Positions 1 to 64,000 are shown, counted from the stretch's first letter. The stretch is 64,000 bases of DNA from an uncultured delta proteobacterium (GCA_963708295.1 CAVPSJ010000014.1:96001-160000), one strand, 5' to 3'. Numbers and translations are program-made. Notes: a model not told the origin generated them from the letters alone.

Positions 1-443
1 GATGACCATGGACCCCCCGATCACCCGCCGCGTGGCCTCGATGACCAGAAGAATACCCAGGGTTGCGCAGGAGGTGTCGAGGAAATTGGGCATGCCGGTG
101 CGAAAGCTCAGTGCCTCCCACTCCACGAATACGTAGGCGCCCAGGAACAGGGAAAGGAGGATCGAGAAAAACATCCAGGAATGCAAGAGGTCGAAACTCG
201 TTGGCCACCTTGATCTCTTGAGATTCATCACTTTGCGTCTTGAAAGGGAACATCAGAAAGATAAGGACCAGAGCAAAGCAGAGATGGGTGGTGCGCTGCT
301 GAACGCCAGGAAGCGGTCGGACACCCGCTGCATAGATGTGGAATAGAGCCATGGCTACTGCAAAAATGAAGATGAGAATGCGGCGAAGGGTCCAAGGGGA
401 TCCCTTTTTTTGATGTGGAATTCGCTTCCTGGCCAGCTTTCAT
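1..443 (-). CDS. TRAP transporter fused 4TM/12TM permease (TAXI-associated), N-terminal part, runs off the window edge; frameshifted near the poly-T at ~405
   Basis: Minus-strand translation gives ILIFIFAVAMALFHIYAAG...QQRTTHLCFALVLIFL and LGILLVIEATRRVIGGSMVI, typical of fused TRAP permeases; lies downstream of TAXI receptors. Confidence 0.8.
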
Positions 444-541
444 GAGTTCACCTCGGTCTTTTTTTAGAGAAAACAGCCTCCGTCTTCACTCTTCGGTCGG
501 GCGTCCAACCAGACTCACACGGCCGAAGAGGAAGGATCCGT

Positions 542-610
542 TGTCATTCCCGGGTCTAGCGGGGATGTCGGAGTCATTCGACTTGGACTCCTGCTTTCGC
601 AGGAATGACA
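542..610. repeat. REP-like palindromic element (TGTCATTCC...GGAATGACA)
   Basis: Terminal inverted repeat tgtcattcc/ggaatgaca with internal hairpin cctgctttcgcagg; intergenic. Confidence 0.6.
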
Positions 611-710
611 AAAGCGGGACAACTCACTTCTTGTCCATCCCCGCTCCTGCCCACCGCGGGCAGGAGCGGGGAAACGTTCCTTCCCCATCAAAGGGGCAGA
701 AGATGCATTC

Positions 711-1682
711 CTATTTCCAGGCACCCATCTCTTTTAAATACTTTTCTGCGCCGGGATGGAAGGGAAGGGGATTGCCCTTCTTTGCATCCTGGAGGGTCAT
801 ATCCTTTGCCGCTGAGTGGATGCTGTAGTAATCGGCTTTGTGTTCAAAAAGGTTTTTCAGGAACTTGTAGACCAAATCCGTATCCACACTTGCATAGGTC
901 CACACCGAGGTTGAAAAGCCTATAATCGGTGTATCCTGCTCCAGACCCTTATAAGATTTTGCTTTCACCACATTCCGATAGTAGTAAGGGTATTCCTTAA
1001 CGATCTTCTCTGCGACTTTATCATCCACCGGCACGATCCGGACATTCTGATTCGTAGAAAGCTCGGTATACGCCGCGATGGGGTATCCTCCCACAACAAA
1101 ACCGCCGTCCAGACTTCCATCCTGAAGGCCCTGGACGATTTCATTGTAGACAAAAAAGTAGGGTTTGAAATCATTCTTGGTGATGCCGTGCTGTTCCAGC
1201 ATGAACAGGGCTGTGTTGGCACCCGTGCTCCCTGCCCCGCCGACGCCGATTCGCTTGCCTTTTGCATCGGCAAAGGATTTGATCGGAGAATTGGCTGGAA
1301 CCACAAAGTACTGGTCCGTGCCAAGACAATAGACGATGGCCCGGACGCTCTCAAAGGGTTTCCCTGCATATTCATTGTTCCCTTTATAGGCTTTCCAGGC
1401 ATCCACATTGCCAAAGATGCCAAAGGAGGGTTTCTTCGTGCCTTCCCTCTGCATCATCCTCCGGACAATGTCCATCGTTCCCGTGGTTGCTTCATGTACC
1501 AGAGTCGTTCCGGATATGTACTTATTGGTTACGCTGACCATGCCCGCTCCGAGGACATAGGCGCCTCCCCCCGCCGGAGGGGTATAGAAGGGGATGAGCT
1601 CAGCCGCTCTTACCGATGTTAGAGATAATAAAGCCAGACAACCGATGCCGATAACCAACACGATCAATCTTGTCCGTTTCAT
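711..1682 (-). CDS. TAXI family TRAP transporter solute-binding protein
   Basis: Signal peptide MKRTRLIVLV...VRA; GGGAY, EATTGT, GKRIGVGGAGS and LPFHPGAEKYLKE motifs. Confidence 0.9.
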   Translation of the reverse strand: MKRTRLIVLVIGIGCLALLSLTSVRAAELIPFYTPPAGGGAYVLGAGMVSVTNKYISGTTLVHEATTGTMDIVRRMMQREGTKKPSFGIFGNVDAWKAYKGNNEYAGKPFESVRAIVYCLGTDQYFVVPANSPIKSFADAKGKRIGVGGAGSTGANTALFMLEQHGITKNDFKPYFFVYNEIVQGLQDGSLDGGFVVGGYPIAAYTELSTNQNVRIVPVDDKVAEKIVKEYPYYYRNVVKAKSYKGLEQDTPIIGFSTSVWTYASVDTDLVYKFLKNLFEHKADYYSIHSAAKDMTLQDAKKGNPLPFHPGAEKYLKEMGAWK

Positions 1683-1829
1683 TTTCTCTGCCTCCTTTTT
1701 CAGATTTGTCTTCACCGTTGAAAAAAATGTGAGGACAGGCTCAGCGGGGATTCTGGAAGTGTTCCCAGCGGGTCTGTCTCATGTGATCCTGGGGTAATTA
1801 TTGACCCCACCGCAACGGGTGATGGTTCG

Positions 1830-2808
1830 TTACTTTTTCATCACCCCGATCTCTCTGAGGTACTTCTCTGCTCCTGGATGGAAAGGAACAGGAACTCCCT
1901 TCGTTGCATCCTCGGGGGTCAAGTCTTTTGCCGAAGAGTGGATGCTGTAGTATTCTGTCCTGTGGTCAAAGAGGTTCTTCAGAAATTTGTAAATGAAATC
2001 AGCGTCCACGGACGCCAGGGTAAAAACAGCCGTTGTGAATCCCATGATCAAGACATCCTGTTCCACGCCCTTGTATGACTTGGCCTTGACCACATTCCGG
2101 TAATAGTAGGGGTGCTCCGAGGTCGCCTTTTTCACGGTCTGTTCGTCGATCGGCACGATCCGAACATTGTGGGTGTTGGCAAGTTCTGTGTAGGAAGGGA
2201 GAGGATACCCTCCCGCGACGAACCCGCCATCAAGGCTTCCATCCTGGATTCCCTGGACGGTCTCACTATAGGTAAAGTAGTAAGGCTTAAAGTCCTTCTT
2301 GGCCACCCCATACTGTTCGAGCAGGAAATGGGCTGTGTTTGCAACCGTGCTCCCCGGGCCGCCCATGCCGATCCGCTTGCCCTTGACATCCGCATAGGAC
2401 TTGATTGAAGAGTTACCGGGGACCACGAGATAGAGATCGGTGCCGGTGGCATAGACGACCGCGCGTAAATTTGAGAATGGCTTTCCCGAATATTCATTCT
2501 TTCCCCTGCAAGGCATTCCACGCATCCACGGTGCCAAAGATGCCGAAGCAGTCCTTTTTCGTGCTGTCACGATACATCATGCGCCGGACGATGTCCATGG
2601 TTCCTGATGCCGCCTCGTGCACCAGGGTGACGCCGGGCAGGAACCGGTTGGTCACACTGACCATGCCCGCTCCGAGGACATAGGCGCCTCCGCCCGCCGG
2701 AGGCGTAATGAACGGGACAAGGTCCGCGGCCTGAACCGGCGTCAGAGAAAAGAGGGTGGTCAAGCTGCAAAGCCCAGCGACAAAGATGATCAATTTAACA
2801 CATTTCAT
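1830..2808 (-). CDS. TAXI family TRAP solute-binding protein, paralog 2 (frameshift ~2500)
   Basis: ORFs 2494..2898 and 1830..2570 join into a full-length paralog of 711..1682, ending VPFHPGAEKYLRE. Confidence 0.85.
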
Positions 2809-2890
2809 TTTTCTTCCTCCTTGCTTAGATTTTCTCCCAGCCCGTGCTGTCGTTCCGGCCTTTATGAGAGGGTCCTCTCTCACGCAAGCC

Positions 2891-3674
2891 CTATCCAAGA
2901 ATACTCGAAATTCCCCCTCGCCCCCTTCCTCTCTCCAGCGGGGAAAGGGGAAGGGTTTGAGTTGCAGAGGTGACTTTCTTCAACCCTCCTTGATTCTGAT
3001 AGATATGTTTCAGCATCAGCTCGTAAATCTTTTGAGAATTCTTTTCTCGAAAGGCCTTTAAAATCTTTTTGTGATACTGCCAGTGCATCCCTGGAGAGTT
3101 CCATTCTCATCGGCAAATTACCCTTGATTTCTAAATTCATCTCTTTGAGGACGTCGAAAATGGGATTCATCGTTGAGGCAATGACCGGGTTGTGAGTGGC
3201 CTCAGCAATGAGAGAATGAAACCGGATGTTCTGCTCCGGGGCTGGAGCATCGGCCTTCAGCACCGCCAAGGTTTCCTCAATATTCTGCTCTAATTTCAGA
3301 AACTCTTCGGGGGTGATCCGTTCAGCCGCTAGCCTGGCGATGTTCGGTTCCAATAGGATTCTCGCCTCGGTTATTTCATTGATGGAGGTTTTTTGAATTC
3401 TGAGGATGGAAGAGAGGGACTCGCTCATCGGTTTCGAATTGACTTCAGCCACGAAGACCCCGGAGCCCGGTTTGATCGCCAGCAACCCCGATGTCTCAAG
3501 ACTCTTGAGGGCCTCTCGGATGGAGATCCGGCTGGCCTGGAAGTGTTCGACCAGTTCCCGTTCGGGAGGAAGACGGTCCCCTGACTTCATCGAGCCGCTC
3601 AGAATGGTGTCTTTGATCTGGCGGGCGATCCGTTCAGAGATTTTTCCGGTTTTAACAGGCTGAAAGGGAATCAT
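2891..3674 (-). CDS. FadR/GntR family transcriptional regulator (frameshift ~3080)
   Basis: GDRLPPERELVEHFQASRISIREALKSLE wHTH plus FCD domain (EARILLE, FHSLIAEATHNP); C-terminus in ORF 2891..3088. Confidence 0.88.
2912..2956. repeat. REP-like purine/pyrimidine hairpin
   Basis: ccccctcgcccccttcctctctccagcggggaaaggggaaggg; related hairpins at 33075-33232, 36600-36723 and 52681-52728. Confidence 0.5.
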
Positions 3675-3745
3675 AAATTGGTATGACAGCTGTCCAATAA
3701 CAAACGGAAAATAATTTGTCAAGAAAAATAACAGAAAAATAAATA

Positions 3746-4306
3746 TCAAAAACTCCTTTGGCTCCATCCGCCGTCATCCGTCCGGAGAAAATGAAATGCA
3801 GCGATGACGATGGCATGGTCAATCTTTCCTGTCCGGATGAACTCCGGGATATCACCAAGGGGGATGAGCTCGACCTCGATGTCTTCGGTCTGGTCGGGAA
3901 CAAGGTCCGAGACCTTCCGGATATCTTGCGCCAAAAAGGTATAGCAGCGGTTATTAAAGATGGCCGGGTTAGGGTTGACGACTCCGATTTTCGTCAACCG
4001 GTCTGCCTGGTAACCTGTCTCTTCCAACAATTCCCGGGCGGCCGCTCTTTCAGGAGTATCTCCGGGATCAGCCAGTCCACCAGGTATCTCAAGGGTCACG
4101 GTTCTCGAACCATGACGGTATTGCCTCACCATGACCACTCGATGATCAGGCGTCAGAGGGATGATGTTAACCCAATCTCTCGATTCAATGACATGAAAGT
4201 CATGCTCCTTCCCTGTCCGGGGAGAGATGGCCGTATCCGTTCGAACGGAAAAGACTCGGAAGAATCCTTCGGGTCGAGATCGAACGCATGGCCACGGCTT
4301 GATCAT
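3746..4306 (-). CDS. NUDIX hydrolase (ADP-ribose pyrophosphatase-like)
   Basis: Nudix box GGLADPGDTPERAAARELLEETGY; VRQYRH; EDIEV. Confidence 0.9.
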   Translation of the reverse strand: MIKPWPCVRSRPEGFFRVFSVRTDTAISPRTGKEHDFHVIESRDWVNIIPLTPDHRVVMVRQYRHGSRTVTLEIPGGLADPGDTPERAAARELLEETGYQADRLTKIGVVNPNPAIFNNRCYTFLAQDIRKVSDLVPDQTEDIEVELIPLGDIPEFIRTGKIDHAIVIAAFHFLRTDDGGWSQRSF

Positions 4307-4449
4307 TGCTTCCTCCTCATAAGATAGTTCGCTCCAAAAGGTCCCGGGGATAGAAAATCATAGGACATCTCTTCTCGGCTTGGCAACCTTACGTTTGATT
4401 TTTTCCGTCCTTCTGGGATATAAAGGAAGGCAAGCCAGTCCATTTTAAT

Positions 4450-4556
4450 TACTAAAGAGCCCATAATTAAAAAGACATATTGTTCCAAAAATCTCCTCTG
4501 ACCCCTCTTTGCCAAAGAGGGGAAATTCCTCCCTTTTGAAAAGGGAGGGAAGGAGG
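4450..4556 (+). mobile_element. Short non-autonomous repeat (MITE/REP-like), copy 1
   Basis: tactaaagagcccataattaaaagacatat...aatctcctctgacccctctttgccaaagagggg...; aligns to the reverse complement of 12225-12360. Confidence 0.65.
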
Positions 4557-4610
4557 TCATTCATTTCACATTTGAACTTTGATATTTGAAATTGCGTCTA
4601 AGGAGGTTCT

Positions 4611-5705
4611 ATGGGCCATCTGACAGGAAAAGAAGAAATCTTAAAGCAGTTGCAAAAGAGACTCCACCAGAATCCGGTCGGGCTTCCTGAACACACCTCC
4701 GTCTACGAAATTTTGTCCATCCTCTTTTCACAGAAGGAGGCAGAGGTGGGAGCCAAGTTTCCCTTCGGCCTTGCGACCATCGAAGAGGTTCAGAAGGCGA
4801 CGGGAATCAACAGGGAGGAACTGGAAGCGATCTTAAAAGGGATGATGAGGAAGGGGCTGGTTGTCACTTCGGCAAAGATCGGTCAGGTTCGATACCTTCT
4901 CTCTCCCGGTTTGACCGGATTTTTTGAAATGACCTTTATGCGAACGGACGAATCTCTGCCGATGAAACGACTGGCAGAGCTCATGCACAGTTACAGGAAT
5001 ACGCCGGAATTTGTCCGGGAATTTTTTGCCCCCGGAACGACCAGGGGCCGAGCTTACATCTATGGCGGCGTCCTTCCAAAAGTGAAAAGCGAGGTCCTTC
5101 GATTCGATGAGGCAGAAGAACAGATTAAAGCGGCAGGACGGGGAAGCGTAGGAAGATGTTATTGCCGGCATGAGACATGGCATCTGGGTAAGAATTGCTC
5201 TGCCCCGATCGAGAATATCTGCATGAGTCTGGGCGTTGCCTCCGACTTCCTGGTGGAGCAGGGGTTTGCAAGGAGAGCCTCGGTGAGTGAGCTACTGGAT
5301 ACGCTTAAAAAGGCGGAGGAATATGGGCTGGTTCACGTCGGAGACAATGTCCAGGAACAGACCACCTTCGTTTGCAACTGCTGCGGCTGTTGCTGCGGGT
5401 TCCTGGAAGGGATCACTCACCACCATCTCAAGCATGCGGTCACCACCACGAATTATATTGCCAGACTGGATCGCGAAGAATGCAACGGATGTGAAGCGTG
5501 CGCGAATCATTGCCAGATCAAAGCGGTCAAGATGGAAGGGGACACCCCCGTCGTGGATGAAGAATTCTGCCTGGGATGCGGGGTCTGTGCCCACTTCTGT
5601 CCGAGCGGCGCGATGAAGCTGGTCGAGAGGGAAAAGAAGATCATCCCGCCGAAGACTTACAAAGATCTGATGGTCCGCCTTTTGAAAGAAAAAGGGCGAA
5701 TGTAA
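4611..5705 (+). CDS. 4Fe-4S dicluster (polyferredoxin-like) protein
   Basis: CYCR, CNCCGCCCG and two CxxCxxCxxxC motifs; RBS aggagg. Confidence 0.85.
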   Translation: MGHLTGKEEILKQLQKRLHQNPVGLPEHTSVYEILSILFSQKEAEVGAKFPFGLATIEEVQKATGINREELEAILKGMMRKGLVVTSAKIGQVRYLLSPGLTGFFEMTFMRTDESLPMKRLAELMHSYRNTPEFVREFFAPGTTRGRAYIYGGVLPKVKSEVLRFDEAEEQIKAAGRGSVGRCYCRHETWHLGKNCSAPIENICMSLGVASDFLVEQGFARRASVSELLDTLKKAEEYGLVHVGDNVQEQTTFVCNCCGCCCGFLEGITHHHLKHAVTTTNYIARLDREECNGCEACANHCQIKAVKMEGDTPVVDEEFCLGCGVCAHFCPSGAMKLVEREKKIIPPKTYKDLMVRLLKEKGRM

Positions 5706-5785
5706 CCGGAGCCGGTAATAGGTTGTGACCGAATCGCATCACCGGAAAGGATTTTAGGGCACCGAGCGTCGCCTCCGGATGCCCG

Positions 5786-6960
5786 TCAGGTTGACGCCAT
5801 CGCCCGGCGATTGCCGATCTTGCGCTCGCCGATCCCAGCACTCAATGGAATGATCAAAAGAAGCAGAGCGGAATAAACGACCGCACTCCAGCCGCCCAGC
5901 CTGTATGCAAACCCCGACCCTGTGATTCCGAGCCAGCCTCCCGTATAGTAAAAGAGCACATAGAGGGCGTTTGCGCGGCCTTGTCCTTTGGACAGCTTGC
6001 GGTTGAGAGATCCGACGGCAGCCGCATGAATCGTGAAAAAACCGGTGCAGATCCCAAAGAGCCCCAACACGACCGCAGCAATTGAAGGCACCAGGACAAG
6101 AACCAAGGATCCCCCTAAAATAACGGAGCCCCCGAGTAAGGTGTTACCGCTTCCAAAGCGGTTACTGATTCGACCGGCAGTAGGTCCCATAAAGATTCCC
6201 ACGACATAGACGAGGTAGACGAGAGTCGTCAGTTCTGTGGAGAAACGAAAAGGAGGGGCAGTCAGCCTGAAGGGTAAGTAATTGAAAATGGATGAGAATA
6301 TTGCAAAACTGCCGGCAGCACAGAGATAGAGGCGCAGGGTTTCCCAGCGCTTCAGCAGTTCAAAAAGACGGGTAGGTTTTTCTTGTTGTCCGACGGAGAC
6401 CGGAGTGCGGGGCAGCCCCGCAAGGCAGAGAGGGTTGCAATGAGGATAAGTATAGATGCGGATACGAAAGCATAGCGCCAGTGAAGCGGCGGGTGAATCC
6501 ACCCGCCGAGCAGCCGGCCGCCCATTCCGCCCAGCACCGTTGCAGATACATAGGAACCCATCAGCACGTTCAGCCTTTCCGCAGGGAGTGTCTTTGCCAA
6601 AAAGGCTGCGAGGCAGGTTGTCAAGGCAGGGATGAAGAGGCCCTGAACAAAGCGGGCCCCGATCAAAAGCCAGAGGTCTTTTGTCAGCGCACAGGCGAAA
6701 CCGCCGAGAGCCACAAACAGGCCTCCGGTAGGGATGATCGGGTGAATCGGCAGCCTGTCCGCCAGGAAGCCAAAGGGCAGATTGGACAAAGCCATCCCGA
6801 GGATGACCGCAGAGACGGTAAAAGAAACCAGCACCATGTCGGCGGCGAAGTCCTGTCGGAGTACCGGCAACACCGGTTGGGTGATGTAGATGTTTGTAAA
6901 GGAGGCCGATACCAGGGCGAAGACAATCATCTGGAGGCGGAGATAGGAAGAGTCAGCCAT
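5786..6960 (-). CDS. MFS transporter (YnfM-like), copy 1 (frameshift ~6420)
   Basis: GFLADR motif, many TM segments, ANALYVLFYYTGG; ORFs 6352..6972 and 5786..6502 join; closely similar to 9660..10838. Confidence 0.88.
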
Positions 6961-7245
6961 TGTGACAGGCATAACAAAAATTCAGCACGATATCAATGCT
7001 CCCAGGGTTGCTGTGTATCTAACTCCTCTCCTCATTGACACGCCTCGCTTCAGGTACATCTATGCCGGACGTTAGTTTTTATGCTGCTACGATATCTCTC
7101 CCCCAAACCGAACCGTTCAGCCGATTAAAAGACCCTTTTTGAATAGGATGAACACGTCTGAAACCGCTCAAATACGGACACAACAAAATGGCATTCGTTA
7201 GGCGTGATTTACGGTTATCACCCAGGTTTCAGGTGAAATGATGTT

Positions 7246-7332
7246 CTAACTGCCTGCTCTTTCCTGTCTCCTTAGATAAGAAACAGAACTGAGCCCCGCA
7301 AGCAGCGCAAAGACAGTCATCCCCCATTCTGT
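7246..7332 (-). pseudogene. Orphan IPTL-CTERM-like sorting-signal remnant
   Basis: Translates TEWGMTVFALLAGLSSVSYLRRQERAGS*, matching the EWG-hydrophobic helix-basic tail pattern; no upstream gene body. Confidence 0.5.
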
Positions 7333-7526
7333 TTTTTTGTTGCTGGGGCCATGGACAATGACATGATCAAAAATGTTCCTTTATCTCTACGCTCAGTTTC
7401 CGTGCCGTTTTATATTTATCATATCAAGCTAGTTGTATATTTGTAAACCCGACCAATCCTGACTAAGGGCAAACGGTCAGCTGCTCTATTCATTTTTACT
7501 CCCATGCACGGGCCGCCCAAAAGGAA

Positions 7527-8330
7527 TCACTTAAAAACATTCGGTGCCTTACCGGTATGGCATTCATTACAGTTGTGCTGCGCCGGTGTTTCATACAACT
7601 CGAGAGGCAGCTTACTGGCTGGATTAAACCTGCCGTCCTTCCACTCATTGAGCAGCATCACAGTCCGCATTGCTACATCCGCACTCAGTCGGGCGCATCT
7701 TTCTTTTTGTTCGGGACTTCGTAATGCTTTGCCAGCGCTTTTTAACCATTTTCCAACGGAGATATGGCATAAAGGAGATTTGCTGATACTCTGTATCCGT
7801 ACTTCCGCCCTGGGTTTGTCCGGTTCGAAAACAGGCAATGGGGAATTACCATACCAGTGGAATAATTCATTGAGGATTTGCATTCCAACGCCGGTTGGAT
7901 TGAGGACTTGCTCTCCAACGCCGGTTGGTGGAACGATGAAGCCTGTTACAACGGTGGATCCCAGGAGAGCGCCGCATACTGTTCCCCACCCGGCTATTCC
8001 GGCTGACCCAAGTTTCAGCCCCTCATATAGGGGTTGGGAGATATACGGTTCTCCGATCTTTTTCTGAAGGGGGGCCATAACTCCGCGAGCAACGCCATAG
8101 CAACATAGAGCTTCATAGAAGCCCTCGTAGGCTATCTTTGCCGCTTCCTGTGGATCAATCTTTTCATAGGGCCACGGCAAAGGGGTTTCCCTCGCCTCCG
8201 CCCGTGATAATAAGCCGATGTCGGAGCCTGACAAGGCACTAATAGCAGCAGCGCTTGCCGCCAAAATACCCCCTCCCAAAACAACCTCTCTTCTTGAAAG
8301 CTTCTTTTCTTTATTCCCTTCTTTCTCCAT
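7527..8330 (-). CDS. Split-Soret cytochrome c-like (C-GCAxxG-C-C family) protein with Tat signal
   Basis: LSRRE twin-arginine leader; CCYGV, GWGTVCGAL, SPLCHISV, ERCARL motifs; C-terminal CNECH. Confidence 0.85.
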   Translation of the reverse strand: MEKEGNKEKKLSRREVVLGGGILAASAAAISALSGSDIGLLSRAEARETPLPWPYEKIDPQEAAKIAYEGFYEALCCYGVARGVMAPLQKKIGEPYISQPLYEGLKLGSAGIAGWGTVCGALLGSTVVTGFIVPPTGVGEQVLNPTGVGMQILNELFHWYGNSPLPVFEPDKPRAEVRIQSISKSPLCHISVGKWLKSAGKALRSPEQKERCARLSADVAMRTVMLLNEWKDGRFNPASKLPLELYETPAQHNCNECHTGKAPNVFK

Positions 8331-8579
8331 GCTAGCCTCCTATAGAATTGAAATCAAAGACTTACGGATAGATTGGATAGCTATCGTTCTATGATAGAAA
8401 GAACATCTCCTTTCACAATGTTCGATCGGTCCCAAGAGTTAGCCTCTCCCCATGTTCAGTGCGGGCTTCAATCGGATAGAGTATCCCTAGTCAAATGCAT
8501 CACATAGACCTCAGCCGCCTGAGCAGGATAAATACTGATGCCCGCCAATGCCGCTGGTACCCGTCTCTCCGCTCAAGGA

Positions 8580-8886
8580 CTAAGCCGTTTTGAGTTTGCC
8601 CTCTTTTTTCATTTTATCCATGAAAAAATTGACAGTTTTTTCAGAAATCTTGAGTTTGGCCGCAATCCCCGAAGGCCTTGAGAGACTTCTCCTTGGCCAA
8701 TAGCTCAAGGATTTCATCTTCAACGGTCCTTAACCATTCCTCAAAGAGACCGTTTATCTCTGCAGTAGCATCAGGGGTAACAGAAGACGACCTGACCTGA
8801 GTTTCATCGATGGCGCCCGCCATCCGTTGGGACATCTTCATTCACTTTTCCATCAGGGTGGCCATGAATCCTGCTTTTGCTTTCAT
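8580..8886 (-). CDS. Small winged-helix-like protein interrupted by an in-frame TGA (8842-8844) and a frameshift (~8675)
   Basis: MKAKAGFMATLMEK*MKMSQRM...ATAEINGLFEEWLRTVEDEILELL, then shifted PSGIAAKLKISEKTVNFFMDKMKKEGKL (HTH-like). Confidence 0.5.
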
Positions 8887-8887
8887 T

Positions 8888-9106
8888 TCATCCTCCCGTT
8901 CTCTTGAGCTGGGTAATCTGCTCTCTGAGCTCCCCAATCTCTCTCTTGAGATCTTCCGTATGATCGTATCTCCCCATGCCACAAAAGCTGCCTCTTCTAC
9001 GAAAGAATCCTGAGCAGGCGAAAATCATGATCATCATGAGCATAAAACCTACGACCGGGAAGATCCACCACCAACTCCACATATAAGGTCCCCATGTCCA
9101 ACACAT
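8888..9106 (-). CDS. Small Met/Cys/Trp-rich membrane protein
   Basis: One TM helix (WWWIFPVVGFMLMMIMIFAC) plus coiled-coil tail; RBS aggag; GTG start directly after the ArsR gene. Confidence 0.6.
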   Translation of the reverse strand: MCWTWGPYMWSWWWIFPVVGFMLMMIMIFACSGFFRRRGSFCGMGRYDHTEDLKREIGELREQITQLKRTGG

Positions 9107-9107
9107 C

Positions 9108-9461
9108 TTAGTCTCCTCCTTTCATCCACTTACGCATAAATTGCATCGGTGGGCAAGTAAATTGAACTACATCTTTCGTCCTCTTTGGAGAGACGCCGCA
9201 AAGCGAATTCAGCAAATCAATTAAGAAAGGGTCTGCAAGGCCGTAATAGATGAAAGCTCCTCTTCTCTCCGTCGACACAATGCCGCTCTCTCGCAACGGC
9301 CTGAGATGGAAAGACACAAGAGTTTGCGGAAGGGAAGTTTCATCCATGATCTCGGAAACGGACTTCATCTCTTTTCCTATGGCAAAGAGAATTTTGAGCC
9401 GGTTAGGGTCATTTAAGAGTCTGAAGAGTCTGGACAGCGACTCTAAAACTTTCTCATCCAT
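9108..9461 (-). CDS. ArsR/SmtB family transcriptional regulator
   Basis: FRLLNDPNRLKIL...SVSEI...QTLVSFHLRPLRESGIV..ERRG..IYY; Cys/Met-rich tail. Confidence 0.9.
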   Translation of the reverse strand: MDEKVLESLSRLFRLLNDPNRLKILFAIGKEMKSVSEIMDETSLPQTLVSFHLRPLRESGIVSTERRGAFIYYGLADPFLIDLLNSLCGVSPKRTKDVVQFTCPPMQFMRKWMKGGD

Positions 9462-9464
9462 GAC

Positions 9465-9526
9465 AATATGAGCGCTCTCTTATATGAGTCTACGCTCATA
9501 TTAAAACCTCGGGAACGTTTTGTCAA
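9465..9526 (-). promoter_or_regulatory. sigma70 promoter with tandem ArsR-type operators
   Basis: Minus strand TTGACA-17bp-TAATAT; palindrome ATATGAG-N6-CTCATAT (9482-9501) and an imperfect second copy (9466-9485). Confidence 0.7.
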
Positions 9527-9659
9527 GAAAAAAGTTTAAAAAAGTTTGAGTCCGAAGCATCCCCGTATGATCCTCTGAACAGAATTCTAACCCTGTGATC
9601 CGATCCGTCATTGGAATCCAAGGGATTTCGGGGGACCGAAAGGCGCCGAGAGCGGTGGG

Positions 9660-10838
9660 TCATCCATTTGAGGCCAGATTTCGGCGGTTGCCGGTCTGAC
9701 GCTCGCCCATCCCTGCGCTCAACGGAATGATCAACAGCAATAGAGCACAACATACCACAGCGCTCCAGCCGCCTAGCCGATAAGCAAATCCTGTCCCTGT
9801 GATTCCAAGCCAGCCTCCCGTATAGTAGAACAGCACGTAGAGGGCGTTGGCACGGCCTTGTCCCCTGGAGAGCTTCCGGTTGAGAGCGCCCACGGCGGAT
9901 GCGTGAATCGTGAAGAAGCCTGTGCAGATCCCGAAGAGGCCCAACAGGACTGCAACCATGGAAGGGATGAGGATGAGGGCCAGAGAACCCGCCAAAATAA
10001 CAGCGCCCCCCAATAGCGTGTTACCGGTTCCGAAGCGATTGCTGATTCGGCCGGAGGTGGGTCCCATGAAGATACCGACGACATAGACGAGGTAGACAAG
10101 AGTCGTAAGCTCTGTGGAGAGACGGAAGGGCGGAGCGGTCAGTCTGAAGGGCAGGTAGTTGAAAATGGATGAAAAAATTGCAAAGCTGCCCGCCGCACAG
10201 AAATAAAGGCGCAGGGTTTCCCAGTGCCTCAGCAGTTCAATAAAGCGGATGGATTTTTCTCGCTGTCCGACGGCGGCTGGAGTGCGGGGCAGTCCCCGCA
10301 AAGCAAAGAATGTTGTAACGAGGATGAGGACGGAGGCCGATACAAGAGCATAGCGCCAGTGCAGCGGCGGGTGAATCCATCCGCCAAGGAACCGGCCTCC
10401 CATTCCACCCAGTACGGTTGCAGATATGTAAGAACCCATCACCACGCTCAGCCTCTCCGCCGGGAGTGTCTTTGCCAGATAGGCCGCGAGGCATGTCGTC
10501 AAAGCAGGAATGAAAAGACCCTGGACGAAACGGGCCCCGATGAAAAGCCAGAAATCCTTTGTCACCGCACAGACGAGGCCACCCAGAGCCACAAAGACAC
10601 CTCCGGCAAGAATGATGGGGTGGATCGGCAACCGGTCTGCCAGGAAGCCAAAGGGCAGATTGGACAAAGCCATCCCGAGGATGACCGCAGAGACGGTGAA
10701 AGAAACGAGCACCATGTCAACGGAGAACTCCTGCCGGAGCACCGGCAAGACGGGTTGGGTGATGTAGATGTTTGTGAAGGAGGCCGTGACCAGGGCAAAA
10801 ACGGTGAATTGGAGGCGGAGATACGAAGAGTCAGCCAT
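9660..10838 (-). CDS. MFS transporter (YnfM-like), copy 2, intact
   Basis: 392 aa, ~12 TM, GFLADR motif; paralog of 5786..6960. Confidence 0.9.
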   Translation of the reverse strand: MADSSYLRLQFTVFALVTASFTNIYITQPVLPVLRQEFSVDMVLVSFTVSAVILGMALSNLPFGFLADRLPIHPIILAGGVFVALGGLVCAVTKDFWLFIGARFVQGLFIPALTTCLAAYLAKTLPAERLSVVMGSYISATVLGGMGGRFLGGWIHPPLHWRYALVSASVLILVTTFFALRGLPRTPAAVGQREKSIRFIELLRHWETLRLYFCAAGSFAIFSSIFNYLPFRLTAPPFRLSTELTTLVYLVYVVGIFMGPTSGRISNRFGTGNTLLGGAVILAGSLALILIPSMVAVLLGLFGICTGFFTIHASAVGALNRKLSRGQGRANALYVLFYYTGGWLGITGTGFAYRLGGWSAVVCCALLLLIIPLSAGMGERQTGNRRNLASNG

Positions 10839-11184
10839 TCTTACTCACATCACAAAAATTCGGTACCGCACTAATGTTCGCTGATGCTTTACATTTTAAC
10901 TCCTTTTCTTCATTGGTGCACTTCGCTTCAAGGACGTCTATGCCGCACTCCTCCTGATCGGCTTTCCCCTACTTATCTTCAATAACCACTTAGTCTGGAA
11001 GTTGACGATTGCGAATAGAAATGTGCATGCTTCGAGGAATATTTTTTTAATAAGATTCTCTTACCATCAGTCCAATATAGCCGATATTCTCTTATATCTG
11101 GCCTGTATTTGCAGTGCATGTAGCAGTGGGACGGAGAGGGGGTTGGAGAATGATTCCACGGGTAGTGCCACTGATAATTTGGAG

Positions 11185-11315
11185 ATTTTTGAGAGGTGCC
11201 CTGGCATTTCGGGGAGGTCAGGGGGCCCACCTCATAGATCTTCTGAATCAGCTGAGCCCAGTTTTTCGTGTATTCTTAGGATGAGCCTTCGGGTCCCAGG
11301 ATGCAGGGTATCCAT
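11185..11315 (-). pseudogene. IS91-family (Y2) transposase C-terminal remnant
   Basis: Translates IPCILGPEGSS*EYTKNWAQLIQKIYEVGPLTSPKCQG, resembling the WARLIxKxYEVDPLxCPxC tail of IS91/ISCR-like transposases. Confidence 0.65.
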
Positions 11316-11546
11316 TCATCTTCATCTCGGAATTATGATTTCATGAACGTGCCCCGTCCAACACGACATCGCATTCAACTGAAAGGGAAAAAGTGAGAAG
11401 AAGTGCTTGACGGCGATGGGTTCATTGATGAAATATCGGGTAACCCAGGTCGCCTTGGTGCGACAGGTTGGGAGGAATGGATTGAGTTTGGTGATCACCT
11501 TGGATCAGAGCAGTCGGTCAAATTCCAAGGGAATGAACGGCCGCAA

Positions 11547-11684
11547 TCAACCCAATAGGGACCCAACGACTCCCGTAAGTTTAGCTATGGCTTTTGCAAA
11601 AGCTTTCCACCATTTATGGAATTCTTGGCCTTTGGACATCCATTCTTCTTCGTATTGGATCTCGTTTAAATTGATTAGGTCCAT
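11547..11684 (-). CDS. 45-aa small protein with acidic N-terminus and amphipathic basic C-terminus
   Basis: MDLINLNEIQYEEEWMSKGQEFHKWWKAFAKAIAKLTGVVGSLLG*; RBS aaaggag; sigma54 site upstream. Confidence 0.6.
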   Translation of the reverse strand: MDLINLNEIQYEEEWMSKGQEFHKWWKAFAKAIAKLTGVVGSLLG

Positions 11685-11763
11685 GATACTATGCTCCTTT
11701 CGTGCCTATGGCTGGAAGATTACTCTGTCTGTTCCATCTTATTCCGTCTAGGAATGGTTTAGA

Positions 11764-11780
11764 AGCAATAAATATGCCAA
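11764..11780 (-). promoter_or_regulatory. sigma54 (-24/-12) promoter
   Basis: TTGGCATATTTATTGCT matches TGGCAY-N5-TTGC. Confidence 0.65.
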
Positions 11781-12224
11781 ACACGACTATTGTTCAATGC
11801 TTGATATGTTGTATAAAGATTTTAACAGGTTATCTTCAGATACCCTCTCAGCGTGGATCCCTGAAGATATGAGAACTAACGGGTTTTGTCACCGATGATT
11901 GAAATGAATTATTAGCTATATTTTTGACCTTCTCTATGCTGAATGGTATTGGCCGGTCCGAGAACGATTTGCAACACCTGGGCAGGAAGAACTCCAGGAG
12001 GATTTCAACGAGGAACTTCAGGAATATCATTCCCGGAGGTCTCATCAGTCTTATCACGACATGGGAAATCATCATTTCGAGATTCAAACTCTAAATGCAT
12101 TGGAGGTGGTGTATACGGGTGAGCAAAGAGACTGCGGGGTTGGGCATGCTCTGCAAAAATATCTGGTTGCGAACTTTAAGAAGTTATCCTCATTTCCCGA
12201 AGAGTCCGTTGGACACTGAAGATT

Positions 12225-12360
12225 AAATCCCTCCTCCCTCCCCTTACAAGAGGGAGGAACTACCCCTCTTGGGTAGCTTTTTCCTGTCGTTAGACAGGCA
12301 AAGAGGAGTGAGGGGAGATTTCCTGAAACATATGTCTTCTCTATGATGGGCTCCTTAGTA
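12225..12360 (-). mobile_element. Short non-autonomous repeat, copy 2 (with ~25 bp extra hairpin)
   Basis: Reverse complement aligns to 4450-4556; extra tgtctaacgacaggaaaaagctaccc inserted after ctctttgcc. Confidence 0.65.
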
Positions 12361-12547
12361 AAACCTACGATGGCATTTAATGCAGAAAATGTAAGGCCCG
12401 AATGAGAGAGTCAGAAAGCCACGCCGATTTCAAGTTCATGATGAAGGTTGGATCGATGATGGATGAGGGAATGCTTCAGCAAAGAACACAAGTTTTTCAC
12501 TCAAGACTGACTTGCGAAGTTGGCCACTAGGGATAGACGGCGGATGC

Positions 12548-12573
12548 AGGCCCCGCCTTGCGGGCGGGGCCTG
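12548..12573 (-). terminator. GC-rich hairpin downstream of livK
   Basis: aggccccgcc-ttgcg-ggcggggcct-type inverted repeat about 10 bp after the stop codon. Confidence 0.5.
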
Positions 12574-12583
12574 GGAGATCTCG

Positions 12584-13786
12584 CTATCGGGCGGACCATG
12601 CAGGTTGAGGGAACATGGGTGAAGTTTGGGCGGCCTCTTTTGGGAAAACCGTCTTGATCGCCCCCTTTTGGATCTGGAAGGTGACGCTCTTTCCCGTCAC
12701 ATTTCTTCCGTTCGCATCAAATTGGGTCGCTCCCCAGAAGGTGGTTCCGTTATAGGATCGCATGGCTTCCCTGACTTTATCCATCTGGAGGCTCTTTGCT
12801 TTTTCGATCGCGAGCTGCAGCAAAAGACCCGCCTGGCTTGCAGCGGCAGCCTGATAGGTGAGGCCGGACCCGAATTTCTTGGCGTAGAGGGACGCATAAT
12901 TTTGGGTCGAGCCAAAGACCGGGCACTTGAAATTTGCCTCGGGCATCCACCACGAGACGCCATAGACATATTCCGCATCCTTCCCAAGGTTCTTGGTGAA
13001 GTCCTCCAGCTCCGGGCCCGTGGTGAAGACCACGGCCTTAAAGTCCACCTTCTGATCTTTCGACTGCCGGACGGCCAAGATCGCATCGTCCAGGTAGCCC
13101 GTGCCCATAAGGACATCTGGCTTGAGGGACTTGATCTTCAGGAGGAGCGAAGAAAGATCCTTGGCCCCCTTGGGGTACTTCTCGAAAAAAACCATGTCGA
13201 GCTTCAACTCTTTGGCGTAATTCTGCGCCCCTTCCGCGACATTGAGCGGGAAGAGATCTGTGGGGGAGATCATGGCCAGCTTCTTCGGAGCGGGGTTAAA
13301 GGTGCTGAGCATATCGAGAAAACTGCGCAGGATGGCGCTGGCTGGCGGGAGGATGGAAAAGACATTCTTGTATCCCCGGGTGTAAACCGAATCCGCATTG
13401 GCCGTACAGGCCATATTGATGATGTCGTACTTCTCGGCGATCGCCGAGGTGGCCAGCGTGATCCCGCTCGAATAGGGCCCGAGGAGAAACTGGACCTTGT
13501 CCTGTGTGATCAGCTTCTCGGTCAGCTTCGCGCTGACCTGGGGGTCGGATTGGTCGTCGTAGTAGATGACATCCACTTTGAATTTCTTCCCGGCGACGTC
13601 GATCCCTCCCTTGTCGTTGACATAGTCCTTCCACAACTCGTAGCCGTTCTTAACCATGTTTCCGAAGCGCGACTGGGCCCCCGTCAAAGAGACTGCTGCG
13701 CCGAACTTAATGACATCCTGGGCCATCGCAGCCGAGCTGATCAGAACCAGACCCAACACCAGTAACATTGCCCATTTCCTTTTCAT
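12584..13786 (-). CDS. livK: Branched-chain amino-acid-type ABC transporter substrate-binding protein
   Basis: Signal peptide; IKFGAAVSLTG, YYDDQSDP, FLLGPYSSG motifs. Confidence 0.85.
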   Translation of the reverse strand: MKRKWAMLLVLGLVLISSAAMAQDVIKFGAAVSLTGAQSRFGNMVKNGYELWKDYVNDKGGIDVAGKKFKVDVIYYDDQSDPQVSAKLTEKLITQDKVQFLLGPYSSGITLATSAIAEKYDIINMACTANADSVYTRGYKNVFSILPPASAILRSFLDMLSTFNPAPKKLAMISPTDLFPLNVAEGAQNYAKELKLDMVFFEKYPKGAKDLSSLLLKIKSLKPDVLMGTGYLDDAILAVRQSKDQKVDFKAVVFTTGPELEDFTKNLGKDAEYVYGVSWWMPEANFKCPVFGSTQNYASLYAKKFGSGLTYQAAAASQAGLLLQLAIEKAKSLQMDKVREAMRSYNGTTFWGATQFDANGRNVTGKSVTFQIQKGAIKTVFPKEAAQTSPMFPQPAWSAR

Positions 13787-13798
13787 GTTCTTCTCCTT

Positions 13799-14506
13799 TC
13801 ACAGGCCTAAGTAAGCCTTTTTGATCTCCGGATCGTTTTTCAGCAGTTCAGATTCATTTTCCAGAACAATCCTTCCGTTATCAATCACATATCCTCGTTT
13901 TGAAATTTGCAGGGCTGTCTGCACATCCTGATCGACAAGGAGGACGGTCAGCCTCTTCTCCTGATGAATCTTTGTCAGGGTTTGAATGAGGAGATCGACG
14001 ACCACGGGAGCGAGTCCCAGGGAGAGCTCATCGACGAGCAGGAGCTGGGGGTCCGCCATCAGGGCCCTGCCGATGGCGCACATCTGGCTCTCACCCCCGC
14101 TCAGGGTTCCTGCAAGCTGATCGCGTCGCTCCTCTAGAATGGAAAAGATGCTGTAGACCCACTCCTTATCTTTTTGGATAGCCTCCTTGTTGCTACGGGT
14201 GTAAGCGCCCATCATCAGGTTATCTTCCACCGTCATTCCCGCATAGAGCTGTCTTCCTTCAGGGATCATACTGATTCCGTTTCTCACCCTTCTGGTCTGC
14301 GGCTGATGGGTAATATCCTCTCCCTTATAAAGAATCCGGCCTCCCATGGGGAGGATGTTTCCTGCGATCGTACGCATGAGGGTGGTCTTGCCGACGCCGT
14401 TCGACCCGATGAGAGCAGTGATCTCCCCTGTTTTCGCCGTCAGATTTATCTCCCAGATGACCTGAACGACTCCGTAGCCTCCGTTCAGGTTGCTAATCTC
14501 CAGCAT
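13799..14506 (-). CDS. livF: ABC transporter ATP-binding protein (LivF)
   Basis: GSNGVGKTT, PEGR, LSGGE, LLVDE. Confidence 0.9.
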   Translation of the reverse strand: MLEISNLNGGYGVVQVIWEINLTAKTGEITALIGSNGVGKTTLMRTIAGNILPMGGRILYKGEDITHQPQTRRVRNGISMIPEGRQLYAGMTVEDNLMMGAYTRSNKEAIQKDKEWVYSIFSILEERRDQLAGTLSGGESQMCAIGRALMADPQLLLVDELSLGLAPVVVDLLIQTLTKIHQEKRLTVLLVDQDVQTALQISKRGYVIDNGRIVLENESELLKNDPEIKKAYLGL

Positions 14507-15263
14507 GGGAGACCTCCTCAAACCTCTTCGAGTACCTCTCCCCCAGGTAGGCAGCGATCACCTGCCGGTTTTCCGTGATCTCCTCGGGAGTGCCCTCGGC
14601 TATTTTCTGGCCGTGATGAAGGACAATGATCCTGTTCGAGATTCCCATGATGGCCTTCATCACGTGTTCGATGACCATGATCGTTGTTCCTCCCCGGTTC
14701 ACCTCCTGGATCACCGCCATGATATCCTCTATCTCACGGGGAGTCAATCCGGCCATCACTTCATCCAGGAGGAGGATCTCCGGATCCTGGGTCAAAGCGC
14801 GGGCCAGCTCGAGCCTTTTCCTTTCAGAGACGTTCAGCTTCTCTACGAGGACATTCTCTTTGCCCTTCAGGGCCACCTTCCGGATCGTCTCTCCGGCCTT
14901 TTCCATGGCCCTCGACATCTTCTTCTCAGGCTTCTTGCCGAAGAGGGCACCGATCGCGACATTTTCCAGGGCCGTCATCCCGGGAAAGGGCTTGACGATC
15001 TGGAAGGTTCTCGATATCCCGAGCTCGGCGATCCGAAAGGGCTTGAGACCGGTAATCTCTTTCTCTTTGAAAAAAATCTTTCCGTGGGTGATCGGAAGAG
15101 TCCCGTTGATTACGGAAAGAAGCGTCGTCTTGCCGGCGCCGTTGGGACCAATGATGCCCAGGATCTCGCCGCGGTGGAGCTCAAAATTGACGTCATCCAA
15201 AGCCCTCAGGGCACCGAAATACTTTGAGACGTTCGCTCCTGTCAGGATCGATTCCGGGGTCAT
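14493..15263 (-). CDS. livG: ABC transporter ATP-binding protein (LivG)
   Basis: GPNGAGKTT, RTFQ, LLDEVMAGL, IEH. Confidence 0.9.
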   Translation of the reverse strand: MTPESILTGANVSKYFGALRALDDVNFELHRGEILGIIGPNGAGKTTLLSVINGTLPITHGKIFFKEKEITGLKPFRIAELGISRTFQIVKPFPGMTALENVAIGALFGKKPEKKMSRAMEKAGETIRKVALKGKENVLVEKLNVSERKRLELARALTQDPEILLLDEVMAGLTPREIEDIMAVIQEVNRGGTTIMVIEHVMKAIMGISNRIIVLHHGQKIAEGTPEEITENRQVIAAYLGERYSKRFEEVSHAGD

Positions 15264-16231
15264 ACCTTCTCCTCACGGATGGTATCGAGGATCGTTTTGA
15301 GACGGAATCCCCTGCGGGCCATGTCGATCAGGCCGTTGGGGATGAAGAAGACGATCAGGATGACGATGATTCCGAGAATTCCCATGTGCAAGTTCAAAAA
15401 CCTGCTCCAGACGATCTCGGAGATTCCTTCGAAGATGAAGGCCCCGTAGAGGGGGCCCATGACCGTTCCCGCCCCTCCCAGAAGTAAGATGACAAAGAGC
15501 TTGACAACAATCATGACGTCGAACACCGTAGCGGGCTCGATAAACGTAAACCAGTAGGCATAGATCCCGCCGGCGATCGCCGTGAAAAGCCCACTGATCG
15601 CCCAGGCAATGATCTTATACAGGGTGGTGTTGATGCCCATGGTGTCCGCGGCCTCTTCGTTGGCCTTGATCGCCTTGAGCGCGTAGCCCAGCCGGTTCTT
15701 GGAAATGGTGTAGGTGGCGGCAAAGAAGATCAGGAGAAGGACAAACATGAGATAATAGAAGGATACGTTGACCTGCGCAGGTTTTCCTGCCATCTGTGGA
15801 AGTGTCAGCCCCATGGCTCCCCCACATAGGTCTGTGAGGTTGTCCATGATTTGGCGCACCGCTTCCGCTGCTCCCAGGGAAGCAAGAGCAAAGTAGTGTC
15901 CCTTGAGTCGAAGAAGGGGCATGCCGATCAGGATCGCCACGAGGATCCCTACTACGCCGGCGGCCATCATGGAAGGGAAAAAGGGAATCCCGGCCTTGAC
16001 CATCAGAATTCCAACCGTATATCCCCCCAGGCCGAAAAAGATCATATTCCCGAAGGAGGCATATCCTGTAAATCCTGCGATGATATTCAACCCCTGGGCC
16101 AGGATGGCATACAGGAAGATACCCGTCAGCAGCCGGATCCAGAACCCCGAGGCAATATAAGGAAAGAGGGCGCACGCCAGCAGGGCGATCAGGAGGATGA
16201 TTTTATATGCCTTACCCGGTAATTTGATCAT
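15260..16231 (-). CDS. livM: ABC transporter permease (LivM)
   Basis: NIIAGFTGYASFG, LRLKGHYFALASL, LGGAGT. Confidence 0.88.
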   Translation of the reverse strand: MIKLPGKAYKIILLIALLACALFPYIASGFWIRLLTGIFLYAILAQGLNIIAGFTGYASFGNMIFFGLGGYTVGILMVKAGIPFFPSMMAAGVVGILVAILIGMPLLRLKGHYFALASLGAAEAVRQIMDNLTDLCGGAMGLTLPQMAGKPAQVNVSFYYLMFVLLLIFFAATYTISKNRLGYALKAIKANEEAADTMGINTTLYKIIAWAISGLFTAIAGGIYAYWFTFIEPATVFDVMIVVKLFVILLLGGAGTVMGPLYGAFIFEGISEIVWSRFLNLHMGILGIIVILIVFFIPNGLIDMARRGFRLKTILDTIREEKV

Positions 16232-16261
16232 CTGTTGTAACCAGAATTCAGAAGAAACAAT

Positions 16262-16420
16262 AAAGTGCTGCCGTGCTGCGGTACGGCTGTTCTGCGGCAC
16301 CGCCAGGACTGCAACACTGCGGGACGCCTCTCTATCTCGATATTTTCTGCGTTCTGTTTACCGCCTACTGTCCACTGTTTACTACTTACGGATCACTGTG
16401 CTGATAACTGATTACTGACT
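16262..16420. repeat. Degenerate 7-8 nt tandem repeats between livH and livM
   Basis: gctgccgt/gctgcggt/tctgcggc/cactgcgg and ctgataa/ctgatta/ctgact runs. Confidence 0.5.
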
Positions 16421-16432
16421 CTAATCCTTCTC

Positions 16433-17293
16433 CTAATAGAACCGCTTCCCGATGATTCCCTGGGGCCTGAAGATCAGAACGATGACGAGCACGATAAATC
16501 CGAACGCCTCCTGGTATGCGGCAGAGAAGAAGAAACTACCGACCTGCTCAGCCAATCCCAGGGCCATTCCTCCGGCCAGAGAGCCCATGGTGCCTCCAAG
16601 ACCGCCGAGGATGGCTACCACGAAGGCCTTACCGACCAGAGGACCTCCGATAAATGGGTTAATGGTCATAATGGGCGAAATCAAGGCGCCTGCTGCTCCT
16701 CCCAGGGCGGCGCTGATTCCCATCGTCCGGGCATAGATTTCAGCGACATCGACCCCTACGGTTTTCGCTCCCTCCAGATTGAGAGCTGTTGCGCTGATTG
16801 CTTTACCCGTCTTTGTTTTCACCATCAGAAGATAAAAAAGAGAGGTAAGAATTAAGGCGACGATGAATATGGCACACCGGATGTAAGGAAGAACCAGGCC
16901 TCCTAATTCGATTCCCTCGCCCGAGTAACTCGGCGCCACCGATTTGAAATCGGCGGTCCAGATCAGAAGGGCCACGTTGGCAATTAATATCTGGAGTCCG
17001 AAGGTAAAAGTGAGTGTGATGAAGATGCTGGCTCGAATGATGTAGTTCAAAAGATACTTCTGCGAGGCATACCCGATAAAATAGAGGGCGATCATGGAAA
17101 CAGGAAGGGTCAAGAAAGGGTCGATCTTCAAATAAGTAAAGAGCGTGTAAGTGATGTAGGCGCCCAGCATAATGAAGGATCCGTGGGCCAGGTTAATAAT
17201 ATTCATCACCCCCCAGACAAGCGAGAATCCCATGCCGATGCAGACATAGACAGCGCCGAAAAGAATGCCGTTGAGGATCGCTTGGAGGATCAT
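16433..17293 (-). CDS. livH: ABC transporter permease (LivH)
   Basis: GFSLVWGVMNIINLAHG, AFVVAILGGLG, FRPQG. Confidence 0.9.
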   Translation of the reverse strand: MILQAILNGILFGAVYVCIGMGFSLVWGVMNIINLAHGSFIMLGAYITYTLFTYLKIDPFLTLPVSMIALYFIGYASQKYLLNYIIRASIFITLTFTFGLQILIANVALLIWTADFKSVAPSYSGEGIELGGLVLPYIRCAIFIVALILTSLFYLLMVKTKTGKAISATALNLEGAKTVGVDVAEIYARTMGISAALGGAAGALISPIMTINPFIGGPLVGKAFVVAILGGLGGTMGSLAGGMALGLAEQVGSFFFSAAYQEAFGFIVLVIVLIFRPQGIIGKRFY

Positions 17294-17411
17294 CTTCTTA
17301 AACTCTTATGTGTCGTGTCGGAGAAAAGCTGCAACGGGGTTGTCTTATCGTTCGACGACTTATATTCCCATCACACTTTCGCTCCGAGGGGCGTCATGTG
17401 TTTACTTTCAC

Positions 17412-17459
17412 ATGTCAGACACTACAGGCGTTTATATATTGTTATTGAATTCTTGTCAA
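17412..17459 (-). promoter_or_regulatory. sigma70 promoter of the liv operon with a possible GntR-type operator
   Basis: TTGACA-17bp-TATAAA on the minus strand, followed by TGTAGTGTCTGACA. Confidence 0.5.
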
Positions 17460-17584
17460 TTCTTCTTTTTTCCCCGTAGGTTGTCACTCTAAGAATAGAA
17501 GATCACGAAGGTTTTAGCCTGGGAAAAAGAAACGCGTTGGCATCAGGTGAATTTCCTATGTCAAATTGAAGTGCATCCGGGGCA

Positions 17585-18940
17585 TCAACCTTCGACAGGT
17601 TTGATCTTCGTCGGCAAGAACTTTCCCCCCCCGGGCTTCGCCTTCATCTCTCCATCTTCGATGAGGATCCTGCCTCTCTGCATGGTGAGAATAGGCATTC
17701 CCAAACACCTCCTGCCTTCATAGAGCGTATAGGGAGCCCTGGAATGCTGGGTCTGATGTTGAATCGTGTGAACCCGATTCGGATCGAAAAGAATCAGATC
17801 CGCATCCGATCCTTTTTGAATCACTCCCTTTTTTGGGTAGAAGCCGAAGATTTTGGCCGGATTCTCAGAAAAGAGCCGGGCCAATTTGCACACTTCAATC
17901 CTCCCGGTATTGACTCCTTCATCGTAGGTGATGGTCAACATCGTTTCTGCCTGGGGAGATCCATAAGCAGCCTCAAAGAAAGGATCGTCTATTTTCTTGA
18001 CCTTCGGAGCATGGTCACTCGCAATCGTATCGACCGTCCCTTTTTGGATCGCCTTCCAAAGGGTGAGACGGTCTGCTTCCGTTCGCAGAGGAGGACCAAT
18101 CTTCGCCAGGGGGCCTAACCGTAAAAGGGCTTCATTGGTCAAAGTGAGGTATTGGGGACAGGTTTCGACGTAGACCGTTCGTCCTTCTTCTTTCGCCCGT
18201 TCAAGGGGAGCCACGCCCTTAGCTGTGCTCAGGTGAACGATGTAGAGTGGACAACGGGTGATGGCTGAAATCGACAAGGCCCGAAAGATGGCCTCTGCTT
18301 CGAGAAGATCCGGCCTCGTTTTCAGAAAAACTTCTTTTTGGTCTTCCCCTTTCTTCAGGGATCGGTCTTCAAGATAATCCGTGGCCAGGCCGTTTTCTGC
18401 ATGGACCATCGCCAGCCCGCCGCACCCGGCAATCCGGTCCATCGCAGCCGTCAGGTGGTAGTCATCCGTCATCCATTTGAGCTTAGCGTAGGTCATAAAC
18501 ATCTTGAAGGAAGCGACTCCCAGATCAACCACCCTGGGAATTTCCTCAGTCTGAGAAGATGGATCGAACATGGCTCCATGGATTCCAAAGTCGAGAAAGG
18601 AGCTGTGAGAACCCTCTTCCAGGTACTTTTTAACCGTGTCCATCAGTTTCATCCCGGGCTTGGCATAGGCAAAATGGATGAGGGTGGTCGTTCCCCCATA
18701 GGCGGCGGCGAACGACAGGTCTTTCATATTGTCCTCGTAGACCGGATGGACATGTGCGTCGATCACCCCGGGCATCACATATTTTCCCGTAGCATCAATT
18801 ACCCGGCCCGCTTCCTGCGGGGGAATTTGGGGCTCAACGGCATGGATCTGTTCTCCTATAACCCCCACATCCGCCTTTCGGATTCCGGAACCTCCGACGA
18901 CAAGGCCCCCACTGATCAAGAGATCATATTTGTTTGTCAT
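17585..18940 (-). CDS. Cyclic amidohydrolase (dihydropyrimidinase/hydantoinase/allantoinase family)
   Basis: PGVIDAHVH, GGTTT, SFKMFM (carbamylated Lys), VHAEN, IVHLS, ETCPQYL, ASDHAP. Confidence 0.88.
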   Translation of the reverse strand: MTNKYDLLISGGLVVGGSGIRKADVGVIGEQIHAVEPQIPPQEAGRVIDATGKYVMPGVIDAHVHPVYEDNMKDLSFAAAYGGTTTLIHFAYAKPGMKLMDTVKKYLEEGSHSSFLDFGIHGAMFDPSSQTEEIPRVVDLGVASFKMFMTYAKLKWMTDDYHLTAAMDRIAGCGGLAMVHAENGLATDYLEDRSLKKGEDQKEVFLKTRPDLLEAEAIFRALSISAITRCPLYIVHLSTAKGVAPLERAKEEGRTVYVETCPQYLTLTNEALLRLGPLAKIGPPLRTEADRLTLWKAIQKGTVDTIASDHAPKVKKIDDPFFEAAYGSPQAETMLTITYDEGVNTGRIEVCKLARLFSENPAKIFGFYPKKGVIQKGSDADLILFDPNRVHTIQHQTQHSRAPYTLYEGRRCLGMPILTMQRGRILIEDGEMKAKPGGGKFLPTKIKPVEG

Positions 18941-19015
18941 GGTTTCCCCCGAGCTTAAATAGGATTGGAATTGAATTCTATCATAGATTGGAAAGGATTT
19001 GAACCGAAAGACATG

Positions 19016-19867
19016 CTACAGGAGGGTCAGGATCATCTCCCTCAGGACGACGGCCGCGGTCACAGATGAGATTCCGGTGGGGTCATAATCCGGAGTCAGT
19101 TCCACCACGTCAAACCCGACGACGCGAAGGGACTGAAGCTCTTTGAGGATGGAGAGAAATGCTTGAAAGGTAAAGCCTCCAGGCTCCGGGGTTCCAACGC
19201 CCGGGAGAAGGCCAGGATCGATCACGTCGAGATCAAGGGTGACGTAGATAGGGATGTTTTTGAGGCGCTTGACCATTCCTTTCAGGGAGCGCGGGTCGTT
19301 TGGCACGATCGACTTCCACTTTCCTGCCAATTTGAATTCATCCTCAGTCCCGGACCGAATCCCAATCTGAAATAATCTTCCCTCGCCCAGATGATCGACG
19401 ACCTTTCTCATCACCGTACTGTGGGAAAGGGCTTCGCCGAGATAATCTTCTCTTAGATCCGTATGGGCGTCGATGTGAACGAGATGGAGATCGGGATACC
19501 TCACGGAAAGTTGCTCCACGATCGGAAGAGTGATCAGATGGTCCCCCCCGAGCAGAATGGGGAATTTCTCTCGGGAGAGGATCCGGTCAAGGGCTTTCCG
19601 GATCAGGCCCAAAGACAGCTTTTTCTCTCCCAAGGGGAGTTCGAGGTCTCCCATGTCGTGGATTGAAGACCGGGTCAAGTCTCTCTGGAAATAGGGACTG
19701 AACGTTTCGATTCCCCAGGATGCCCTCCGGATCGCAGAGGGCCCGAAACGGGCGCCCGGGCGGAAGGAGGCCGACCCATCATAAGGGCATCCGAGGATAA
19801 CTCCGCGGCTTTCTTCAAAAGAGGCGTTCGCGGAGATGTAACGGGTTTCTACAAAAGGGAGTTTCAT
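19016..19867 (-). CDS. speB: Agmatinase
   Basis: FRPGARFGP, GGDH, DAHTD, DLDVIDP, GTPEPGG ureohydrolase motifs; polyamine context. Confidence 0.92.
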   Translation of the reverse strand: MKLPFVETRYISANASFEESRGVILGCPYDGSASFRPGARFGPSAIRRASWGIETFSPYFQRDLTRSSIHDMGDLELPLGEKKLSLGLIRKALDRILSREKFPILLGGDHLITLPIVEQLSVRYPDLHLVHIDAHTDLREDYLGEALSHSTVMRKVVDHLGEGRLFQIGIRSGTEDEFKLAGKWKSIVPNDPRSLKGMVKRLKNIPIYVTLDLDVIDPGLLPGVGTPEPGGFTFQAFLSILKELQSLRVVGFDVVELTPDYDPTGISSVTAAVVLREMILTLL

Positions 19868-20039
19868 TGATCCATTCCTTGTTCGAACTCGGCAGCGGGA
19901 TAGTCCCGGGATGAATCTCTTGTGCAGTCTTGAGTGTTGGATTCCAATGATAAGGAGTCGCTTGAGAGCGGAATGCGTTTTTAATTCTTAAGGGAAGGCC
20001 AGTCTTTTCGTCGATTTGCTCGGCGAGCCGAAGGCCCAT
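19815..20039 (-). pseudogene. speE: Internally deleted spermidine synthase remnant
   Basis: MGLRLAEQIDEKTGLPLRIKNAFRSQATPYH resembles the SpeE N-terminus and LKTAQEIHPGTIPLPSSNKEWI the SpeE C-terminus; sits at the usual speE position before speB. Confidence 0.55.
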
Positions 20040-20040
20040 C

Positions 20041-20523
20041 TCACCCGGTTTCCTCCCTGTCCCACAACACGACAGCCGCCAGAGTGGCACCGACCTTCTG
20101 GACCTTGTGCTCGACCGCCATGGATTTAAGATCTTTGATCTCCCGTTTCCGCAGCTTCATCCCCTCCAGGGCCATTTGTCGAACCATTTCCTCAATCTCC
20201 GCTTTCGACCCCCGACCGGAATATTCCATGATCAATCCCGCATATTGCGGTTCTTTTGGAAGGGCAACGGCCACGGCAGACGAGATCATCTGGCCGGGAA
20301 CGTCGCTGGTGATGGATGCATAGGCCGTCGGGACCAGGGAACCCGGGGGAAGGGGAACAGGAGAGATCAGCTGGCACCGGGGCGGCACAATGCTGCTCAT
20401 CTTCACGATGTTGGTATCCCCGATCCCAGCGCGGAGGAGGGCTCCGTCAAAGGCATTGAGGGAGGTGAACCCCTCCGACGCTCCAGAAACCAGAAAATAA
20501 TGTGTTGGGGTTTTAATGATCAC
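20041..20523 (-). CDS. pdaD: Pyruvoyl-dependent arginine decarboxylase
   Basis: [33 protein letters not shown] (SS cleavage site); GLIMEY. Confidence 0.92.
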
Positions 20524-20588
20524 GGCTCGTCTCCATCATCTCTCTTGATAGTCTCAAATCACACGTGATTGGGTGCGCTATGCCATCT

Positions 20589-21125
20589 TTAGAAGGACGG
20601 GGGTGAGCCGATCCATAGTATCACCGCCTCCTTCGAGCTGCTGTTATGGAGCCAGTGCTCCTTCTCTGCTGAAAGGTAAAAGCATTCCCCCTTCCTCAGC
20701 CTCAGAGTTTCTCTCCCAAAACGAAGGTTGAACCTTCCCCGGAGGACAAAACCGAATTCCTCCCCTTCATGGGGCTTCTCTTTCGGCGTCGACTCCCCTT
20801 TCCGGAGGGTCAGGAGAATGGGCTCCAGCCGCCGATTCGTCGAACCCGGGACCAGAAGCTCGAACTTCTGGATCTTTTCTTTCTCGATGGCCACCCGATC
20901 TTTCTCCCGGTAGACAATCTTTTCCTCTGAGGTCTCCCGGAAGAAATCCGAGATGTTTTCGTCCAAGGCCTCCAGGATCTGGGTCAGGCTGTCCAGGGAG
21001 ATGGACGTCAAATCGCGCTCAATCTGGGAGATAAACCCCTTGGTCAGATTGGCCCGGTCGGCCAACTCCTCCTGGGTCAGGTTGCTCGATTGTCTCAAAT
21101 TCCGAATGCGTTCTCCGATCTTCAT
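20589..21125 (-). CDS. XRE-family HTH + cupin regulator (PuuR/PotR-like)
   Basis: IGERIRNLR..LTQEELA..LTKGFISQIERD; HEGEEFGFVL cupin; first gene of the polyamine operon. Confidence 0.9.
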   Translation of the reverse strand: MKIGERIRNLRQSSNLTQEELADRANLTKGFISQIERDLTSISLDSLTQILEALDENISDFFRETSEEKIVYREKDRVAIEKEKIQKFELLVPGSTNRRLEPILLTLRKGESTPKEKPHEGEEFGFVLRGRFNLRFGRETLRLRKGECFYLSAEKEHWLHNSSSKEAVILWIGSPPSF

Positions 21126-21145
21126 ACATCCTGTGAGAATAGTAA

Positions 21146-21247
21146 AAGAAGAAATTTGTTTAGTAATCTGTCAGACATTATAAGAAGAAATTAGTTTAGT
21201 AAAATAAACTTGAAGGAATTATAACGCCCTCTTCCGGTTTGTCAAGT
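21146..21247 (-). promoter_or_regulatory. sigma70 promoter + operator, copy A
   Basis: TTGACA (21240-21245) -16bp- TATAAT (21218-21223); palindrome GTTTA-N6-TAAAC at 21194-21209; partial second site ~21146-21165; closely matches 32952-33017. Confidence 0.8.
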
Positions 21248-21389
21248 ATTTTTTTTGACCGATCGGAGGGAGCCCGGAGATCTCTGATGGCACCGATCAG
21301 GATTGTGTCAGTCAAAGAGCCATGTTATCATTTTTTAGGATGCCATCAGGTCTTTTTGGAATCATGTCGTGCCTGCGGGATAGGAAACC

Positions 21390-24352
21390 ATGAAACGGCG
21401 GAGCAAGCTGTCTGTCTACCTTTATATTCCGTTTTCGCTGATTTTCCTGTTAACGGTTTGGGATGTGGGGGCTGGCGAACGAGAGCCTCTCCCCGGCCAA
21501 GAGACACTTCGCCGTTGGGTGACCGAGATGAAGATCTCGCCACGGGGTCCCTTCCAACGCATCCGTTGGTTTTGTAAAGATGGAACCCTTCATCCGCCCA
21601 CGGAATATGCCTGCCGCGACAGGGGCGGCGGGGTGCAGCATGGGGAGTGGACCGAGCGCGTGGTTCTGCTCCGATCCAATGCCTATTTCATCGCCAATGT
21701 GTTTGCCGATGTTCGCCCGGAGATATTGCTGGCACAGCCGGACGCGGAGAACGTCATCAAACAGATGATTCTTGAGCAATACTTGATCCGTGCGGACGAC
21801 GGGTGGATATTGCGGCACGCCCGTTACTACCGCGGTGCCCTCCAGGACGAGGACGAGAGCAGAGGCGGCCAGGGACTTCTGCTCGCGATGGTGTCCAACC
21901 CCGCTTGGCAGGAGGCGCGTTTTCCCGTCCTTCGGGAAGCGGTCAGGTTTATCCCGCACGGTCGCTCCGGAGCTCCTGTCAGCGAAATGCGCCAGCTTTC
22001 CCGGGCGCTTGGGGAAGCCGATCCCGAATTCCAACCGCTGCGCACTAAAATCCATGTCAAACCCGAACTCGGCGATGCCGAGCGAGTGCGGCGCTATGGG
22101 ACGACGGCAGGGCAAAAAGGATCTGGCCGGCGATTATGAGAAGCTGGCCGTGTTAATCCAGAAGGTTTTTCAACCATCGGATGCCCGCACAGAAATCCTG
22201 GCCTTGAACAGAATCGTTTCATCCAAAGTCCTTTCCCAGGAAATTCGGGAAACAGGCGGTCGACTGGGCACCGATCGCGATCCTGCGACACGCTTCGAGG
22301 CGAGCTGCCGGATGCTGGCTTCTATACGCGGACAGCTGGGATCGGTCGGGGACAGGCGCGTGAGGCTGGCATTGCTCGACGCGAGCCTGACCCTGGAACA
22401 GGACCTGTTCCTAACCGGAACGATCCTGATGGATCGGCTCCCACGGGCCTCCCGCAAGGAAAGACTTGAATGGTTGAAAGCCTGCGCGAACGGCCTCTAC
22501 GGCATGGGCCTTATTTCCGGGCGTCAGCGCGAAAGTTTGCTCGACACCTTTCAGGGCATCTCCGGTCCATCCGTCCGATGGGACGATTACAGGGCGGGGT
22601 TGAACTATGCCGCCCGAGTTCCAGGCTGGGCGGACCAGAACCTGCGTTTCCACTTCACATCGGCCGTTGACACCTTGTTGGTGCTGGAGCCGCTCACCAG
22701 CACCTACCTTAGCGACCGGGTGCGCGGCAGCCTGTTGATCGTCTATTCCTCGGTCCTGGAAGGCCTGCTGGCCGATGCGAACCGCCAGTTTGGGATCGCC
22801 AACCGTATGATGGATCGGAGCAGTGGATGCAGGGCTCACCGCTTTGAATCCCGGGATTGCCCGTGGAGTGCTCAAAGTGGCCAAGGCCGGTGACGATCCG
22901 AAAACATTCTCTCGCGACGGGATCTATGTTCTGCCTGCAACGATGGAAGATCTCCCTTCCGTGAGGGGCATCCTCACGGCAGGAAAGGGGAACATGCTTT
23001 CCCACGTCCAACTTCTGGCGCGCCATCTGGGTATTCCCAACGTCGCCGTCGATCAGAGCCTCCTGCCGCAGGTTTCCGCCTTGGAGGGGCGCTCCGTGGT
23101 GCTGGCTGTAAGCCCTGGAGGAATCGTACAGATCGCTCCGGACGGTCCCGAATGGGACGCGGTTTTCGCCCTGGAATCCCCCCTGCAATCCCAAGGTGCG
23201 TCAGCCGTCATCCGGCCAACCCTGGAAAAGCTGGATCTAAGCAATCGGAACCTCGTTCCGCTGCGTGATCTGCGCGTCTCGGATTCGGGGCGCATCTGCG
23301 GCCCGAAGGCCGCGAACCTCGGGGAGCTTAAGCGACATTTCCCGGAAGCCGTCGCCGAGGGGCTTGTGATCCCCTTCGGAATTTTCCGTTCGTTGCTGGA
23401 CCTACCCGTCGAGCCGGGCGGCTTACCCATGTTCCAGTGGATGCAGCGACAGGATGCATTGATCAAACGCCTGGCTCCGGAGCCCGCAAAACAACAACAG
23501 GAGGTCGAGCGCTACCTGGATCGCATGCGGCGCTGGATCACGTCCGCCGACCCGGGGATTGAGTTTCGCGCCAAGCTCCGCGCGGCCATGGAGAAAACCT
23601 TCGGGCCTGACGGGAGCTACGGGGTTTTCGTGCGCAGCGATACAAACGTGGAGGACCTGCCGGGTTTCACCGGTGCAGGCCTCAATCTCACCGTTCCGAA
23701 TGTGGTCGGGTTTGATGGCGTGATGGAGGCAATCCTCCAGGTATGGGCGTCCCCATTTGAAGACCGGGCCTACCACTGGCGGCAGGCCTCCATGGATCGA
23801 CCGGAGCACGTTTATGTGTCCATTTTGCTCCTCAAGAGTGTTCCGGTCGAAAAGTCCGGAGTGATGGTCACCGCGGACGTGGAGAATGGGACCCCCGGAT
23901 GGCTTTCCGTTGCTGTCAGCGAGGGGTTCGGAGGGGCTGTTTCCGGACAAAGGGCCGAGGAGCTTCGGATCAACCCAAGAAATGGCCAGGTTCATTTGCT
24001 TGCCCATGCGACGGAACCCTTCAAACGGATCTTATCGCCCAAGGGAGGAGTGGTTTCGCTGCCGGCATCCGGCACCGAGGCGGTGTTGAGCAGGTCCGAT
24101 ATCACTCAGCTGATGGCGCTGGCTGGGGAGATCCCCCAGCGCTTCCCCTGGCTGAAGGATAAGGATGGCCGTCCGGTTCCAGCGGATGTGGAGTTCGGGT
24201 TCGCTCGCGGCCAGCTCTATTTATTTCAGATCCGGCCCTACCTGGAAAGCAGCAAGGCCAAACGGAATCGATACCTCTGGCATATGGATGAGGTTTTTCT
24301 ACGGAGTGATCAGAAGGATGTGGACCTTGGCCAAGTTCCAAGGGAGAGGTAG
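21390..24352 (+). CDS. Exported PEP/pyruvate-binding dikinase-family protein, ~985 aa (frameshifts ~22100 and ~22820)
   Basis: Signal-peptide-like N-terminus; phospho-His swivel motif GILTAGKGNMLSHVQLLARHLGIPN; ATP-grasp motifs GPKAANLGEL, VRSDTNVEDLPGFTGAG, DVEFGF, FQIRP; three overlapping ORFs join. Confidence 0.8.
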
Positions 24353-24355
24353 AGG

Positions 24356-25661
24356 ATGAGAGTCCTTGCAATGGGAATCCTCCTGTTTAGTCTTTCCTGC
24401 AGCGCTGCAGGCGCATGGGCCTATCCGTTGGACGGATACGCGGTGACCGGTATCCGGAGGCTCGAGGGATACAGGCTTGCTCAGGGAGGAACGGTTCGTG
24501 GGCCGCAACAACCCAGAGGGGCTATGCTCACCCTGGGTGACGTCGATCTGCGTCTTTCCCAACGGCAGGATCTCATCCTTCCGGCTTCCGACCCGGCCTT
24601 TGTCGCCCAATTGAAATCATACCTGGGAGAAGAAGCCGACCGCTACGGGGTCGCCGTGCTGGACCTTTCGGACATGGAACGCCCGCGATACGGCGAGCTC
24701 CACGGTGATTACCGTGCTAATCCAGGCAGCGTGGGAAAGCTGATGGTGGCCCTTGCTCTGTTTCAGGTTCTTGCCGACATTTACCCGAAGGACATTGAGG
24801 CGAGGATCTCTATTTTGCGCAACACCATGGTGGAGGCCAGTGATTTTATTTATACCGATGATCATCCGGTGCCATTCTGGGAACCCTCGAGCCCCGGGAT
24901 AAATTACCGGCCGCTCCGGGTCGGTGACCGGGCAAACGTATGGACCTATCTGGACTGGATGATGTCAGCCAGCTCCAATGCCGCGGCCAGCATGGTCATC
25001 CGAGAACTCATGCTGATGGCGAACTTCGGAAAAGAGTATCCCGTGGGAGCGAAAGAAGGGAATGATTTTTTCAGGGCAACTCCCAGGCACAAGCTGGCCG
25101 AGCTGCTCACGCGTTCTCTGGTGGAGCCGGTGGCGCGGAACGGACTGGACCCGGAGGGACTCCGGCAGGGATCCTTCTTCACTTCGAAGGCCAATCAGAT
25201 CGTCCCGGGGGTCACGAGCCGTGCGACGCCCCGCGACCTGCTGCGACTGCTTCTCAAACTGGAGCAGGGGAGAATCGTGGACGCGTTCTCCAGCCGGGAG
25301 ATGAAGCGCTTGATGTATATGACCCAGCGCCGCATCCGTTTCGCGTCATCCCCTGCGCTCAATGATGCCGCCGTCTATTTCAAATCAGGGTCTCTTTACC
25401 GCTGTCGACCCGAGCCCGGGTTTACGTGTCGCAAGTACGAAGGCAATGTGGAGAACATGATGAACTCCGTGGCGATCGTCGAATCGCCGGCAGGCAAGAT
25501 TCACGCTGCACTATCTGGTGGCTTTGATGTCCAATGTGCCCAGGAAGAACTCCGCGGTGGCGCATCAGACCTTTGCGACGCGTCTTCACCGTCTGATTTC
25601 ATCATTTCATCGGGAAAGCGATGGGAACGCCGTAGGGGATCGGGTAAGGAAGCCGAACTGA
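24356..25661 (+). CDS. Exported serine hydrolase (class A beta-lactamase/PBP-like fold), frameshift ~25500
   Basis: Signal peptide ...AAGAWA; SxxK (SVGK), SxN (SSN), KSG; shifted C-terminus LHYLVALMSNVPRKNSAVAHQT. Confidence 0.8.
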
Positions 25662-26555
25662 CGGGATGTTGGGCTCGGCGGGTTTTCCCGAGCGGCGCAC
25701 GAGGACGTCTAACTGCACGATCAGGTCGCTCAGCCACGTTCCGCCGTCCGGGCTCCTGGCTAAGGCCGCGGCAATGTAACGGTAGCCTTCATGTTCAATG
25801 ATGCCGCTGTCGGAGTGAAACTCTTTCCATGTGCCTGATTTTCTGAAGATACGCGCATCCGGGTGAGTTGCTTGGAGGCCCTTGACGAACTTATGATTGA
25901 TGGCCGGGTTGCCGAGAATCGCCTTCATCAAGCGGCTGAATCCCGGGGAGACCAGTCCTCCCGTCTCAAGCAAGTAGTAGAAACGGGCAACTTGCAAAGC
26001 GGTGGCGCCATGAGAAAGGTTGCGGAGGGGATCCCGTTTCCAGGCAGGCGACGCGCTATAGTCTTTACCAACCCACAGTCCGCCATTCTTGGCCGGATCG
26101 TAGAGACGGTAGCGGGGTGATTGGAGCAGGTTCGCGAGAAAGTCTTTCCCGACCCGCTGGAGAAGATGGGTCGCTGCCTCGTTCGAAGAGTAACGGATCA
26201 TTTGCTGGAGTTCATTCCACGTCTTGTCGTTGAGCTCCATCTCTCCCCGGAAGATCCGTTCAAAGGCTCCGAGGAGGATGGCGATCTTGGGAAGACTCGC
26301 AGCGTACATCATTTCGTTCGGATTGGCATAGGCCATCCGCGGAGAGGAAAGGTCCGTGATATCCATCAGGGCGACGGAAAGGCTCTTTTCGGCTACGGCC
26401 TTCTGCAAGCGGAGTGAGGTGAGACAGTCTTCAAGACCCTTCTGGAGCCCGGGATCGCAGACCTCCTCAGCGGAAGATCCCTGGACGGAGTAGGCCGAGA
26501 GGAAAACCAGGGAAAGGGCCAGGCCGCACATGAAAATCTTAATCACCCGTAGCAT
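25602..26555 (-). CDS. Exported serine hydrolase (class A beta-lactamase/PBP-like fold)
   Basis: Signal peptide; YAASLPK (SxxK), YSSN, RKSGT, HSDSGII. Confidence 0.85.
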   Translation of the reverse strand: MLRVIKIFMCGLALSLVFLSAYSVQGSSAEEVCDPGLQKGLEDCLTSLRLQKAVAEKSLSVALMDITDLSSPRMAYANPNEMMYAASLPKIAILLGAFERIFRGEMELNDKTWNELQQMIRYSSNEAATHLLQRVGKDFLANLLQSPRYRLYDPAKNGGLWVGKDYSASPAWKRDPLRNLSHGATALQVARFYYLLETGGLVSPGFSRLMKAILGNPAINHKFVKGLQATHPDARIFRKSGTWKEFHSDSGIIEHEGYRYIAAALARSPDGGTWLSDLIVQLDVLVRRSGKPAEPNIPSVRLPYPIPYGVPIAFPMK

Positions 26556-26615
26556 AATGGGTATATATAAGGGGTAATGTGAGCGACTTTCAAGTGGAAA
26601 AGACAATTCGAGAGT

Positions 26616-27878
26616 TTGGTGAGCAGCTGTCAGGAGAAATACCCGGCTCTCCGTTCGCCCGGGATCCGGTCGGGTTTTTTGTTTTTCAATTTTTTTCTCA
26701 TGATCATGGCCTATTACCAGGTGAAGCCTGCCAGTCGCTCGCTCTTCATCGAATCCTTAAGCTCCAGCCGAATGCCTTACGTGTGGATTGCGAGCGCTCT
26801 CGCCATGGGTTTCTTTATTACCTGGTATCACCGTCTGGTGGAGCGTCACAGCCGGATGCATGTCGTCCTGGGTACCTGTCTGTCGGTTTCCGTTATCCTT
26901 CTGGCGTTTCGCCTTGCTTCCAATCAGCCCGGCCCAGTGCAATCTGTCCTGTTCTACGTCTTTGTGGATATCATGGGGGTGGTTCTTGTCGAGCAATTCT
27001 GGAGCCTGACCAACTCCATCTATACGACCTCAGAGGGGAAAACCTGGTTTGGCATCGTAGGGTCGGGGGGGCTCGTGGGCGGAGTTGCGGGTGGCTGGGC
27101 AGCAGCCTTGCTGATTGAGCACACCCCCATGAAGACCCCTGATCTTCTCGTGATTGCAGCCGGGATCATCCTGCTCATTTCTGTTTTGACATGGGCCATG
27201 GGCCGGATCGGTCTCTATTGCGAGGTTGAGCGGGCAAATCACAGGCTTCCGCCGACTCATGGCTGGCAGATCTTGAGCCAGAGCCGCTACCTTCTCCTGA
27301 TTGCTGCCCTTTTACTACTGGCCCAAATTGCCTCGCCCCTTGTGGAATACCAGTTCTTGAATACTGTGGAGAAAGTTTATACCGAGGTGGATGCTCGCAC
27401 GGCCTTCTTGTCGATGTTCTTCGGCACCATGGGATTGATTTCGATCGGGATCAACGTGGTGATCACGCCACTCGTGACCCGTTTCTTGGGGACCATCGCG
27501 GGTTTGCTCGTGCAGCCCGTCATGATGGGTCTTTGCTCATGGGGTTTTCTGCTCCACCCCACGCTTTTTTTCAGCGGCGCCACCAAGATCAGCGATCGCG
27601 CCCTCTCTTACTCCATCAACCGCGCCTCCAAGGAATTGCTTTATGTTCCTGTGGATCCGGTTCTCATTTACCAGGCCAAGGCCTGGATCGACATGTTCGG
27701 TTACCGCACGTTCAAAATCGTCGGGTCGGTTCTCATTCTCTTAATGACCCAATGGCTGCCCGTGACCATGAGCGTCAATGAGCTCAGCTGGTTTACCATC
27801 GTCATCTGCGGCCTTTGGGTGATGTTCGTGATGTTTCTGCGCCAGGAATATAAGGTGATTTATCAGAAAACCCAATGA
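26616..27878 (+). CDS. NTT/Npt (TLC, ATP/ADP translocase) family nucleotide transporter without HEAT extension
   Basis: AYYQVKPASRSLF, EQFWSLTNSIY..EGK..FG, VEYQF, YSINRASKELLYVPV..YQAKAWID motifs; ~12 TM. Confidence 0.82.
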   Translation: MVSSCQEKYPALRSPGIRSGFLFFNFFLMIMAYYQVKPASRSLFIESLSSSRMPYVWIASALAMGFFITWYHRLVERHSRMHVVLGTCLSVSVILLAFRLASNQPGPVQSVLFYVFVDIMGVVLVEQFWSLTNSIYTTSEGKTWFGIVGSGGLVGGVAGGWAAALLIEHTPMKTPDLLVIAAGIILLISVLTWAMGRIGLYCEVERANHRLPPTHGWQILSQSRYLLLIAALLLLAQIASPLVEYQFLNTVEKVYTEVDARTAFLSMFFGTMGLISIGINVVITPLVTRFLGTIAGLLVQPVMMGLCSWGFLLHPTLFFSGATKISDRALSYSINRASKELLYVPVDPVLIYQAKAWIDMFGYRTFKIVGSVLILLMTQWLPVTMSVNELSWFTIVICGLWVMFVMFLRQEYKVIYQKTQ

Positions 27879-27916
27879 GGCGAGTGCCGACGTCCAGCTC
27901 TTCATCAAAGGTAAGA

Positions 27917-28275
27917 TCAGGCAGCTTTTTCCATTTTGATAGATTGGGATAAGAGATAGGTTATGAGGCGTTTAGACTCACACCTTCCTCCTCCGCTTTT
28001 CTGACCAATTCTCTGTGGAGGCCTTTTGGAACCCTGACATTAAACTGGCCGCTGAACCGGGTCTTAGGCTTGGGAAGAAGTATTCTATGTTTCTTCATTG
28101 TGTCCATTGTCAATCCCAAAGCTTCTTGACTATTTTTTACCGCTTCTTCAAGGCTATATCCTCCGGTGATAATGCCAGGAAAATCAGGAAACCTCACAGC
28201 CAAGTATCCAGACTCCCTATCTGGAATAATTTTTATCTCATAACCTAACCGTTCCTCTTTTTTATTCTTTCTCAT
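27917..28275 (-). CDS. hicB: HicB family antitoxin (frameshift near the C-terminus)
   Basis: VRFPDFPGIITGG.SLEEAV; FSGQFNVRVPKGLHREL..AEEEGVSLN; shifted tail ITYLLSQSIKMEKAA*. Confidence 0.88.
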
Positions 28276-28278
28276 AGG

Positions 28279-28512
28279 TCAATCCTCCTCCAGGATTCTG
28301 ATCACATCTTTAACATCCAACCAATGGCAATGCTTACGCGCTCCATGAGGTTTGACGACTGTTAAAATCCTATTTCCCTTCTTATAGACAGGGTGGCTTC
28401 CCCTGATATTTACCCGTTTAAACCCTGCCCCGAAAATGACTCTCTCCAGCTCTTTAAATCTCACCCCTTTTGGGTTTTGCTTCATCCTGGAAAGGTCTTT
28501 TTCTATTCCCAT
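28279..28512 (-). CDS. hicA: HicA family toxin
   Basis: NPKGVRFKEL...GF...RGSH; immediately upstream of hicB. Confidence 0.85.
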   Translation of the reverse strand: MGIEKDLSRMKQNPKGVRFKELERVIFGAGFKRVNIRGSHPVYKKGNRILTVVKPHGARKHCHWLDVKDVIRILEED

Positions 28513-28668
28513 CTCGAAAACAGAATAACTGAATATAGTTACAAATTCAAGAAAAAATATCCCCCAGCGTCCAATGAATGTCAGTTACCGGCGAAATCAG
28601 TAAGAGTTAGGAACAGAAGGTGAAATCCGATATCTAGCGAGCCTCAAGCTGTTTCCGAAAGACTTATC

Positions 28669-29518
28669 TTACTCGTCTTTCCAGTTCCAATTCCTGCCGC
28701 CTTTGAAGACGCCTGCGTTCATTTCGTTGCTGATAAAGAGGTTGGCGTCCGGGAAGCGTTGGACCATGGCGTAATAGAAGCAGCCCTCGTCTTTGGTTTT
28801 GGCCATCTCCTCTTCCGTGGCGATCAGGTAATCTTTCGTAAAGCTGTACGAAGAGGAATCGAAAGGCATGCCCGGTTTCTGATGGCCGGGAATGATAACC
28901 TCCGCACCGATCTTTTCTAACCGCTCAATATCCCGTATCCATTGCTGACGTTCTTCCGCCGTAAGCTCGCAGGTAAAGGGGTGCGCCTGGTTAAACAGGA
29001 CGTCGCTGCCGTAGAGGGTTTTTATGGAAGGTATCCAGACCACCGAATTGTATTTCATGTCGCCCACGACTTCCGGAATAATCTCAATCCGCTGTCCTTC
29101 CAGCTCGATGGAGTTCTGGCTTAGAGACTCAATATTGACGGTTTTTCGGCATACATTGGTCGGCTCCGATAACTTTTTCCCAATGATCGAGTTTTCCAAA
29201 AAACTGACGATTGATGGTGCGGGCTACCGAAGCGAGCGCGGTGACCCGGGCGGACGGGAAAGCCTCCGCAATGACCCCCAGCCCGAAGTAATGGTCAGGA
29301 TGAGCATGAGTCACATAAATCGTTTCGAGATGTTTGCCGGTTTCCGCTATTTCCGCGATGACTCGATGGGCATTCGATAGTGTCCACTGGGCATCAATCA
29401 GAACGGCATTGGTTTTCCCCATCACGATGACGGAAGCAACTTCAAAACCTTTTTCATCGCTAAAGAAAACCTTGGTAGACAGCGAATTCGATCCGTGGTT
29501 GTTGATTCTAACTTCCAT
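28669..29518 (-). CDS. MBL-fold metallo-hydrolase (frameshift ~29180)
   Basis: VLIDAQ, THAHPDHYFG, GSDVLF, IIPGH. Confidence 0.85.
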
Positions 29519-29597
29519 AGACTCACCTCCACTCATAGGTTGCTGGAAAAATGACTATTTCTCAGGCTGCTCAAAAATGCCCGGATTGATGCAGGGG

Positions 29598-29798
29598 TTA
29601 TGCAAGCTTTTTTTGTCTTTTAATGATTTCTGCCAGCGATCTCAATGCCTGATTTACAGAGTCGTGATCCGGGAAAATTTTGGCAACATCGGGCTCAATG
29701 ACTACAACATTTGTCCCCTCAGCATATCTTCTTGCATATTTCCCCCGGATGCCTTTGCTGAAATCATATTCTTCAAGCATGTCTGGATCTTTTGGCAT
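29598..29798 (-). CDS. Small BrnA-like antitoxin-type protein
   Basis: DMLEEYDFSKGIRGKY...VVIEPDVAKIFPDHDSVNQALRSL; no cognate toxin gene upstream. Confidence 0.6.
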   Translation of the reverse strand: MPKDPDMLEEYDFSKGIRGKYARRYAEGTNVVVIEPDVAKIFPDHDSVNQALRSLAEIIKRQKKLA

Positions 29799-29804
29799 TT
29801 TCTT

Positions 29805-29916
29805 TAAACATTCGATCTGAATCAAAGTCACGCCGACTTTTATTCTTGGCAAAGGACAGAGCTTCCTTTGCAGCATCCAACATATGCCGGATCCGAATCA
29901 GATCATCCCTGCGCAT
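29805..29916 (-). pseudogene. Truncated HEPN/DUF86 (HepT) toxin
   Basis: MRRDDLIRIRHMLDAAKEALSFAKNKSRRDFDSDRM then breaks off; overlaps the MNT stop codon. Confidence 0.7.
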
Positions 29917-30212
29917 ATTGAACCTCTGCAGAATCGAGCACCTGCTGTCTGAAATAGCGACTCAATTCTGCTGGCGTCCTCAAATCCACTTTCCTCTTAA
30001 GAATGCCTGAAAGCTCAATCTCCATTCCTGCCAAACGCAGCAGGCCAACAGTCTGACCTGATTCGAATTCCACAAGGACATCCACATCGCTGTCAGGACC
30101 AAAATCTTCCCGCAGAACAGAGCCAAAAAGAGAAAGTCTTACGGATATGATGTTTTCTGCAAAAAGCTTCGATTTTTTCCTTGGGGATCTCAAGCTTATT
30201 TTTTTCTCTCAT
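29903..30212 (-). CDS. Minimal nucleotidyltransferase (MNT/MntA antitoxin), frameshift ~30140
   Basis: LSLFGSVLREDFGPDSDVDVLVEF...RKVDLRT; N-terminus MREKNKLEIPKEKIEAFCRKHHI in the adjacent frame. Confidence 0.85.
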
Positions 30213-30424
30213 TGTCTCCACCTTGATACGCTTCTAAGATAAAATTCCAATTTAATAATACACAAAGACAAGCATTTGCAATTCAACCAATGCATCCACG
30301 GCCAAAGATCAGAATGGAATTATGGTTATGTTCTTAGAACCCCCGACTCACAATATTTCTGCCAAGAGAACTAATATCTTCCCGCCAATGCCTCATTTAA
30401 TGACTTCACTCAGAAGCAGATGCA

Positions 30425-31560
30425 TCAGGATAATCTATTTTTATAATCCTGATAATTGAATTCTCTGATTAATCTAAATCCTGACTCTTCGATTCCATAT
30501 TCCGATGGAGGGATGGTTGACGCCGTTGAACATCGTGGTTTTGACGGTCGTGTAATGAATCATGTCATCAAATATGATTTTGTCGCCGGGTTTTAATTCT
30601 TTATCAAACGACCAATTCCCCATGTAGTCGCCTGCCAGACAGCTGATCCCTCCCATTCGGTAAGTGGGTTTTCCTGCCAGTTCATCGGTAGCGCCCAGAA
30701 TAAAAGGTTTATAAGGCATCTCAAGGCAATCGGGCATATGGCAGGTAAATGAGACGTCGAGAATCGCTGTTTTGATGCCGTTATTTTCAACAATATCCAA
30801 TATCGTAGAAACCAGGTAACCGGTTTGATAAGTAAAAGCGCTGCCGGGTTCCAAGATGACTTGAACACCGTAATTATTTTTGAAATCAGTTAAGAGTTTA
30901 ATCAGATGGTTTGTATCGTAGCCTTTCTTTGTGATCAGATGACCACCGCCCATGTTCACCCATTTTAGCTTAGGTAAGAACTTGCCAAATTTCTTTATGA
31001 AAACAGCCAACACCTTTTCGAGCGCAAAGGAATCGGCCTCAAACAATGTATGAAAATGAAGCCCTTCAACCTCCCGGGGTAGGGCATCGCCAAGCTGCTC
31101 GGCAGTGATGCCAAATCGGGAGCCGGGTTTGCAGGGATTATAGATGTCATGGGGTGAATCTGAAAACTCTGGGTTCACACGCAAGCCAATCGAAACACCT
31201 TTTTGCCTGGCGACCTTGGAATACTTTCGCAGTTGGTTTATGGAATTAAAGGAGATATGACTGCTGTATTTCAAAATGTCTGAGATCGTCTTTTCTTCAT
31301 AAGCGGGCGAATAGGTGTGCGCCTTGACTCCGAGTTCCTCAAATGCCAATCGCGCTTCGTTGAGTGAACTTGCCGAAGCGCCAAATCCGTATTCTTTAAA
31401 GATCGGGAAAACTCCCCAGTTCGCAGAAGGCTTTAAAGGCAACGAGAATATCAACCGCAGCGGCGTCTCTAACCTGTTTTATTAAACCGAGGTTATTTCG
31501 GAGCAGAAGCTCATCGATCACATAACACGGGGACGGGATTTTGTTGAAGTCAATGGACAT
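30425..31560 (-). CDS. nspC: Carboxy(nor)spermidine decarboxylase (two frameshifts)
   Basis: IPSPCYVID, LVAFKAF, GLRVNPE, NPCKPGSRFG, HFHTL, NMGGGHLIT, LEPG, CLAGD, MIHYTTVKTTMFNG, DYKNRLS*. Confidence 0.9.
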
Positions 31561-31574
31561 GGTTATCTGAGAAA

Positions 31575-31716
31575 ATTGGAGTGTTGGAGCATTGGAGTGT
31601 CGGAATGCTGGAATACTTGGAGAAAACAATTTTCTCTAAACCCAATCCTGTTAATCTTTAAACCCAATATTCCATTCCTCCAGTCCTCTAATACTCCAGC
31701 ACTCCGTTACTCCAAA
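31575..31716. repeat. Inverted array of 8-nt tandem repeats (TTGGAGTG / CACTCCA)
   Basis: ttggagtg ttggagca ttggagtg tcggaatg ctggaata ... tattccat tcctccag ... tactccag cactccgt tactccaa. Confidence 0.7.
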
Positions 31717-31719
31717 CTC

Positions 31720-32913
31720 TTACAGTTCCAGATCGACATCATGCAATTCATGCCACGGCAGTCCATGGATGTTCAATTGCTCCATGAAGGGGTCGGGGTC
31801 AAATTCTTCAACATTAAAGACGCCGGCCTTTTTCCATTTACCGGTCACAAACATCATGGCGCCAATCATGGCGGGCACGCCAGTCGTATAACTCACGCCT
31901 TGAGCGCCGGTTTCCTTATAGGCATCCTGGTGTTTACAATTATTATAGATGTAATAGGTTTTCTCCTTACGATTCTTCATCCCTTTGATCCGGCAGCCGA
32001 TGGAAGTCTCACCTGAGTAATGTTCGCCGAGTGCGCCCGGATTAGGCAGTACCGCTTTGAGGAATTGAAGAGGCACAATTTCTTTGCCTTCATACAGGAC
32101 AGGTTTAATACTGGCCATTCCGATATTTTGAATCACACGCAAATGGGTTAAATATTCCTGTCCGAACGTCATCCAGAATCGAGCTCGTTTCAGGGTCGAA
32201 AAATGTTTGACCAGTGATTCTAATTCTTCGTGGTAAATCAGATAAGACTCCCGGGGCCCGATATTCGGATAATTCAACGGCTTGTGGATTTCGTGGGGTT
32301 CCGTCTCAATCCATTTTCCATTCTCCCAGTATTTCCCTTTTTGGGTGACTTCACGAATATTGATTTCCGGGTTGAAGTTGGTTGCAAAGGGTTTTCCGTG
32401 GTCGCCTGCATTACAGTCAACGATATCCAGACAATGAATTTCGTCAAAATGATGTTTAGAGGCATAGGCGGTGAAAACTCCTGTCACCCCCGGATCGAAA
32501 CCGCAGCCTAAAATCGCCGTGAGTCCTGCCTTTTTGAACCTGTCGTGGTAGGCCCATTGCCATTTATATTCGAATTTGGCGACATCGGGTGGCTCATAAT
32601 TTGCGGTATCCAGATAACTCACTCCCGTTTCCAGGCAGGCATCCATGATCGTTAAGTCTTGATAAGGGAGCGCAACGTTGATAACCAGTTCCGGTTTGAA
32701 ATTCTTAAACAATGTAACGAGCTGGCCGACGTTATCCGCATCCACCTGAGCGGTCTTAATCTTACCGGCGCCAATGGCCTTGGCAATGGCATCACACTTT
32801 GATTTTGTGCGGCTTGCCAGCAGAATGTCCGTAAACACCTGCGGGACCTTCGCCACTTTATGGGCCACGACGGTCCCCACACCTCCTGCCCCGATCATCA
32901 ATACTTTAGCCAT
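31720..32913 (-). CDS. Carboxy(nor)spermidine dehydrogenase (saccharopine dehydrogenase family, CASDH/CANSDH)
   Basis: IGAGGVG, INVALPYQDLTIMDAC, YLDTANYEP, GCGFDPG, FATNFNPEINIRE, SYTTGVPA; directly upstream of nspC. Confidence 0.92.
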   Translation of the reverse strand: MAKVLMIGAGGVGTVVAHKVAKVPQVFTDILLASRTKSKCDAIAKAIGAGKIKTAQVDADNVGQLVTLFKNFKPELVINVALPYQDLTIMDACLETGVSYLDTANYEPPDVAKFEYKWQWAYHDRFKKAGLTAILGCGFDPGVTGVFTAYASKHHFDEIHCLDIVDCNAGDHGKPFATNFNPEINIREVTQKGKYWENGKWIETEPHEIHKPLNYPNIGPRESYLIYHEELESLVKHFSTLKRARFWMTFGQEYLTHLRVIQNIGMASIKPVLYEGKEIVPLQFLKAVLPNPGALGEHYSGETSIGCRIKGMKNRKEKTYYIYNNCKHQDAYKETGAQGVSYTTGVPAMIGAMMFVTGKWKKAGVFNVEEFDPDPFMEQLNIHGLPWHELHDVDLEL

Positions 32914-32951
32914 GGTCGATCACCGCCTGCTCCACTTCTCCGAGAGAACAG

Positions 32952-33017
32952 TATAAGAAGAATTTAGTTTAATAAAATAAACGAAAAAATTATAACGCCC
33001 TTTTTTGCTTTGTCAAG
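32952..33017 (-). promoter_or_regulatory. sigma70 promoter + operator, copy B
   Basis: TTGACA (33011-33016) -16bp- TATAAT (32989-32994); GTTTA-N6-TAAAC at 32967-32982; matches 21179-21247. Confidence 0.8.
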
Positions 33018-33074
33018 CACTTTTTGTGAAGCAATGTTTCGAGGGTGTTCCCCTCACTCTCTGTCGTTGCAAAT

Positions 33075-33232
33075 TCCCATCCCCCTCCTAACCTCCCCCT
33101 TGAAGGGGGAGGAGAAAGTGTTTCGCCTTCCTTGTAGTGGGAAGAGAATAGCGATTTCCGTTCATTTCACGGGAAGGGAGTTTTTCTACCTCACCCTCCC
33201 CTTCAGGGGGAGGGAAAGGGTGGGGGTGGGGT
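33075..33232. repeat. REP-like composite hairpin element
   Basis: cccatccccctcctaacctcccccttgaagggggagga ... ccctccccttcagggggaggg...agggtgggggtgggg; homologous to 36600-36723. Confidence 0.7.
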
Positions 33233-33381
33233 GTGACAGAGCAATAATTGGGACACAGTTTCCCGGGCGGAGGGAGGACGGCTGCGGGCGCAAGCAAGGG
33301 AAGGGAATGAGGAGATGCAGGCTCCGGATCTTACGTCTTTACAGGGGGTTGCTTTTGAGTTAATTTTTCTGAGAGGGATTT

Positions 33382-36197
33382 ATGGAAAAGATCATCATTC
33401 GGGGCGCGAAGGTCCATAACTTAAAGAATATCGACGTGGAGATTCCCCGGAACTGTTTGGTGGTGATCACCGGGCTGAGCGGGTCCGGCAAGTCCACCCT
33501 CGCGTTTGATACCCTGTATGCCGAAGGACAAAGAAGGTATGTGGAGTCCCTCTCCGCCTATGCGCGGCAGTTTCTGGAGCAGATGGAGAGGGCCAACGTT
33601 GAGTCCATTGAAGGTCTTTCTCCTGCGATCGCTATCGATCAAAGGGGGATGTCAAGAAACCCGCGCTCGACGGTGGGTACGGTGACGGAGATCTATGATT
33701 ATCTCCGGCTCCTCTTTGCGAGGGTCGGAGAGCCTTTCTGCCCCCATTGCGGCTCTCCCATTTCGTCACAAACCCTTCAGCAGATGACGGAGACCCTTCT
33801 CCGCCTTCCCAAAGGGACATCCCTTACCATCCTTTCCCCCATCGTCAGGGATAAGAAAGGGGAATACCGGAAGGAGCTGGAGAATCTCCGCGGGGACGGT
33901 TTTGTAAGGGTGAGAATTGACGGGCAGATGAGAGACCTCAGCGAAGAAATCCGTTTGGATAAGAATAAGCGCCACGAGATCGACGTCGTGGTGGATCGTC
34001 TGGCGGTCAAGGAAGGGGCCGAAAAGAGAATCAACGATTCCCTGGAGATCGCTTCGCACCTTTCAGAAGGAATTGTAAAAGTGGAGCGGGAGGGATCCGC
34101 TCCCATCGTCTTCAGCCAGAAATTCTCCTGCATCCATTGCGGATTCAGTTTTCCCGAGATCACACCGCGGATGTTCTCTTTCAACAGTCCCCAGGGCGCC
34201 TGTTCCGGCTGCGGCGGATTGGGAACAAAGCGCTATTTTGACCCCGGGCTCATCGTTCCGAATCCCTCTCTCTCGTTGAACGAAGGTGCGATTCTTCCGT
34301 GGAAGGAGAGAGAAGAGGCTTTTCTAAGACCGATCCTGGAAGGATTGGCGAAACAGTATCGTTTCGACCCCGATGCTCCGTTTAATCGGTTGTCCAAATC
34401 CGTTCAGCATCTTCTCCTCTATGGGTCCGGAGGAGAAAAAATTTCCTTCAAGGTGAAGGGAAAGAAGAAGGCCCAACTCTTCCGGCAGGAGTTTGAGGGA
34501 GTGATTCCGGAAATGGAAAGGAGATCGAAAGAGCAGGAAGAGGACGATGAGGATTCCGAGGAATATAGGAATGTGGCCCCCTGTCCCGATTGCGGGGGGG
34601 CGCGACTGAAAAAGGAAGTGCTTTCCGTCAAGGTGGGTGGAAAGTCGATTGCCGAAGTCACCCATCTCTATGTTAAGGAGGCGTTGGATTTCTTAAAGCG
34701 TTTGGAGTTATCCCCGAGGTCTCAAAGAATTGCCCAAGGAATCCTGAAAGAGATCGAAGAGCGGTTGAGGTTTATGATGGAGGTCGGCCTGGATTATCTT
34801 ACCCTTGACCGGACGGCTGCCACCCTCTCCGGGGGCGAGTCTCAACGCATCCGTCTGGCGACCCAGATCGGGTCGAGTCTGGTGGGGGTGCTCTACATTC
34901 TGGATGAGCCCAGCATCGGGCTTCATCAAAGGGACCACCTGCGCCTTCTGGGGACGTTGAAACGATTAAGAGATCTGGGGAATACCGTTATCGTTGTCGA
35001 ACATGACGAGGAGACGATTCGATCCGCCGATTATATCATTGATATGGGACCCGGACCCGGGGAGAGGGGGGTGAAGTGGTCTTCACGGGATCTCCCGAGA
35101 CCCTGGTGAAGGCAGAGCATTCGTTGACCGGTCAATATCTTTCCGGGAAAAGATTCATCCCTCTCCCGACACAGAGAAGACCTGTGGCGGGGAAGTATCT
35201 CGTCCTCCATGGGGCCAACGCGAATAATCTGAAGAACATTGATGTGAAGATTCCCGTGGGGGTGTTCACCTGCGTCACGGGCGTTTCAGGGTCGGGTAAA
35301 TCCACCTTGATTATCGATACGCTCTATTGCCTGCTGGCACAGCAGCTTTATCGCCTTTCCCAGCGTTGTGTCTCCGTTCAGGGGATGGAAGGGCTGGAGC
35401 ACGTGGATAAGGTGATCCACGTGGATCAAATGCCGATCGGGAGAACCCCCCGATCCAACCCGGCAACCTATACCGGTGTGTTCCAGCCCATTCGGGAGCT
35501 CTTCGCCCAGCTTCCCGAATCGAGGATGAGAGGGTTTATGCCGGGTCGCTTCAGCTTTAACGTGTCCGGAGGACGGTGCGAAACGTGCCGCGGGGACGGC
35601 GTCTTGAAGGTAGAGATGCAATTCCTTCCGGATGTATACGTGACCTGTGAGGAATGTCATGGAAAACGGTACAACCGGGAGACGCTGGAGATCCGGTATA
35701 AAGGAAAAACCATTTCTGAAGTACTGGAGATGACGGCAGAAGAGGCGGATGATTTTTTCCAGGCAATCCCTGCGATCCGCCAAAAACTCCGGACCCTCTG
35801 CGATGTCGGCCTCGGATACCTCAAGTTAGGCCAGCCCGCCACAACACTCTCGGGCGGAGAGGCCCAGAGGATTAAGCTGGCAAGGGAATTGAGCAAAAGG
35901 GAGACGGGGAGGAGCGTCTACATTCTAGATGAACCCACGACGGGCCTCCATTTTGCGGATATTCAGAGATTGCTCGACGTCCTCAACCGGCTTACAGACC
36001 GGGGGAACACGGTCATTGTGATCGAACACAATATGGAAGTGATCAAGTCCGCCGATTATATTATTGACCTGGGCCCGGAAGGTGGCGAAAATGGGGGAGA
36101 GGTTATCGGAAGCGGAACGCCGGAGGAATTGATTCGAAATCCGCTCTCTTTTACGGGACAATATTTGAAAAAGAAAATGGCCAGAGATTTTACATAA
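33382..36197 (+). CDS. uvrA: Excinuclease ABC subunit A (frameshift ~35065)
   Basis: Two ABC cassettes ([21 protein letters not shown] twice), zinc fingers, [11 protein letters not shown]. Confidence 0.96.
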
Positions 36198-36211
36198 GGG
36201 GGGAGGACGCC

Positions 36212-36538
36212 ATGGAAGAGAAAGGAAGATCAAGCACAGGACTCGACGAGAACGTCGCCGGGTTCTTCTGTTATCTCCTCGGATTCATCACGGGGATTGT
36301 CTTTTTGGTGGTGGAGAAGGAGAGCCGTTTCGTAAAGTTTCATGCGAAGCAATCGACCATCACATTCCTCGGTCTTTTCGTCGTGATGCTCATCTTCGGA
36401 TGGATTCCTGTCCTGAGCATCCTGGTCTTTATTTTCACCCTAATCCTGTGGCTTATCCTTATGGTCAAAGCCCTGCGGGGAGAGAAATACATGTTGCCCG
36501 TCGTTGGGAAGTTGGTCGAGGAAAAGACAGGGCAGTAA
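36212..36538 (+). CDS. DUF4870-type small membrane protein
   Basis: STGLDENVAG..CYLLGFITG....E..FVKFHAKQS...YMLPVVG. Confidence 0.8.
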   Translation: MEEKGRSSTGLDENVAGFFCYLLGFITGIVFLVVEKESRFVKFHAKQSTITFLGLFVVMLIFGWIPVLSILVFIFTLILWLILMVKALRGEKYMLPVVGKLVEEKTGQ

Positions 36539-36599
36539 ACCTGCATGTTGCATTGGAAAGGGCGGTTAGGTGTGCTTTCAGACCTTTACCAATTAACGC

Positions 36600-36723
36600 G
36601 CCCAGCCCATCCCCCTCCCAACCTCCCCCTTGAAGGAGGAGGGGAATAGAACTTCCCCCTTCAGGGGAGAGGAACATGACGATTTCCCTCCCTCTCAGGG
36701 GGAGGGATAGGGTGGGGGTGGGG
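36600..36723. repeat. REP-like composite hairpin element (three hairpins)
   Basis: Same units as 33075-33232. Confidence 0.7.
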
Positions 36724-36794
36724 CAATCAGATGTTCATTCAATTGTGGAGTCATTGGTAGGTAAGGGCAGCAGAAGTCAAACAAGGATTCCCGC

Positions 36795-37439
36795 ATGAAG
36801 CGAAAGTCTCAGAAAAAAGGACAGAAAAAAAGTCGGAAGAAAGGCGGTGCAGGAAAGGCTCTGTTTTTTCTCATCGTCATCGGCCTCGCTTTATTTCTGG
36901 CGTACCAGTTTCGCAGGGAAATATTAAAATCGTTGGAACCTTTCCTGGAAAAAACACCGGAGAAAAGACTGGAGAGGAGGGCGGAGAAGGAACCGAAGAA
37001 AAAAACCGCCCGGCAGGAGAGAAAGATCGTCACCCTTTATTTTTCCGGAGAGGAAGAGGAATATCTGACGGGTGAAAGAAGGGAGATTTTAAACAAAGAG
37101 GATGCCCAGGAGGAAGCGAAGGAGGTCATCCACGAGCTGATCAAAGGACCGAAGGGGAAACTGATCCGAACCCTTCCCCCCCGAACAAAGTTGCTGGGCC
37201 TTCGAATCGATGAGAAGGGGTTGGCCAAGGTTAATTTCGACAAGGCTCTTTCCAGAGATCATCCCGGGGGAAGTTCGGCGGAGATCATGACGGTTTATTC
37301 GATTGTCAATTCCCTCGCCTTCAATTTTCCACAGATCAAAGAGGTTCAAATCCTCATCGAGGGGAGAGTTGAGGGTATCACTGGCCACCTTGTTTTGGAT
37401 CGTCCCATCTCTTCGAAGGCCGACCTGATTAAGAAATAG
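36795..37439 (+). CDS. GerMN domain membrane-anchored protein
   Basis: N-terminal TM; VTLYF, ELIKGP, VNF, GGSSAE..VYSIVNSL, VQILIEG, GHLVL. Confidence 0.85.
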   Translation: MKRKSQKKGQKKSRKKGGAGKALFFLIVIGLALFLAYQFRREILKSLEPFLEKTPEKRLERRAEKEPKKKTARQERKIVTLYFSGEEEEYLTGERREILNKEDAQEEAKEVIHELIKGPKGKLIRTLPPRTKLLGLRIDEKGLAKVNFDKALSRDHPGGSSAEIMTVYSIVNSLAFNFPQIKEVQILIEGRVEGITGHLVLDRPISSKADLIKK

Positions 37440-37507
37440 CAAAAGGAATAGGAATGGATACGTTCGACGGCGCCAACCCCGATTTTAGAATCCGGGTTTG
37501 GCGCCGC

Positions 37508-37598
37508 TTCCATCGACAAGCCTTTCGGCAGGCCTCTCGTCAAGCTCGAGGCCATGAGTGTATCGAGTGGCTCACCATCCCGAGCGGAGTCGAGGGAC
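37508..37598. repeat. REP-like element (TCGACAAGCTC...GAGCGGAGTCGAGGG type, nested)
   Basis: tcgacaagcc...tcgtcaagctcgagg...catcccgagcggagtcgaggga. Confidence 0.45.
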
Positions 37599-37707
37599 AG
37601 ACCGGTGTGTCGAATGGGTTGATTTAATAAGAGATTGATGATATTCTTAAGACGCTGGAATGTCGAAGGTTTTCATTCTTCTTAGCATTCCATGCGCTAG
37701 GGATCCT

Positions 37708-38988
37708 ATGCTTGAAGCTAAATATATTCGTGAACATCTCGACGAGGTCCGGGGAAGACTGGCCTTAAGAGGCCAAACGATCGATCTGGACCGGTTTGTG
37801 CTGATTGACGGGGAGCGGAGAAAAACAATCCAGGAGTGGGAAAGATTGAGGGCCCTCCAGAAGAAAGTCTCTGATGAGGTGAGCAGGAAGAAAAAGGAAG
37901 GCCAGGCCGCCTCTGGGTTAATTGAGGAAATGAAGAAGGTCTCCCAAGAATTGAAAGGGTTGGACTCAATTGTCGAAGAGAAGGAGAAAGCTCTGCAGGA
38001 TTTTCTCCTCGTTGTTCCGAACCTTCCCCATTCATCTGTTCCCGAAGGAAAGGATTCGTCGGACAATGTGGAGGTCAAACGATGGGGGGAGATCCCAAAA
38101 TTCGACTTTGAACCCAAACCGCACTGGGATTTAGGAGAGGAGCTGGGGATCCTTGATTTCAAGAACGGAGCGAAGATTACCGGAGCACGTTTCACTCTCT
38201 ACTGGGATCTCGGTGCAAAACTGGAAAGAGCGCTGATCAATTTTATGCTCGATCTCCACACGCGGGAGCATGGGTATCGTGAAGTGCTTCCTCCGTTTAT
38301 GGTCAACCGGACAACGATGACAGGCACCGGGCAGCTCCCGAAGTTTGAAGAAGAGCTTTTTAAGGTGGAGGGGACGGATTACTTTCTAATCCCGACTGCG
38401 GAAGTACCGGTGACGAACATCCATCAGGATGACGTTCTTGAAGAGAAGATGCTTCCTCTTTGCTATACCGCCTATACCCCTTGCTTCAGGAAAGAGGCCG
38501 GATCTTACGGAAAAGACACGCGGGGGCTGATTCGGCAGCACCAGTTCAACAAGGTAGAGCTGGTAAAGTTCACAACGCCCGAAAGCTCATACGGGGAACT
38601 GGAGAAATTGCTCTCCAATGCCGAAGAGGTTTTGAAAAGGTTGAAACTTGCCTACAGGGTTGTTAATCTTTGTACCGGGGATTTAGGGTTTTCGGCCGCG
38701 AAGACTTATGACATTGAAGTGTGGCTCCCTGGCCAGAATACATATAAGGAGATTTCCTCCTGCAGCAACTTTGAGGATTTTCAAGCCAGAAGGGCAAAGA
38801 TTCGATACCGTATTGCTGGAAAGAATAAAACAGAGTTCGTCCATACCCTCAACGGCTCCGGACTGGCCGTTGGGAGGACCCTGGTGGCAATTCTAGAAAA
38901 CTATCAGCAGGCGGATGGGAGCGTCATCATCCCTGAAGCTTTACGGCCTTATTTATACGGAGTGGAAAAGATAGAAAAAAAGAAATGA
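37708..38988 (+). CDS. serS: Serine--tRNA ligase
   Basis: [54 protein letters not shown]. Confidence 0.98.
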
Positions 38989-39039
38989 TTTTTAAAGCGC
39001 TCTGCTCCGAGCGCTATGCGCTTTGCGTTGAGTCGAAAC

Positions 39040-39126
39040 GGAGGGATGGCCGAGTGGTTTAAGGCGGCGGTCTTGAAAACCGCTTCTCTGAAAGGGACGT
39101 GGGTTCGAATCCTACTCCCTCCGCCA
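39040..39126 (+). tRNA. tRNA-Ser(TGA)
   Basis: GGAGGGA acceptor stem, anticodon arm gcggt-ctTGAaa-accgc, long variable arm, GGTTCGAATCC, CCA end. Confidence 0.95.
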
Positions 39127-39220
39127 TGTACTTTCGACCGAGCACATCCCTCTCTCTCGGCGGAAGCCGATCAGAGAGTGATATAGATATAGAGAGTGGA
39201 CAGATCAGGCAAGTCGGTGT

Positions 39221-39313
39221 GGAGAGATGCCCGAGAGGCCGAAGGGGCTCGCCTGCTAAGCGAGTATCCCCCTTAAAAGGGGATCGAGGGTTCGAATCCC
39301 TCTCTCTCCGCCA
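39221..39313 (+). tRNA. tRNA-Ser(GCT)
   Basis: GGAGAGA acceptor stem, ctcgc-ctGCTaa-gcgag, long variable arm, GGTTCGAATCC, CCA end. Confidence 0.95.
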
Positions 39314-39340
39314 TGGACTTTGCAATGTGAATAATTGGAA

Positions 39341-39448
39341 TAAGGGATGAGAACCCTTCCCCGACCTCGGGAGGGGAATTGGTTCGGCGACCCGGAGGGG
39401 AGGCGGAAGGAGCGGAGCGGATGAGCACATCCCTCTCTCTCCGCCATG
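39341..39448 (+). repeat. tRNA-linked repeat ending in a copy of the tRNA-Ser 3' end
   Basis: gggatgagaacc...gagcacatccctctctctccgccatg; partial copies at ~39140-39158 and ~39528-39545. Confidence 0.65.
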
Positions 39449-39614
39449 CACCACGTGGGGTGCATGGCAGCCCTGAACTCCACGTAGTTCAGGGCGCCAT
39501 TGCTAAATACAGCAATATTTTTGGAAGAGGGGATGAGAACCTTCCGCGACCTTTGTCAACTTGTCGTGTCGTCTAAAATATTTTGGACTTGACGTGACAA
39601 CAAGGAAGAAATTT

Positions 39615-39947
39615 ATGAAAAGGCTAAAATATGGAATTGTGTTTTTTTCGCTTTTTGCGTTTTTGTTCGTTGTCAGCTTAGAGACTGCTTTCGCTCAACA
39701 GATGTCTACATTTGAGGGAAGCGTTGCCGGCATAACTACTAAATTTAAAAAAGGGATTATCAGCGTCAAAGGGAATAAGGGAGAGATTGTAAATTTTGCC
39801 GTTGGCATTCGGACTGTCTATGTTCCTTCGCGTTATCCCGGTGTCGGTGAAAGGGTGAAAATCACTTATTCCCTTGAGAGGGGTCAAAACGCAGCTTATA
39901 CGGTTGAAATCCTTGCTACGCCTGCAGCTCCCCCTCCAAAAAAGTAG
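39615..39947 (+). CDS. Small exported hypothetical protein (OB-fold-like)
   Basis: Signal peptide ending AFA; beta-rich FEGSV...VGERVKITY...AYTVEI. Confidence 0.7.
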   Translation: MKRLKYGIVFFSLFAFLFVVSLETAFAQQMSTFEGSVAGITTKFKKGIISVKGNKGEIVNFAVGIRTVYVPSRYPGVGERVKITYSLERGQNAAYTVEILATPAAPPPKK

Positions 39948-39962
39948 ATGACAGTAAGGGAA

Positions 39963-40039
39963 GCGCCCATAGCTCAGATGGATAGAGCGTCGGACTACGA
40001 ATCCGCAGGTCGCCCGTTCGAGTCGGGCTGGGCGCGCCA
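39963..40039 (+). tRNA. tRNA-Arg(ACG)
   Basis: GCGCCCA acceptor stem, cgga-ctACGaa-tccg, GTTCGAGTC, CCA end. Confidence 0.95.
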
Positions 40040-40047
40040 ATTAAGAC

Positions 40048-40083
40048 AATGGGTTAGGCAATGTAGCCTAACCCATTTTTTTG
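40048..40083 (+). terminator. Rho-independent terminator after tRNA-Arg
   Basis: aatgggttaggc-aatgta-gcctaacccatt followed by a T-run. Confidence 0.8.
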
Positions 40084-40540
40084 TTGTTTATACCCTATTT
40101 ATACCCATTTCTACAATTTATCCCTGCTCGGATGGCTGGCAATAAACATGAGACGGCATTATCATCTTGCCCTGGATCCGGTGTCTTTGCCCAACTCTTT
40201 GCTGATTGCCCACGACCCGTCTACTTCACTTAATTTCTTCGAGTCGCAGTCATCTCCTAAAGCTGACGCATAAATTTTCCATGGGGAGAACCAGGGTTAG
40301 GATATAGAGCGGTTAGCGCGCCCTTAAACATAGTCCCTCTTTCCCGCTAGCTGTCATGGGGAGGAGTATTCTTCCGGCCTTCAGAGTTAACAGCGGATGG
40401 CTTCCGTTTCAATAGAGCTTATTGGAAACAGGGTTTTAATCGAGAATTAGGAACAGGATTGATAAGTTCCTTAATGAAAAAGTTGACAAAAAAGTCATTA
40501 AATTTTACAAATCGGCAACTTGAATATCCTGGAGGCTCAA

Positions 40541-41017
40541 TTGTCCAAGTTGAAAATAGATATTCCCGGTTGGGGGAGCGCTGATATCGAAAATATTGTC
40601 ATTGACCTTAACGGAACCCTTGCTACCGATGGAAAGATTCCCCTCGAACTAAGAGAAAAGATCGGCGCTCTCTCTGATCTAGCCAAAATTTATATTTTAA
40701 CAGCCGATCCTCAGAGGCCTGCCAATGAAGAAATCTTGGGTATGAAAGCAGAGTTGATAAAGGTACTGGGGGAGGACAGCAAACAAGGGAAACTTGATTT
40801 TTTAAGAACCCTCAACCCTGAAATGACGGTCGCCATAGGAAATGGGAGCAATGATCAACTCATCCTGAAAGAAGCCGCCTTGGGGATAGCAGTTTTAGGG
40901 GAGGAAGGGGTGTCGGTTTCAGCAATCAAGAGTGCGGACATCCTGGTAAAGGACATTCAGAATGCATTAGATCTCTTTTTAAAACCCAGGAGGCTCACCA
41001 CCACACTGGGAGAGTAA
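40541..41017 (+). CDS. Soluble P-type-ATPase-like HAD phosphatase
   Basis: IDIPG, DLNGTLATDG, LTAD, AIGNGSND, EEG; RBS ggagg before TTG. Confidence 0.85.
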   Translation: MSKLKIDIPGWGSADIENIVIDLNGTLATDGKIPLELREKIGALSDLAKIYILTADPQRPANEEILGMKAELIKVLGEDSKQGKLDFLRTLNPEMTVAIGNGSNDQLILKEAALGIAVLGEEGVSVSAIKSADILVKDIQNALDLFLKPRRLTTTLGE

Positions 41018-41037
41018 AAAGGATGCATGCCGCCGTC

Positions 41038-41430
41038 CTAAAGAGTCTCCACTTCCAAAAAATCCCCTTCCTTCACGGAGAGGGCTTCTTTGATATTCTG
41101 GGAGGCAATCAGCTCCATCTTATTCTCGGGGTAATCTTTGACCCTTGGAAAGACAATCGCCCCTTTTAATCGGCCATCGATGAGAACCGGATAGCATTGG
41201 GCACTGCAAAAGGAGGGGTCCTCCGGGGAAATCTCTACCCCAAGAGTTGATTTTAATTCTCGAAAGTTCTGGGAGTCTTTCGAATCGACGATTTCCAAAT
41301 TCAACGTCCCAGGACAGGGGTCGACGTTTAGTTTTTGGATAAACTGCTTCCTGACCCAGGGAACCCGAGTAAAGGTTGATCCGACCCGAAGTCCTTCGAC
41401 TATTCTTCCACGAATCCTAATTTCTCAATC
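41038..41430 (-). CDS. CTP-dependent riboflavin kinase (DUF120, archaeal type); start codon uncertain or frameshifted
   Basis: IRGRIVEGLRVGSTFTRVPWVRKQFIQKLNVDPCPGTLNLEI...AIVFP...YP..KMELIA...L..KEGD. Confidence 0.8.
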
Positions 41431-41468
41431 CTTTCTTTCTAAAGACCCTGTCCCATGAAGCGCCCCGT

Positions 41469-41756
41469 TCAGCGAGGATTACACGAAAGATCAGCGATCA
41501 TGCTTTTTAGCTTTGTTAGCACCCCATCCTCCTTCTTCAAGATTTTTTCTGAAGATTGAAGGATCTTTTCCAGAACATTATTGTAATCTTCGAGAAAGTC
41601 TCTTTTTACCTCTGCAGGAAGATTCCGATACATTTTCTCTATATTTCCTACCCAATTGGGCAGAGTAGAGATATCGGCATCTTTTCTTTCATGGAGATAT
41701 CCCTCGAGACAACCCACTTTCGCTGAAAAGTTAAAAAGGTCTCTATTCAAACCCAT
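41469..41756 (-). CDS. Hypothetical protein
   Basis: 95-aa ORF, RBS ggagg, between the HAD gene and the riboflavin kinase. Confidence 0.65.
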   Translation of the reverse strand: MGLNRDLFNFSAKVGCLEGYLHERKDADISTLPNWVGNIEKMYRNLPAEVKRDFLEDYNNVLEKILQSSEKILKKEDGVLTKLKSMIADLSCNPR

Positions 41757-41777
41757 GTCCTTACCTCCCCAGCCCTT

Positions 41778-42488
41778 TCAAACCGAATCTCTCCCCATCC
41801 TTTCTTGCTCTTCCAAGAACAGGGTTAATTGAACAAGGTTCCTAAAAATTAGTTCTGGCTGCTCGCTCTCGGAAATGTCTAAATGATCTTCTCTCACTAA
41901 TATCGCCACAGGAATTCCTCCTGCTTTCCTGGCGGCAATCACATCATCCTCGGTGTCACCCACGATGAGGCACTTTTCAATCGGTACGTTCATCCTTTTG
42001 GCACACTCAACAATGGCGTCCGGGGCCGGTTTCCGGCTCGCAACCTCCCTCGATGTTACGATGGAATCGATAAACCTTTCAAGACCAAACCCTTTGAACC
42101 TATCCCACTCCTTCTCCGGCATGGATGTCCTTCCGGTGGCAATTCCGATTTTTATGCCTCTCTCTTTGAGATTGCCAAAAAGTTCGTTGATTCCTGGAAA
42201 AGGCTTTACCTCGCTCGCTTCAATCTTCAGGAAATGCTGCAATATCTCTCTTTTACACCTTTCGATCAGCGATTCATCGGTTGGAAGAGGGAAGAGCTTC
42301 CGGAGCAAATCCTCCAAATTTGCACCTTTCCTGAGAGATTGAATGAGAAATTGTTGCGAGACAGGTTGGAGGTCGAATTGGCTTATTCCCCTGTTAAAGG
42401 CGAAGGTAAATACAGGGAAAGTGTCGACCAGGGTGCCGTCAATATCAAATATCACCCCCTGGATCTGTTTTCCATTTACAAGAAGCAT
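41778..42488 (-). CDS. HAD-superfamily phosphatase
   Basis: IFDIDGTLVDT, IATG, RKPAPD, IVGDTEDD. Confidence 0.9.
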   Translation of the reverse strand: MLLVNGKQIQGVIFDIDGTLVDTFPVFTFAFNRGISQFDLQPVSQQFLIQSLRKGANLEDLLRKLFPLPTDESLIERCKREILQHFLKIEASEVKPFPGINELFGNLKERGIKIGIATGRTSMPEKEWDRFKGFGLERFIDSIVTSREVASRKPAPDAIVECAKRMNVPIEKCLIVGDTEDDVIAARKAGGIPVAILVREDHLDISESEQPELIFRNLVQLTLFLEEQERMGRDSV

Positions 42489-42634
42489 ATGTGATCGGTC
42501 ACCTTTTCTCGGTGAACCTCAAGTAATGATCAGCCTTGTTCGTAGCACTCTTAGGACAAACAGAGCAGACGAAGTAAAATGAGTATAAAAAGGGACATCG
42601 TTTGTTTCGGGATCCCAACCCCGTCGCTCCGCCA

Positions 42635-42680
42635 AAACTTAGGAAGCCTGCCCAAGAAAAGCAGGCTTCCCAAGTTTTTG
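42635..42680. terminator. Hairpin terminator downstream of the SDR gene
   Basis: aaaacttaggaagcctgc...gcaggcttcccaagttttt. Confidence 0.65.
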
Positions 42681-42719
42681 AGAGGAACTTTGGCTTGATA
42701 AGATATCTTCAGTATTTCT

Positions 42720-43544
42720 TCATTTTAGGATCCCCCCTCTTCTGAGGGCGTCTACCATCGTTGCTCCCAGCGCGTCAACCACTGCAGTTCCAGCGTCGAT
42801 CACGAGGGCAGCTCCTGTCATGAATGAGGAATCATCGCTTGCCAGGAAAGTGCAAATTCCGCCAATCTCGGGCGGTTGTCCGAACCGTTGAAGTGGCAAA
42901 ACCTTTGATATCATGGCAAAGAAACTGTCGGTTTCCATGCCGAGCATTTTCCCGAGCTGACCAAACTCCTTCTCCGTCATTTCCGTTTTGATGCCGCCAG
43001 GGCAGATGGCATTGCAACGGATATTGTGACGGCCGTAATCGAGTGCGGCCTGCTGGGTGAGCATGATGAGGCCTGCCTTAGAGCTGCAGTAGGCCGGAAA
43101 ACCAGACAGACAGCGGAGTCCACCCACAGAAGCAATATTGATGATGGATCCCCCGCCCCCTTTGATCATATGCGGTATGGATGCTTTCATGAGGAGAAAG
43201 GGGCCGGTCAGGTTCACGTCGAACACCCTCTGCCACTCCTCGCGGGAGAGATCTGCGACGGGCACCTGCGAGGCGATCCCGGCGTTATTGACGAGCACGT
43301 CGAGCCTGCCTCCAAAGGAGACTGTCGTCTTCACCATGCGCGCCACATCGTCGTCCTTTGAGACATCTCCCGGACAAGTGGTAACGGTCCCCGAGGGGAG
43401 TGATCGGGCCACCTCGTCAAGCATTTCTTTGCGGCGGCCGGTGAGACAAACCTTTGCTCCCTCGGTGACAAATCGCTTAACGATCGCAGTGCCTATGCCT
43501 GTACCTCCTCCAGTGATCAGTGCTACCTTTCCGTTCAGTTTCAT
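42720..43544 (-). CDS. SDR family oxidoreductase
   Basis: TGGGTGIG, NNAG, YCSSK. Confidence 0.92.
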   Translation of the reverse strand: MKLNGKVALITGGGTGIGTAIVKRFVTEGAKVCLTGRRKEMLDEVARSLPSGTVTTCPGDVSKDDDVARMVKTTVSFGGRLDVLVNNAGIASQVPVADLSREEWQRVFDVNLTGPFLLMKASIPHMIKGGGGSIINIASVGGLRCLSGFPAYCSSKAGLIMLTQQAALDYGRHNIRCNAICPGGIKTEMTEKEFGQLGKMLGMETDSFFAMISKVLPLQRFGQPPEIGGICTFLASDDSSFMTGAALVIDAGTAVVDALGATMVDALRRGGILK

Positions 43545-43603
43545 CGTCTTACCTCCTCAAAATAATTCTGTACCCATTCGCGGTCAGGGAGTCGCTCCTT
43601 CCA

Positions 43604-44896
43604 TCAGATGGTCTCCGTCCCAAAATAGTACCTTGCAAGCTCGGTTAAGCGGAGAATCGGTCCGCCCACGACGATTTGACCAATCTTAAGGTCTCTGAGA
43701 AGCTTTTCTATTTTTCCTTCCCGTGAATAACCATAGGAACCCATGAGCTCGACGCAACGGCTTACGACATCCCACCCCAACTCACCGACCATATTCTGGA
43801 CGGCACTCGCTGCCGCGAGATTTTTCTCGTCCCATGGGAAACCGTAAACATCGGGGTGATCCATGCGTGCAGCAGCGTAATAGAAGAATCCCTCAGCAGC
43901 CAGAATATTTTTGGCAATCTGCCCCAATTCATGGACGATCGCTCCGTGCTCTTTCATCGGCTTCCCCGCTATCTCCCTGTTGTCTACATAGTCCTTGAGA
44001 ACTTCATAGGCCCTTTTCATGATACCAAGGGGAAAAGCGGCGGAAATAAGGCGGCCTATGGTGATGCTTGCGATGACGGATTTCACCTCGTCTTCAGGGT
44101 TTGGCTGAGCACGGTTCTCTTTCGGAACCCTCACGTTTTCAAACCATACGTCCCCGTTTGTATCGATGGCAGCCCCCATTTTCCGGTATGGCTTGCTCGT
44201 CGACACCCCGGGGGCATCGGCCGGCACAAATATTTGAGCGATGTTTCTTGGAAAATCTTGCCCCTCCACAGCACAAAGGACTCGGAACATCTTCGCTTCC
44301 CTGTAGCCAGACGGCCACAGCTTATGGCCGTTGATCACCCATTCGTTACCTTCTAACCGGGCCCTCGTTTTGATTTGGGTGCCTTTCAGTCTTACGTCTT
44401 CCACCGATCCTCCCGCATGCGGTTCAGTGATGGCACTCGCAATGATGTAGACTTTGTTGCCGCAGAGGAGGGGCGCGATCTTCTTGAGGAGGGTCTCATT
44501 AAGTTTCGGAATGGTTATTCCTGCAACGGCCCAGGAGCTTATGAAGCCTGTACTGGCAAGGGCGTAATCACCGCGGGCAACTTCTTCAATCGTAACACCC
44601 ATCTCAACGGTTGAGGCTCCCCCCGACCCACCAAACTCTGGCGGTATAAAAGATTTTTGTAGTCCGAGATCAATCAGCAGCCTTTTCCAGATATTGTCAA
44701 CGAAAGTATGCTCCTTTCGTTCCGTCCAATCCCAATAGTCGTCGAACTCCTCCGCGTGGGGCAGGACCTCATTGTCGATGAATTTCCTCAGGGTCTTGCA
44801 ATACATCTTGGTTTCTTCTGAGATGAGATGTTCGGGTCTTAAAAAATCATCAATTCCTTTAGATTTTTCACTAGCGAATTTTGTTCCGTCTGCCAT
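43604..44896 (-). CDS. Acyl-CoA dehydrogenase family protein
   Basis: AITEPHAGG, WVINGHKLW, KMG, VWFENVRVP, GSYGYSRE..IEKLLRD. Confidence 0.9.
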   Translation of the reverse strand: MADGTKFASEKSKGIDDFLRPEHLISEETKMYCKTLRKFIDNEVLPHAEEFDDYWDWTERKEHTFVDNIWKRLLIDLGLQKSFIPPEFGGSGGASTVEMGVTIEEVARGDYALASTGFISSWAVAGITIPKLNETLLKKIAPLLCGNKVYIIASAITEPHAGGSVEDVRLKGTQIKTRARLEGNEWVINGHKLWPSGYREAKMFRVLCAVEGQDFPRNIAQIFVPADAPGVSTSKPYRKMGAAIDTNGDVWFENVRVPKENRAQPNPEDEVKSVIASITIGRLISAAFPLGIMKRAYEVLKDYVDNREIAGKPMKEHGAIVHELGQIAKNILAAEGFFYYAAARMDHPDVYGFPWDEKNLAAASAVQNMVGELGWDVVSRCVELMGSYGYSREGKIEKLLRDLKIGQIVVGGPILRLTELARYYFGTETI

Positions 44897-45683
44897 CTTT
44901 AATACCTCCTTTAGAAACTATTTTTTATTCGGGACAGGTTCTTGCGATGTCGAACCGTCCAGTGATGAACTTATTCCTTTTCAATCAACTTCGTACAGGC
45001 AGCTATCATGCCCTGAGGGGAACATTTCGAGTCTTAGATCGTCCATAGATGGTTAACTGACTCAACCAAAAATTAGCGCGATTGTCAAGAAGAAAAAATT
45101 CAAAACCCAAAAGTCGTTTATCCATTTAGCCCTTTTCAACAAACGCTACGAATACCCTCTTCCCTTTCTATATCCAAAGAGTCATGAGAGCTATTTGGGT
45201 CGGAGCACAGCGTGCTTAATGCCCATCCGTGATCTGCTGAATAAGAGGCAGAGATGTCTTTACCCTTCGGGATTGCAGCCTTGACAAGGGTGTCTTAGTA
45301 TGATACTAAACTCGAAAATCAAAGAAAAGACTATTGAATCCCGGTCCAGGAGTGAGCAAAGATTAGTGCGGCGGGGTTCTTTGTTTCGATTTAATCCCTC
45401 CTTATTGCAGCTAGCAGCAGAAGTATCTGAAAGAAAAAAGCCAAGATCCTTGCTTAATGAATCGAATGAACGTCTCTAATTTCTTTGGTGGGTGGAAATT
45501 TCCTCTGTTGAAACTGCACAAGCATCGGTTACCGGGAGAATCACCTCGGTGGCATCCATGATCCACTTCGAAAGAGGCAGCAAAACGTTCAAAGATATCG
45601 CGATGAGGGCTTGCCAACACACCTAACGTCTTTCCAGAGGAGTTTTACTCAACTCTCAAAGGGATTGTTCTCGGAGGTGCATC

Positions 45684-46710
45684 ATGCCAGAGAGATATAT
45701 ATTTTGGATTGAGGAGTTGGGGCAAGAGCATTGTGAGATTGTTGGGAAAAAGTGCGGCAACTTAGGTGAGATGGCGAAGATCGGATTACTGGTGCCCCCG
45801 GGGTTTGCACTCTCTGTGGAGGCCTATAAGGATTTTATGATTCAAACGAATGCCAGGAGGGAAATACAGAACTATCTGTCCCAGTTGAGTGGGGAGATCG
45901 AAACCATAGAACAATTCAATCAAGCCAGCAGGGATATCCGTCAGATTGTAGAATCGAAAGAGATGCCTGAGGCGATGAAGGATACGATTCTATCCTTTTA
46001 TGATGGTTTATGCCGTAGATGCGATTGTATCGTTGCGGTTTCGACGAGGTCTGCTGGGCCCGTCAGCCATCCTGGACAATATGAGACTTATCTCAATGTT
46101 AAGGGTAAAGCAGACTTATTGGAAAAGATTAAGAAGGTTTGGGCAAGCTCATTTAATCCCCGTTCTTTAGCCTTTCGGAAACGAAAAGCACTGCCCCTGG
46201 AGAACGATCCGATCGGTGTGGCCGTCCTGAAGATGGTCAATGCTCGTGCTGCCGGAGTTCTCTTCACAGCGGATCCCAATACGGGCGATACTTCTCGGAT
46301 GATCATCGAGGCAAACTGGGGGTTCGGGGAGAGTGTGGTCAGTGGTGAGTTGATGCCGGATGTCTATGTTTTGAACAAAGACACTTTAGAGATACTCGAA
46401 AAAAAACTGGGAAAGAAGTCGAAATATGTGACCTGTAAAGAATTAGGAGTAGCAGAGGAAGAGTGTCCCTGCCGATTTGAGTGCGTCCTTTTGTTTAAGA
46501 GACGAGGAAACAAAAGAGATAGGGAAATTGGGCATTTTGTTGGAGAATCACTTCGGTGTCCCGCAGGATGTAGAGTGGGCGATAGAGCGGGATTTAGAAT
46601 TACCCAAGAGCATTATACTGCTGCAGACTCGTCCGGCAGTCATCGCGCAGAAAAAGAGTCCCGTGGACCAAGTGGTTGATTTAATGCTGAACCTGTATTC
46701 AAAGGGGTGA
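45684..46710 (+). CDS. PEP-synthase N-terminal ATP-grasp subunit (phenylphosphate synthase beta-like), frameshift ~46475
   Basis: VGKKCGNLGEM, VPPGFA, RSAG..SHPGQYETYLNV, ANWGFGESVVSG, PQDVEWA, LLQTRP. Confidence 0.85.
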
Positions 46711-48485
46711 TCACCGAGGATCCGGATACCATCGAGAAGGTAAAGGCGATTTTAGGTCGTGAATCCATACTCAACCCATCTCTAATATTAGAAAGGAGGG
46801 CCAATATGTTGAGGCCAGCTTATGACTTAAGTTTTTATGAATTTGACGAGGAAAACGACCCCAAGAACTATGGCGTCCTTTTGTGCGACCTGGTCCACGG
46901 CAAACCTCCGATGAAACCCCTCTACATCGGAGTCGGTTGGTATTGGTATTACCATGGCGTCCGCTATGGGGCGGAAACACTCTTTTTAACCACGACTCAT
47001 GGCTGGGATTCCAGGTTTATCAAGGGCTATCCTTATATCACCGCAATCAGAACCACGGAAACAGAGGCCAAGGCGCGTGAACCGCTCTTCAGGGAGAAGA
47101 TCAAGCCCTTTATCGAGAACTTTGATGGCGTATGGAATCCACTCAAGACCGAATTGCTGGAAATATATAAAAGAGCCAAGAATTCAAGGGGCCTTAAGGA
47201 ATGGGGAGACATAAAAAAACTGAATAACCAAGATCTCCTCTCTTTCTTTTTGGATTTTGTCTATGTCATTAATCGAAAAGAGGCCGAAACCCACTTCGTC
47301 ATGTTCATGGCTTCTTATTACATCAGTGGTTTGTTTCAACAGATGTGGCGTGACCTATTCGGAACAGAAGCTCCCATTGATCCGAATTTCAGCAAATTGA
47401 TGGCAGGATATGAAAGTCAGGACCACAGGGTCGTCAGGGAGTTGTGGCGACTTGGAAGACGCGCTGTGGAACTGGGTTTAAGAGATGTATTCGAGAACAA
47501 TGAGGAAGAGAAAGTGATTAAAGAATTAGAAAAGAGCAAAGCAGGAGCCCAATGGCTGGGTGAATACAATGGATTCTTAGTGGAACATGGCTGGAGATGT
47601 GAACGGATGCATGCCTATGATACTCCAGCCTGGATTGAAAAGCCCAGTCTGGGTGTTCGAAGAGTCAAAATACTGATGACGAAGGAAGCCTTCCCTCTCG
47701 ATGCAGAGCATGATCGGGTCGTCGCAGAGAGAAATAAGACGGAGAAGGAAGTCTTGACGAAGGTGCCGGAAGCGCAAAGAGAAGCTTTTAGAATCTTGAT
47801 GGGAGCAGCCCAGAAATCTGGCTATTGGAGCGAAGACCATACGTATTATTGCGACTTCTACATCGGTTCCATGGGGAGGTGGATTGTCACTGAATTTGGA
47901 CGCCGATTTGCTGAGGCAGGATGTATTGATCATCCGGAAGATATCCATTTTTTGCATCCGAACGAGATAAGAAAGGCTGCCATCCCCATGGGAAGAATCA
48001 ACCTTCGTCCTTATGTGGAGCCAAGAAAGAAGGCCTGGGAAGAGAATCTTACCATAGATCCACCGCCTTTTTACGGAGACATCAGCCAAGCCCAGGCCGT
48101 GTTAAGGAGCGATCCTACCCTGGCGGTATCCACCCAACTTCCCATCGTGAGAGAAGAGCTGAAGGCAGATCTCTATGGGGCCGCTGCTGCCCCCGGGCTT
48201 GTAGAAGGTGTTGCGCGCGTGATTATGAGCGCAGACCAGTTATCGGAAATCAAAGCGGGTGAGATTTTAGTAGCCCCCGGAACCTCTGCTGCCTGGACGG
48301 TGGCCTTTAGCATTATCAAGGGCCTCGTCACAGATGGCGGGGGAGCCCTCTCTCACCCTGTGATCATGGCTCGTGAGTATGGGATCCCCTGTGTTGCCGG
48401 TTGTTTCGAAGGCACTGCGAAGATCAAGACCGGCCAGAGAATAAGGGTGGATGGGAACCTGGGAGTTGTCTATATCCTGAAATAG
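46707..48485 (+). CDS. PEP-utilizing phospho-His subunit (phenylphosphate synthase alpha-like)
   Basis: Large helical N-domain plus C-terminal swivel domain GLVTDGGGALSHPVIMAREYGIPCV. Confidence 0.85.
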   Translation: MITEDPDTIEKVKAILGRESILNPSLILERRANMLRPAYDLSFYEFDEENDPKNYGVLLCDLVHGKPPMKPLYIGVGWYWYYHGVRYGAETLFLTTTHGWDSRFIKGYPYITAIRTTETEAKAREPLFREKIKPFIENFDGVWNPLKTELLEIYKRAKNSRGLKEWGDIKKLNNQDLLSFFLDFVYVINRKEAETHFVMFMASYYISGLFQQMWRDLFGTEAPIDPNFSKLMAGYESQDHRVVRELWRLGRRAVELGLRDVFENNEEEKVIKELEKSKAGAQWLGEYNGFLVEHGWRCERMHAYDTPAWIEKPSLGVRRVKILMTKEAFPLDAEHDRVVAERNKTEKEVLTKVPEAQREAFRILMGAAQKSGYWSEDHTYYCDFYIGSMGRWIVTEFGRRFAEAGCIDHPEDIHFLHPNEIRKAAIPMGRINLRPYVEPRKKAWEENLTIDPPPFYGDISQAQAVLRSDPTLAVSTQLPIVREELKADLYGAAAAPGLVEGVARVIMSADQLSEIKAGEILVAPGTSAAWTVAFSIIKGLVTDGGGALSHPVIMAREYGIPCVAGCFEGTAKIKTGQRIRVDGNLGVVYILK

Positions 48486-48555
48486 GAAAAGGGGGGCCGG
48501 GGCGGACTGGGGTGTTCTCAAGACTTTGGAGAAAACTTAATTTCTGTTACAGCAA

Positions 48556-49830
48556 ATGACGAAAAACGAGGAGAGAAGGGTGCACAAAAAATGCATCGTC
48601 GTTATCGGCACCTTGGACACCAAGGGCGAAGAGATCGGCTATTTAAAGGAACTCATCCTTAAGCGAGGGCACCGACCTTTTATCGTTGACATCGGCGCTG
48701 GAGGAAAGGCAAGACTGGAGGCAGACATACCTGCTACCGAAGTGGCCCGGGCAGCAGGCACAGAGATAGAACAGCTATGGGATTCCCGTGAAAGACAGAA
48801 CGTTACCGAGGTGATGATTAAGGGAGCAGTAAGCAAACTGGCTGCTCTTTGCCGGACGGGAGAAGTAGAAGGGGTGATTTCCATCGGTGGCATGACCAGC
48901 ACGGTGATGGCCTCCAGTATCATGCGAGAGATCCCCTATAACATTCCCAAACTCATTGTCTCCAGCGCTGCCTCCATGCCAGGCTCCAATCGCTATTTTG
49001 GTCCTACGGGGATAACTATGATGCATTCCCTGGTTGATGTCGGTGGCCTGAATAGCTTGCTTAGAGCTCAGCTAAATAGGGCAGCCGGCGCCATCTGCGG
49101 CATGGTGAATGATGAGATTTCTCAGTCCGGTCTTGAAGAACACAAGCCAATGGTCGCCATGTCTGTCTATGGATATGTGGAAAATTGTGCGCGGTACATC
49201 AACGAAGCGTTGACAGGGAAATACGAGCTTATCCGCTTCCACGCCACGGGTATGCCTGAGATCACCATGGAGAAACTCATCGAGGAAGGCGTCTTCAGCG
49301 GCGTCATCGACTTAGTGCCCTCGAGTATCACGAATGAGAAATTTAATGGCGCACGAATCTCCTGGAAAAGAAGGTTGGAGGTGGCCGGGGAAAAGGGGAT
49401 TCCTCAGGTCATCGCCCCAGCCGGAGTGAATACCATTTCCCGGGTCGGATTTACCGCTGACGAATTAGCTCCTGAGCTCAAGGTACGTAAACATTATTTT
49501 ATGGAAGAACTACGGGTAACCGTGTGGTTGAATGCGAAGGAATTAGAGAATATGGCCTCGATCTACGCTGAGAAGCTCAATAAGGCTGTGGGGCCGACGA
49601 AATTCCTCATCCCCAAACGAGGGTGGATCTCTATTGAAAAAGAAGGGGGCGATTTCTATGACCCGCAAAACATTCAGGTCTTTGTTGATAAGCTTAAGGA
49701 GAAGCTGAAGGCAGAGATTGAAGTCAGAGAGGTGGACGCCAATATTGATGACCCGATTTTTGCAAAAGCAATCGTAAATGCTTTTGAGGAAGTCATGAGT
49801 TCGAAACAAGATAGAAAAGGTAGAGAGTGA
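48556..49830 (+). CDS. Tm-1-like ATP-binding domain protein (UPF0261)
   Basis: IGTLDTKGEE, PKLIVSS, MMHSLVDVGGLN, FHATG, IPQVIAP, AEKLN, DANIDDP.FA. Confidence 0.88.
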   Translation: MTKNEERRVHKKCIVVIGTLDTKGEEIGYLKELILKRGHRPFIVDIGAGGKARLEADIPATEVARAAGTEIEQLWDSRERQNVTEVMIKGAVSKLAALCRTGEVEGVISIGGMTSTVMASSIMREIPYNIPKLIVSSAASMPGSNRYFGPTGITMMHSLVDVGGLNSLLRAQLNRAAGAICGMVNDEISQSGLEEHKPMVAMSVYGYVENCARYINEALTGKYELIRFHATGMPEITMEKLIEEGVFSGVIDLVPSSITNEKFNGARISWKRRLEVAGEKGIPQVIAPAGVNTISRVGFTADELAPELKVRKHYFMEELRVTVWLNAKELENMASIYAEKLNKAVGPTKFLIPKRGWISIEKEGGDFYDPQNIQVFVDKLKEKLKAEIEVREVDANIDDPIFAKAIVNAFEEVMSSKQDRKGRE

Positions 49831-49886
49831 AGGTCGTTCCCTTAACGGGCTTTTGCCACCTGCTGGGAAGGGGCAAAGGAGATTGA

Positions 49887-50546
49887 ATGCCAAAAGATAA
49901 ACGTGGGCCTTCACGAAAGATCTCTCTTCAGACCCCTGACGACATCCTGAAGCGCGACCTAGAAACTCTCAAGCAAGAGGCTTTCGAACTGGGTGCTTCC
50001 ATGGCCGAAATTATTCCCGCCGAGTGGGTGGAGATAGACGAGAGAGTGAGGCTCAAATGTTCCGTTCCTCTGTGCCCGTATTACGACAAAAACCCTTACT
50101 GCCCGCCTCGGGGGCCTTCCTCGGACTTGATGCGAGAAGCCATTCGTCGATACACTTGGGCCCTTCTATTCGCACTCGACGTCATCCCTCCCGAGGAATT
50201 TGCTGATCACTCCATAGAACGCGAAGCCGTCATCAAATGGGGGAAAAAATGCCTTGAAATCACAAGCAGGGTTGAGACGCTCGCATTCGGCAGGGGCTAC
50301 TATCTTGCAATGGGATTGGGGCAAGCGAGTTGCTTGAAAATACTTTGTGGTCAGGAACGGTGCCTTGTTCTTGGGGGGGGTAAGTGCCCTTACCCGCTCC
50401 AGTCCCGTCCCTCGATGGAAGGTTCGGGAATCGATGTCTTTCGGCTCGTGACGAAGGTCGGATGGGAGATATATCCGATTTACAGGAGTGTTGACCCAAA
50501 AGCAGTGCCAAGGGCTTTATCTGTGGGGATCGTCTTTATCTCTTGA
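49887..50546 (+). CDS. DUF2284 Cys-rich metal-binding protein
   Basis: RVRLKC..PLCPYY..NPYCPP...C....C...C.......CPYP..RPSMEGSGIDV. Confidence 0.85.
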   Translation: MPKDKRGPSRKISLQTPDDILKRDLETLKQEAFELGASMAEIIPAEWVEIDERVRLKCSVPLCPYYDKNPYCPPRGPSSDLMREAIRRYTWALLFALDVIPPEEFADHSIEREAVIKWGKKCLEITSRVETLAFGRGYYLAMGLGQASCLKILCGQERCLVLGGGKCPYPLQSRPSMEGSGIDVFRLVTKVGWEIYPIYRSVDPKAVPRALSVGIVFIS

Positions 50547-50623
50547 GGTACCTTTCCTACCGGTTCTTGGCAGGGAAGAAACGGATGCCTTGACAGGCTA
50601 GATACCCCAGATCGGGCGTTTCA

Positions 50624-51334
50624 ATGATTGATCAGCAAAGCCACATGATAACAGTTCAGGCCGAGCCACAGCCGATCCTTGTAGATCTTGCAAGAACAGC
50701 TTTGCTCGTCGTGGATATGCAGAATGCTTTTGCACACCCAGGAGGTTATTTCGATCTGGTGGGCTTAGACATAACCCCCATACGACGAATTATTGAACCT
50801 TGCAGAAAGATCATCGACGCTGCCCATACCCAAGGCATCAGGATCATTTATCTCCAGATGGGATGCAGTTTAGATCTCTCCGACAAGGGATCGCCTGATT
50901 CACCGAGTTCGATCAAATCCCGGGTGTTGTCTATGATGAAGGAGCACCCTGAATGGAAAGACAAGTTTTACATCTATGGCACCTGGGGGGCGGAGATCAT
51001 CGAAGAGCTGAAGCCTCTTGAAGGGGATATCGTCGTTAGAAAGCAAAAGCACGATGGGTTCATTGGAACAAACCTGGACATCATTCTAAGAACCCTCGGG
51101 GCCAAATACCTGTTCTTTGTCGGAGCAGCCACGAACATATGTGTTGAATCGACACTTAGGCATGCTTTTTCGCTGGACTATTTTCCCGTTCTTGTATCCG
51201 ACGCCGTGAGCCCAATGGGGTCAAACATCACCCAAGATGCGACCATTCTCAATGTTCAGTCGACCTTTGGATGGGTGGCGAATGCTGAAGATCTATTACG
51301 TGCAATACGCTCTATCGAGAAAGAAAGGAGGTGA
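50624..51334 (+). CDS. Isochorismatase-family cysteine hydrolase (RutB-like amidohydrolase)
   Basis: ALLVVDMQNAF, GTWGAEIIEELKP, K...GF, ATNICVESTLR (D-K-C triad). Confidence 0.88.
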   Translation: MIDQQSHMITVQAEPQPILVDLARTALLVVDMQNAFAHPGGYFDLVGLDITPIRRIIEPCRKIIDAAHTQGIRIIYLQMGCSLDLSDKGSPDSPSSIKSRVLSMMKEHPEWKDKFYIYGTWGAEIIEELKPLEGDIVVRKQKHDGFIGTNLDIILRTLGAKYLFFVGAATNICVESTLRHAFSLDYFPVLVSDAVSPMGSNITQDATILNVQSTFGWVANAEDLLRAIRSIEKERR

Positions 51335-51451
51335 TCTATACGCTCGGGTGGGGGAGGTGCCGAATACATCATCGGCATCGTTCGTTTGAAAAGAAAGGAT
51401 TGCCAAACAGGAGTTCTTAAAAGGTTTTATCCTCTCGAAAGGAGGGAAAAA

Positions 51452-52675
51452 ATGAATCGCACTTTGAAATATTTTAGATTTATAGCTTGTTTAGCTTTAC
51501 TGATGGTGTTCATTCTCCCGTGTGTTGGTTATCCTCAGGCAAAGGACAAAATCCGTATCGGTAATGCCATCGCTCTCTCAGGTCCTTATGTGGCCGGGGC
51601 GGTAATGACGCAGGTAAACCCCTATGACATGTGGGTCAAGGAGGTCAATGCGAAAGGTGGAATCTTTGTTAAGGAGTATAACAAAAAATTGCCCGTGGAG
51701 ATGATCAGGTACGACGATAAAAGTGACGTCGGAACCGCCGTGAAGCTGGTCGAAAAGCTGATCTTGGATGACAAGGTTGACCTTCTGCTGCCCCCTTGGA
51801 GTACGGGGATGAACTTTGCCATCGCCCCCATTATCACCAAATACGAATACCCTGTACTCGGGGTCACGGTTGACTCCATGAAGATTAAGGAAATAGCGCC
51901 CACCATCCCCTACTTTTTTGTACACCTGAACCAGCCTCCGGTAAAGGCGGAAGCCATCGTGCCGCTGTGCAAGGAATTGGGAGTCAAGACCGCCGTGGTG
52001 ATCCATCACTCGGATTTGCACGGCATAGAGTTTGCCGGCTATGTGGCACCCCAGTTAAGCGTCAATGGAATCGACGTCGTCATGTACAAGACCTATCCAA
52101 TGGGTGCCAAGGATCTTTCCCCGCTGCTGAAAAAGATTAAGGCCGCAAAACCCGATGCGTTTTTTGCATTCTCCTACCCTGATGAAACCTTCCTTCTTGC
52201 CGGACAGTCCAAGGCGATTGGATTTAATCCAAAGCTCTTTTACACCAGTATTGGCACGGCCTTCGCAGCCTATCGGGATGCCTTTGGTGCCAAAACGGTG
52301 GAGGGTGTAATGGGCACGGGCGCCTGGAACCCGAAAGTGCCTTATCCCGGAGCGAAGGAATTCTGGGACAGGATGGTCCAGTTTGCCGGCGCAGGAAAGG
52401 TTGACTGGTACGGGAACGCCTTCTGTTACTCCTCGATGCAGGTCCTGGAGCAGGCGATAGAGAAGGCCGGGACACTTGACAGAAAGAAGATAAGGGATGT
52501 CATTGCCACCAGCACATTTCAGACAGTCATCGGCCCGGTAAGATACGAGAATCAGATTAACGTTCAATCACCCGGCGAGGTAGGACAGTGGCAGAATGGG
52601 GCATTCGAAATCGTAGCGGCTAAAGAAAAGCGGACCGCAAAACCTATCTATCCTAAACCCCCATGGCCAAAGTAG
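51452..52675 (+). CDS. Liv-type ABC substrate-binding protein
   Basis: Signal peptide; IRIGNAIALSG, YDDKSD, LLLPPWST, GQWQNG. Confidence 0.88.
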   Translation: MNRTLKYFRFIACLALLMVFILPCVGYPQAKDKIRIGNAIALSGPYVAGAVMTQVNPYDMWVKEVNAKGGIFVKEYNKKLPVEMIRYDDKSDVGTAVKLVEKLILDDKVDLLLPPWSTGMNFAIAPIITKYEYPVLGVTVDSMKIKEIAPTIPYFFVHLNQPPVKAEAIVPLCKELGVKTAVVIHHSDLHGIEFAGYVAPQLSVNGIDVVMYKTYPMGAKDLSPLLKKIKAAKPDAFFAFSYPDETFLLAGQSKAIGFNPKLFYTSIGTAFAAYRDAFGAKTVEGVMGTGAWNPKVPYPGAKEFWDRMVQFAGAGKVDWYGNAFCYSSMQVLEQAIEKAGTLDRKKIRDVIATSTFQTVIGPVRYENQINVQSPGEVGQWQNGAFEIVAAKEKRTAKPIYPKPPWPK

Positions 52676-52680
52676 ACATT

Positions 52681-52728
52681 CCCCAATCCCCCCGACCCCC
52701 TTTGCTAAAAGGGGCGAGGGGGGATTTA
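52681..52728. repeat. REP-like hairpin
   Basis: aatccccc..ccccctttgctaaaagggg..agggggattt. Confidence 0.55.
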
Positions 52729-52790
52729 TGAGATTGTGTCTCTCCGGGCAGCCTGCAAAGTTTAGTTCCTGAAGTGAGAAAGGTATTCCT

Positions 52791-53660
52791 GTGTTTTCAA
52801 CCATCTTAGATGTAGTCATTGGCGGCCTAATCATGGGGGGCATCTACGCCCTGATCGCCGTGGGGCTCGGCCTTCAGTATGGTGTTGGACGAGTACTGAA
52901 CGTCTCTCATGGCGAGTTCATTATGATCGGTGCCTTTGCCACTTGGTCGTTATACACATTATTGGGGATTAGCCCTTTGCTCTCTCTTGTCATTTGCGGT
53001 CCTGTTCTGTTCATTATCGGTTTTTTAATTCACAGAACTCTCTTTCAATATTTGAGAGATCAATCGGAATCGATAGGCGCTTTTGCGGATAGCTCCCTCT
53101 TAGCCTCCTTTGGTCTCCTCTTCATTATTCAGAATGTGGCATTATTAATATGGAAGGCTGACATAAGAGGGTACTCCTATTTGGATTCCTCAATAAGTAT
53201 TTTTGATGCCATATTTGCGGTCAATCGCTTAGTCGCCCTTTTGTTTGCTGTCGTCATCAGCTCGGTCTTCTATATCTTTCTAACACGTACACGCCTGGGA
53301 AAAGCGATTAGGGCCGCCGCGGAAGACCCCGTGACAGCCCAGGTGATGGGGGTAAACATTCATCGAGTGTTGGCGATCTGCTTTGGTCTGGGGGCGTTGA
53401 TGGCTGGTTTTGCAGGTCCTCTGATCAGCATGATCTACGAGATTCAACCAACGATGGGCCTCGAGTATACCATCATTGCCATTATCGTTGTCGTCCTGGG
53501 CGGATTAGGAAGTATCACCGGCAGTTTAATCGGCGGTTTTATTCTGGGACTTATCGGCAGCATCGTGACCTATTTCGACGCAGGTTTATCGTTGGTTGCC
53601 TACTATGTTATCTTTATACTGCTGCTCCTGATCAGGCCAACAGGTATTTTGGGAAAATAG
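52791..53660 (+). CDS. livH: ABC permease (LivH)
   Basis: YALIAVGLGLQYGV..LNVSHGE, GKAIRA, VLGGLGS, IRPTG. Confidence 0.88.
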   Translation: MFSTILDVVIGGLIMGGIYALIAVGLGLQYGVGRVLNVSHGEFIMIGAFATWSLYTLLGISPLLSLVICGPVLFIIGFLIHRTLFQYLRDQSESIGAFADSSLLASFGLLFIIQNVALLIWKADIRGYSYLDSSISIFDAIFAVNRLVALLFAVVISSVFYIFLTRTRLGKAIRAAAEDPVTAQVMGVNIHRVLAICFGLGALMAGFAGPLISMIYEIQPTMGLEYTIIAIIVVVLGGLGSITGSLIGGFILGLIGSIVTYFDAGLSLVAYYVIFILLLLIRPTGILGK

Positions 53661-53664
53661 AGAA

Positions 53665-54615
53665 ATGGACCGTATCCGAGTGACCACTCAAAGACTCTTT
53701 CCCTTTGGAACAATTTTCTTAATCCTCATCCTATTAGCAACTCTCCCTCTTTATGTCCAGCCTTATCTTGTGATATTACTGACCACCATCCTCATGTATG
53801 TCATCATTACGGTAAGCTGGACAATCTTCTCCGGACCTACCCGCTACATTTCTCTCGCATCCGCCGCCTTCTTCGGGGTCGGCGTATATACCTCGGCTTT
53901 ACTAGGGAAAGCATTCCCCCTGCCTGTTGTTATTGTTGCAGGCAGTCTATTCAGTTTCATACTTGCCCTTTGTATTGGCCTTCTAACCTTGAGGCTAAGA
54001 GGCATGTATTTCATCATATTCACTTTCTCGATCACTGAGCTCATGAGACACTTCCTCCTATGGTGGGAGACGACCATGACGGGTACGGTTGGCAGGTGGG
54101 TTGTCATCGTGGACCACACGGTTGTCTATTACGTCATGCTCGTCATTTTCGTCTTGGTGCTGCTTGCTGCTCACCTCATTAGACGCTCCAGATTCGGGTT
54201 AGCCTTGAGAAGTATCGGGGAACAAGAGGAGGCGGCAACTCACATCGGTATCAATGCAACTTTAGTGAAGACGATCACCTTTGCCATCAGCGCCTTCTTC
54301 ATGGGAGCGACGGGGGCGATCATGGCGACAAAATGGAAGTACATTGACCCAAGAATTGCCTTTGATCCCCTTCTTTCTTTTATGCCTGTTCTTATGGCAA
54401 TCTTCGGAGGTACGGGGCAACTTTTTGGTCCTGTCTTCGGAGCCGCCGTTTTTGCCTACTTAGAAGAAGTACTGACAACGAAGTTCCCCTACTATTATAT
54501 GCTCCTTTTCGGCAGTATCTTGATCGTCGTTATCTTGTTCCTGCCTCATGGTATGGTAGGGTTGGTGCAAAAGTGGCGGAAAGGGGGTTTGAAGCGGCAG
54601 AATGCAAATCCTTGA
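53665..54615 (+). CDS. livM: ABC permease (LivM)
   Basis: SGPTRYISLASAAFFG, LRLRGMYF, AIFGG, LPHG. Confidence 0.88.
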   Translation: MDRIRVTTQRLFPFGTIFLILILLATLPLYVQPYLVILLTTILMYVIITVSWTIFSGPTRYISLASAAFFGVGVYTSALLGKAFPLPVVIVAGSLFSFILALCIGLLTLRLRGMYFIIFTFSITELMRHFLLWWETTMTGTVGRWVVIVDHTVVYYVMLVIFVLVLLAAHLIRRSRFGLALRSIGEQEEAATHIGINATLVKTITFAISAFFMGATGAIMATKWKYIDPRIAFDPLLSFMPVLMAIFGGTGQLFGPVFGAAVFAYLEEVLTTKFPYYYMLLFGSILIVVILFLPHGMVGLVQKWRKGGLKRQNANP

Positions 54616-55321
54616 AGGGAAAAATGTCACGAAACACTTTGGCGGGCTGGCCGCTGTGCATCAGGTTGACTTCGACATCCAGCAAGGGGAGGTCGTAGGA
54701 CTGATCGGTCCGAACGGGGCAGGTAAAACAACCCTTTTCAATTTGATCTCCGGCTCTCTCCCGACAACAGGAGGAGAAATAAGATATAAAGGTAAGAAAA
54801 TAACCGGGCTGAAACCCCATCAAATCTGCAAAAAGGGAGTAGCCAGAACTTTTCAATCCGCTAAACTCTTCTCCGGAATGAGCGTTTTTGAAAATGCACT
54901 CGGAGCCTCCTTGTTCGGGACGAAAAGGGCCATCTCTGTCCCCGATGCCAGGAGGGAAGCGGCGGAATTACTGGAGTTTGTCGAGCTGTCAACGGTGAGA
55001 GAGATGCTCGCCAAAGACCTGCCGATCGCTGATCGAAAGCGTCTTGAAGTTGCTCGAGCATTGGCTACGAAGCCAGATCTACTGATGTTCGACGAGGTGA
55101 TGGCGGGGTTGAACCCTACCGAGATCGCTCAGGCGATGGAGCTGATCACAGAGATTCGGAAAAAGGGGATAACCATTTTCATGATCGAACATGTGATGAA
55201 GGCCATTATGAACGTTTGCGATCGAATCATCGTGCTCCATCATGGCAGTAAGATTGCGGAAGGAACGCCTGGGGAGATTGCTACCAGCCGGACAGTTATT
55301 GAAGTATATTTAGGGGAATAA
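54602..55321 (+). CDS. livG: ABC ATP-binding protein (LivG)
   Basis: GPNGAGKTT, ARTFQ, DEVMAGLN. Confidence 0.9.
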   Translation: MQILEGKNVTKHFGGLAAVHQVDFDIQQGEVVGLIGPNGAGKTTLFNLISGSLPTTGGEIRYKGKKITGLKPHQICKKGVARTFQSAKLFSGMSVFENALGASLFGTKRAISVPDARREAAELLEFVELSTVREMLAKDLPIADRKRLEVARALATKPDLLMFDEVMAGLNPTEIAQAMELITEIRKKGITIFMIEHVMKAIMNVCDRIIVLHHGSKIAEGTPGEIATSRTVIEVYLGE

Positions 55322-55322
55322 G

Positions 55323-55419
55323 CCCCGTTAGAAAAGACGGGACATTGACTCTGCCCTTTCGATGAATCATTGAAGTGTTGGCGATATTATCCTTGTATGA
55401 GTGCAACTTTCTAACGGGG
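55323..55419. mobile_element. ~97 bp MITE-like element
   Basis: 12-bp terminal inverted repeats CCCCGTTAGAAA / TTTCTAACGGGG filling the livG-livF gap. Confidence 0.65.
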
Positions 55420-55426
55420 TAAACCC

Positions 55427-56131
55427 ATGCTGGCAGTCAACCATATCGATGCTTTCTATGGAAGGGTTCAGGCCCTATGGGATGTTACCTTAAGAATCAA
55501 TGAAGGAGAAATCGTTGCCTTGGTGGGCGCCAATGGAGCCGGCAAAACGACATTACTCAATATCATATTCAGGCTCCATCGCCCGGCTTCAGGAACGGTG
55601 GAGTTTCTGGGGAGGCGGATAGATGGCCTGGCACCTCACCACATTGGGGAGCTGGGTATCTCTTATGTTCCGGAAGGCGGCAGGCCCTTTAGGGAAATGA
55701 CCGTACGTGAGAATCTGGAAATGGGTGCTTATGTTTATGAAGCCTGGAAACAGAAGGAAGAGACGCTCAGCCAGGTTTATAATATGTTTCCAAGGTTGAA
55801 AGAAAGACAGAGACAGTTAGTCGGGACACTGAGTGGTGGCGAACTTCAAATGGTAGCCATCGGGCGAGGGTTAATGTCAAGACCAAAGCTGTGCGTTTTT
55901 GATGAACCCTCCTATGGCTTGGCACCCCTCTTGGTAAAAGAAATCTTTCGTATCGTACAGGGGCTTCACGAACGGGGGATTGCCATCTTGCTGATTGAGC
56001 AGAATGTCCGCCAGACCCTGGAGATAGCGGACAGGGCTTACGTGCTCGAAAATGGCCGGATCGTCTCAGAAGGGAAAAGTGGAGAGCTTCTGCAAGACGA
56101 TCACATCAAGAAGGCCTATCTAGGTTTATAA
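55427..56131 (+). CDS. livF: ABC ATP-binding protein (LivF)
   Basis: GANGAGKTT, LSGGELQM, DEPSYGLAP. Confidence 0.9.
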   Translation: MLAVNHIDAFYGRVQALWDVTLRINEGEIVALVGANGAGKTTLLNIIFRLHRPASGTVEFLGRRIDGLAPHHIGELGISYVPEGGRPFREMTVRENLEMGAYVYEAWKQKEETLSQVYNMFPRLKERQRQLVGTLSGGELQMVAIGRGLMSRPKLCVFDEPSYGLAPLLVKEIFRIVQGLHERGIAILLIEQNVRQTLEIADRAYVLENGRIVSEGKSGELLQDDHIKKAYLGL

Positions 56132-56301
56132 TGGCAGGCCGGTTAAGAATTCCCCTGGGGGGACCATCATAGGCAACGGGTGTTTCTTCTCCAATCTGGC
56201 CAACCAGAAGAAATTCGAGAAGGCTCTATTCTTGTTGAAAAGGAGCTTTCAGCTGTCCTATCATTGAAGAAATTGCATCCAATGATGTTCGGTGAGGACA
56301 A

Positions 56302-57036
56302 TTGGAGATTTATAGGCTTCTTGAGGCAGAAGGGATAACAAAACATTTTGGGGGATTATCTGTCCTTCAGGATGTCACCCTAAACATCGATCAAGGGGAA
56401 ATTGTTGGGCTCATCGGGCCAAACGGAGCAGGGAAAACTACCCTTTTCAATGTCATCACCGGCATTTTCCGTCCGAATGAAGGCATGATTCGGTTCAATG
56501 GGAAAAATTTGGTGGGCCTAAAGCCCCACCAAATTTGTCGAAGAGGCATTGCCAGAACCTTCCAACTGGTAAGGGTCTTTCCCGATATGACCGCCATTGA
56601 AAACGTCCTTGTGGGAGCCATCTATGGCAAGGGTGGCATAAAGAAGAGGCCGATGGAAGAGGCCATCGAATGTTTGAAGATATTGGACCTTCTGGAGAAA
56701 AAGGATATCATCTCAGCACACCTGACCTACTCTGACCGAAGATTAGTGGAAATTGCAAGGGCCTTGGCTGCCAAGCCAAAGCTGGCCCTTCTCGATGAAC
56801 CCTTGGCAGGACTCAATCCGACAGAAACCTCTAAAATGGCGTCTTTGATTCAGGAGATACGGGCATCCAGGGGAATTTCCGTCTTATGGATCGAACATAA
56901 AATGGATGCCATCTTCAGCATCTGTGATCGGATTGTGGTTCTTGACTATGGCAAGAAAATTGCTGAAGGCGCCCCTGGAGAAATTGCAACCAACGAAAAG
57001 GTGGTGGAGGCATATCTTGGCGAACCCCCTCAATGA
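56302..57036 (+). CDS. livG: ABC ATP-binding protein (LivG)
   Basis: GPNGAGKTT, ARTFQ, LLDEPLAGLN. Confidence 0.9.
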   Translation: MEIYRLLEAEGITKHFGGLSVLQDVTLNIDQGEIVGLIGPNGAGKTTLFNVITGIFRPNEGMIRFNGKNLVGLKPHQICRRGIARTFQLVRVFPDMTAIENVLVGAIYGKGGIKKRPMEEAIECLKILDLLEKKDIISAHLTYSDRRLVEIARALAAKPKLALLDEPLAGLNPTETSKMASLIQEIRASRGISVLWIEHKMDAIFSICDRIVVLDYGKKIAEGAPGEIATNEKVVEAYLGEPPQ

Positions 57037-57756
57037 AAGACATCTTGCTTAAAGTAACCAACCTGGAGGTCTTCTACGGAGATGCCCAGGCCCTATGGGA
57101 TATCAGTTTCTATGTGAATCAGGAAGAAATCTTTTCCATTATAGGAGCAAACAGTGCAGGAAAATCAACTATTCTGAAGATCCATTTCCGGATTGATTCC
57201 TCCTTCTTCCGGTCAAGGAGAGTTCCTTGGATCACGCATTGATGGGGCCGAACCCGATGCCATTGTGGATCTCGGCATATCTCTTGTGCCAAGAGGGAAG
57301 AGGTCTTTTCTCAAAACTTACCGTCTTGGAGAACCTTGAGTTAGGTGCATTTACCAAACGAGCACGGCCTTTTATGAAAGAATCTCTGAAATGGGTGATG
57401 GAGATGTTTCCAATTCTCAAAGAACGAAAGGGCCAGCTTGCTGGAAGGATGAGTGGAGGAGAGCAACAGATGATCGCCATTGGAAGGGCCTTGATGTCCA
57501 GACCAAGACTTCTCATGTTGGATGAACCTTCTCTCGGGCTGGCTCCTCTTGTTGTAAAGTTGATCTTCGAACTCATCCAAACACTCAATGACCAGAAGGT
57601 CACCATTTTGCTTGTGGAGCAAAATATTCATCAGGCCTTAAAAATCGCCCATCGTGCCTTGTCCTCAAGACAGGGAGGGTGACGATGACGGGCAAAGGAG
57701 AGGAACTCTTGACGGACCCTGAGATTCAGAAGGCCTATATGGGTACGCTGAAGTAA
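57033..57756 (+). CDS. livF: ABC ATP-binding protein (LivF), several frameshifts
   Basis: GANSAGKST in 57033..57242; MSGGEQQM and LDEPSLGLAP in 57227..57682; tail IQKAYMG. Confidence 0.8.
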
Positions 57757-57819
57757 GGCCGTGTGTTCGGTGTGATTGAAAAGATAATTTCAGCAACACC
57801 AACCCAAAGGAGGTACAAC

Positions 57820-58599
57820 ATGTCCTATCCAAAACCGTTCAACCTGGGTGGAAAGGTAGCCCTTGTGACAGGAGCAGCAGGCGGCTTAGGAGTGAGCTTT
57901 GCCGAGGCAATGGCCGAAGCAGGAGCCGATGTGGTTTGTGCTGACATCAATGCGAAAGGCCTCCAAAAAACAGTGAAGAAAATTGAGAAAATCGGGAAGA
58001 AGGGTGTCGCCGTCATTTGTGATGTATCGAAAGAAGAAGATGTTAAAAGAATGATGGAAATCACGATAAACACTTTCGGCCGGTTAGACATCCTTTTTAA
58101 TAACGCCGGGATCGCCGAAGAAGTGCCCAAACCATTGCATGAATACACGACGGAGGAATGGAACCGCATCCTATCGGTCGATCTCCAAGGGGTCTTTTTC
58201 TGTGCGAGAGAAGCCCTTAAGATCATGTTGAAGCAAAAGAGTGGAAAGATTATTAATATCGCATCGATTTGGGGATTGGCAGGATCCTCCAGCATTATGC
58301 CCATACCGGCTTATAATGCGGCTAAAGGAGCGGTGGTCAATCTGACCCGTGAACTCGGACTTGAATATGCGGCCTTAGGTATCAATGTCAATGCAATCTG
58401 TCCGGGTTTCTACCGGACGAACTTGGGAGGCGGCTCAGACGATCCAAGTTTCGTTAAGGTGGTTAAGGAATTTGTTCCCATGGGGAAAATGGCAGAACCG
58501 GAGGATTTAAAAGGGACTGCAATTTATCTGGCCTCTGAGGCTTCTGATTATATGTGTGGTCAAACCATTGTAACCGATGGCGGTATTTTGGCAAAATAG
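57820..58599 (+). CDS. SDR family oxidoreductase
   Basis: TGAAGGLG, NNAG, YNAAK; RBS aaggagg. Confidence 0.92.
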   Translation: MSYPKPFNLGGKVALVTGAAGGLGVSFAEAMAEAGADVVCADINAKGLQKTVKKIEKIGKKGVAVICDVSKEEDVKRMMEITINTFGRLDILFNNAGIAEEVPKPLHEYTTEEWNRILSVDLQGVFFCAREALKIMLKQKSGKIINIASIWGLAGSSSIMPIPAYNAAKGAVVNLTRELGLEYAALGINVNAICPGFYRTNLGGGSDDPSFVKVVKEFVPMGKMAEPEDLKGTAIYLASEASDYMCGQTIVTDGGILAK

Positions 58600-58692
58600 T
58601 AGACTGGTAAAGCCGACTTACAGGTAAAATGACCTTTTGACCAACTCGCCAGACGCCCAGAAGACTTACAGGGGGACACAGGGGCAAAATTC

Positions 58693-59679
58693 ATGTTAGA
58701 TTACCTTTCTTTTAACCTCCTCGCGCAGCTTTCTATAAACGGCATCCTTTTCGGGACAATGTATGGTATAGCAGCCATTGGACTTAGCCTCATCTTTGGG
58801 ACGATGCAGATTATATTTCTCGCCCAGGGGACGATGATCATTTTGGCTGCCTTTTTTTGTTTTTGGATGTTTTCAATCTACTCCATAGATCCCTATCTCT
58901 CTCTCCTGATCATCATTCCTGCCTCTCTCGTCTTCGGCCGGGGATTTTATGAAGTTGTTTTTAGAAAAGTAGCAGGGTCTAAAATTACTTCTCTCTTGAT
59001 TGCCTTTGGGTTGATGGCCCTCTTAGAGCATCTCATGACGGTGTTGTGGACAGCCAATACCAGGGCGATTAGGACGAACTACACGGCTTATAGTATCACA
59101 GCATTTGGCCTTAAGATCTCCTTTACGCGGCTTATTGCATTTTTTATCGCTCTGCTTTCTGCTTTGGGGGTGACTCTCTTCCTAAAAAAGACGCTCATAG
59201 GAAAAGCCGTCAGGGCGGCTTCGGAGAATCTTGTGTCCTGTAGACTCGTAGGCATCATTCCTCATCAGGTAAACGGGATTACCTTTGCGATCGGCATTGG
59301 CCTCGCGGCAATTGCGGGAATCGCTACGGCAACCACTTACCCTTTCGATCCCTATTCCGGATTCATCTTCAGCCTGAAGGCCATGGTCGCACTCGCCCTG
59401 GGAGGTCTTGGCAGTGTTTGGGGAGCCTTTTTAGGGGGCGTGATCTTAGGTGTCTTGGAGAGCTGGGGATCCTTTTTTATAAGTGGTGGCTGGGCCGATG
59501 CAATATCCTATGCTGTGTTTTTAGGGATTTTGATGTTCAGACCCGAGGGTCTCTTTGGGCGATCATCCGATAAAGCGGGAGAGAGTGCAACATCCTTGGC
59601 GCCTGATGTTACACCGTCTCAAATCATGACCGGATATTGGAACATATCACCAAAAGTCCGCGGGGCCCTTCTATTTTGA
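58693..59679 (+). CDS. livH: ABC permease (LivH), in frame with the following LivM domain
   Basis: IGLSLIFG, GKAVRA, LALGGLGS, FRPEGLFG, then a linker. Confidence 0.85.
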   Translation: MLDYLSFNLLAQLSINGILFGTMYGIAAIGLSLIFGTMQIIFLAQGTMIILAAFFCFWMFSIYSIDPYLSLLIIIPASLVFGRGFYEVVFRKVAGSKITSLLIAFGLMALLEHLMTVLWTANTRAIRTNYTAYSITAFGLKISFTRLIAFFIALLSALGVTLFLKKTLIGKAVRAASENLVSCRLVGIIPHQVNGITFAIGIGLAAIAGIATATTYPFDPYSGFIFSLKAMVALALGGLGSVWGAFLGGVILGVLESWGSFFISGGWADAISYAVFLGILMFRPEGLFGRSSDKAGESATSLAPDVTPSQIMTGYWNISPKVRGALLF

Positions 59680-60591
59680 CGACTTCTGGCCTTTTGTGTT
59701 GTTCCTTTTATCTTTGATACGGAGAAGTCATACGTCATCTATTTCCTATTCCTTGCATTTATCTACATTGCCCTTAGCCAGGCATGGAACTTAATTGCCG
59801 GGTATACGGGACAGGTCTCCCTCGGGCATCATGCCTTCTTCGCAATTGGTGCCTATGTGACAGGGATGATATGGGTCCATAAATTGACGGGAACAGGATA
59901 TTATTTTGATCCGGTGACCATGTTTCTCAGCGGACTTGGATCAGCGATTTTTGCGGTGCTCATCGGCATTCCGCTTCTTTCAAAACTTCGAGGAGATTAC
60001 TTCGCTCTTGGAACCCTGGGACTGGGCGAAATCCTCAGAGTCCTCTTTATCAAGGGTGGAAGTTTCACAGGTGGAGCGGTGGGACTCATGCTCCCCTCAG
60101 GCATATACACATCTATGATGCCTTATTATTTTACCGGCCTGTTTTTGGCTTTATTAGCGACGGGAATTACGTATTCCATGGTCAGATCACGGATAGGTCT
60201 CGCTCTGAGGGCAATTCATCAAGATGAAATTGCTGCTGCAGCCAACGGCATCCATATCCTGAAGTATAAGGTTTTGGCCTTTGCCGTCGGTGCTTTTTTA
60301 GCGGGACTCTGCGGCAGTCTCCAAGGATATTACCTTTTTCATATTCACCCTGAAGGATTTTTAAACCTGAACTGGACACTTTATCCTATCCTCATGTGTG
60401 TATTAGGAGGGATTGGAACGATCGTAGGCCCTATCATAGGAGCTGTGTTCTTAACAGGCGTATTCTCTCTGGCAAACATCTATTTGCCTGAAATTCACCC
60501 CATTTTCTCGGGTGCTCTGATCATTGTCGTGATGCTGTTTTTGCCCAACGGGGTGGTTCGGCTCAGAATCCGAAAGAAACACCTTGGCTAA
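59680..60591 (+). CDS. livM: ABC permease (LivM domain); its 5' part has no start codon and follows an in-frame TGA
   Basis: AWNLIAGYTGQVSLGHHAFF, LRGDYFALGTL, VLGGIGT, LPNG. Confidence 0.8.
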   Translation, partial: RLLAFCVVPFIFDTEKSYVIYFLFLAFIYIALSQAWNLIAGYTGQVSLGHHAFFAIGAYVTGMIWVHKLTGTGYYFDPVTMFLSGLGSAIFAVLIGIPLLSKLRGDYFALGTLGLGEILRVLFIKGGSFTGGAVGLMLPSGIYTSMMPYYFTGLFLALLATGITYSMVRSRIGLALRAIHQDEIAAAANGIHILKYKVLAFAVGAFLAGLCGSLQGYYLFHIHPEGFLNLNWTLYPILMCVLGGIGTIVGPIIGAVFLTGVFSLANIYLPEIHPIFSGALIIVVMLFLPNGVVRLRIRKKHLG

Positions 60592-60792
60592 GGGTGTTGC
60601 AGATAAATCTTAGTGCGCGTGCAGCTTAATACATGACCCTTAAATCAAAATCATCTTGCAATATAGATGCATTTTTGTGCTACACCATTCAGGAGGAAAG
60701 GGGGTGACAGGTTTCAAGAGATGATGATAGAAGGTCGGTGTTTGAGGTTTTAAACAGAGTGATCAATATTAAGAAAGGAAGGAGGTTTTGAG

Positions 60793-62015
60793 ATGAGTAA
60801 AAAGAGGACATTGAGACATTTAGGGTTATGTGTTTTTATTCTTACTGCATGTCTTGTCTCATTTAATGGTGCTTCTGCCCAAGAGAGGAAAGAGATCCTC
60901 ATTGGTGCTCCCCTTTCACTGAGTGGGATCCTGGCCATGGATGGGATTGAACAGCAATGGGCTTATGAGCAGTCGGTCAATGATATCAACAAGACCGGCG
61001 GCATTTTCGTCAAGGAATTCAACAAAAAGCTCCCGATAAAGCTTGTGGTGGCAGACGATGAGAGTGACTCCGGGTAAAGCAGCGGCTGCAGTGGAAAAGC
61101 TCATCAAGATTAACAATGTTGACTTGCTTCTCTCAACACATTCTACTCCTTTGGTTCTCCCGACCTGTGTGACGGCCGAGAAATATAAAAAACTTTATCA
61201 TGCCACCACCATATGGCCCCCCTTATGGGCAGAACAAAAATTCAAATGGTCCACCGCGTTTTTCTTTACACCGATGCAGGGGAGCGAGGTTCCATTTCTA
61301 ATATTTAAATCCTTGCCTGAATCTGAGAGACCGAAGAACCTGGCCCTCTTGATGGAGGACTCCATTGACGGACAGGCTTTTGGTGGAACCTTCAGGGAGA
61401 ATGCAAAAAAATACGGGTACACGTATGCCCTAGATGAGCCCTGGGCCGTGGGCGCAAAGGACTATTCATCCCAGATCCTGAAAGCAAAGGCCAAGAAAGT
61501 CGATGCCATGTTCATTTTTGGGTCTCCTCAGGACAGTATTACGTTGGTGAGGCAGATAAAAGAAAATGGGCTGAATGTGAAATATATCCATGGATGGAAA
61601 GGGACCTGGACCTCGGAGTTCTGGAGCGCCCTGGGCAAGGATGCGCAATATGTCATGCTGGATGGATTCTGGTCGGAATCCTATCCCTACCCCGGCGCCA
61701 AGGAACTTGGAGAAAGATATACCAAGAAGTTTAATAAGCGGTCTGTCAGTACCGGACTCTATTATGCGCTTGCACAGATCCTTTGGCAGGCCATCGAGAA
61801 GGCTGGCTCACTCGATTCAGCCAAGGTCAGACAGGCGATTGCCGGAAGGGAGTTTAAGGGAACGGTCATGGGCAATGTGAAATACGATAAGGACTGGGTT
61901 AGCTCTTTGCGAAAGCACAGGTAATCAGTGGTGGGACGGGAAACAGATGTTAGTGTACCCCTTTGTCAAAGGCGCCTGGAAGGTTAGAATGGCACCGCCG
62001 TGGGACAAGAGGTAA
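60793..62015 (+). CDS. Liv-type ABC substrate-binding protein (frameshifts ~61070 and ~61900)
   Basis: Signal peptide; ILIGAPLSLSG, ADDESD, KDYSSQILK, QAIEKAGSLD. Confidence 0.85.
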
Positions 62016-62116
62016 CTTTTTTAATGATTCGCTCAGCGGGGAGATAAGGCAAACCGATCTCCCCGCTGCGGACCTAAAGATGACGTTCAACGGCAGATCC
62101 GTAAGGAGGGATTATA

Positions 62117-62881
62117 ATGAAGTTAAAAAACAAAGTTGCCATTATTACAGGAGCTGGCCGGGGCATTGGGGCAGCCTTTGCTGTGGGTTTTGCAAAAGAA
62201 GGGGCGAAAATCGTCGTCGGTGACATCTTAGACGGGAAAGAGACTCTCGATGCTGTTGAGAAATCAGGCAGTAAGGCTATCTTTGTGAAGACCGACGTCA
62301 GCAAACAGGATCAATGCGATTTGTTAGCAAAGACAGCCTTGGATCACTTCGGTTCTATCGACATTTTAGTTAATAATGCAGGGTTGTTTGCCAATATCAT
62401 TCTAAGGCCTTTTACCGAAATATCGACGGAAGAGTGGATGCATGTGATGGAGGTAAACACTGCGGGTCCTTTCCACTGCACCAAGGCTGTTTTTCCTTAC
62501 ATGAAAGAAAAGGGAGGTAAGATCATCAACCTCTCCTCTGCATCTATTTTTGAAGGTGTTCCAGGGATGCCTCATTATGTCGCTTCAAAGGGAGCGATTA
62601 TGGCCTTTACCCGCTCCATGGCTCGGGAGTTGGGCCCTTACAACATTAATGTAAATTCGATCGCTCCCGGTTTTACACATTCTCCTGGCGGGGATCGGTT
62701 CGACAAGAACAAAGCTCTGCCCATCGGTCCTCTCGACGAAATACAACTCCCCCTGAGATGCCTCAAAAGAGCAGCTTATCCGGAAGACATTGTCGGAACC
62801 GCGATTTTTCTGGCTAGCGATGATAGTAACTTCATCACGGGACAGTTGATCGTACACGATGGTGGGATGTCCTTTCATTAA
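62117..62881 (+). CDS. SDR family oxidoreductase
   Basis: TGAGRGIG, NNAG, HYVASK. Confidence 0.92.
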   Translation: MKLKNKVAIITGAGRGIGAAFAVGFAKEGAKIVVGDILDGKETLDAVEKSGSKAIFVKTDVSKQDQCDLLAKTALDHFGSIDILVNNAGLFANIILRPFTEISTEEWMHVMEVNTAGPFHCTKAVFPYMKEKGGKIINLSSASIFEGVPGMPHYVASKGAIMAFTRSMARELGPYNINVNSIAPGFTHSPGGDRFDKNKALPIGPLDEIQLPLRCLKRAAYPEDIVGTAIFLASDDSNFITGQLIVHDGGMSFH

Positions 62882-62969
62882 ATGGACTGAACGTCTTTAA
62901 CGGAGCCGAGCATCATTGATTGGCAAGGGAGAATAAAAAAATAGGGTTTGAAAGGAGGATCATCATCAC

Positions 62970-64000
62970 GTGAGTCATAAGATCGAATTTGTCGATCAGA
63001 CCTTAAGAGATGCTCAACAGAGTCTGTGGGGTTTCACGATGAGAACCGATCACATGACCCCGATTGCGGAAATGATGGATAGAGTTGGTTACAGAGCCAT
63101 CGCGACCGTAGGAAGTCAGGCATTTACGGTGCAGGTACGCAATCTCAACGAGGATCCCTGGGAGAGGATCAGGATTCTTTCCAGGCTGATCACAAAAACC
63201 CCTCTTCGCGGGTCCTACCAGATCGGGAGTCTCTCCTCTTTCGATTTGAGTACGCCCCGTGATATCATCACCCTCTGGATAAAGCGGTCGGTTGCCAACG
63301 GGATAAAAAGCTTTTGGATTTGCGATTATCAGTATGAAATGGAGAAGTTTTGCCACTTCGCACGCATCGCCAAGGCTGAGGGAGCTGAAGTCGTACCGGC
63401 CCTGATGTATACCTCCAGCCCTGTCCATACGAAGGAACATTGGGCGCGAAAGACCAGGCGGATATTGGAGGCAAAGGATTATGTCGATCGGATCATGATC
63501 GAGGATGCATCAGGGGTGATTACGCCGGAAGGCACCCGGGAGCTGGTGTCCACCGTTCTAAAAAACTGCGACGGACTGCCCGTCGAGTTCCACTCCCACT
63601 GTAATTCGGGACTGGCTCCTCTGTGTTATCTGGAGGCGGTTCAATCCGGTGTCACGACCGTCCATACCGCGGTCGCACCTCTTGCCAACGGTACTTCCCT
63701 GCCTGCTACGGAGACGATCTTAAGAAATGCTCGCCGTCTGGGCTATTCCTCGGACCTGGATGAGGATGCGCTCGCCGCTGTGTCCGCCCATTTCAGGAAT
63801 ATTGCTGAAAAAGAAGGCCTGCCCATCGGTGTTCCCAGGGAATACGACCTCTTTCATTTTGAGCACCAAGTGCCCGGAGGAATGATGACCAATCTCACAC
63901 GACAGCTCAGGGAGGTGGGGATGGAGCACCGTCTGGACGAGATCCTGGAGGAGGTCGTGGTGGTCCGAAAGGAGTTTGGGTACCCTGTGATGGCAACACC
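62970..64000 (+). CDS. Pyruvate/oxaloacetate carboxyltransferase (PycB/OadA-like), partial at the window end
   Basis: FVDQTLRDAQQSLWG, EDPWERI, EFHSHCNSG, EHQVPGGMMTNL, EFGYPVMATP; missing from the ORF track because the stop lies outside the window. Confidence 0.88.
   Translation, partial: MSHKIEFVDQTLRDAQQSLWGFTMRTDHMTPIAEMMDRVGYRAIATVGSQAFTVQVRNLNEDPWERIRILSRLITKTPLRGSYQIGSLSSFDLSTPRDIITLWIKRSVANGIKSFWICDYQYEMEKFCHFARIAKAEGAEVVPALMYTSSPVHTKEHWARKTRRILEAKDYVDRIMIEDASGVITPEGTRELVSTVLKNCDGLPVEFHSHCNSGLAPLCYLEAVQSGVTTVHTAVAPLANGTSLPATETILRNARRLGYSSDLDEDALAAVSAHFRNIAEKEGLPIGVPREYDLFHFEHQVPGGMMTNLTRQLREVGMEHRLDEILEEVVVVRKEFGYPVMAT

Follow-up and report, generated by a model that had tools for sequence, protein, structure and literature searches.

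Four adjacent genes at positions 21390–27878 of the window (the whole 64,000-nt stretch of DNA analysed here) encode a dikinase, two SxxK/SxN/KSG proteins and a TLC/NTT-family carrier. Dozens of genomes spread over several phyla have these four genes together, which places the arrangement far beyond chance. The best explanation, on evidence that is all computational, is a self-contained, horizontally mobile four-gene unit for ATP-driven phosphorylation outside the inner membrane, a reading to which we give about even credence. Our confidence is equally balanced for the scheme within it, in which a GWD-like dikinase outside the cytoplasm would receive ATP from the carrier and act with the PBP-like enzymes. 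The module suggests that some bacteria deliberately feed ATP to the space outside the inner membrane. An initial annotation had described four tightly packed genes here, and all of them are present where it placed them, as listed below.

21390..24352, + strand: dikinase, GWD-like and apparently exported, ~985 aa (Pfam, tblastn, translation)
21390..21473, + strand: signal-peptide-like leader of the dikinase, with a basic start, a hydrophobic core and then V-G-A (translation; cleavage site by eye)
21474..22820, + strand: helical N-domain of the dikinase, family-specific and presumed to bind the acceptor (outside all Pfam families; orthologue model)
22934..23044, + strand: phospho-His swivel domain, His codon at 23003–23005 (PEP-utilizers, 22.9 bits)
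23297..24268, + strand: C-terminal PPDK_N ATP-grasp domain, nucleotide-binding (PF01326, 99.5 bits)
24356..25661, + strand: hydrolase 1, predicted to be exported, ~435–460 aa, class-A beta-lactamase/PBP-A fold (Beta-lactamase2, 43.1 bits)
25602..26606, − strand: hydrolase 2, predicted to be exported, class-A beta-lactamase/PBP-A-like, ~300 aa (Beta-lactamase2, 62 bits)
26616..27878, + strand: TLC/NTT-family carrier, 420 aa, multi-span membrane protein (Pfam TLC, 62.5 bits)
21257..30424, no strand: 9.2-kb insertion relative to the same-genus genome G013 (blastn with the G013 locus as query)

A recurring module within a genomic insertion

The proposal that these genes belong together is borne out in other genomes. 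Of 36 loci whose two flanks both reach 5 kb or more, every one keeps hydrolase 1, 33 keep hydrolase 2 and 28 the carrier; the full set of three partners lies beside the dikinase in 28. Directly 3′ of the dikinase gene, 63 of 68 loci have the hydrolase 1 gene in the same orientation, and at the Agaribacterium haliotis locus L071 all four genes abut and are co-directional. In the other 8 of the 36 loci no carrier lies within 6 kb of the dikinase; in five of five tested genomes without an adjacent carrier, one is found elsewhere (E ≤ 1e-100). Any further family beside the module is seen in at most 7 of 80 loci. The identity matrices of dikinase and hydrolase 1 are correlated (Mantel r = 0.85), as are those of the remaining protein pairs of the module (r = 0.45–0.58; 0 of 999 permutations as high throughout), a pattern that shared species history alone would also give. 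No family among the PADLOC anti-phage defence models was matched by any of the four proteins at E ≤ 0.01, and text searches of open-access literature found no description of the four-gene module.

The module lies in the 9.2-kb insertion together with HicAB, a nucleotidyltransferase and metallo-beta-lactamase-fold fragments (Pfam), and the insertion sits inside a polyamine operon. GC content is 0.58–0.61 in the module and 0.44–0.55 in the flanks. The module was found in one of 400 other genomes sampled within the phylum, in none of 14 same-genus genomes and on none of 72,556 plasmids. Host names denote environmental lineages, including sulfate reducers, gammaproteobacteria and myxobacteria. The carrier is the sole gene of its kind in the window genome, and across 41 related genomes it occurs at E ≤ 1e-160 only in the three that also hold the dikinase (G000, G031 and G032). 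In the family to which the window genome belongs, none of the 24 remaining genomes has any match to it. These distributions support the view that the carrier was probably acquired jointly with the enzymes in this lineage. Against the proposed scheme, G040 encodes a 367-bit carrier homologue without a dikinase.

In this assembly the dikinase is spread over three frames and hydrolase 1 over two. A tblastn search with the intact G031 orthologue places residues 20–248, 226–486 and 484–965 in three different frames, with breaks near 22045–22112 (~22101) and 22820–22827, and hydrolase 1 is frameshifted near 25489–25506. If all three frameshifts are real, the module here is a decaying pseudogene island and nothing functional is made in this genome, a prospect that we consider unlikely yet far from negligible. 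Besides the breaks themselves, it draws on the G032 copy, which is likewise split in dikinase and hydrolase 1, and on the status of the module as an insertion within this genus. Against it, other genes of the window are also damaged: uvrA and a second PPS-like gene are split, and a decarboxylase (30474–31454) falls short of its 381-aa G013 counterpart. The assembly comprises only 20 contigs; taken jointly, these signs indicate consensus indel errors. The initial annotation had proposed correcting the frameshifts from reads. The two dikinase breaks are absent from short-read contigs of close relatives, and no such contig covers the third site (25489–25506). In runs X1 and X2 the whole depth at 22101/22102 gives a version shorter by 1 nt, and the contig ends at 22822/22823 in X2 and X4 carry a stretch that is also 1 nt shorter; both changes restore the frame. 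At least two of the three frameshifts thus look like consensus errors rather than decay, and assembly error is likely to lie behind the frameshifts, while hydrolase 1 may be broken for real in this genome. The status of this one copy does not bear on the reading of the family.

Architecture of the dikinase and its PBP-A-like partners

Two catalytic elements had been ascribed to the dikinase. Its C-terminal ATP-grasp domain scores 99.5 bits against Pfam PPDK_N (cut-off 27; 111.3 bits for the G031 orthologue), and the phospho-His motif SHVQLLAR is located at 23000–23023 of the window, within a candidate swivel domain that falls just under the PEP-utilizers cut-off (22.9 against 23.1 bits). The motif His is invariant in an alignment of 43 dikinase sequences, as are the Lys, Arg, Asp, Glu and Gln/Arg columns of the ATP-grasp domain. 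The intact 1002-aa G031 orthologue, 62% identical to the window dikinase over the C-terminal half, carries the swivel at residues 519–557 and PPDK_N at 635–955. An AlphaFold2 model of this orthologue (pLDDT 94.9) bears out the large helical N-domain, which is nearly all helix with one small beta element. The N-domain of the window pieces and of the G031 protein falls in no Pfam family, and no convincing relative was found for it in the PDB. It carries the motif RGPFxRIRWFCxDG...C...GGGxQHG, and two of its Cys residues are nearly invariant. As a single sequence, the ATP-grasp domain matches PDB entries of PEP synthases and rifampin phosphotransferase (E 2e-14 to 8e-14), and the dikinase profile finds matches down to E 7e-37. 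The family comprises 299 representatives at E ≤ 1e-30; among the 150 listed, most are ~930–1050 aa long, and in the full-length members listed the query matches the C-terminal half.

This architecture resembles that of plant and algal GWD and PWD, whose phosphorylation of a polymer opens it to hydrolases. The order is the same, with an acceptor region, a phospho-His swivel and a C-terminal PPDK_N domain. Among its structural neighbours in the Atlas, the N-domain has one cluster with GWD1_pHisD in 12% of its members (TM 0.77 normalised to the query, 0.60 to the row), which we treat as a lead only. The GWD1_pHisD model itself scores 13.2 bits on the dikinase (cut-off 27). Unlike GWD and PWD, the dikinase here lacks CBM45 and CBM20, has an N-domain without a Pfam family, is bacterial with a signal-like leader, and has PBP-like enzymes and a nucleotide carrier as its genetic partners, not amylases. 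PEP synthase/PPDK and rifampin phosphotransferase share its ATP-grasp and swivel-His phosphotransfer machinery; in contrast to these, the swivel precedes the ATP-grasp domain here, reversing the domain order, and the enzyme is predicted to lie outside the inner membrane.

Assignment to PEP synthase or PPDK proper was rejected: neither the window pieces nor the intact G031 protein contains a PEP/pyruvate-binding Pfam domain, and the equivalog models score far below their cut-offs (NF005057, 96.6 against 598; TIGR01418, 82.8 against 739.75). Rifampin phosphotransferase was rejected as an identity on its NCBIfam model (NF041857, 65.9 against 999) and on the position of the swivel before the ATP-grasp.

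Hydrolase 1 begins at 24356, which is 3 nt past the dikinase stop, as annotated. Its true end is 25661 and not 25801, so the convergent overlap with hydrolase 2 is present at 60 nt rather than 200; the G031 orthologues overlap by 59 nt. The likely start of hydrolase 2 is the Met codon at 26553–26555. Both proteins exceed the Beta-lactamase2 cut-off of 22 and carry the three motifs of the PBP-A/class A group, SxxK, SxN and KSG, at 24725–24739, 24965–24979 and 25379–25393 in hydrolase 1 and at 26286–26300, 26178–26192 and 25830–25844 in hydrolase 2. All three are invariant in 65 hydrolase 1 and 53 hydrolase 2 sequences. Single-sequence searches with the hydrolases matched no PDB chain at E ≤ 0.01. 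A model of the hydrolase 1 orthologue (pLDDT 89.5) has LRA-5, PBP-A and CTX-M as its best Foldseek matches, and its fold matches PBP-A (Thermosynechococcus Tll2115) and the class A beta-lactamases LRA-5, CTX-M and Toho-1 at E ~4e-10 to 4e-9. The target-normalised TM is 0.64–0.76, identity is only 13–18%, and at 464 aa the protein is ~170–200 residues longer than the matched chains (255–277 aa). The hydrolase 2 profile matches PBP-A Tll2115 weakly. By eye, the class A deacylating Glu (Glu166, omega-loop ExxLN) is not visible in either hydrolase consensus.

Lactamase-like folds beside a phosphotransferase could also mean that a small molecule, for instance an antibiotic or a toxin, is inactivated in the periplasm: the dikinase would phosphorylate the compound, the beta-lactamase-like proteins would hydrolyse or sequester it or a relative, and the carrier would supply ATP. 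Rifampin phosphotransferase phosphorylates its compound in the cytoplasm, and its NCBIfam rifamycin-inactivating model is among the dikinase matches (65.9 bits). The PDB matches include 5fbs and 5hv1, which are deposited as 'phosphoenolpyruvate synthase' and which we take to be the Listeria rifampin phosphotransferase. Hydrolase 1 has class A beta-lactamases among its nearest folds, the module has a patchy, accessory distribution (one of 400 phylum genomes, none of 14 in the genus), and it shares its insertion with toxin–antitoxin genes. We nevertheless judge this reading improbable. The rifampin-phosphotransferase model stays far below its cut-off of 999 and the domain order differs; the deacylating Glu is not seen by eye in either consensus sequence; the best fold matches include PBP-A and LRA-5, entries titled with Leu158Glu and Val166Glu mutants; and none of the 72,556 plasmids holds a match. 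The dikinase tree also agrees reasonably well with major taxa: the labels Pseudomonadota and Thermodesulfobacteriota each change only 2 times on it, and 0 of 500 shuffles gave so few changes. A function held in the envelope over a long time would fit this better than a resistance cassette of recent origin.

Predicted export, the carrier and the proposed ATP supply

All three window enzymes have the signal-peptide-like start first ascribed to them, with one hydrophobic segment each, at the N-terminus only. Leaders were scored by a crude hydrophobicity criterion rather than SignalP (Kyte–Doolittle ≥2.0 over 12 residues within the first 60). By this rule homologous dikinases also bear signal-like leaders (98 of 116 full-length representatives), as do 65 of 69 hydrolase 1 and 58 of 58 hydrolase 2 homologues. 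Several of the 18 leaderless dikinase homologues are, by eye, gene models whose start was placed at the conserved RGPF motif. In most dikinase homologues the hydrophobic core has basic residues on its N-terminal side and small ones on the other, which by the positive-inside rule would place the bulk of the protein outside the inner membrane. Nearly invariant Cys pairs occur in the dikinase N-domain and in hydrolase 1. We infer from sequence features that the dikinase works outside the inner membrane.

The carrier gene is divergent from hydrolase 2, as first described, and exceeds the Pfam TLC cut-off of 21 with 62.5 bits. Its profile aligns end to end with structures of the NTT/TLC group, which includes the Chlamydia and Rickettsia ATP/ADP translocases and plastid NTT1: positions 12–419 of 423 align with 9j3n, 'ADP,ATP carrier protein 1' (E 1.2e-33), and chloroplast NTT1 (9j3j) is matched at E 3.6e-28. 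The carriers here are 420–445 aa, compared with 586 and 610 aa for the matched chains. The NTP/NDP exchange transporter model TIGR00769 gives 45.4 bits (cut-off 387.2), MFS_1 also matches weakly, and among 18 carriers linked to the cluster, 6 have no Pfam TLC match at E ≤ 1e-4.

The topology could have been misread, with the leader an uncleaved anchor or artefact, the dikinase at the cytoplasmic face, and the TLC-like protein an MFS transporter for the product or an unrelated solute. Such a reading gains from leaders scored by hydrophobicity alone, from the MFS_1 match and the distance of this subfamily from NTTs, and from the absence of an adjacent carrier in 8 of 36 loci. We regard it as decidedly improbable, given the charge pattern around the dikinase core, the conserved Cys pairs, a partner fold that is classically periplasmic and bears leaders almost throughout, and the full-length profile match of the carrier to ADP/ATP carriers (E 1e-33).

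In the extracytoplasmic phosphorylation scheme, the TLC/NTT-type carrier would release ATP from the cytoplasm in exchange for AMP or ADP (and Pi) from the periplasm. Other nucleotides, NAD+ among them, are also transported by TLC members, and ATP import is their normal direction; specificity and direction are not readable from sequence, and we infer outward movement of ATP, the reverse of that usual direction. The hosts here, in contrast to those of the Chlamydia and Rickettsia NTTs, are not known intracellular parasites. The Sec-exported dikinase would bind ATP in its C-terminal ATP-grasp and transfer the beta-phosphate to the swivel His, releasing AMP and Pi, a step expected from the chemistry of the PEP-synthase/GWD family and from residue conservation here. 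The swivel domain may then bring the phosphate to an acceptor held by the helical N-domain, and both exported PBP-A-like SxxK enzymes may act on the dikinase's substrate. Our most likely candidate for that substrate is a cell-envelope polymer, either peptidoglycan, at a glycan hydroxyl or the stem peptide, or a different glycan of the periplasm; the identity of the acceptor is a guess, as the N-domain has no recognisable PDB relative. ATP in the periplasm could leak through porins, and the scheme would then be costly.

Nucleotide or phosphate scavenging, in which the carrier imports and the dikinase acts on external substrates, for example in reverse (ATP from AMP and a phospho-donor) or by readying a substrate for uptake, accords with the import of ATP or other nucleotides by characterised NTTs, with the reversibility of PPDK-type reactions and with sediment and wetland hosts, but is highly improbable: it would need an extracellular high-energy phospho-donor, of which we know none, it leaves without a role two invariant SxxK enzymes that are more tightly linked than the carrier, and no phosphatase, nuclease or binding-protein gene recurs among neighbour families at 80 loci.

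Feeding ATP to an exported dikinase would have partial parallels. A dedicated carrier supplies ATP to lumenal kinases of the eukaryotic ER and Golgi, and Lig E enzymes are periplasmic ATP-dependent DNA ligases, for which we know of no dedicated ATP supply. In both cases an enzyme that uses ATP likewise works where none is made; the proteins belong to families unrelated to those of the module, and here the enzyme and its candidate carrier share one gene cluster. The hosts of the module are sediment and wetland bacteria. In a metatranscriptome run, contigs cover the dikinase gene and both hydrolase genes at 95–99% similarity, with some depth over the carrier gene, a weak hint of module expression to which DNA carry-over could also give rise.

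Gene layout and reading frames

The four tightly packed genes of the initial annotation are present between 21390 and 27878, as seen in the ORF listing and by Pfam. They encode a dikinase, two SxxK beta-lactamase/PBP-A-like proteins (hydrolases 1 and 2) and a TLC/NTT-type carrier.

Features of the four-gene module (window positions)
21390-24352, plus strand: dikinase, in three reading frames in the assembly (ORF listing and Pfam)
23000-23023, plus strand: swivel motif SHVQLLAR in the last dikinase piece (PEP-utilizers, 22.9 bits against a cut-off of 23.1)
Last dikinase piece, plus strand: PPDK_N ATP-grasp domain (Pfam, 99.5 bits)
24356 (start) to 25661 (true stop), plus strand: hydrolase 1, with a frameshift near 25489-25506
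25602-26606, minus strand: hydrolase 2, convergent with hydrolase 1
26616-27878, plus strand: carrier (Pfam TLC, 62.5 bits against a cut-off of 21)

Hydrolase 1 starts 3 nt past the dikinase stop, matching the 3-bp spacing first described. Because it really stops at 25661, hydrolase 1 shares 60 nt with hydrolase 2 (59 nt in the related genome G031), which bears out the convergent overlap, and the carrier is divergent from hydrolase 2 as claimed. Scans for promoters (5, against 3.2 ± 2.0 in shuffled sequence) and terminators (9, against 7.8 ± 2.5) did not rise above expectation.

The dikinase of G031 is intact (1002 aa), and its residues 20-248, 226-486 and 484-965 map to the three dikinase frames, placing the breaks near 22045-22112 and 22820-22827. 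The window's own genome is a 4.95-Mb MAG in 20 contigs. Elsewhere in the window, uvrA is split into overlapping ORFs at 33382-35109 (575 aa) and 35076-36197 (373 aa), a second PPS-like gene is split into 45684-46679 (331 aa) and 46707-48485 (592 aa), and a decarboxylase at 30474-31454 is shortened (326 aa, against 381 aa in the same-genus genome G013). The split in uvrA resembles the indels of the dikinase and points to consensus errors throughout this long-contig MAG.

Short-read contigs from sequencing runs of closely related populations (X1, X2 and X4) were placed on the module region; none of them spans 25296-25512. At 22101/22102, one base is absent in all of the depth (27/27 in X1 and 7.8/7.8 in X2), and the X2 and X4 contigs that end at 22822/22823 read the stretch one base shorter; both one-base losses rejoin the dikinase frames. 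The third site (25489-25506) lies outside the cover of these contigs. Close relatives thus lack at least two of the three breaks, which are probably consensus errors. Local pseudogenisation, the rival account of these breaks, is less likely but would fit the module copy in the related genome G032, which is split as well. X4 contigs are also one base short at 26604-26605, in the short stretch that separates hydrolase 2 from the carrier, a possible consensus indel or strain difference.

The putatively exported enzymes and the carrier

An exhaustive HMMER search with the C-terminal piece of the dikinase matched 4393 representatives at E ≤ 0.001, of which 299 reach E ≤ 1e-30; the 150 matches listed are mostly ~930-1050 aa long and match within their C-terminal half. 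Across 43 aligned sequences, neither the catalytic His nor a set of ATP-grasp columns varies. Public records give the protein generic names such as 'phosphoenolpyruvate synthase/pyruvate phosphate dikinase' or 'PEP/pyruvate-binding domain-containing protein'. The dikinase scores far below every cut-off of the PEP-synthase and rifampin-phosphotransferase equivalogs (NCBIfam), and the domain order of those enzymes is unlike its swivel-before-ATP-grasp arrangement. With the plant glucan, water dikinases, in contrast, it has a common order of N-terminal acceptor part, swivel and then ATP-grasp.

The ~445-residue N-domain matches no Pfam family even at E ≤ 10. An AlphaFold2 model of this domain in the G031 orthologue, built from 112 sequences, is almost wholly helix (pLDDT 94.9, pTM 0.93), in keeping with the large helical domain noticed at the outset. 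Searched against the PDB with Foldseek, this model has no match at E ≤ 0.001, and VIA-align returns generic helix bundles only. Its structural neighbours in the Atlas include a cluster with a GWD1 phospho-His domain in 12% of members, which serves as a lead only.

Leaders of all three enzyme families were scored by hydrophobicity. The signal-peptide-like start described for the dikinase recurs as a hydrophobic stretch within the first 60 residues in 98 of 116 full-length representatives, and the N-termini printed usually carry basic residues before the stretch and small residues after it. Eighteen dikinases fail this rule; several of them begin at a conserved RGPF motif, as if the gene had been called too short. 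Leaders of this kind were likewise found in hydrolase 1 (65 of 69 homologues) and hydrolase 2 (58 of 58), as had been noticed for the window enzymes, and these three have no further hydrophobic segments beyond the leader. A misread topology is one of the less likely rival readings. Two nearly invariant Cys lie in the motif that opens the mature dikinase, and hydrolase 1 has a conserved Cys pair.

The SxxK, SxN and KSG motifs are invariant in both hydrolases. A model of hydrolase 1 (pLDDT 89.5) matches class A beta-lactamase and PBP-A structures in Foldseek (E about 4e-10 to 4e-9, target TM 0.64-0.76, identity 13-18%), all of them ~170-200 residues shorter than hydrolase 1. The hydrolase 2 profile gives a weak match to the PBP-A Tll2115; the hydrolase 1 profile has no match in the PDB, and single-sequence PDB searches with either protein gave none at E ≤ 0.01. 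Since the class A ExxLN motif is not visible by eye in the consensus of either hydrolase, we infer that both are PBP-A-like acyl-serine enzymes rather than true beta-lactamases.

For the carrier, profile comparison shows homology to ATP/ADP carriers along the whole length. When 41 cluster-linked carriers are combined in a profile, its positions 12-419 (of 423) match the solved 9j3n, 'ADP,ATP carrier protein 1' (E 1.2e-33), and the solved chloroplast NTT1 9j3j (E 3.6e-28). The carrier scores far below the cut-off of TIGR00769 (NCBIfam). Pfam TLC recognises 12 of 18 scanned carriers at E ≤ 1e-4; the other 6 are tied to the window carrier by phmmer alone. One locus, from a Sedimenticolaceae MAG (L027), encodes directly after its module carrier a second TLC-like carrier with a C-terminal STAS domain, in an 840-aa frame at 15174-17693. 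Each part of the module belongs to a known superfamily and to none of its characterised families.

Conservation of the module and a proposed function

Eighty loci around dikinase homologues were kept, many of them on short contigs; 36 have at least 5 kb on both sides and 68 have at least 1.5 kb downstream. Whether the four genes stay together in other genomes had been named as a check of the idea, and in the 36 well-flanked loci they largely do: all 36 have hydrolase 1, 33 have hydrolase 2, 28 have a carrier and 28 have all three. The close carrier subtype of the window accounts for 12 of these 28 carriers. Hydrolase 1 lies directly downstream of the dikinase on the same strand in 63 of 68 loci, and over all 80 loci the counts are 73 (hydrolase 1), 61 (hydrolase 2) and 47 (carrier). 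Five genomes without an adjacent carrier were searched for one, and all five encode it elsewhere (E ≤ 1e-100). Four Halieaceae genomes (G041-G044; L082, L083, L085 and L097) have no carrier at the dikinase and each have, elsewhere, a divergent pair of strong carrier homologues ~0.3 kb apart.

All-against-all clustering of ORFs yielded no family beyond the four genes in more than 7 of the 80 loci. A Peptidase_S51-CysS_C gene beside the dikinase in G031 and G032, tried as a fifth conserved partner, matched in one locus of 80 (L093, itself the G032 contig) and was rejected. This gene (L019 13710-14963 in G031; L020 7408-8787 in G032) fuses a Peptidase_S51 of the cyanophycinase/dipeptidase E type to a CysS_C-like domain and is divergent from the dikinase. 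Identity matrices of the four module proteins correlate (Mantel r 0.85 to 0.45; 0/999 permutations as high), a result that shared species history could equally produce. The four genes are co-inherited, and the three enzymes have export-type leaders and conserved catalytic residues.

Dikinases of this family transfer the beta-phosphate of ATP to a His, releasing AMP and Pi, and then pass the phosphate to an acceptor. In the proposed mechanism, the carrier would export ATP to the periplasm and take back AMP or ADP, and the exported dikinase would spend this ATP on phosphorylating an acceptor bound at a putative site in the N-domain. The acceptor may be an envelope polymer also handled by the PBP-A-like enzymes. 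We give this general scheme, a carrier-fed periplasmic dikinase acting with PBP-A-like enzymes, an even chance; it competes with periplasmic inactivation of a small molecule and with nucleotide scavenging. The cell wall as the substrate is a tentative proposal. Here the target would be a peptidoglycan glycan or a stem-peptide carboxylate, and the phosphate would tag the wall, or activate it anew, for the two PBP-A-like acyl-transferases. Equally speculative is the extension to a dedicated periplasmic ATP economy in many Gram-negatives, in which a GWD-like dikinase phosphorylates the wall for these acyl-transferases.

Envelope biology takes the periplasm to be without ATP, and known periplasmic chemistry therefore runs on lipid-linked donors, on bonds activated beforehand (such as D-Ala-D-Ala) or on energy that the inner membrane passes on. 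The module departs from this pattern in joining a predicted exported enzyme with strictly conserved ATP-binding residues to an adjoining ATP/ADP-carrier homologue and two penicillin-binding-type enzymes. Consistent with the initial statement that no characterised system has this composition, none was found in a search of the open-access full-text literature. We know of no characterised bacterial counterpart to an exported ATP-using enzyme with a candidate ATP carrier; the combination therefore appears new as a system, every functional step being predicted computationally. If the proposed mechanism holds, it would provide a new energy-supply route to the envelope and, with the wall as substrate, energy-driven wall remodelling, which the textbook ATP-free periplasm rules out. 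It would also extend NTT carriers to a role beyond intracellular parasites and plastids, supply a bacterial counterpart to the polymer dikinases of plant starch metabolism, and probably show that the cell wall, or a compound acting in the periplasm, is modified in a new way. Because the module occurs in at least 575 confirmed species-level genomes (among 600 stretches listed in a GTDB scan of one genome per species), the premise of an ATP-free periplasm becomes directly testable with four genes.

Distribution, insertion site and neighbouring genes

Titles of the matched records name Desulfobacterales, Gammaproteobacteria, Betaproteobacteria, Zetaproteobacteria, Myxococcota, Nitrospirota, Spirochaetales and others, and the cultured, non-pathogenic hosts of the module include Agaribacterium haliotis, Parahaliea aestuarii and Parahaliea maris. 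In a maximum-likelihood tree, 34 dikinases cluster largely by phylum label, apart from a few well-supported exceptions (label changes: Pseudomonadota 2, Thermodesulfobacteriota 2; 0/500 shuffles as low). The module is therefore old and mainly inherited with occasional transfer; the window copy represents one such transfer.

Across 41 related genomes, the dikinase is found in G031, G032 and the window's own genome only, and the close carrier form is confined to the same three, at the cluster. The genus has 14 other genomes, all without the dikinase, and the family has 24 others, all without a carrier match of any kind. The N-domain occurs in 2 of 401 sampled genomes of the phylum, the window's own counted. 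The carrier subfamily can occur without the module, since an 803-aa open frame of one further genome, in which no dikinase was found, contains a close carrier homologue (367 bits; G040:C144:27302-28537). A plasmid search with the N-domain gave no match, nor did PADLOC models match the module proteins.

Comparison with G013 places the module inside a 9.2-kb insertion (21257-30424) that interrupts a polyamine operon midway; the operon comprises agmatinase, pyruvoyl arginine decarboxylase, an HTH-cupin regulator, and a carboxynorspermidine-type decarboxylase and dehydrogenase. Module GC is above that of the flanks, and no direct repeats were found flanking the insertion.

Insertion content besides the module
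27961-28512: HicB/HicA
about 28669-29536: metallo-beta-lactamase-fold fragments
29903-30193: nucleotidyltransferase

In two other genomes of the genus (G003 and G010), the two genes that flank the insertion site are ~20 kb apart, which marks the site as a variable spot in the genus. An intergenic element of ~80-118 nt occurs twice, at 21139-21255 (upstream of the HTH-cupin gene) and at 32948-33025 (upstream of a saccharopine-dehydrogenase-type gene), and both copies are also in G013. Within the first copy lie two direct repeats of 24 nt (21143-21166 and 21179-21202) and, on the minus strand, a perfect TTGACA-16-TATAAT (21245-21218); the element may be an operator/promoter that the polyamine genes share. 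The second PPS-family gene of the window (45684-48485) has an N-terminal PPDK_N and a C-terminal PEP-utilizers swivel, a rifampin-phosphotransferase-like order, with no leader, and a UPF0261 gene lies downstream of it.
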